A stretch of DNA of 45,739 nucleotides from Trichosphaerium sp. ATCC 40318. Taxonomy: Eukaryota; Protista; Tubulinea. Below, one piece after another: positions 1 to 45,739 of the stretch. The stretch covers positions 1-45,739 of the forward strand of contig JALMLS010000223.1 in the NCBI GenBank assembly GCA_038496445.1, given 5' to 3'. A program made the position numbers and the translations under genes. The notes beneath the pieces are model-generated. The model was given only the letters and a program-made list of their open reading frames with translations. It searched no databases and had not been told where the DNA came from. Position 1 is the stretch's first letter, and every line of letters starts with the position of its first letter.

Positions 1-734
1 TTTGGGTTCATTCAGTGCACATGTTGTAGTGTCCAACTTCACGCAAGAATGCTGTTTCTCTTGACATATTTCGTCTATGAACAAAACTAGTTCCAAACAA
101 CGAACATGGAGGTTGTAGACAACTTGTTAGTCACCAAACACACCACGACTTCGTCATAAAATCACATGTGTTGTTCCACATACAACTCCATTATTGAAAC
201 GTCTTGTACTTCATTAGCTAGAGATATTCCTCAGCGAAGTCACTGGAGTTTTTCCGGCGGTTTAACTGCTATCTGATCTTTTTTTTTGTCACACTATGGT
301 CACACGCGATTAACTTTTCGTCTTCCATTTATCCTCTATACAACAGAAAAGTCGAAATGATTCGGTTGGTGGGTTTTATCCAAAATTGGTAATGTCATGT
401 TGAGAGGTACAAAACGTACTTCCTCTACACGACATAGTATAGACCGTTTTGGTTTGCTTCTTATTGTACTATAAATGAGCCTGTGTTTGCGAACAAGGCA
501 TGTGATTCCTCAGGTAGAAGCTGTTGGTCGGTTGTAAAAGCAGTACACTAAAATCTTACGTTTTCAAAACAGTCTTATAAGTTTATTATCAATTCACTTG
601 CGAGGGTGTTGAAGAAGTCTAAGCGGTTTTTATATTGATTATGTGATTACCATTTGTTTTTCCTCAATTCGATGACTATAACAGCAACACCTTATTACTT
701 TCAGTTAGCTGAAACAAAATATTCAAAACTCACT

Positions 735-1076
735 CATGATTATACCACTAAGGGCCATTAGTATGGCCAAGCATGGCTCCACTGTACTTTTAAACTCCTT
801 GCTTGGGTCTTTCATTGTACCATCTATCAACACGCCAAGAATGATTATGCCAGAGAGCTATGGAAAACCTAAGAAGACCTTCACCAGTAATGTCTTTCGT
901 ACCAAGATAATAGATGCTATCGTTATAAGAACGATTGTCCCTAAGCGCATAAGAACTACAATATTTGATAAGATGCATTGTTGACCATTATAGACAGGCT
1001 CTCTATAATATTGGCGCACATTTACAAATAAAACTGCGAAGATGAGGTTCAAAATACCAGGTAATCCAAGTTGTGC
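735..1076 (-). pseudogene. possible decayed hydrophobic/membrane protein fragment
   Basis: One minus frame reads GILNLIFAVLFV...LGTIVLITIASIILV...VFLGFP*LSGIIILGVLID...LAILMALSGII, i.e. several hydrophobic stretches with an internal stop. No family recognised. Confidence 0.25.
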
Positions 1077-1454
1077 TAAAATACACTATTTAGCGGTGGT
1101 AAATACTGGTCGGATACCGGTCCAGTTTCAAGATATCGGTTTTCAGTCCGGACCTGTCTGAGCTTTAGAACAAGACTAAAGGTCTTACTTTTACGGTTAC
1201 AAACCGGTTAACCGTTCAGGTTTAATCATACCGACCGATTCAGTGAAATTTGTGAAAAACACGGGTAGCTAACAAAAAACTGTGGATATTTCGGATTGAT
1301 GTTGTCGTACATCACCACAGAATTCTGTTTTGGTTATGCGGTAACATAGTATTGCTGTTGTGGAGCGTCAACTGGGTGTCCTGGAACAACATTGGTTTAT
1401 GTATTCATTTGAACAGTTTGTGCTGCAGAGGAAGTATACATGTTGCGGAGGTAG

Positions 1455-1680
1455 GTAACCTTAAAGCATGCTATGACGATTGTTGATAAGAAAATAAATG
1501 ATAGCAATAAACGCGAGGTCGGTTCTGGAAGCCCTAGCAAAAAAAACAAGAGAGTTAGCCCAGAACTCATCCAGAACACGTGGGAGAACTTTCGTGCTCA
1601 ACTTTCAAAGTTCGAGAAGCAACACGACAAGATTAAAAACACATTTGCATTCGCCTTTGTTGAGGGTGCACTCGTGTTGA
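1455..1680 (+). pseudogene. isolated midasin (MDN1/Rea1)-like fragment
   Basis: KKNKR...WENFRAQLSKFEKQ...TFAFAFVEGALV matches the midasin segment W..F......F..Q......FAFxFVEGxLV. The expected continuation (G.W.LLDEINLA) is absent and unrelated sequence follows. Confidence 0.55.
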
Positions 1681-2242
1681 GGTATTGTATTGGTTTTACC
1701 GGAGATGATAACGCTCTTGTTCGTATGGTGTATCCATGCTTGCTTCAAGTATTTATTTGTTCATATGACAATGGGAAAGAATGTACTAGTTCGGTCTTCC
1801 ATTTTTATTGAAAGTCTACTGACCTCAAGGTAAAGACGATTCTTCCATCCTCACGAGATTCTACAATGAATAACGTTATCGTCATGCGCTGTGAGAGTAC
1901 ATATATCAATGGCTGAATGAACACTTGAGATATGAAACCATGTAATGTAATGTATGAGAAAAATAGGCGAAAACTTGCCTTCATGTACTGATGGGATTTT
2001 TGTTACAAGTGCAATACATAAAATACGTATTTCTGCGGCTGGATAAAGGTACGACAACATTGAGGTTTTGAAGGGTAGAAATCCTTCTCAATGTCTAACA
2101 ATATTTTTTTGCCGCAGCAAAAACTATCCACAGTATCTCAAAGAAAAAGTGAGAAAAAAGTAAAAAAGCGACTCGTAATTCATTCTAAAACAATTCATCT
2201 CGTCATCACAACTCGAAACACTTATTTTTACATACATCTACA

Positions 2243-2650
2243 ATGTTTTCTAACAATATAAGCAATCTTGGGACAAAAACGTATCAAAACGACTTTTACG
2301 GCCTCGCTCAACGTATTACAGTATCTAAAACTCTAGACATAATGTGGGAGAGCTCTTCAAAGACGCTAAAATCAATACAATGGTCTATCCTTCCAGACTC
2401 ACGAAAACACTTGAGAATACTCGTATCATTCGCACTAGATGACTATCTTACGTCTACAGTACCTAACGAGGATGGAGAGCTAGAATTTGATGTATCAGCA
2501 GTAGCAGTTCACAAGGCTTTTGATATGGTATTAACAAGAGGTCCTTTTCCTCACACATGCTTCTTTCCAGAAAACGTCAGGAGATCATATGCAAACTATT
2601 TACGAACTGTAGTAGAAGATCAACATAATAGAGTGCCAACAGGACAATGA
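2243..2650 (+). CDS. small intronless orphan protein, divergent member of the FP-x4-P-x3-R-x2-Y family
   Basis: 135 aa ORF. HKAFDMVLTRGPFPHTCFFPENVRRSYANYLR aligns without gaps to the C-termini of the ORFs at 19163-24601. CA-rich leader and A-rich 3' flank. Confidence 0.65.
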   Translation: MFSNNISNLGTKTYQNDFYGLAQRITVSKTLDIMWESSSKTLKSIQWSILPDSRKHLRILVSFALDDYLTSTVPNEDGELEFDVSAVAVHKAFDMVLTRGPFPHTCFFPENVRRSYANYLRTVVEDQHNRVPTGQ

Positions 2651-3486
2651 ATCGTCTGGTGAACAAACTATAGACAGAAAGAAAAAAAAAGACTTGTAAA
2701 TAAATTTTTAATATTAGCTGGACTGTACATCACAAGCTTCTAAAATCTGCAAGTTGATACAATTATTTCCTCCAATTGCTGATAACAAGAAATGCATGAG
2801 TACACTCTGACCTGTTAAATTCATGACAATCTATAGCCTTGTATCCTTAATTGTTGAAGTTCAAAGATAAGATAAAAATGGTAAGCGCAATATCAACCTT
2901 AGACGTTTAGTAAATGGTAAAAAAGTATCAATAATAAACACAAGGCAGACATCTAGTAGAGGTACCTTTACCCTGTAAGGCTATTCTATTCTACAAGCAG
3001 TGCTGCATTGTTTACTACCTAAGAGGTAGCTTTTAAACATACTAATATAAGTCTGAATAGTGATGATTGTTTATCGACATTAATATGCTAAACAAACTCA
3101 ATTGTTTATCAGCATTGAAGAAAGGCTACTGGTAAAAACAAGAATAAAAAAGGATATAGCGGTTTGTTAGCAACTAATAACAACTAAAGCATGTTTTCGA
3201 TACTAGCTTATTGCATTGATTAGTACCACTAGCACTGGATATGAACAGTCTTATTAAACACTCATACTATTCACATGTGTCTTGCTGTGCGCCCTATTGA
3301 AATTTCCATTTGTCACCACGTATCGTGGAGACATTGTTGGTATTGTTACACCGTTAACCACCCCGCTATTGTTGCAATGTGCACGTGATTTCCAATACCG
3401 CTACCAATGTTAAAGCACCAACTTAACACCTCATAACTTAGCTATGTTCATTGAACAACAACAAATTGTGTAATCAGTCTTGTAAC

Positions 3487-4595
3487 ATGTCGATGAATGC
3501 ACGGGAAGCAGCATTGTACCAAGCAAGTATTGCTGATGAGGTTAAACGGCTTTTTAAATAGATTACGATAATTACTCATTTTAAATTAGTCGGAGCAGTA
3601 TGAGGATATGGTAGAGGCTATAGAAGCTCTAGTGGCCATAGCAAAAGAAGATGGCGAGTTATTATCAAAAAACGAGAGAATTCTTGTTACCGTTGCCTTT
3701 TCTAATGTTATAAGTGCGTTGAGGACATCCTGGCGAATTTTACAAGGTGTAGAAAAGTACGTTTTCTGCGGCAGCATGAGACAGTTTCAGAAATTCCTAA
3801 ATTTTTATTTGTAAAAAGTCTAATTTTTTCAAAAAAATTACTTTGACTGTCGGTACTTTTCGTCGGTACAGCATGAACGAATCGCAAAATGACTTTTGTG
3901 CCTATAACTATAGAATACTAGCTACATGTTTATAATAGCTATTGAAGGTTAAGCCGGTTCTGAGGTGAGTAAAAACGTCTCAAAGATTCTCGAAATCATG
4001 TAAATATCAAAAATTAATAATTTCGTAATTGTCGAAACTGTTTCAAAAGCGATGCTGCCCCTCTCTGTACCAATGCTTAATGTAATGTGGTTTTAGTAAG
4101 GCAGTTATTAACTCAGAAGAATCGCAAGTGCGTGTTGTAAGAGCCTACAGAAAGAAAATAGAAGGTAAACTCATAGAAGCAAGCAAACGTGCCATGAAAG
4201 CACATGACACTATTCTCTCAATTGAAGGTCAAGACAACCAAAGTATATTAACCTACACATCTCTTAAGAGTAATTACTATCGATACATCATTGAGATATC
4301 ACGTGATAATGATAGAGAAGAATATACACAACAATCTATCCAAGAATTAAATGAGATTTATGGTTGTATTTCAGAGATGGTTCCTGTTCTTCCTATGGTT
4401 CTTTCTTTTCATTTGAAACAAAGCGGAAAACAATTTTATATTGGGAATAAGAATGAAGCTATTGAAATGGCACAGAAAGCTGTTGATGATGGTATAAGTT
4501 ACCTTGATAAAGTAAGTGATGATACATACACAGATGCAACCAAAATTCTTCAAATTCTACGTGACAACATTATTGTATGGAAAGAAGCAGCCTAA
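3487..4595 (+). CDS. divergent 14-3-3-like protein, 3 exons (approx. 3487-3540, 3590-3756, 4097-4595)
   Basis: Spliced translation MSMNAREAALYQASIADE/SEQYEDMV...ERILVTVAFSNVISALRTSWRIL...LKSNYYRYIIE...TYTDATKILQILRDNIIVW follows the 14-3-3 signature motifs. GT-AG introns keep the frame. Confidence 0.88.
3770..4059. mobile_element. MITE-like insertion in 14-3-3 intron 2
   Basis: Terminal inverted GGCAGCAT (3770-3777) / ATGCTGCC (4052-4059), plus inner inverted GA(G/A)ACAGTTTC. Removing it leaves an intron of about 50 nt, typical for this window. No clear TSD. Confidence 0.5.
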
Positions 4596-4639
4596 TATTA
4601 GTAAATAAAAATGTGCATTATCTACTCTTTTGTCATTTA

Positions 4640-5125
4640 CTTGTAAACTCCCTCTCTTATACCATTCTTGTAAAAACGCTTTAGCCTTAAATTTCCATTA
4701 GCAAACCACCGTTTGGCTTCTTCTTCTTGTTTATCATCAATGTAGTTACACTGCATGTTCTTCTTTTTATCATTAACACATCTACAATGCTCCATCAATT
4801 GGCCATTATCATACTACCCTTTTCCTCGCTTGTTGTTAAGGTAGTTATACTGTATTTTCAACTGGCCATTTTCACTCCAGTACTTGGCCTCTCCTTCTTG
4901 CTTGTTGGTAATGTAGTTACACTGCATATCCAATACCAGATTCACACGCTACATACTGACAAACAAGGAGGTCGTTTCTTTTCCCCATTTTCCATGCTGT
5001 TTTAGGTCACTATCATACCGTGTTGTTGCTGTCTGCATTGAAAGCATTGGCCAACACGTATAAACCAATGTCCAACTTGATAATATCAAGGTATATTTCA
5101 ACTGGATGCAATAGACAGAGTGTCT
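4640..5125 (-). pseudogene. decayed F-box-like/MORN-variant repeat gene
   Basis: LLHPVEIYLDIIKLD, then a frameshift to WPMLS..TATTRYDSDLKQHGKW, then ...KYWSENGQLKIQYNY...KRWFANGNL with stops. Paralogous to the genes at 28262 and 30269. Confidence 0.75.
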
Positions 5126-5342
5126 CAGTTTTTGAAACAAATTCGTGTTCATTAGTTGATTCATTGTTTGAAGTTTTCTTTCAAGATACGTTCTGTAGCT
5201 GCCGCCATACAGATTAATGTTATGCAACATTGCTTGCTCTTCAAGATTTTGCAGAGATATTTTAACTTGGACTTGTTTGAGGGGTCGGTGGCAGTTACAT
5301 TTTTTTTTATTTCATTTTTTCCTTTTTTTTTTACATTGTTGT

Positions 5343-8746
<3,404 letters not shown>

Positions 8747-8896
8747 CGACTCTAAACCTGAAATAATGTTAAGTGACACAAAGTCTTGCGAAAAAAAAAA
8801 AAAAGCAAAGAAACGGCAACGATTGCTTCGTTTACTTAAGAATTCTACGTGGAACATAAAAAGCGAAACAAATTCTATTAAATAAAATCGATTACC

Positions 8897-9131
8897 TTGC
8901 AATTAACAAAGCATCACGTGATAGTACAAAGATTTTTTAAATGCTTAAAACGCGAGTTGCATCACTTCGACATTGTTGTTTGCTCTCACCATAGTTTCCA
9001 TACAAGAGTTGTTATTGATATATATAAGTAGGTTGAACTGTACAGTGACAGATTAAGGCGCAACCGGGATTGAAGTCTAAAGACGCCTTAACTTGTTTTG
9101 TTGTTCAACTTTAACAAAATAATACCGTAAA
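8897..9131. promoter_or_regulatory. probable bidirectional promoter between PRP43 and the EEP gene
   Basis: Head-to-head genes about 390 bp ATG-to-ATG. Contains the palindrome ATCACGTGAT at 8913-8922. Confidence 0.4.
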
Positions 9132-10816
9132 ATGAGCATGTCTGCGTATATTCCATTAATGGTAGCACTATGCCTATGTTTGGTGTATGCTATACATTTT
9201 CCAGAACAGCGCATTACAAATAAATTCTGCCCTGAGGCACCAAGAACACCTGAAGATCGTAGAACAAACAAAAGAGCGCTTCGTGTTGTATGTCAAAGCA
9301 AAAAAAAAAAAGAAAATAATTAAATGGCTAACAGTTTACTTACAGGTTGAGTTTAACGTTGAATGGTTGTTTCTAGAAGAACCAGGTGCGGTAGCAACAT
9401 TATCTAAAAAAGTTCAATAGAATTGTCAGACTTGGACACTTTTTGTTAATCACGTGGATTTGTATTCCTCCAACGTGAAGATTTTGTTTTTTTATGGCAG
9501 TTTGTTGTCTCTGCTTTTGTGTTGTGTAACGGTGCTAACCACGTGTTATTAATAGGTGATCCTACCAAGCGTTGTCCTGGTACTGGATGTAAATGGGAGA
9601 ATCAGACGATTGCTGTGGAGCATTTGAAGGAAATAGCAGGCTTTATGAAAACTATGAATGCTGACATTATTGTGTTTGTGCGTTTTCTTTTCAAACATAG
9701 TTCGTTGTAATGTCTTATAATTGTAGATTGAACTAGAGGACTGCTATGTATTAGAATACTTGATAGACGCACTACCAGGAATGGGATACAAGGGCTACGT
9801 CCTTAAGGTTAAATCAAAGTCTTTTTTACTTCTTCCATGTGTAGCAAACTAACTATTTGACTTTGAAGGGTACTGATACAGCAACAATGCAAAACGTTGG
9901 TATAATGACAAGAGTGGATCCACTTGTTGACCTAGAACGCACAGCTGATAGGGTTGAGTATCCTGTTTCCGGAAACACATGCAAGTACGTTAAAAGTTAA
10001 ACGTTTGGTAAAAAAATCAGAAAAAAAAACCTAACGTGTGCATTTAGTTACAATGGAAATTCAGGAACTTATGGTGTTTCAAAACATGTATTTACTAGAT
10101 TTCACTTGACAGGTGTAGATGTTAATATATTTCTCATTGGGTTTCATTTTTTGGTACTTCTTTGAAATTTTTCTCAATAGTTTCTTAGTTTTTTTTTAGG
10201 CTTTCCCAACAACTGCTGACAGATGCGCCAAGCGTGAAGCACAATCTTTAGTTATTCGTGGTGTAATTGAAAAACACGCTAAAGAATTTCCAAATGATGA
10301 AATCATTGCTATTGGTGACTATAACGACTACAGTGATTTATTTTTAGATACAGCAGGAAACAAACCAACATCTCGTGTACGGATTGTTTTTAGAGTTTTT
10401 TTATTTTTCACGTGTCTTAACCTCTACCCAATAGGTGCTGAAATTCATTCGTGAATCTGTTACACCTGAGTTGTACAATGTTGGGCTAACCCAACAAAGC
10501 GGCGGGTTAGAGACATACTCAGCTTGGTACGACTTTTAAAGAACATTAATTTTTTTTGGACTGACGCCTTTCAAACAAGGTACGATATAAATAGAAATTG
10601 TATAGATGATGCTGGAGAAGAGCATACAATGATTGATCATATCTTGATATCATCAGGTTTAAGAAATGCGCTAACACAAGTCAAATACGATCACATGTTT
10701 GTTGGTAAGTTATTTCCACGTGTAAATTTTTCTTCTTGGTGTTTACGTTTCACATAGCGAGTTGTGAATCGTTAGCATCCGACCATTGGCCTATCGTTGT
10801 TGATTTTTCGTTTTAA
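9132..10816 (+). CDS. secreted endonuclease/exonuclease/phosphatase (EEP) family protein (multi-exon)
   Basis: Hydrophobic signal peptide. EFNVEWLF, IELEDC, GDYND, MIDHILIS and ASDHWPIVVDF are the EEP/DNase I-like catalytic motifs in the correct order across exons. Confidence 0.88.
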
Positions 10817-11371
10817 TAAAGAAAAGAGCAATTAAACAAGTCTCTACCACCCATCAAAAACAAAACCAATTTTTGCTTCTCTTTTTAAATTGTACTACAT
10901 AGTTTAAACTTGTGCTTGTGCACGTGCAACTGGTAAGACTTGCCTAAAGCCCACCTATTGAACTAACTGGATAGCGTATTTTGTTTTCTTCATCCACAAC
11001 AGGTCTTATCGAAAAAGAACGTGAAGCGAGAGTCAAATTTAGTTCTCTTACGGGTTGTGTAAAAGAGCGTGGTCACCTGTCGCGTGAGCGCAAAAAAAGT
11101 ACTAGCGTCAAAATGAGGGGAAAACCGAGCCGAAATTACAAAAATTTGACACAACACGCTATAAACCAAGTAAAAATACTATCGTACGCGTAAATTACCC
11201 AAACCGAACGTTAAAACGGCAATTGAACGAGCAGACTGCAAAAAACACAAAGAAACCACACAAACTTATCAAAACAACCGAGCGAGAGGCGGTAACATTA
11301 CAACAGACCAAACAAACAAACAAAACAGAAGATAAAAAATACAACTTTTATTTAAAATACAAGTGTCGCCC

Positions 11372-12597
11372 TTACTCTTGGCGACTATCATCAGTAACCG
11401 ACTCCTCGTCAGCCTCGACAATATTGTGCACGTAGTCAGGTCCGTAGAGCTTCTTTCCGTGGTCTGTCATGTTATCTATCCTCCTGCGTTTCAGTTCTTT
11501 GCATTCTGCTTTTTTTTCTTGTCGTTTACGTTTATGGTACGTAGCTCGTTTCTTCTGGTGTATAACTAGTTGCTTCTGATTAGCGATCTCTTTATCCCTA
11601 TCTTCGATTTGTTGATTTGAATCAGCGATTTCTTGCTGTTGACCATCGATTACTCGTTGCTTTTCTGCTATATCCTTCTTCTGAAGTACGTTAACTTCTG
11701 CTTGACGTTTCCGTTCTAATTCTAGGCTCTCATTTTCTTCCTTTAGAAGAGCGTTCTCTGAGCTTTGAAGAGCATTTTCTTCCTTAAGGAGCAAATTCTC
11801 TGATCTCTGAAGGTCATGCTCTTCCTTAAAGCGCACACTCTCCTCGCGTAGACGTTCATTCTCTTTTTTTTGGCGTGCATTTTCTTTTTTTTGCTGTTCA
11901 AGTGCTTCTTTAAGAGCTGCTACCCTCTCTTCCAAATAAACCACCCTGGCGTCTTGCTTTTGAGAAGCCAGTTTAAGAGAAGATATCGATTTCTGTGCTG
12001 CATTTAATTTGCCTTTGGCTATGGCGCGAAGAGATGTGTATCGAGAGTCTGCCAAGTCCTAAAGCGCCATTAATATTGACGAGTAAAGCACGTAAATAAA
12101 AAAAAACTTTTGTTTGAGCAGCCCTTTTATCTATGTGAATGCTAAGTGGGCTAAGACGGCTCCAAACTTGTTTAGAAAGCTAACTAAATAACTTTGGAGC
12201 CCTCGAATCCCACATCGTACACAAGCGTGTGCATTGTTAATGCTGCGAATCCACGCGTCACGAGATTTCTAAGGGGCCGTACATTCGATAAAATAAGCCT
12301 CACGCAACAAGAAAATTGCTTCACACTGCTAAGTGCACAAGCTGGCTCCAAACTCATTTAGAAGCTACGAAAATAACTTTGGAGCCCTCGAATACACATC
12401 GTCCCCTTCGCGCGCAATATTAAAGCAACGCGTGCCTTTAGGAATCCGTACAGCACAATTTTAAAGTGGCAACGAGCGTCTAGCCCAGTTTTTCTTTTCT
12501 TACGTGCCTTTAACTCTTGTACATTCGTTTTTAATACAAAGTCATCGTAACCGAGCACTTTTGGCAAGCCTTGAGCGATATCTGTTGTAGTAGTCAT
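11372..12597 (-). CDS. coiled-coil protein with basic NLS-like tail, 2 exons (12597-12508, 12058-11372)
   Basis: The long E/K/Q-rich heptad ORF lacks its own ATG but is preceded by a TTTAG acceptor. Joining upstream MTTTT...QELK through a GC donor at 12507 is in frame (about 258 aa). KRKRQEKK and KRRR near the C-terminus. Confidence 0.6.
12059..12507 (-). repeat. intron-like repeat copy 1 (GCACGT...TTTAG)
   Basis: Homologous to 12775-13203 and 13412-13646. Contains an internal duplication (GCTCCAAACT...ATAACTTTGGAGCCCTCGAAT..CACATCGT twice). Confidence 0.85.
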
Positions 12598-12774
12598 TTT
12601 CTATTAACGTTTTGAATTTGGCGCGCAAATAATTTAAAAGTCAACAAAGACGCCGAAACTAAATTATTACGAAAGTCAGTCTAAAATCAATACTAACTTT
12701 TCAACATTACGTGGAGGTTTGGTAGCATTGATATCAAAGATGTCTACCATTGACTATCGAGTGTATGCCAAGTC

Positions 12775-13203
12775 CTAAAGTGCCATTAATATTGACGAGT
12801 AAAGCACGTAAATAAAAAAACTTTTGTCTGAGCAGCCATTTTATCTATGTGGATGCTAAGTGGCTAAGACGACTCCACAGTCATTAGAGAATCTTAAACA
12901 CTGTGAAGCCTTCGAATACCACATCGAACACTACGTGTGCATTGTTAATGCTGCGAATCCACGCGCACGTTATCTCCAAGCGTCCGTACATTCGATAAAG
13001 TAAGCCTCGCTCAACAGAAAACTTGCTTCGCGCTGCTAAGTACACAAAATTGCTTCAAACTTATTTAGAAGCTACGAAAATAACTTTGAAGCCCTCAGGT
13101 GCACCGTCCCCGCCGTGCGCATTAGTAAAGCACGTGTATTAGGAATCCGTACAGCACAATTTTAGAGTGGCTACGAGCACTTGGCCCATTTTTTTATACG
13201 TAC
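12775..13203 (-). repeat. intron-like repeat copy 2 (GTACGT...TTTAG)
   Basis: Colinear diverged copy of 12059-12507, ending at splice-like signals. Confidence 0.85.
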
Positions 13204-13411
13204 CTCAGTTTACTTGTTGATCAAGCGAATACTTTTCCTTTTCTGGGTAACAAGTTAATACGTTACCAGTTACGCGCACAGCTTACCTTATACCTCCAGG
13301 CGGTGTGTATGATAAATATAACCCGTTCAGTCAAAAAGAAGGCGATAATAGCCCAAACTGCAAACAAACTCGCAAGGCATAATCTCTAGAGAACATACGT
13401 CGCCATAAGGC

Positions 13412-13646
13412 CTAAAGCGCCATTAACATTGGCGAATAAAGCACGTAATAAAAAATCGTTCGTTTGAGCCTTTTATTTCTGCTGCGGCATAGGATGGCTT
13501 TGAAGCTGTTCGAGAAACATTCGCAAACAACTTCAAAGCCCTCGAAGGCAACAACGTTCACGACGTGCGCATTATAACGCCCTCGCGTAGTTTTGGGTTC
13601 GTACAGCACAAATTATCTATTTCGCGCGTTGTTTTTTAAAACGTAC
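13412..13646 (-). repeat. intron-like repeat copy 3, single-unit short form (GTACGT...TTTAG)
   Basis: Shares CCTAAAGCGCCATTAA..TT..CGA.TAAAGCACGTAA, AAGCCCTCGAA and CGTACAGCACAA (plus strand) with copies 1 and 2. Confidence 0.7.
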
Positions 13647-13965
13647 CTTTAATGCGTGTATTTGTAAACTTCATTGATCAAACGGTAGCAAGCGTAAACG
13701 CACATCTTTTCTTTTGAATTGCTTTTCTGGCGGGTAAAAAGTCAATAACCGTAAACATTATGGTCGGTCGTCCTGTCTGCCTAGGCAACCAGGTTAACAG
13801 ACGTACAAAACAAGATGTCTTGATTGTATTATCAGTTCTTTTGAAACACATTGTACACAATGATGATAGAAACGAAACGGTGGTTGTACAAAGTTTTGGG
13901 TTTAATAAATTACATTTTAGTTTTTCTTTACATTTTTTTTTTCTCGTTTCTGTTACTTGTTGTAA

Positions 13966-14580
13966 CTAAAGTCTTTCCATGATGGCATATTTGAAGTCAC
14001 ATAACTCAATATGTCTCTTACATCTAATAAAGGGATGCTTTAATAGCTCATCTAGCGTTGGAGGGTGTTCTTTATCGATGCATCTTTCTACAAAGTCCAA
14101 AAGATCACAATCGGTTTTTGGGTTCATTTCTAACTCTTCAAATCTCGTTCGAATTGTCAAGTCCTCGAAAATTTTATCGAATATATTAGTTCCTCTCGGT
14201 CCGTCTGAAACAATGTCGCATCCAACAACAAGCTGCATAGTTATACTACCAATATCGAAGAAGTCATCTGATTTCCTTCCCGTTAAATCTGTTGCCAGAG
14301 TATCCAAAGAAATATCAAAGTAGGAGGAGATAAAAATATTTTCTGCCTTTAGATTTAGGCCGGCAAAATCCTGTTTATGAAGTTCACCAAGTTTTTTAAG
14401 ACATCCTCCAATAATGGTAGAATTTGTCGCTGTATCTAAGCAACCAAGTTTTTCCACGCCGTATTGTCCATCAATAGCAGTTTCGGTAGGTTCTTCTTGT
14501 CGTGGTCGAGTTTCTTTGTTTCTGAGCTTGTTAATCATCTTTCTTCCAAAGTTCGTTACGGATTTGATAATAGAAGGCAT
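13966..14580 (-). CDS. intronless truncated pseudokinase (C-lobe only)
   Basis: LGELHKQDFAGLNLKAENIFI resembles L.YLH...I.HRDLK.ENIL; DFFDIGSITMQL resembles D.WS.G; DFVERCIDKEHPPTLDELLKHPFI resembles subdomain XI. No GxGxxG, VAIK, HRD or DFG. Confidence 0.7.
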   Translation of the reverse strand: MPSIIKSVTNFGRKMINKLRNKETRPRQEEPTETAIDGQYGVEKLGCLDTATNSTIIGGCLKKLGELHKQDFAGLNLKAENIFISSYFDISLDTLATDLTGRKSDDFFDIGSITMQLVVGCDIVSDGPRGTNIFDKIFEDLTIRTRFEELEMNPKTDCDLLDFVERCIDKEHPPTLDELLKHPFIRCKRHIELCDFKYAIMERL

Positions 14581-16133
14581 CGTAGGTATATTGGATATGA
14601 TGAGGAGTTGCTTCGTCCTTGTAGAAATGAGATTATGACCAAAATGTCCTAAAATTCAAACTGTACTATTGCAGTTTTTTGTAGAGAGGAGAAAATAGTA
14701 TCTATCGCTTTTTCTCATTCCTTACGCGCGTATGGGTACATGTAGGATGAATAGTACGATTTGTCATAAAAATATAACAGAAATAGCGCATACTATGAAT
14801 AAACCCAATAAACATCTACCAGCGTGCGTATTTGGACCATCAAACATGTTTCTAGCAAGTTTCAAAATAATTAACAAAAGTCAGTCCGAAAATGAGCATT
14901 CCTCTGCGTCTTGGCTTGCATGACCCGATTATCCATCTACACAACCGAAGAAATGACTTGCAGTTTATTCCGCAGCAATGACGGTTCTCTATTCACAGCG
15001 CCAAGGCTCTATACGCTAACGAAATGTTACCTACAGTCTGTTTAAAAAAGAAACTCTTTACTATGAAATGAAAACTCTGTAACAACGTTACGAACCTCGG
15101 TAAGTCGAATCTACTAATACAAATCGCCTAAAAGAGCTCAACACCCCAAGATAAATCGCTAAAATGAGTAAAAAAGATGCGAAGCGACAAAATGAGTACT
15201 GGACTATCTTGGTTTCTACGTACATTCTTTTTACCGACAAGAGGCGTGGTTGTAATACCTGTTCTAAGCGCAATCCTTTCAAGCGCTATTACTCCATTTT
15301 ATATGTCAATTTGTATGGCGATCAATTGAATATTGTTATTTCGTTCCAGTGAACACTCGTAATGAACCAGCGGCGTATACAATTGCTTTTGAGTCGTCTG
15401 TGTTTGTAAAATTGGAACGCTGTTAAAACAGGTCCTAAATTGGTGCTATTTGCTTTAGTTTCGCGTCGTACGCCTGCAGTAATTTCTATGATGCGGTGTA
15501 GGACAAATGAACTTATTTAAAGTAGGAACGCTCTGAACATTGGTTATGAGTCATGTTGAACATAATTGAGTTGTTTTAGTACCGTTTTAGGAGGTATGGA
15601 GCGATTTGATGTTTTTGTTCGGTGCTAGTTGGGCTACTGGTTTGATCGATTCGTGTCCTGTTGAGTTTTTACGTTCTCCTGGCGTATTTTAAACCAATAC
15701 CTGCTTATCCTCAAATTAGATAATGCGCAAAGCTTACCACTGTACGTGGTAGTAAGTTGTAACGTACGTGGATCGTCAAGAAACTAGTTGATGCCGTTTG
15801 TTGTTAAAACAGCTGGTATTCTATTTTTGGTTGCTACAAAGGCCATAACTGCGCGCGATAGCTGTTTGGCGTGTTTTGATCAACAATGACTTAAATTTAA
15901 GGTGGCTTAACATACTTGATCAAAACACGTACGCTGCACAACAAACGTGAGTCTAGAAGTGTTACAAGCAAACTAGATCGTGTTAATACGGTAGTGCTGC
16001 TATCCATTCAATAAACTACACAGCACTCATTGTGAAGAACTCTACATTTGTCAGTCTGGTAAACACTTGATTTACTTGTTCTAGCTGTCTTTTTATTTCG
16101 TAATTTTTTCTTTTCGTTTTGAAATTTGTCTAT

Positions 16134-18397
16134 TTATGTCTGACCTTCTACTGCGCCAACATACCCGGCTTTTTTATGATTTATAATCCATAATACTATC
16201 CCAACTATAATTATGAATGCAATTGCACTCAAAGAAACACCAAGGATTAGAGCAAGGTTCGTTTCTTGTTTTTCTTGTGTACATTTTGATCCAGAAAGAA
16301 CAGCGAATAACGCATTGTTACGTTGCTCCCATCTTACACCAATATTAACGCAATCATCTCCATCCGTTGTAATCACTGTATTATTGAATGGGTCTATATT
16401 TTGGTCTGAGCACGTGTGTCGTATGACATCAAGAGTCACCTGAAACGAACAAGGTTTTAATTTTTTTTTTCTTTTTGAATTTAACAAAAAACTAACCTCC
16501 GATCCATTTAGTATCCTGTCTAGTTCGCTTGAATCCAAGGTTATATTGAGAGTACCTTTGGAAATATCCGCGCAACCTTGTACTATAACTGTGGCTTCTG
16601 TGGATAAAACTACAACACTCTCTGTAGTCAAAGACACGTCTCCTAGGTAAGAAATTACACGGTTTTTTTACAGATTTTTTGTGATGCTCACCAACGATTG
16701 TAGTCTCAGTCAGAACGATAATAACGCCTGTATCTAAGATAGGTACAATCCACGATCCATTCTCGCATCTTGCTGATTTTGCTGGTGGCGGACATTGACA
16801 AGATGCATTACATTGATTTATCAGCCAAAGAGGAGTAAGAACTGTTACATTTTGGTAATTATCAGCAATATACAACCGGAAATTTTCCAAATCTTGAGTG
16901 ATACTTTGTGGGTGATACATATCGATTATTTGTGATGGTACCGCTACGATGTAGTGTTAATATTTTGTGTTATTCCATAAGAATAGCAAGCACGTGTTTA
17001 CATTGATGAGTTATGGGTGGTTCAAAAATAGCAACTTGATCACCGTGTGTTACTGAAATTATCAAGTTGCCGAGCAAATCAACTGCTGCTCCAAGAGGGG
17101 TATTGAATTTTGAAATACTTGTATCGTTTAACTCGAATAAGTATGTCCCTATAAGACTTGGTTTAGTTGAGATAAGAATTATTAATTTTGAATGTGGCGA
17201 ATACCTGTGGACTCCTCGAAAACAAAAATGTTGTGTCTTCTTGAAAGAAGATAAACTCTTCCGTTTTCTTCATCTAGTGCAATACCCTGTTTCGCATTTC
17301 ATTAATAAGATTCCTTCATACTATTACATTCGTCTTTGTACCTGTGGATCTTCATAGGGAGAAAAGTCTTGAAGATAAGCTACTTCCAATCGAGGTGCTT
17401 TTTTTTCTTGTTAGCATATTTTTTCTACGAATGCGGTATTGCTTACTTCCTTCTATGTTTATCTTTAATCCTTGGGATGCTTCAGAGTTTGCAACGTATA
17501 TATGCGTAAACGCTTTGTTGAAAACAGTTTGTCGAGTTGCTACTGGATGGTAAGTACGTTGCCAACATCCTGATAATTTTTTGAAAAGAAAAACTTGCAC
17601 CATCTAATGTAGCTCCATCTATGTCAGGTCCAAATGAACGTAATAGATTCAAGTTGTAGTCAACTACAAACTAAAATTAATAAGCAACGGCTGTATGAGC
17701 TCATGCGTGGTTAAGAGTTACCATAGTTGCGGAGTGAGAACAAAAAAGAAAGAAGAATTAACAAACTCAAAATAATTTTTTTGATAATTGCATAAAAGAC
17801 CACGTTCTTTTCAGCTATTTTGTAAGCTGATAAAGAATCCGCAGTGTACATTTCCCGCTGTTTTTTTATGTCCGATTTTATAAAATCTACCTCGTCGTAA
17901 CACGTGGTATTTTTCGCAAAACTTTTCTCTTGTGAAAACGCACAAAAATACTTTTCTCTGCGTCAACAAAATATATGTGCTTCCGTTTACGATCTACAGC
18001 ACAACCTTGAGGGTTTACTAGATTTTCACCAAGATACTCTGTTTGTTCTTGTACTAGCGTCCCTATTTGTAAAGAAACAAACCAATTAGTTTTTTTGATT
18101 AAAACAAATTGGTAAATAAATAAACTATGATATTAATAACACTCTTGTTGACGACATTCGTACAATTTTTAGTGTATAGTGATATCCTTTTTTCACGTGT
18201 TACCGCTAGTAAACCATTACCAAGATAATCTACTTCTTGTGGCCCTTCGTCAAGAACAGCTGTTTGTGTGACGTCGTATACTATAGGTACCTCTATTAAT
18301 TACATGGGAAGGGAAATAAAAAAGTATTACTTTTTGCAAAGGAAGGTGCGCAATAGAGCATAGAGAGTATTATACACGCTTCTAACGCCAATGGCAT
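16134..18397 (-). CDS. type-I membrane/cell-surface protein (multi-exon), function unknown
   Basis: Signal-like MPLALEACIILSMLYCAPSFA. Cys-containing juxtamembrane region (CQCPPP..RCENGSW, VQGCA, DDC, SKC), then TM LALILGVSLSAIAFIIIVGIVLWII and a short tail. 5' exons less certain. Confidence 0.65.
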
Positions 18398-19162
18398 CCA
18401 ATAAAACCTCATTACAGCCTTTAACACTGAGGGCGCTTTGAATTCTATCTTTTGGAATGGTCAGCTTTTTTCATCTTGTAACAAATCGAAGAAAAGCACG
18501 TGTTGTGTATTGCAAAACACTTAATAAGTAGTTATATATTTGTGACATGGCTATATCTCTAGTAAACTTACATAACGTAACCTTGCTATGATCACGTGCT
18601 GATAAAAATAGAGGTTGCATTTCAACTTATTCGGTTATTAAAAAGCAATGATTGTTTCCTTTCTCAACTTGTTTGTAGCCAATCATACGACCAAACCTTT
18701 TACCAATTAATGATGTACAAATGGCTAATGGCGTGGATGCCATGAAATTGTTCATTTGTTGCGTATTCAGATTCTGACGATACGAAAGAACAAGAGAAAC
18801 AAAAGGAAACATTAGTGTTCACAGTGACAATAGTGTTGTCTTAGAAAGGCATAGTGTCGTCCTTTTACACATCGTATTTGTACATGTCGACAGTGTCAAG
18901 CAACTATGAATGATAAATTGGAAGTGAATGTAGCGAAAGAAATGGTTCAAGAATGTAAATACAATAATCATTCATGGCAATGAGGTTTATGGTTTAATTC
19001 AATCAAGGTTTGGGTATTCAAGGTGCTCATCAGGTTGACATGTATAAAGAAAGAAAAAAAAACCGTATTTCAATCTTGTGGTTTAAAAGAATTAAATGAT
19101 CAATCTATATTCTTTGTACTCACAACTACACCAAGCACCTCAGCCCTAAACATCAAAAAATT

Positions 19163-19492
19163 ATGGCTGCTACTCCTGAATGTCGGATCAAATCAATTAC
19201 TGAACTTGAAATTGCTATTATTGAACACGCGTTAAGTACAAAAGGCCACTATGGATGGGTGCTATTTGGACCTATCTTGCTAGTAAAACACGTATCTCAC
19301 TTGATACGTATAGTATTACACGATCACATTCTTATACAAGCGAGCTTCCCAGAACACAAAATACCTTTCGCTCTACTTAATAAAGTGTTCGTTATGATCA
19401 CAACACAAGGACCATTTCCAAAAGGACAGTACTTTCCTGTAAGTTCAAGAAATAATTACCAAGAGTATTTACGAAGACATGGAGTAAACTAA
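19163..19492 (+). CDS. small orphan protein, divergent family member
   Basis: NKVFVMITTQGPFPKGQYFPVSSRNNYQEYLRRHG aligns ungapped to the family motif. TCAATC motifs upstream. Confidence 0.65.
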   Translation: MAATPECRIKSITELEIAIIEHALSTKGHYGWVLFGPILLVKHVSHLIRIVLHDHILIQASFPEHKIPFALLNKVFVMITTQGPFPKGQYFPVSSRNNYQEYLRRHGVN

Positions 19493-20207
19493 ATATCTGT
19501 AACAAATTATGAATCAATCAATAAACGCTTTTAAGTGAACGTTGAGTCCTCTCAGAAGTTTATGATAGCCAACACTGAAAGCGTACAACAGAGCTTTCTT
19601 TAAGTATAGTGCTGACTGAACAGGAATTAGTGTACTCATTTTGCCATAACGCTGTTGAGGTGAGGAGAAACTCGAAAATAGACTTAAAAAAAAAAGTGTC
19701 AAAACAATTTCCTTTGTTGACATTGTGTTAGGTCCCTATCGTCCATTGGCTCCTACAAACAACAGCGCCTGATTGTAGGACAACCTATCTATTGGCTTGA
19801 CCGCTTGGTCACAAAGCCTGATACCCTTGATTTATTAAAGTCGCAGACACAATAAAACAACCACCTAAAAACCACCTACTTTTCCGATTACATTGTAGTC
19901 AATACACAATTGCTCTAGCCGTTGTTACTCCTCTAGGTTGTTGACTTTGTATGTTAAATCGCCAACCTCCCTTACCCTCCAACGTCCGTAAAACCCGGTT
20001 TGTACAGCCATAAGGTTTTAAAAACGACTCAAGATAGAAACTAGGATCGTTTCTTTCTCACCACGAATATCAATCAGGTTTTTTTTTGATTGATAGTGCG
20101 GACTACGTAATTAGTCTCCATGTACAACAACGCTAGTTCTGGGTAAACATGTTAAAGTAGATATCTCTTGTTTGTTAGAATACAGGCTTTTATTATCCAA
20201 TACAAGT

Positions 20208-20537
20208 CTACAATTTTTTTCTGTTTCTTTTTTTCGCTGATTTGCATGGTTTAACGCCTTGTTTTTTAAGTAGCTTCTTGTACTTTCTTCTCATTTTTTT
20301 AGGTAGAATATCTGTTGGTGGGAATGTGCCTCCTGCCATTAGAAGAGTATATACTTGGTTCATCTTATCATCCATATTAGATGTGTTTGGTATTAAGTAA
20401 TCGAGAAGAGGGAATGAAATTGTGTTGTCAAGCTCTTCTTCCATCATATCAGCTAGACGTTCTATTTCAGGTGCATCATAGCATGCTTGTAGCTCATTAA
20501 CTGACTCTGCTAACTCAAAGGAATATGTTTCGGACAT
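20208..20537 (-). CDS. small orphan protein, cluster member 1
   Basis: MNQVYTLLMAGGTFPPTDILPKKMRRKYKKLLKKQG. Shares the conserved upstream block (about 100 bp). Acidic N-terminus and basic tail. Confidence 0.8.
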   Translation of the reverse strand: MSETYSFELAESVNELQACYDAPEIERLADMMEEELDNTISFPLLDYLIPNTSNMDDKMNQVYTLLMAGGTFPPTDILPKKMRRKYKKLLKKQGVKPCKSAKKRNRKKL

Positions 20538-21058
20538 GTTGTGTGTTGTGTTGTGTTGTTAAAATAATGAACTTTTTTCATGATTGATTTGGATCTTACA
20601 TTCTCTTAACGTAACAAATATCAATCACTTGTGATTGGTTTGAGTGACCTTTCAATCATTGACAGCATTTATCTATTCGTTCATGCGAAAGCATACTTTG
20701 CCTTGACGTGGTAGTTCAAATTTCTAACGCTGAAGTTGAATTAACCGCATTTTTCAATCAGTTTATCATCACAAACTCTAAACTGCTCAAGCGCCTGTAA
20801 TTCGCTCGTTTTATTCATCACTACATCCGTTGCTACTTCCGCTATCGCTTTTGGGAGATACAACTTGCTAAGCTAATGTATCCAATCCGAAAACAGACGT
20901 TCCCACTGCAATATTATACGACAAGTATTGCGTGAGGTGTGGTTTATTGCTTATTTAAGAAACGACAAAGGAATAACGATTTAATTGAGGTATTTATTTA
21001 TTTTAATGTGTTTATGATGCAGTCTATGCGTTGTTGTAGGCTATTAGCATGTTTTTGG

Positions 21059-21295
21059 TCATATTAGAATACCACATTTTCTCAAATGGTTTTTGTACTT
21101 TCTTCTCACTTTTTTAGGGAGTTTGTCCATTGGAGGGAATCTACAGCCTGCCATTAACAATCCATAGACTTCTGTCATATCCTCGTTATCTTTGTTCCAT
21201 TTTTGGAGGTATTCAATAAACGGGTTGGCAACTTGTTGTTCTTGTTGCGCCTCTTGTGGATTGTTTGCTTGCTTTGAATTGTTTGTATTGGACAT
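21059..21295 (-). CDS. small orphan protein, cluster member 2
   Basis: YLQKWNKDNEDMTEVYGLLMAGCRFPPMDKLPKKVRRKYKNHLRKCGILI. ORF intact across all paralogues. Confidence 0.85.
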   Translation of the reverse strand: MSNTNNSKQANNPQEAQQEQQVANPFIEYLQKWNKDNEDMTEVYGLLMAGCRFPPMDKLPKKVRRKYKNHLRKCGILI

Positions 21296-21580
21296 GTTGT
21301 GCGTTGTGTTGTGTTGTTAAAATTATGATCTTTTTTCATGATTGATTTTGATCTTACATTCTCTTAACGTAACAAATATCAATCACTTGAGTGATACCCT
21401 TTGAACGTATACTAGATTTTACTTGTCCAATGTGCATTGCACCGAGTGTGAGTATTATTCAATTTATCACTCAAGTGATTGATATTTGTTACGTTAAGAG
21501 AATGTAAGATCAAAATCAATCACGAAAAAAGATCATAATTTTAACAACACAACACAACGCACAACATGTCCAATACAAAC
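21281..21580. repeat. near-perfect inverted repeat (arms about 21281-21396 and 21465-21580) forming a divergent promoter pair
   Basis: The arms are reverse complements with one mismatch seen (CATG/CACG). 68 bp spacer. Confidence 0.9.
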
Positions 21581-21850
21581 TTCTCAGTACAAACAAACAG
21601 TATACCAGAGGCACAAGAACTTGATGATATGATTTATGCAATGCGATATATTGCAATTGAAGAAGGAAATCAATTCGATGACATTGTGCTTATTAAATAC
21701 CTTCAAAAATGGAATACAGATAACGAAGATATGACAGAAGTATATCTTATGTTAATGGATGGTTGTCGATTCCCTCCAATGGACAAACTCCCTAAAAAAG
21801 TGAGAAGAAAGTACAAAAACCACTTGAGAAAATGTGGTATTCTCATCTAA
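21566..21850 (+). CDS. small orphan protein, cluster member 3
   Basis: Same C-terminal domain with a distinct N-terminal segment (ELDDMIYAMRYIAIEEG). Confidence 0.85.
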   Translation: MSNTNFSVQTNSIPEAQELDDMIYAMRYIAIEEGNQFDDIVLIKYLQKWNTDNEDMTEVYLMLMDGCRFPPMDKLPKKVRRKYKNHLRKCGILI

Positions 21851-22574
21851 GCAAACGCTTTCTCGCTCTTTGTCAACAACAAAGCCAATACTGTACCATA
21901 TCATAAACATTAAAAACAAATAAATACCTCTATTGAACCGTTATTCCTTTGTCGTTACTTAAGAGCAATAAATACCAACACTACAGTAGCCGCCATTACC
22001 AGATACACTAACTGGAAACATGGTAGACCCAAATATCAAAAAGACAGATTTCGTAGGTTGTCGCTTCACGGCTATAGCCGATTACATATTTGTTGCTGAG
22101 TTTGTTAACCGGACCACAACTCCTAGATTATTGGACTCTCATTTCTCGTTTTTTGTTAACACTGTGAGCTTTGAGTTTGTTTTAACAAGTAACAATCCCA
22201 TATTTACAAGCATTTGTCACAGCAACTATGAGCCATGGTAATGGTTTATGTTGTGAGGTATGACGCTTTAAAAAACAGAAATCGTTATTTTTTTATCGAT
22301 AATACAGGTCAACACCATAGTCAGATGTAGGCAATAGCGGATGATGCAGGTGATAAATAACCATACACAATGGAGAAAAATAACCCGTTTTGGTTTCTGG
22401 TTTGATGGTCAATCTGCTGATTGAAATATACGTTTAATCACCTTTACACTATAATACAGTTATACCAACCACGCCATTGGCAAAACCAGTCTTATCATTA
22501 TCACGCTACAATATAGAAAAGTGTCAATGATTGAAAGGTACCACCAACCAGTGATTGAAAGGAGTAACTCATAC

Positions 22575-22671
22575 CAATCAAGTGATTGATATTTGTTACG
22601 TTAAGAGAATGTAAGATCAAAATCAATCACGAACAAGATCATAATATTAACAACACAACACAACGCACAAC
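22575..22671 (+). promoter_or_regulatory. conserved upstream block of the orphan family (also upstream of the starts at 20537, 21295, 21566, 23865, 24335)
   Basis: CAAGTGATTGATATTTGTTACGTTAAGAGAATGTAAGATC.AAATCAATCACGAA...AACAACACAACACAACGCACAAC-ATG is nearly identical in six copies. Confidence 0.75.
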
Positions 22672-22905
22672 ATGTCCAATACAAACAATTCAAAGCAAAC
22701 AAACAATACACAAGAGACAGAACAACAACAAGTTGCCAACCTATTTATCGAATACCTTCAGAAATGGAACAAAGATAACGAGGATATGACAGAAGTATAT
22801 GGATTGTTAATGGCAGGCTGTAGATTCCCTCCAATGGACAAACTCCCTAAAAAAGTGAGAAGAAAGTACAAAAAGCATTTGAGAAAATGTGGTATTCTAA
22901 TCTAA
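22672..22905 (+). CDS. small orphan protein, cluster member 4
   Basis: Near-identical to the proteins at 21059 and 23632. Confidence 0.85.
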   Translation: MSNTNNSKQTNNTQETEQQQVANLFIEYLQKWNKDNEDMTEVYGLLMAGCRFPPMDKLPKKVRRKYKKHLRKCGILI

Positions 22906-23052
22906 GCAAACGCCTTCTCGCTCTTTGTCAACAAAGCCAATACTGTACCATAAACATTAAAAACAAATAAATACCTCTATTGAACCGTTATTACTTGTCG
23001 TTACTTAAACAAGCAATAACATAAGAAGTAGTCAGGTCAACAAGACTGGTTA

Positions 23053-23248
23053 TAAGCCTGAATTTGCGGGATGGTTTGTGAACATAGGAGACCTTGTGCA
23101 ACACTGCAAGCTATCCTTTAGTGTATCCTTATGGAGGATTAGGCAAGCATAAAATTAGAAAGGCACGTGAGTGCTACAAATTGGGGTGGCCTGTTCAAAG
23201 TAGGCTTAACCTAACGTCGAAAAAATAGCGTTTTTTCATGTCAAATCC
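23053..23248. mobile_element. MITE-like element, copy truncated on the left
   Basis: Homologous to 35021-35211 (TAAGCCTGA...CTGCAAGCTATCC.TTAGTGTATCCTTAT.GAGGA...CACGTG..GCTACAAA...GTAGGCTTAAC...GTCAAATCC). Confidence 0.7.
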
Positions 23249-23631
23249 GTATTTCTGATTGAAACGTTTTTCACGCACTCAAATCACCTTTACCTTGTAA
23301 TGTTTGTACCTATCACGCCATTTTGATAAACAGTTAACTTGCATAAGGTATCAAATGTAATCCGAGTTATACTCAACCTAGTACATCCGTTGTTACTTCC
23401 TTACTCATTTTTTTGACTATCCGGCTCACTACTTTAATCTACGCAAAAAGATTTTTGTGCAAGCCACAAATTAATGTATGATGTTGTGCTGCGACTATCT
23501 TTAAGCGAGGTATTATTTATTGCTTGTTTAAGAAACGACAAAGGAATAACGATATTATTGAGGTATTTATTTATTTTAGTGTGTTTATGATACAGTTTAC
23601 GCATTGTTGTAGGCTATTAGCATGTTTTTGG

Positions 23632-23865
23632 TCAGATTAGAATACCACATTTTCTCAAATGCTTTTTGTACTTTCTTCTCACTTTTTTAGGGAGTTTGTC
23701 CATTGGAGGGAATCTACAGCCTGCCATTAACAATCCATAGACTTCTGTCATATCCTCGTTATCTTTATTCCATTTTTGAAGGTATTCAATAAACGGGTTG
23801 GCAACTTCTTGTTGTTCCGCCTCTTGTGTATTGTTTGTTTGCTTTGAATTGTTTGTATTGGACAT
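23632..23865 (-). CDS. small orphan protein, cluster member 5
   Basis: Near-identical to the proteins at 21059 and 22672. Confidence 0.85.
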   Translation of the reverse strand: MSNTNNSKQTNNTQEAEQQEVANPFIEYLQKWNKDNEDMTEVYGLLMAGCRFPPMDKLPKKVRRKYKKHLRKCGILI

Positions 23866-24334
23866 GTTGTGCGTTGTGTTGTGTTGTAAAATTAAGAACT
23901 TTTTTCGTGATTGATTTGGATCTTACGTTCTCTTAACGTAACAAATATCAATCACTTGTGATTGGTTTGAGTGATACCCTTCAATCATTGACACTTATAC
24001 GATAGCTTAACAGTACAGCAAATATTGTGAATTACATGGTATAATGTCTTACAATGTAAAAGTGTTGAACTAAACGTATTTCAATCAGAAGATTGAATAT
24101 AAAGATGACAACTTTAGTGATTCAGCGTTATCACAACTATTGCTGTCATATAAGTATCCAACGATTGAAATGTGTGACTAAAACCAATCATGAATGAATA
24201 GATAAATGCTGTCAATGAAAAGTATCACTCAAACCAATCACAAGTGATTGATATTTGTTACGTTAAGAGAATGTAAGATCCAAATCAATCACGAAAAAAG
24301 ATCATATTTTTAACAACACAACACAACGCACAAC

Positions 24335-24601
24335 ATGTCCAATGCAAACAACTCATTCACTTCATTAGACTCACTTAGTGACGGTGATACTATGGATGTT
24401 ACACTTGATGAACAACAGAATGTTATTCATCGATCACCGCTCATTGGTTACTTTCAAACATGGAATAAAGATAACGAGGATATGACAGAAGTATATGGAT
24501 TATTAATGGCAGGCTGTAAATTCCCTCCAATGGACAAACTCCCTAAAAGAGTGAGAAGAAAGTACAAAAACCACTTGAGAAAATGCGGTCTTCTAATCTG
24601 A
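24335..24601 (+). CDS. small orphan protein, cluster member 6
   Basis: Same C-terminal domain with a distinct acidic N-terminus (SLDSLSDGDTMDVTLDE). Confidence 0.85.
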   Translation: MSNANNSFTSLDSLSDGDTMDVTLDEQQNVIHRSPLIGYFQTWNKDNEDMTEVYGLLMAGCKFPPMDKLPKRVRRKYKNHLRKCGLLI

Positions 24602-24992
24602 ACAAAAACGTTCCAATAATTGCAATCAACGCCAAAGGCATTGTAGCTACTACTTGTAACTCGCGTTGTTGCATTGGCTTCAACATAAATAAAACTATCA
24701 TATTTTTCAATCAAAAATGTACCACAATTAATGCAGGCGCGTGTTAGAGAGTATCCGGTAATATAAACGCAGCGTGACATGTTAACCTGTTTTCTGTTAA
24801 ATCTTATTCTTTCCCTTATAAACGGTCCTATTGTGACCTATTGGGACGTTGCACAATGCTGTAAAACTAGAACGTGTAATTTAGCATTGCCTGAAGTCTA
24901 CAGACTGTCCGAACATTTCGAAAAAACCAGAATTTCTTGTTTTTGATTGAAATTTCTACTCCGCTCAGTAATAATTTGAGCCTTGTTCCTTG

Positions 24993-27627
24993 ATGGCGGC
25001 AACGCCACCAAACGAAATACGGGAACTTGCGCTACTCTCAGAACATTTTGGGGCACTTGTAAACAATAACGCCCAAAGCGATGTTACTTTTATGGTTGGC
25101 GTCGAAGACGAAGAACCACAGCCAATATACGCGCATAGATTAATTCTAGCTTGTAGAAGGTACGATTTTCTGTAATTCGTATAATATACACCGTAAACCT
25201 TCCCCCACTCGTTAAAAACTTCAACAACGTCGTATTTCATAATTTTACATTGTTTGGGGTAAATACATTTCCTAAACCTCTAAATCTGCTTTGATTTATT
25301 AATACAGTAACAAGACGGCGTAAAAAAACGATTTCAGTAATCTTTTTCTGTAAACAAAAGTGTAAAATGGAACAAACTAACTTTTTTTTTCTTTTTTGTA
25401 GCCCAGTTCTTGCTTCGATGCTTCTTGGATCTCTTAAGGAAAGCCAAGAACGTGAAATACCAATAGGAAATATTAGACACGATATCTTCAAATTAATGAT
25501 GCAGTACGTACACGTGGTTTTAAAAACAGCGTAAAGAGAAAACACGAAACACGTGTTTCTGACAAACACAAAAACCGTTTCTTTTTTGAAAACTTTTTTT
25601 TTCTGAAATTCGGTTCGTATTCGTTTTCTTTACTCGCTTGAACGTTGGTATCTTCACCACACCTGTGCCATATTTTATTCTAGACTATGGGACAATTTGT
25701 TTGTCTGTTATTATACGACAAAGCGAGAAATAACGTTCGAACTATTTTTTTTTTGAAACAATTACTGCTTCTTTATTGTTTCTGTTTGCTTACTGTTGGT
25801 GTTCAGGTATATTTACACAGGTGCCGTGAGCGTTACAGCAGAGACTGTTGTCCCTCTCCTTGCCTCTGCCGATCAGTATCAATTGCTACAGCTGAAGAGC
25901 AAATGTTTTAATTACATGGAAAAGTTTTTAACAAAAAACACAGTTTGTACATTATTACAAACAGCCATGATGTATGGTAATCATGGTACGCATATTAATA
26001 GTTTTTATTTAAATTAAAATCAACAAAAATGAGCTTACACAATACAACAGACTTTGCTAGTAAGTGCAAAATGTTCATATCATGTCATACAAGAGATGTC
26101 ATAAACTCAGATGATTTCTTGACATTGTCACAACAGTCACTCCGTGAAATGTTAATGAGTACGCTTCTAAACATATTGTCAACAGTCTTTACATACCCTC
26201 TTACATGATTGATTTGTTTATAGCGGATCAACTTGATGTAGAGGAGCTAGAACTTTACAAAGCGCTTTTGAGATGGGGTGAAAAAAATCTGGAAAAAAAC
26301 AACAACAGCACCAGCCTGAAGGAAACTCTTTTACCTCTTATTCCCTTTATAAGGTACCTTACATACTCAAAACATATTTAGTGAATGTTAGATAACTTCA
26401 AATGTCTTTTCATTAACGAAAACAAAGGTTTCCTCTTATTCTCCCAGATGACTTAATGAATATTGTTAAGCCAAGCGGAGTTGTTCCTCTTGAGGTTTAT
26501 GTTCAAGTACGATTATAAATTCATTTGTTTATTTCTTTTACTGATAACCTTTTAAAAGGCTATAGAGTACCATTTATGCCCTGATAATGTTGACACGAGT
26601 GGTACAATGTTCAAAGTGAGTTTTATTTTTTTTTACTTCATCAATATTTTCGAGAGTTTTTTTTCAGCTTTTCCCACCATACTTGATCCTGTAACTCCAA
26701 TATGCTATTGGAAACGGGTGTATTGATATGTGTTACATCGATTTTCACACCATAGCTTATCGTAAATCATGTTATTAACTCGTTTTTTTCAAATAACAGC
26801 CAAGGGTACCTGCTCCTGTATTCACGTGGCAAGGAAACTCAAAAGAGTTTCAGTTTACTGAAGGAGGTACGCAGGCATATAAAACACTTTTTCACATGCT
26901 TATGTGTTAACAGGGTTAAACGCAAAGCGTATTGGGTCTAACTACTGGACGAAAGTGTTTGGTTCTCATGGATTTTCTTCAGGAAAGGTAAAGTTCATAT
27001 TTCTGTTTGTTTGAGCTCACGCCAATACATGATTCTCATTTTCTCTAATTGTCGTTTATCAAGGCCTTTTGGGAAGTTAAGATTGTAAATATCAATGGAA
27101 ATGATAAGAGTGGACTTATCATTGGTGTGACAAGTTGTAAAGAACGGTATGTAGATTTTGTTCATTTTTTTTTCTTGATTTGAAGAAAAAACGGTACCAA
27201 CGTACTATCAAATAATATAAATGAGCCTGATACGAAATATACAATATTAGAATTATAAAATAGACACAAATTCTAAAATCAAATTCAGTCAGTGTGCCAC
27301 AGGAGCAAAACTTTTTTTTTTCTTTTCTGTGAAAAAAAATACTCGCTTACCAGCTTTTTGTTTAGATCGGCTTATTGTAAAGATCTTGGTATTGGTATGG
27401 CTGGTCATTGTTATAGGCTTTCATCAGAATTAAAAGCAGTACCTATAGAAGTATCAACAGGGTTTAAAATAGGGATTCAACTTGATCTTGTTAAGCTTAA
27501 AGCTTCTTTTTTTGTTAATGGTATTGCTTTATCAATGCAAGGAGAGCTAGAGAAAGGACTGACATACTGGCCAGTAGTACATATGCATTATAAAGATGAT
27601 GCAATAGCATTGGTTGAAGTACAATGA
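24993..27627 (+). CDS. BTB/POZ-BACK-SPRY domain protein (multi-exon; putative Cullin3 adaptor)
   Basis: BTB: SDVTFMVG...IYAHRLILAC.SPVL...YIYTG...LLASADQYQL. BACK: FLTLSQQSL...ELELYKALLRWG...IRFPLI. SPRY: GFSSGKAFWEVKI...IIGVT...IGIQLDL...FFVNG...YWPVV. Confidence 0.88.
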
Positions 27628-28261
27628 AAATAACCACTTAAGTAACAAAACGTGAAAACATTCAATGAATGGATGAAAAAAAGATCATCATTCGATAAGA
27701 AAAAAAAAAAAAAACTGATGTAATTTTCTAACAATGTATGTGTTGATAAAATACTTATAAAAAAATATCTTATATTATATTCTTACTTGTACTATGTTGC
27801 TTTGTCACTGACTTTACTTGTTGATCAATTACTACAAGACTTAGTGTCAAGCGTTTGGTTGTACTACAAGATTGACAATATAAAGTCAGACACGATAGAT
27901 TAGCAATGATGAGTAGCAACCAATCAAAACTACTATGCCGTCCCTAAAGTCCTTTTTTTGTTGTAAAAATGCTATTTGTTTCCTTTCTCATGTAACACTA
28001 CCTCAAAAGTCCTTATTTTAATGTAACCATGCTTGTTCTTTACAACTTGTGTAGAGATGGGCTCAAGCTATTAGCAATACGTTGAAAAAAAAAACAAGAA
28101 AAAAAACACTATGAAAACAAATAGCTTCATTGTTTTATGCTCATTGCCACCTCTAGATTCACTGCCTCCAGTCAAGACAAATAGCAAAAAATTCTTTTCA
28201 GGGCATACTATTTATTCTTGTACAGATAATAGTAAAAAGTGAACAACGTAAGTTAAGTATC

Positions 28262-29051
28262 TTAGTAGGTTTCTTCAAACTTCAATTTACCAATCTCATT
28301 CCATGTCATATACTTTCCTTTCAATCTATCATTAGAGTAATAACAAAGTCTTTGAAGTTGTCCATTATTATACCATTCCTTGTACTCTCCATTTTTCTTA
28401 CCATTCAAATAATTACCATGTGCAATTAATACACCTTCTTCATTCCACTTTTTGAACTCTCCGTCTCTCTTGTCTTTGACATACTTACATTGTAAAATCA
28501 ATTTACCATTCTTGTTCCAAGTTTTGTAATCTCCTTCTTGCCTACCTTCTTTGTAATAAGATTCTTCGTTTAATATACCATTACTATGCCAGTATTTACA
28601 CACTCCTTCTTTGTTATTATTTACATAATGACATCTCATACAGAGTCTTCCGTTGTCAACAGAGTAATGTTCAAGCTCTCCTTCAATCATGCCATTGATA
28701 AAATTATACTTCTTTATCAGTTTGCCATTACTCCACTCTTTATACACACCTTCTACTTTACTGTGTACAAACGTAACTTGTTTTTCAACAACAACAGGTT
28801 CACTATATAATCCCCACCCGTTATTTCGTTTCCTGCGGCTCAGCCACTTTCCATGTTTCTTCATTTCATCATCGAACCTCGTTGTTATTGCTGAGTATTT
28901 AGATAACAAAGGCCACTTAACATATACTTCATAGTCTAAATCCATGATATCTAGCTGTATTTCATGCGGGAGGCTTAGGAGAAATGTACTATTAACCGAA
29001 GGAAGGCAGTTTGGCTAAATACAAGTAGTAGTTAGCCAAGAATTACAGCAT
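28262..29051 (-). CDS. F-box-like + MORN-variant (YwqK-like) repeat protein; exons 29051-29047 and 28988-28262
   Basis: ATGCT|GTAATT...TAATAG|T ACA gives MLTFLLSLPHEIQLDIMDL (F-box-like), followed by repeats of the form EG.YK.W..NG.L.....Y.NGK. Confidence 0.78.
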
Positions 29052-29479
29052 CTTTGCCTTTCCACTTTTTTTGTTCAAAAAATCCAGGTGAGCGTAGGAG
29101 AGAGAAATAAAATCTAATTTATAAAACGATGTATTAAAATACACTCTCGAGTCATATTTTGCAGAAAATCTTATGTCTTGACCGCATCGCATACCTTGAA
29201 GTTTGTTTTTGCCATTTCTGCAATTTTAAAGGGTACAGGAAAGATGAGTATGCGTGTAAGAGATGTGGCCTTAGTTGTAGGATAATAGATAATTCAAAGA
29301 ATTTTATTTGAAATTTGGTTACGAGGTATACAGTCAAGCATGGTCACATGCTAAGAACTCATTCTCTTAGATCCAGAGAAGGTTGTTTTCGGTATGGCAG
29401 CTTTGGAGAGGATAGTTGGTATGTATGGCGTTTCAAGTAAGTTATTTGTTAGGATAAAATAGTCCATTTATCAAACAAG

Positions 29480-29835
29480 GGACGTACCGGCCCAAACGTG
29501 CCATCTTTTATGAGATATTGTTCACAACCACGTTGGGTCTATTACTCCACAATACGACTATTGTTCTCAGACTGAGTGAGCTACCAAACGACATTATTGC
29601 GGCATTGGCAGGTGTACACACTATCAACCTATGTCGTTATAAGTCAATAACAGACAATGGCATTGCAGCATTGGCAGGTGTACATGAGATTGATTTATCA
29701 TCTACAAATGTAACACATGCAGGTTTAAAGGCAATTTCAGGTGTACACACCATCTGGTTGGAGTACCGCAGAAATGTAGAGCTACCAGTTATTAAAACAT
29801 TGACAGGTGCACATAAAATACGTTTTCTTGGATAA
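29480..29835 (+). pseudogene. decayed F-box/LRR gene
   Basis: AQTCHLL*DIVH resembles CQTCHRMASVIH of the 41772 gene. LAGVHTINL...ITDNGIAALAGVHEIDLS repeats. Stop and frameshift present. Confidence 0.7.
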
Positions 29836-30268
29836 ACTGTGATAAACAAGCTCAAAATCAAGACATTTATCGCTTTTATTGATAATTCTTCAACTCCAGC
29901 ATGAACAGATGTACAACTGTTACCTTACCAAAGGTTGCTGAAATGGGGACCGGGATTGTATTTTATATATGTCAACACTGAAGGGAACAAAACTAGTTAG
30001 GTGTCTTTCCACGTGTACAAAAAATAAAATGATTTCCAAATTTCTCAACATTGTAATACACTGCATTTTGATTTACTAACTAGCTACTGGATTTTTATCT
30101 ATTGTAGTCACGTGTTTATTATTATTACGAAATTACACGAAATTTCTCTAGTCACGTCTTCTCAAACACGTAGCCAGACAACCGTTGATTTGCAGAGCAA
30201 TATATTTGGACAGAGTGTGGTTCTCGTTTTATAAACTAACTATAATTTCACTTTTCGAAAAGTTCTGT

Positions 30269-31131
30269 TTACATCACTGAACAAGATTGTACACGCTGGC
30301 CATTGTTATAGTTGGCTTCTTCGTTCAAAATACCATTTTCATCCCATGCTTTGAAATCTCCTTCACGTCTACCATTGATATAATGGCAATTCTTTGACAG
30401 TTGGCCAGTGAAATACCATTGCTTGTACTCCCCTTCAATTTACCATTGACGAAAAAACAGTACTTCGATAGTTGGCCATTAGCATACCATATCCTGTGCT
30501 CTCCTTGTCGAGTCCCATTAACGTAACTTGTCTTCTCCCTTAACTGGCCATTTTTATGGTACCACATTTTTAACTCTCCATCAATTAATCCGTTGACATA
30601 GTGCCATTGTCGTTTCAGTTTACCACTTTCATACCATACTTTGTAGTCTCCCACAAGTTTATCTTTTTTAAGATAATATTGCTCTTGTAATTGACCGTTT
30701 TTATACCATAGTTTAACTATTTGATCTTCATTGCTTCCATTGATGTAGTGCTGACGACTTGCAAGTTGACCGTGTTCTACTTGTTGGCCATCTATGTACT
30801 GATATCTGTCATGTACCTGACCATTTTCATACCACGTGATAAAATCTCCATGTCGTTTACCATGTGACATACTCATTTGACAAACTAGCTGCATTTTGTT
30901 TTGCTGTTTGGTTCTAAATTTTTTCCACTTTCCATGTTGTTTCATCTTGTAATCATACCTTGATGTTGTTGCTGTGTACTTTGATAGACTTGGCCAAATT
31001 AAATACACGTCACATGATAAATCAACAAAAATAAGCTGTATCTCAACAAGAAGGTCTAGCAATCTACATGTAGGTTGTAACGTGTCGGTAGTACATCTTC
31101 AAGAAAAACAAATTACATACCTCGTTTCCAT
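30269..31131 (-). pseudogene. F-box-like + MORN-variant repeat gene with apparent frameshift; exons 31131-31121 and 31063-30269
   Basis: ATGGAAACGAG|GTATGT...TAG|A TTG gives METRLLDLLVEIQ. MORN repeats continue in another frame after a G-run near 30430 (GEYKQWYFTGQL...EGDFKAWDENG). Confidence 0.72.
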
Positions 31132-31479
31132 AGTTTTCAAACACAGCTGGTTCCTCGCTGTTCTTTGTTGTTAATGCATTTCGCATGAACTCCACCTGTT
31201 ACCTCTCCTTCTCCCTACGAAATGAATGGTTTTAGTGGATTATTAGGTACAAGCTTGTACTTATTTTTATCAATTCACGTGGTTTGTGTATTTTGTTTTG
31301 AATGACGCCAAGCCTTGACACGCCTTGACTGTTTTACTGAGAAGCTGTCAAAAACAAAGTCAGTTCGATCCAATTGTTGAGTAGTAATAAATCCTGAAAG
31401 TAACAAGGTTCACAACAGATGGGTAAGGTTCTTTCCCCAAAAAAATAACTGAACGAGAGGTGCAAGTCTTCTGTTTTAT

Positions 31480-33525
31480 TTATTTTTTTGAGATTGAAAC
31501 AGTAAGGATTGTATCTGGTTGTATATTTACTATGGGCTGAACCAATACCTTTGTTCCTTGAAGCTTCCAAGTTGCAGTTCCTGGAGGTGTGATAACAACA
31601 GTGAAACCGTTGGGGTAGTGGTACTCTACAAGACAAAAAAATAAACACGTGACTTCTCAAAAGATAAATAGTTCTTGCCTTGGTTGACAAAAATCTCTGT
31701 TGGTTGCTTAATTTTAACATCAACTGTGTATGAAAGCTTAAAATCTCCGGTTTCAGGATCAAAAGTCATCGATTGAATACGTCCAGCAGTCGCTGCAATA
31801 AGAATAATTTAAAAAAAAAATGTACAAAAGATGTTTAGCAAAGGAAGCTTACCTTGTGCGTATATTCTGCTAAGGGCCTTAACTTTATCAACTAAGAGAT
31901 CTCCTGCTTCATCATAAACTCCAAAGGACCATCCGGTTATCCTAACAAATGCTTTGTACTCCCTTTTTGATTTAGCCGAGAAATGTGACTTGATATAAAG
32001 ACGAGTTACCAAGCAATCCAGCTCTGCAAGTATTGATCTGCCAATTTAGATACATTATGTATATCTTCAATGGTATCGAGACCATACTCAGTGAGCATAC
32101 CACCACATTGGAGCTTCTTGATATCAGCCATACGCGCACTGAAACCACCTATAAAGTAATAAGTTGTGGTTTTTTTTTTTGGATAAGAAAACAAACGTAC
32201 TGGCGTAGTCTAGTTGTGGTGGCAAGTACAAGTGATAACTGAACACACTTCTATTTTTATAAACGTCTCCACCAGGGACATTTTCGAATCCAACACCAAA
32301 GTCATCCCAAGTTACTGACTCGAAGAAAATTGAGTGCTAAGTAAATGTTACCGCTAAATAATGGTTTTTTGCATCTCTTTTTTTTTGTCAACATACGTCT
32401 TCATCAACAGATCGAATTGCTTTCTGTACATTCTCATACATAGGAGCAAGATTTTTAGTATCAGCAATAGTAGGTACCATCAATGTTGGATCCAAATAAA
32501 TATCTCCAGCCCAAGGCTAAAGATGTTATTGAATTACAAAAAAACACAAAAAATGTATGGGATTCTTCGTTTTACCTCGTTCATCAATTCGTATCCTACT
32601 ACGTACTTTGAAGACTTGTAGAGTTCTGCTAAAGTCTTCCAGTACCCAGAGAATGCATCTTGTACACCGTCAACATTCGAATAAAGAGACTGGTAAGCTG
32701 ATGACTGCTCTTCAGCGATTTGATAAGTAGCCCAAGAGTACTTATCACAGTCTTTCTTGAACGGATGCCCAGTGGCGTTGTTGATAGGATATGCGATATC
32801 AACTGGTTCTGGAAACTTGAAAGCACCTGATCTTGAAACAGCAGCCCAGTCTGAAAGTTAAATGAGATCCCTCGAGGTACGGAAGTGGCAGCAAACGTAC
32901 CAGGAATGCCTTCACCGCAATACTTTTCAGATAACCTAAAGTGTTGTTTTAGTCTAAATTTCTTAGCAGTGCGTTTGTCTTACAGGTCTTGATGAAAGTC
33001 AACAAGTGTGTATATATCATGTGATGCCATGTCATCAACCAACTTCTTCATAACCTCTTAAGAAAACAAAGAATGTTAAAACGAAAAATCAACAACACTC
33101 TTTGGTACAAGCAAACTAAACACTTACGCAAATACGTTTGATTGTATTGACCACGTGTTGGTTCAACTCCAGGCCACATCTAAAATGTCACGTGAGCCAT
33201 ATTAAGCAAAAATAGGAAGATGTTTGAGCCGTACTACTCCTAATCTGACTATATTCATACCCCAACTCTCTAGTTGTTCAAGATCTTTCTCTGCGAAAGA
33301 AGTGTAAGGGTTGAACCTAAATAGGCACTTTTAGCCGACTTTTAAAAGTAGTAAGAGGACAAATAACGGACTCATTGACATCTGGGTGCCATGTTTGTAG
33401 ACTACAGTTACGCCATGAAATATGCGTTCACGTCCAAATTCATCAACAAGCTTTTGTGTTTCTGGAATGACTGAAATAAAAGCGTACGAGGTACAAACAA
33501 AAAAGATAAGATAAAGAACTTTCAT
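31480..33525 (-). CDS. GH5 glycoside hydrolase, endoglycoceramidase-like (multi-exon; apparent frameshift near 33393)
   Basis: Signal peptide. DEFGRERIFHGV, WGMNIVRLGVMWPGVEPTRG, DFHQD, CGEGIP, GYELMNEPWAG (acid/base), LTEYG (nucleophile), LSRIYAQATAG, TEIFV. Confidence 0.88.
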
Positions 33526-34482
33526 TGTTTCATGCAAGGGAAAACTCGACTAACTGTTTTAAACATGACTACTTTTGACTTATAGTAGGCACGTGAAGTG
33601 CCATTCTTAGTTATATTCTATCCCACGTGATTGAACTTTTGTTTTTGGACGTTTCAGGCAGCATACCTAGTTTCGCTAAAAGCTATTAGAGCGAATCAAA
33701 TGGATGCTGTATTTGTTACTTGTGAATCGCCGTATATTCTAAGCCAAGTTCTGCTGAGGTGCCTACACTTACGAATAAGACTGCAAACTCTTCTTGTAAT
33801 CGTACGCGTGGTCTATGGCTTTAAGTGTATGGAATAACTCACACATGCACTGGTAGAAACGCTCAAGTTGGTAATCTTGGCTACAATAGTCCTATCAATG
33901 TACGTGTACAAGAGGTACAGTTCTTGCCTTTAGAGTGTCTATAGATGCAACAAGCGATGTTGAATGCACAGATACTATCACATTTGTAACAAGCGGCCTA
34001 GTTGCTATTCCTGAAAATAGGGACAATGCGCTGTCGAACAACTGTAGAATGCGGTAATACTTCGTATGATATTCCTACTTGTAAATTCTAAACATAACAA
34101 ACCAGCAATACACCTGCGAGTTTAATCATAGATGGTATTGTCCAATTTTTCTTGGTACCAACACTATCACGTGACCTTGTTATGTCCATATAGTAGTTAG
34201 AGACCTAAAACGATCAAGTTGTGTAGTACACAAGTTCGCTTAGCTACAGTACAATTGCCGTTTTGAGTTTTCAAGGCATGCTGAATACTAAACACTTATT
34301 TATATTCGCTGATACAGTCACTTTGGGAGCTGTTCTTGTACCATAAAGGATTAAACTCGTGGCACTAAAACCTCAGCAAAACAAGAAAAAAACAGGATTT
34401 GACGAAGACTATGTTTATGTAAGTCGGACAACGCGTTGTTGGTTTTTTCAGAACAGATTAATTGACTTCAAATCCCAAAGAG

Positions 34483-36349
34483 TTAAATTCTATGGAGCTG
34501 CGAAAGTGAGTCTGTATGAACAGCTAGAATATCTCCAAATCTTCCTGATTTCCAAGGATTTTCAACGTCGTTATAGTGATAAATAAAGCTTGAAAAATGC
34601 CTGCAAGAAAATAAGAAAAAAAACACATAATAAAAAAAGAAATGTTTGCCTTGAAGTTTCATTTGGAAATGGACCATGCATATTGTGGAATGTCAGTACC
34701 TATTATTGCATTTATTAGTTCCGTTTTATATTACTTACTTTAGTCTTACGTATCCAGAATCGAACAATATATTCAAGAGATCTTCTGCTGTTGCACCTGA
34801 GTTTTCTATTGCCCAAGGCCAAAACTCAACTTGAACAAATGTTGGTTTCTTTTCAACCAAGATGTTTATTGCTCCCTGAAGAACATGGAAGTCGTTTCCT
34901 TGAGTATCAGACTAACAAATAATCCTTTAAAATACATACAAACAAAAATAGGTAGCAAAGAAATAGAGAAAAACTGTTGCAAAGGATTCGACCCTAAATA
35001 ACACTATTTTGAGTTAGCGCTAAGCCTGATTTTCTGGACGGTTTATGAATATAGGTAGTGTAACTCTGCAAGCTATCCATTAGTGTATCCTTATAGAGGA
35101 CTTTACACGAGCATAGGAGTAGAAAGTCACGTGTGCGCTACAAAATCGGGAGTGGCCGTTTAAAAAGTAGGCTTAACGTTAAACAAAGTAGTGTTGTATC
35201 AGGTCAAATCCACAAAAATAGTTAGCAAAAAACTGTGTCCTTTTATCTGATGGTTACCTTAATAATATCTACCGGTGACTCTTCAGGAATAAATGTATCC
35301 AAGCTAATTACCCTTATCTTTATTTTATAATGACCTAAAAGAAAACTAAGATATTTGTTCTAAGAGCAAATGTTTTGTTTTTTACCTTTAGCTTCGTTAA
35401 ATACACCCTTTTGATTATCAAGTGCAGATTGTTGTGATTTATCTCCTGTTACAAAAAACGTAGCATCTTCTTTAGGTTCACTTGAAACTGCTGCATTAAT
35501 CACGTGCATCTTACAGAGACAGTCAAAAAAAGTTGAAATGAACGAAATTCATTAAATAAGTTTTTGTGTTTTCACCTTTTTCAGTTGTTCCTCTGGAAGC
35601 GTTCTACTTTTGTTCAATATATGTTTAACAAGCAATGGGTTTGCTTCAAAGGAGTATACGTTTGATATTTTATCATTCTTGAGGAACGTAAATAGCTCTT
35701 CACCTGAGTGAGCACCAACATCAATAGCAACAGCTAAATCCCCTCTTGCTTCTGCAATTCTTTCTGCTGTAACCACACTTGCAAATCTTCCTATATTAAA
35801 CGTGAAGCTTACTGGGTTCTCTTTGATTGTTTTGTTGCATTCTTCAGGAGTCAAAAAGTCAGGCTTTAAAACCATCAAACCTCCTAGAACTCAAAAGTTA
35901 TAGAAACGGTCCAACCAACAAAAAAACACTCACCTAGGCATGAGAATAGTTTTTGATTTATAGGAATCTCATCTACGCTAGTAATGTGATGTAGATCTTC
36001 ATAAGATAAAGTGACCTCTGTCATGGGTTTGATGTCAACCATGTTATCTTTCGGGCTATCATCTACAGGTGAAGAAATGTCTACTTTTTTAAGATGTTTG
36101 GTCAGTTTGTTATGATTTCTAGTCACGTGATATTTTGGTTTTACCTATTCCAAGTAGAAAGAATACTAGCATAACGCCACAAAACGCTGTAACCATCAGT
36201 ATCAGCCTTAAACACGATAAGAATAGATCGAGACAATGCTCGGGTAATGTAAAAAGAGTTTTAGAGATATATCTGTTAGAATACTTAGTAAAATACCAGG
36301 CATACATGCGCGGTGCGAAATAGCGATGAGGTGGCTTGTTTTGTTTCAT
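34483..36349 (-). CDS. FkbM-family SAM-dependent methyltransferase with N-terminal membrane anchor (multi-exon)
   Basis: AIDVGAHSG, VYSFEANP, VINAAVS, ISLDTFI, VDIIK-SDTQGNDFHVLQGA, VQVEFWP. Hydrophobic LILMVTAFCGVMLVFFLLG near the N-terminus. Confidence 0.85.
34984..35211. mobile_element. MITE-like element with about 44 bp imperfect TIRs, inside an FkbM intron
   Basis: Left GGATTCGACCCTAAATAACACTATTTTGAGTTAGCGCTAAGCCT versus reverse complement of the right end GGATTTGACCTGATACAACACTACTTTGTTTAACGTTAAGCCT. Second copy at 23053. Confidence 0.75.
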
Positions 36350-36885
36350 TGATGAAATGTATCACGTTCGGTAGTGATGGGACAGGAATGACAGTCTTTA
36401 CGGTCCTTACAAGCAAAAAAATAAGAAGACCGTTTTACACTGAATCTTTGAAAAAGGTGCAAGTTTTGCCGAAACCTACAACTTATTTTCAAAGTAACTT
36501 TGGACAATATTCATGCGCTACCCAAATAGCTGAATGGTTGGCAACACTAGCATTTCCTACTGTACTATCATTGGACGAAACTCTTCTATGCAGATGGTTT
36601 CACAAAAGTACAAGAGGTGCTTCAAACAAAGTTATCACATGCTTTGAACCTTCGGTGAATGGTCACGTTAACTTCCTTTTTTTTTTTGTTCCAACATTGG
36701 CACGCAAGTCACATTGTATGTATTGATAAAAAGTCATGTTATCAGCTTTGACAATTAGTCCTACAGCACCAAATGTGTTTCATGGAGATACTAGTTTGTT
36801 TTTCTTACTGATTAATGGAACTTTACTAGAGCAACTGCTCACATATTGCACATGACGCGAAATAATTTTGCTGAATGTTTCCAAG

Positions 36886-37058
36886 CTAATTAATTTTGCA
36901 CCTACCAGTGCGCTTATCCCAATGATAGATAGCGTGTACACCTGCCAATGCTGCAATGCCATTGTATGTTATTGATTTACAATAAAATAGGTTGATAGTA
37001 TGTACACCTGCCAATGCCTTCAAACCTTCATCTGTTACATTTGTATCTGATAAATCAT
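36886..37058 (-). pseudogene. LRR repeat fragment (GVHTI.L family)
   Basis: DLSDTNVTDEGLKALAGVHTINLFYCKSITYNGIAALAGVH, very similar to 29600-29830. No F-box or proper start seen. Confidence 0.7.
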
Positions 37059-37979
37059 TCTTACCGACATTAAGCCAAGGGTACACACTTACATGAACAC
37101 GGCCAGCAACTTTCAGTATGTTGTACCGGTTCTGTGTATTTTATCATGTGTACAAAGAAAGTGTCAAGATAACTCATACTACACAACGAACTCCTGTTGA
37201 AAAATTGAAGTTGTTAGACGTCCCATGGAAGACCGAAATTACGACCATTTCTTTCCCCGTCACTGTTTCGTTGAAAAAAAAGTAGAACCATTTTGGATAC
37301 TATGTTGTCACAATAATAGACTTGTACTTAGATTAATAAATAGACTTAACTTATAACTCGTACCTCGCATATACCTCGCACCTTCTTGTCGTGACATTAA
37401 CAATTTTCCGTTTTGCAAACCAGAATAGTTTCCTTGTCATTTGAGGTGCCTGTTAGCAAATAAAACTCGTCCAGTTTTAAAAGCGCTCATCACTACTGTA
37501 CTGCAAATAGCCGAATTTGGATCTCTCACGCACGCAGGAAGCGTACAGACGCCGTAACGTTAAGTAGAAGTCAGCTGTCTGATTTTTTTATTCCGCTTAA
37601 GTTGTTCGTTTCATGGCTGTTGAATTAAAAGTGCTAGGTGGTCCCAAAAAGCTGAGCGCGCACTATTGTTCCAACAATAATACCAGTTATTCCGTGGTTC
37701 ATGTGACTCTTGGTGTTTGTCGCGAATGACTCCTTGTATTTTAGGTAGTGAAGTAGATACAGACTTTAAAAATTAAGAGATGTTGTAGGTAATCACCTAA
37801 TCGAAAAAACCAGCGATTTATTTTCGGAACATGCTCTTATTATCGCTCTGTTGTCTTTCCATGGCTCACGTCATCTGTGAGGTAATTACGTTCTTTTGAG
37901 TACGTCACGAAGTATTGAATTCAACATGTTGTCATAAAAGGATCTTCCCGATCTTTTTTTTTTTTTCATTTTCAAAAAC

Positions 37980-40305
37980 ATGACAGACGCAGCTGAAGCA
38001 AGTGACTCTGAACAATTCTCAAAGCTTGTCGATAAGAGGAAAAGCGTACCCGCTGATGCCAAGGGTTCTTTAAAGGGTAGTAGAAGGATTAAAACAGCAC
38101 AGGCACCGGCGGCTGGCGGACTGACAGAGGAGCTAATAAGAAGCGCCCAAACTTCGAATGCTAGGCATAGTACAAAGCCTGGTATGGACCTTTGGTTTGT
38201 CGCACGTGCACAACCTGTTTTGGTCGGTAGTCCGGATGACGATGTACAATATGGAGTGTTGGATGTACAATTACATATCCATAAACTAGTCGATATTGAA
38301 TGGCAATTCCCTGGTACGGAAAAAAAGATCTTATTTAGTGAATGTTTGTCTTCGTTCTTTTCTGCTTTAAAACGTCTTCTCCGCATCTCCAATATTCTTT
38401 CATGAGTCAACAAAGGGTTTTGGTAATGTAGGAGAGTAGTCAAGCAAAAAGGACTTCGCAGTTTTGTTAGTATTCTAAAACCTTTAGTTTCGCCTCAGTT
38501 GGGCGTCTGCACGCGTTGGAAGGGTGATGAAACGCCTGATAATTATTTTACTACAACGCATGTTTCTTGTGAAGCATTAACAAGCGGACCTATCGTACGT
38601 TTATATTTAACACGTGATTAAATTGTTTACGAGTGTTTTAATTTTTTTGTGTTTTTTGCCTCTATTTTTTTTAGTTATCGACATATCTAACTCCGTTGTT
38701 TTAGCAAAGTGTATGGTCTGAAGATGGTATGCTTATTAAAGAACCTGGTACAAGCTTTGAACTAGAGTTTTTGATTCAAACAGAAGCAGCAGACAGTACG
38801 TAGTATCAAAAGCAAGAAAAACTCAATTGGTTCTCCTTGTTGATGAAGAAAACACCTTTGTGCCTTTTTGTCGATTTTAGTTTTTTATCACGTGATTCTA
38901 TCGGTTTTTTTCTAATAGGTGTTAGTTGCTGTTGCCAGATTAAACTTATGGGAAATAAGAAACGCAATGAAGAAGTTGACACCTCAATGCAAAGACTCTC
39001 TATGTGACTTTATACTACCGCTCCAAGGAGGTCCTGGTATTAAGAGAAAGGCAAAAGGAAAACTACATGTAAGAGCTAGATTGATGGGCACCGACATGTT
39101 TGACTGTTGTACGTTTCAACCTTAAAAAAAACGCATTTTATTGGATGTCGTTGTAACGTTTCTTCTTAGTGACGTATCAACCGCTAAAAGATCATTACTA
39201 CGCCAACCCAGCATTGGTAATGAATCTTAAGGATAGAAAGCAAGTATGCCACTATTTGAACATGGCTAAACTGTACCCAATTATGGTAAGTTTTTGAACT
39301 TGTTTTATTTATTCGTCTTTTTTGTTCTTACTGGTCTCTTGTTTAGCATAATTTAATGAATCTTGGTCTCTATTTCAACGGATGCATACTTAAGCCGTTA
39401 ATAGAAACACGTGATTGTAGTCTATACTTAGAAACGATGGAAAATCTACCTTCAAAAGACTTGCATGCAGCTCAACAAGTTTATGCTTATGTTACTGCAA
39501 ACTTGTTTCATGGTTACTACAGATCCTTCAAGTCAAAGTCATTGGTGCCTTTAAAGGCTTTTGTAACTGCGTTGGATCGGGTTACAGCCGTCTCCACACG
39601 CCAAGAGATGTGTGATAGTACGTAGTTTTTTCTTTCAGAAAAAGTAAAAAAATTTGCTATTGGCCGTTTTTCGCTAATTGTACCTTTGTAGTAAGTTACA
39701 TGATGATGGATAAGAATCAAAATAATAAGCTATCTTTTAAAGAGTTTAGAATGATGAATAAGCAGTGCTCTATCTTACACAGAATATTTTTTCAAAGCCA
39801 ACTTCCGTAAGTTCTTTACCTTTCATTTTCTACAATTTGAAGATCTCTGTAATTTTATCTTGTCAGCTTTTGGATGATCTTAATGGTTTTTAATAGGTTC
39901 CTTGTTGATAAAATAATGAAAGACATAAACGTTCGTGAAGATAAACGTGTAAAAATACGAGCAAAAGTAAAACTAGAAAAATATATGAAAAAATACCAAT
40001 TGAAGAAAATGACAAAAGAAATAACAAACTTTGGATATGTACGCACTTTTTATTGTAAATACATACTACTATATCCATAAAACAATTCTAGTATAAATTT
40101 AGTATCACGTGACTAACTTGTTTCATAGAAAATGGCAAACTCTGATGGTGACGCTAAAATTACTCTTTTTGAGTATACAGAGTGGTTTCTTAACCCTATT
40201 GATCAACAAACAATGGCCGGTTTTGCGGAAAAAGAAGTATTAGAAACTCTAGAGACATTCCAAAGATATGTTATAGCACATGAGAGTAGATTAAGAAACC
40301 TGTAG
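37980..40305 (+). CDS. multi-exon hypothetical protein with C2-like and EF-hand-like segments
   Basis: Chain of GT-AG bounded exons. GVLDVQLHIHKL...FELEFLI...AVARLNL...GKLHVRARL is C2-like; MANSDGDAKITLFEY is EF-loop-like. Start uncertain. Confidence 0.55.
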
Positions 40306-40465
40306 ATAAACTATTGAAAAAAAGAAAACCGTTTAGTTTGAACAGTAGCTTATTGTATATTTGAACTGTTGAAAATATGAGTTCATTTCACTCCCCACGT
40401 GATTTATCGCTCTAAAACAACGCAACTTAGTTCTGTACATTGACGCGTAACCAAAATCAGGTAAC

Positions 40466-40790
40466 ATGTCGATGAACACGGGAAATAGCAGTTTACCCAC
40501 CAAATATTGCTGAACTGGTTAACGGTTTTTAAACAGATTACAATTAAAATTTATTTTTGCTTCGTTAGGGCAGTATGAGGATATGGGTAGAAGCTGTAGA
40601 ATCACTTGTAGCCATAGCAAAGGAATATGGCAAGATATTATCCAAAAACGAGATAAAAACAAGGTACTGGCTGGTGTTCACAATTAATTTAAGTTTCTTG
40701 TCAACATGTGACAGATGTTGGTATTAAAGCGTTACGTGATGCTCATACGATAGAATTGAGCGACAATAGAAACATTACAGACGAAGGTAT
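40466..40790 (+). pseudogene. chimeric remnant: 5' part of the 14-3-3-like gene (exon1-intron1-exon2) joined to LRR repeats
   Basis: About 40461-40652 is a frameshifted copy of 3482-3677 including the intron. It is followed by LAGV...HVTDVGIKALRDAHTIELS...ITDEG. Confidence 0.8.
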
Positions 40791-41771
40791 GTATGTAATT
40801 GGTGGGTTCATAATATTTGGATTGGGTTCCGTGCTTGTATTACAAAAGAATGTATTGAGCTTGCTTGTATCTATTTTTCAAACTCTTCATCCTCTTCTTG
40901 AAGAACAGAACTATTTTCATTGCAAGTCTTGGCTTGTTTTAAGAAACCCGGTGTATGTTACGAAGACAGTCACCGGAATCCAACCGCGAAATCTGCTGCA
41001 AAAAAGGAGGTAAACCCTTTAACTTCGTTGGTTCCTTTCATTTCACACTGAAGTTTACAACCTTATTTTAACGCTTGACTACCCTTCACCTTTGTTCTTT
41101 TGTGTTTCAGCGATGAGTTACTTGAAGCAGGAAACAATATGATCTGGGAAATAAGAATGAAGCTATTGGATATTTGTGATCACTTTTATTGCTGGCTATG
41201 CACACCTAAAAGCTCTAAATACAATGTTCTAAAGACAACGCTGACAGTGTTTGTTGATATTGCGTCTTTGGTGTATTCTTACTTTTTTCCAATGGCTAAA
41301 GTCTTAGCAACTCCGGGAGGTGCATAGACAGGCCAAGTTGTACCTATTCTTCGTGTATTCTATGAGTGAATTGTACCTATCAGGAATGAATATGATAAAA
41401 CAGAATTCACGTTTGAACAAGAACAAGACAAACCGCTGCAGGTCCAGGATTTGATTATTTAGCCAAGGAGGTAAAAACCTGAAGAGAAATATAACGGTGC
41501 CGTAAGTATCACTGTGCTGCTAATAACGCCAGTGCAGCCATCAAATATTTCAGAGATACAAGACAATTCAATGATGTAGTGTTATATTGGAGCTTTGAAT
41601 AAAGTGATCTAGTCAAATGTTGATAGTTTATTTATTCTAGGTACATGGGAAGGGTGCCTGGTATGTTCAAGGACATTGTAAGTTGAGAAGGAATTCTCTC
41701 CAACATGTATTGTAGACTCTACCAGAATGCGGGATCTACTTCATGCTTTGCAAGGTTAACTTTAGGTGTGG

Positions 41772-42890
41772 CTAACAGTTCTGAAACAATTTTAATTCAT
41801 TATGATTTGTAATTAAGGTATGAACGCCTGAAAGAGGCTTGATTCCTTCATCTGTGATATTGCAATAAGAAAGATCTATTGTATGAACACCTGAAAGCGC
41901 TTTTATACCTTCATCTGTTACATGACACCAAGAAAGGTTAATTGTGTGAACGCCTGAAAGAGCTTTTATACCTTCATCTGTGACATGTTTACACTCAGAA
42001 AGGTTAATTGTGTGAACACCTGAAAGAGCTTTGATTCCTTCATCTGTGACATTGCAATGTGAAAGATCTATTGTATGTACACCTGAAAGCGCTTTTATAC
42101 CCTCATCTGTAATCTGTTTACACCCAGAAAGGGTAATTGTGTGAGCATATGAAAGAGCCTTGATTCCTTCATCTGTGACATTGCAATGAGAAAGATCTAT
42201 TGTATGTACACCTGAAAGTGCTTTTATACCTTCATCTGTAACATATTCACACCAAGAAAGGTTAATTGTGTGAACGCCTGAAAGAGCTTTTATACCTTCA
42301 TCTGTAACATATTCACACCCAGAAAGGTTAATTGTGTGAGCACATGAAAGAGCCTTGATTCCTTCATCTGTGACATTGCAATGAGAAAGATTTATTGTAT
42401 GAACACCTGAAAGTGCTTTGATACCTTCATCACCAACGCCGCAGCAACTGCATAGATTAATAGTGTGAACACCTGAGAGTGCCTTGATTCCTTCATCACC
42501 AATGGCCCAGCATTGAGAAAGATCTATTGTATGAACACCTGCAAATGCTTGTACAACCTTATTAGTATTACATTCGCACTCAGGAAGGGTGTTTAGTAGG
42601 GAATTATCAAAAATTCTGATTTTAGTTTTCTTAAGAGTGCTAGCGTGTTTTAGAAGTGACTTCGCTTGTGACATTGTTGCAATTGTAACAGTGTCATATC
42701 CAATAAGGTCGTGGATGACTGAAGCCATACGATGACAGGTTTGACATGCTGCAAATCGTGCTTTTGTTGTTTGTTTTAAAATATGAGCTAAAATCTCTGT
42801 CGGCAGTTCCAGAAGGCTTGTTGGCACACTTTTGGAATTTTAGAGCAGCGAAATACATAAGTAAAGCGTTTTGCACCTTTGATTTGACAT
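41772..42890 (-). CDS. F-box + 21-22 aa leucine-rich repeat protein; exons 42890-42877 and 42828-41772
   Basis: ATGTCAAATCAAAG|GTGC...AAAG|T GTG gives MSNQSVPTSLLELPTEILAHIL (F-box). Eleven full GVHTI[DN]LSxC(x)xVTDEGIKALS repeats plus a partial one. Confidence 0.88.
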
Positions 42891-43034
42891 TAGTTCTGCC
42901 GTAAACAGTTTCTTTTTAGCGTTAGGGAGTGTAAATAGTAAATATTACTGCGCTTTCGAAACACGTGTTTTTATAGCTTTAGCGGTCTCGCTTTTTCTTA
43001 TTTTTGTGCTTACGCGAGTTTACAACACGTGCAT

Positions 43035-45739
43035 ATGATAAAACTACGTATATTAGCACTCTTTCTTGTGCTTTACGTTGTACCAAACATAGCTCAAATT
43101 ACTGAGTGCCCCGCTTCGCAAAGAACAGTAGCACAAGAAGAAGACCTTATTAACTTCCTCAAAATACTCCAACGTACGTCAAATAAACTTCAAATTTTTA
43201 ATCACGTGATTCAAGCTAAACAATTAATTACCAATGTGTCCTTATTATCTTTAATCAGGGGATATAACGGGATGGAATCCGCCTATAAATTTTAGTATAA
43301 GCGACAATATAGATTTAGGTAATCACATATGTTTTGGAATACCTTATATCACCTGCGTTGGTTTTAGCGTTGGTAACCAAGATTGTAGGTTTATAAAATC
43401 AATGTACGTTTATAACTTTATTAAGCTGCCCGTAAACTACTTATTTTATACATCCACGCGTATATAAATGCTCTCGAGATAGCTAGAATTTTGCACCACT
43501 TCACTCAACCAACTAAACAAAAAAACAAATACGAACACTTTTCTTGCTATCCTCCGCGTCACTGTACTAACTTATGTTGCTCTAGAAAATACACTGAACC
43601 AAATGAACTGCAAGGATTTATGTCTGAAGAGTTATTTGCTTCTCTTGCCGATGCTACTAATGCCTTGGTAGTTAGTTCGTTTACAGAGTTGTACGTTGTT
43701 TTTATTGAAACGCGACAACACGTGTGCCGAGCCTCGTTTGCTTGCTTGTATTCTCGTTCTATTCTAATTTGTTGATATAGTATTATCCAAGATCAGCCAA
43801 GACTAGTAGGAGATATACCAACTAGTTTATTTAATTTTTTTCCGCGAGACTCCACTAGGATCAATGGACTTGAAACTTTAATAATTTCAAACACGAGTAT
43901 GGGAGGTTCTATGGTAGAAGATACAACTCTACTTTCAGCAATAACTATGTGCGCGTTTGACTTCTTATCACATGTTTATCACGTGATATTTTGGACGAAA
44001 GAAATAGAAAAAACTCATTTTATTTAACATTGTACTGCCGTGCTTTTCTATTGCCAATGATCACGACACTTATTTGTTGTACATAGCGACTTTTCAAACA
44101 ACAGAATGACTGGTGGAATCCCTCCAGAATACGTGGATAAAACAATACTCAATAATTTAGTCAACATGAACCTGAAGAATAACCAACTGAGTGGTGAACT
44201 ACCACCAACGGACAATGATATATTAGAATTGTACGTATCAAAAAAAAAAAAAAGTAACACGTGTTCATTTGGCTTCTCTGTGAGTCTTCACATACTTACT
44301 TTAAATAATATAGGGATGTCTCTTTCAATGGCTTTACAGAGTACTCAGGACCTATTAAAATAAAGTCGTTGTACGTTGTCATCTTTGCCATAGTGAAGTT
44401 ATCGAAGTACATTGCTAACCGTAATGCATTCTAGGATAGCTTCGAACAACTCACTTACGACATTTCCGCCAATTACATTCAATGGTTTATCGGTTTTGTA
44501 TGAACTTCGAAGTGTGTTAGCCTTTTTCTAAACTGGTTATGCCTATAGGAATCTCGAAGGAAACGATATTCAGAGTACTATACCAGAAGCTTTGCTAGCA
44601 TCGCCAACTTTAGAAGTACTGTAAGTCTACCACTGCCAGCTTAATACGTTGATTTGCTCAATGAAGATACGCTTTAGACGACTTGGACATAATAAATTCG
44701 AAGGAAGATTGCCGGAGAGTCTAACAAACACAGAATCATCTATTCTTAGTGTCTTGTATGTGCCTAGTACTAGATAGTTCATTAGTAATCACAAACACAC
44801 TTTAGAGACATTCAAAACAACATAATACGCGGGAGGCTACCAACAAACTTATTTGCTCTAAAGAAACTAACAGAATTGTACGTTTTCTGAGTAAAGTCTT
44901 TCTGTTTTCTCATCACGTGTTCTAGCCGTGCCAACCGAAATTTCCTTTACTACACTATTCCTTCTCTTCCAGTTGATACTTTGCTACTACATCTGTACGT
45001 CAGACACGCAGTATATGAATACTAATAAGTCAAAAGCGATTTACAAGATAACTACTTCAGTGTATGTCCCGAAGACTTATTAGCAAATGTAGCTACGAAC
45101 ACATTACAAACATGGTAATTTTAAGTGTAGTATAATAATACAACTCACGCACGCACGTAGTATTCTCGATTGTAATCACTTTCATGACTGTGAAACATGT
45201 GATATCAGCAAGCTTTCTGTGTGCGTTACAGATCAGACAACTCTTTGTTCAGAAGAAAATACATGCCGTAAGTGTTCTAACCTTTTTTGGACATCACTAA
45301 TCTACTGTTAAGGAATGGACAACATGAACACCTTGCCTCCTATTTTAGAACCATCAGCTGCCGCACCAACAGCACGTGCGTACACGTGGAATTTTATATG
45401 AATCAGAATTCGCCTTTTTTTTTTCTTATCATCTATTTCAGAAAGTGCACCAAAAGAGATTATTCCTGTTCGTCAATGCATCAGGACACTACCAAACGAT
45501 GAAGGTTTTGAACTTTATTTTGGTTATCACAATGAAGGCGGCCCACGTTTCATAGAAGCAGGCATGTGCTTCGAATCTCAAATAAGTGCTAAAACAGTAC
45601 AATTTAGGAAGTGTGAATAATCGCGTTTTTCCACCTCCTATAAACCAACACAATGTGTCCTTCTTTGCTCCAGGAAGGTCTCCAACATTCCCAGGTTATG
45701 TATTTTCTCTTACATCAGATGGTACAGAAGAGTTTATCA
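43035..45739 (+). CDS. signal-peptide extracellular LRR (receptor-like) protein, truncated by the window end
   Basis: MIKLRILALFLVLYVV signal. Plant-type eLRRs DFSNNRMTGGIP, NLKNNQLSGELP, NLEGNDIQSTIP, RLGHNKFEGRLP, DIQNNIIRGRLP, mostly one repeat per exon, followed by a Cys-rich segment. Confidence 0.85.

Follow-up and report, generated by a model that had tools for sequence, protein, structure and literature searches.

Six small intact genes within 4.4 kb of the genome of Trichosphaerium sp. ATCC 40318 belong to a protein family, so far found only in Trichosphaerium, for which we propose the name GPFP-domain family. Taken as a whole, the explanation that fits best, and that we hold with rather better than even confidence, is that the array is an amplified short-form subfamily whose members are switched on together, are homogenised by gene conversion and act as small intracellular binders. 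The explanation includes a recent amplification of a single subfamily, both in tandem and in inverted orientation.

Results

The array and its proteins

An earlier note, made by reading the window (the whole stretch of 45,739 nucleotides analysed here), had described six intact open reading frames, and all six were found at the positions and on the strands that it gave (Table 1). They encode proteins of 77–109 amino acids in the orientation - - + + - +. The promoter/leader blocks of g2 and g3 stand head-to-head with 68 nt between them, and those of g5 and g6 are also head-to-head. The context of the ATG, the position of the stop codon and an AATAAA located 14–87 nt downstream of the stop codon (6/6 genes) are conserved across the array. 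As the copies differ by 4–30%, the array is not an assembly duplication. Rfam and tRNA scans of the whole window were empty.

Table 1. Positions of the genes, promoter/leader blocks and related features in the window
Feature	Position	Strand	Description	Basis
g1	20208..20537	-	109 aa; most diverged array member	ORFs, protein alignment
g2	21059..21295	-	78 aa; modal type	
g3	21566..21850	+	94 aa; modal type with N-terminal insertion	
g4	22672..22905	+	77 aa; modal type	
g5	23632..23865	-	77 aa; modal type	
g6	24335..24601	+	88 aa; N-terminal segment of its own type	
Promoter/leader block of g1	20538..20648	-		identity by region, genome count
Promoter/leader block of g2	21296..21396	-		identity by region, genome count
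Promoter/leader block of g3	21465..21565	+		identity by region, genome count
Promoter/leader block of g4	22560..22671	+	inverted TGATTGAT / ATCAATCA pair, ATCATAAT box, CA-rich leader	
Promoter/leader block of g5	23866..23972	-		identity by region, genome count
Promoter/leader block of g6	24227..24334	+		identity by region, genome count
Long-form family member	19163..19492	+	109 aa; left neighbour of variable interval; present on both contigs	
Remote long-form family member	2243..2650	+	135 aa; near-identical copies on C319 and C378	
Non-alignable interval	19599..24927	.	against C496 7939-13508; flanks match 94-98%	

Alignment of the six proteins gives 25 invariant columns, all of which, except the first two residues, lie in the C-terminal 45–50 amino acids. 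These columns confirm the C-terminal domain that had been noted from the sequence, in which an acidic segment is followed by FPP..D.LP and then by a basic helix. The N-termini do fall into four types (g2, g4 and g5; g3; g6; g1); they are hydrophilic (MSNTNNS...) and therefore, by eye, no signal peptide is apparent, as had been said. All six proteins are bipolar in charge; in g1, the acidic N-terminal half has a net charge of -13 and the long basic tail one of +16.

Among the six genes, the mean pairwise identity of the DNA is 91% (minimum 88%) from -110 to -1, 55% from -220 to -111, 57% in the N-terminal coding sequence, 85% in the C-terminal domain (93% among g2–g6) and 64% in the 3' 120 nt. 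The upstream block is thus more strongly conserved than the 5' coding DNA, which bears out the earlier observation.

The C-terminal domain is under purifying selection: its pooled pN/pS is 0.20, and pairwise values are 0–0.39 among g2–g6 and 0.29–0.44 for g1 against the others, all dN/dS values coming from 49–50 codons and from pairs that are not independent. The pooled value supports the view that the six genes are real. The N-terminal part, with a pN/pS of about 1, looks neutral. Since the N-terminal ratio is about 1 and not above it, the description of the family as diversifying is not supported.

The GPFP-domain family

The six genes match two family profiles (E values of 1e-18 to 1e-22 for A7 and 1e-31 to 1e-35 for A4) and carry the G-P-F-P ... 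F/L-P ... R..Y signature, which places them in the GPFP-domain family. In full, the signature consists of an aromatic-rich helix, G-P-F-P, four residues, F/L-P and R..Y..Y/L. The family domain (about 75–95 amino acids) is larger than the C-terminal domain of the array, and the long forms have 110–220 amino acids. A profile census of the genome returned 37 loci at E ≤ 10 and then 42 at E ≤ 0.01, so that the family has 42 loci or more, which lie in several clusters. The short forms are a single clade inside it (support 97/95), and the six genes, which are one clade, have been amplified recently; amplification had been suggested in the earlier note. The six had also been regarded as an orphan set. 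This is correct in that no relative was found outside the species, but they are not self-contained; they branch off from the larger family as truncated short forms.

When 1.84 billion proteins were searched with the profile, only four relatives came up, all from MMETSP0405 (Trichosphaerium sp. ATCC 40318 transcriptome). Two of the four are identical to genomic loci, so that some long forms are transcribed. The six-gene alignment, used in a word-index search of 5.8 billion proteins, gave no match, an absence that length cut-offs for transcriptome ORFs may explain. Exact-sequence contig look-ups with g4, g1 and P0001, in a collection that may lack records of this genome, were likewise empty. A giant-virus-derived family was rejected, as all four matches are Trichosphaerium transcripts and BFVD gave none below E 0.4.

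The AF2 model of a long form (pLDDT 87.7, pTM 0.79) has four helices and a beta hairpin, and that of a short form (g4, pLDDT 78) has three helices. Judged from the models, the array proteins would retain only the last three helices of the long-form fold. Their additions are an N-terminal tail that is acidic and free of constraint, and a last helix that is amphipathic and unusually basic. Pfam scans of 16 family members gave best E values of 0.002–0.2, all far below the cut-offs, and a profile search of PDB sequences gave no matches at E ≤ 10. Among the structure searches, the best results were E 0.95 for Foldseek against the PDB, E 0.4 for BFVD, TM ≤ 0.43 for the shape search of the ESM Atlas and, in the wide VIA-align search, Z 5.4 (long form) and 5.1 (short form), which is the noise level for helical models; the feature search of the ESM Atlas returned nothing for either form. 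The long-form fold is predicted confidently and has no match among the solved or predicted structures searched. What had been put forward as a candidate for an undescribed system is an undescribed protein family; no multi-part system was demonstrated.

Resemblances seen by eye, among them one to a homeodomain (see Discussion), were followed up. With its short helix, G..P-containing loop and basic helix with a conserved R..Y, the C-terminal domain has what we take to be a likeness to LEM and HeH/SAP domains. Its loop is, however, about three residues longer, and the identification was rejected as there was no match in Pfam scans, the PDB profile search or the fold searches. A WH2 or thymosin-type actin-binding motif was also rejected (no Pfam match; the LPKKV string is not conserved in the long forms).

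The promoter/leader block

In the 70-Mb genome, the whole 110-bp block occurs in six copies only, all in the array. It contains paired TCAATCA-type boxes (at about -95 and -55) that are conserved even in the promoters of diverged paralogues, the motif footprint being retained in those on contigs C1 and C496. For TCAATCA, 30 occurrences compare with an expectation of 10.6, and 26 of the 30 cluster at the array, inside 18999–24950; for AATCAATCA, the count is 8 and the expectation 0.95. A box is also found upstream of 8 of the 15 other family members, where about 0.8 would be expected. The private block, together with the boxes retained in diverged paralogues, indicates that the six genes very probably share regulation, and the earlier proposal of co-regulation is upheld. 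The hairpin fold of the block (z -2.4) is unremarkable, and we take it to reflect nothing more than the inverted pair of boxes.

The block of g1 is 96% identical to that of g6 although their coding sequences are saturated at synonymous sites. Against the other array genes in general, g1 has a dS of 1.0–1.4, yet its block is 88–96% identical, and this identity extends to the spacers between the motifs, which outgroup promoters do not keep. These observations favour gene conversion, which probably keeps the promoter blocks alike. Of course, very recent copying of the block without any regulatory meaning could in principle be the source of the promoter conservation.

A second version of the locus

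Positions 11691–31642 of the window run collinear with a second contig, C496 (20.2 kb), at 96–98% identity, and the flanks of the interval that differs match at 94–98%. The core of 5.3–5.6 kb cannot be aligned; it holds six short forms on the contig of the array (C285) and, on C496, four long forms and a broken g1-like copy with an apparent frameshift. The shared flanks were found on these two contigs only.

Discussion

In the explanation that we favour, a single factor recognising the TCAATCA box would switch the six genes on together, and the copy number would then serve dosage. Conversion within the array would keep the whole block and the C-terminal domain alike while the N-termini drift. 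From composition alone, we suggest small binding proteins that act inside the cell, probably in the nucleus, and whose basic helix may contact nucleic acid or an acidic partner. The short forms may compete with or modulate their long-form relatives. Histone and rDNA arrays, which evolve in concert, offer a parallel: units lie head-to-head and tail-to-tail, and homogenisation has kept the promoter and some of the coding sequence far less diverged than synonymous sites. Unlike in those arrays, only parts of the unit are homogenised here, and the N-terminal coding segment and the spacers remain distinct.

The unlike gene content of the two locus versions, the variable N-termini, the restriction to one species and the F-box/MORN and F-box/LRR families nearby would all suit a conflict or defence family, directed for example against giant viruses, with fast turnover and N-termini that recognise changing targets. 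According to the published genome, genes have been exchanged heavily with giant viruses and 26.5% are ORFans (PMC10521059), which would also fit. However, the N-terminal pN/pS does not exceed 1, neither the 1.84 billion proteins nor BFVD contained a viral relative, and no typical defence-system partner gene was found. We consider a role in defence improbable.

The two versions could instead be those of an idiomorph-like locus, in which non-homologous small helical proteins with a fold unseen elsewhere determine cell type, mating type or self-recognition within a monoclonal culture of an organism whose life cycle is complex and may be sexual. Collinear flanks around a core that cannot be aligned and the presence of these flanks on two contigs only are consistent with this. 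A possible parallel is the mat locus of Dictyostelium, another amoebozoan, which has alternative versions with unrelated small genes; the MatA and MatB proteins that it encodes are small, have three helices and, as the array proteins would, combine a helical core of about 50 amino acids with disordered tails (PMC5580921). On the other hand, the GPFP-domain family occupies many loci in several clusters and not a single locus, C496 may be a segmental duplicate instead of an allele, and haplotypes often differ in the copy number of tandem arrays. The last two helices of the array proteins are joined by a 12-residue loop, not a tight turn, and the homeodomain-like three-helix fold of MatA and MatB, with 5nr5/5nr6 as references, was rejected: the family profile matched no PDB chain, and neither a homeodomain-like nor a MatA entry is among the best 50 Foldseek or VIA rows. 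We therefore give a sex or recognition locus very little weight.

Least probable of all is that the ORFs are non-functional (chance ORFs, decaying pseudogenes or the cargo of a repeat or transposon): the short forms are without a database relative and the g1-like copy on C496 is apparently frameshifted, but all six frames are open despite diverged DNA, the C-terminal domain is constrained, the surroundings of the ATG, the place of the stop codon and the AATAAA are all maintained, the profile ties the genes to transcribed long forms, and a transposable element or MITE was rejected, the block and gene unit being confined to the array, terminal repeats and a transposase not being found, and the inverted repeats being whole-gene paralogues.

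The amplified short-form subfamily that we prefer has much in common with amoebal ORFan multigene families, which also have no relative outside the species, small proteins, intronless or intron-poor genes and local clusters. The genome paper counts 7,489 ORFans and its Table S2 lists a BTB/POZ gene for the scaffold of the array (PMC10521059). What sets the GPFP-domain family apart from the counted ORFan families is its definition by a profile, together with a confidently predicted fold, a promoter box of its own and an offshoot of short forms; the available part of that paper describes none of these.

About a quarter of the genes of this amoeba are ORFans, and six of them now belong to a defined family, characterised by its profile, a fold predicted with confidence, a putative cis-element and a clear signal of selection. 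In the promoter, motif conservation is deep while the block as a whole has been homogenised recently, and the array illustrates in compact form how concerted evolution can be limited to regulatory DNA and a single protein domain. With its second version, the site becomes a candidate locus for structural polymorphism or cell type. The family offers an entry point to the role of species-restricted genes in an amoeba whose polymorphic life cycle is unexplained.

A family restricted to one species

The six array genes (g1–g6, numbered from left to right) had been taken for isolated orphans in an earlier note on this DNA, a view that the genome-wide profile census (70.3 Mb, 642 contigs) does not bear out. 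A search with one array protein found two further short relatives, on contigs C1 and C496. A first profile, built from the array, the window ORFs at 2243–2650 and 19163–19492 (diverged) and members on C111 and C116, recovered at least 37 loci, and a broader one at least 42 at E ≤ 0.01, spread over more than 20 contigs; both counts are lower bounds. The full-domain members of this GPFP-domain family, the long forms (110–220 aa), have about 75–95 aligned residues in common: a W..D...H helix, an aromatic helix and an acidic hairpin region, then a helix ending in G-P-F-P, F/L-P and R..Y..Y/L. Seven truncated members, or short forms (g1–g6 and the C1 copy), make up one clade of the maximum-likelihood tree (support 97/95), within which g2–g6 are a recent burst. 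Neighbouring family pairs also occur outside the window, at C1:1127513–1128623 (loci L033/L042), C1:178686–179921 and C83:176471–177654; on C1, a short form adjoins a long form.

When 1.84 billion representative proteins were scanned in full with HMMER, four matched, all of them transcripts of Trichosphaerium sp. ATCC 40318 (MMETSP0405, taxid 498012), and two of the four proteins are identical to genomic family loci. Pfam held no match for 16 family members, a word-index protein search none, and the PDB sequences none to the family profile. We conclude that the family is genuine, undescribed and restricted to one species.

Organisation of the array

The six ORFs lie at the coordinates and on the strands first given for them (see table), in a eukaryotic scaffold with a G+C content of about 36%, and encode proteins of 77–109 aa. 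According to the repeat finder, the array repeats are whole-gene paralogues, both direct and inverted. The pairs g2/g3 and g5/g6 are head to head, with 68 and 232 nt, respectively, between their blocks (the conserved promoter/leader DNA directly before each ATG), and AATAAA is found 14–87 nt past the stop codon in all six genes.

Features of the array, its promoter footprint and the rest of the window
Feature	Position	Strand	Remark
g1 ORF	20208-20537	-	
g2 ORF	21059-21295	-	
g3 ORF	21566-21850	+	
g4 ORF	22672-22905	+	
g5 ORF	23632-23865	-	
g6 ORF	24335-24601	+	
Footprint element 1	near -95		GATTGA
Footprint element 2	near -55		AAATCAATCA; reverse complement of GATTGA box
Footprint element 3	near -35		ATCATA-T-rich box
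Footprint element 4			CA-rich leader running into ACAACATGTC
Upstream ATG, g1 block	20570-20590		out of frame
Upstream ATG, g2 block	21328-21348		out of frame
BTB/POZ gene	24900-26100		right of array
Dispersed repeat	3777-4062		~285 bp
Tandemly repeated unit	36929-37062		~127 bp
F-box/LRR gene	41772-42827		

The alignment of the six proteins has 25 invariant columns, nearly all within the C-terminal 45–50 residues (the C-domain), where an acidic stretch is followed in turn by a short helix that ends with G, by F-P-P.D.L-P and by a basic helix with R-R-K-Y. The N-terminal parts are of four types (g2/g4/g5; g3, with an insertion; g6; g1). Mean pairwise DNA identity among g1–g6 is 85% in the C-domain (93% among g2–g6) and 64% in the first 120 nt 3′ of the stop; upstream, it is 91% (never below 88%) from −110 to −1, against 57% in the N-terminal coding part, and 55% from −220 to −111. 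Both the pairing of a variable N-terminus with a constant C-domain and the better preservation of the upstream block than of the 5′ coding DNA, as originally described, are thus confirmed.

Nei–Gojobori counts on 49–50 codons give the C-domain a pooled pN/pS of 0.20 for g2–g6 (pairwise 0–0.39) and values of 0.29–0.44 for g1 against the others (dS 1.0–1.4); the C-domain is under purifying selection at the protein level. Between types, the N-terminal pN/pS is about 0.8–1.15, which fits an unconstrained acidic tail, and these region-wise values do not show diversifying selection. Synonymous divergence in the N-terminal part is two to three times that in the C-domain; each array gene is therefore a mosaic whose pieces differ in age or in homogenisation.

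The promoter block

The 115-nt block has six copies in the genome, all within the array. Its alignment with the far more diverged upstream DNA of two relatives, the short gene on C1 and the g1-like gene on C496, reveals a footprint of four kept elements. The window contains 8 copies of AATCAATCA (0.95 expected) and 30 of TCAATCA (10.6 expected); as 26 of these 30 fall within 18999–24950, TCAATCA is no general promoter word in the window. Of 15 other family members, 8 have it in the 250 nt before the gene (about 0.8 expected), and from this distribution we read it as a putative family-specific cis-element. Selection on the motifs is insufficient to account for the block, since those of g1 and g6 are 96% identical, spacers between motifs included, despite saturated coding synonymous sites; gene conversion or recent block replacement within the array is needed. 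The upstream ATG (ATCATGAAAA) of the g1 and g2 blocks could form a small upstream ORF; g3–g6 have ACG at this site.

The locus on contig C496

Window 11691–31642 has a collinear counterpart in contig C496 (20,212 bp), to which its left flank is 94–96% and its right flank 98% identical. The genome search found the array flanks on contig C285, which the window spans completely, and on C496 only, save a 361-bp stretch on C432 (window 26140–26500 and C432:23575–23935, 100% identical), probably a contig-end overlap. The cores (window 19599–24927 and C496 7939–13508) do not align. The C496 core carries four long-form genes, all intact and each encoding 120 aa, in a palindromic arrangement (− − + +), together with a g1-like copy, 65% identical to g1, whose apparent one-base frameshift could be an assembly indel. 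Because the assembly comes from a monoclonal culture and was passed through Redundans for reduction (PMC10521059), C496 is most simply a leftover alternative haplotype; possibly, it is a segmental duplicate instead. Table S2 of the same paper gives the BTB/POZ gene as TRSP21497 (435 aa) and its C496 twin as TRSP2336.

The long-form gene at window 2243–2650 has near-identical copies at L029 (C319) and L030 (C378), and three such contigs exceed the expectation for two haplotypes, so part of the assembly redundancy is duplication or higher ploidy. Window 41800–45739 is another duplicated or haplotig stretch, matching C111:7761–11707 at 97%. Paralogues of the F-box/LRR gene number more than 30, with DNA identities of about 70%. 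The dispersed repeat, with more than 30 copies at 78–88% identity on many contigs, may be a MITE or introner-like element; the ~127 bp unit forms tandem arrays on C10, C61, C270, C2, C200, C81 and C71.

Predicted fold and proposed action

The AlphaFold2 model of a long form, confident (pLDDT 87.7, pTM 0.79) although built from only 21 family sequences, has helices at 13–31, 42–53, 71–84 and 95–106 and a hairpin at 58–67. That of the g4 short form has three helices (pLDDT 78), and the short form would thus be without the first helix and the hairpin. Foldseek against the PDB (best E 0.95), VIA-align wide (best Z: long form 5.4, short form 5.1), a BFVD fold search (best E 0.4) and an ESM Atlas shape search (TM ≤ 0.43) returned matches at noise level only; the predicted fold has no match in the databases searched, which is not proof of a new fold.

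Array proteins carry a net charge of −3 to −13 N-terminal to the FPP motif (pI 4.1–4.5) and of +8 to +16 from FPP onward (pI 10.7–11.3). Along the basic amphipathic helix, positions i, i+4 and i+8 are occupied by the hydrophobic residues V, Y and L and the others by K, R or H. We suggest that one box-binding factor would switch on g1–g6 together and that copy number would serve dosage. The basic helix would contact either nucleic acid or an acidic partner. A nuclear site is probable, as K-K-V-R fits the classical monopartite signal. The short forms, as truncated domains, may modulate the long forms.

The GPFP-domain family belongs to a genome rich in orphan families; 7,489 ORFans make up 26.5% of its gene models (PMC10521059). 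If the two versions of the locus are alleles tied to cell type, the importance of the family would be much greater.
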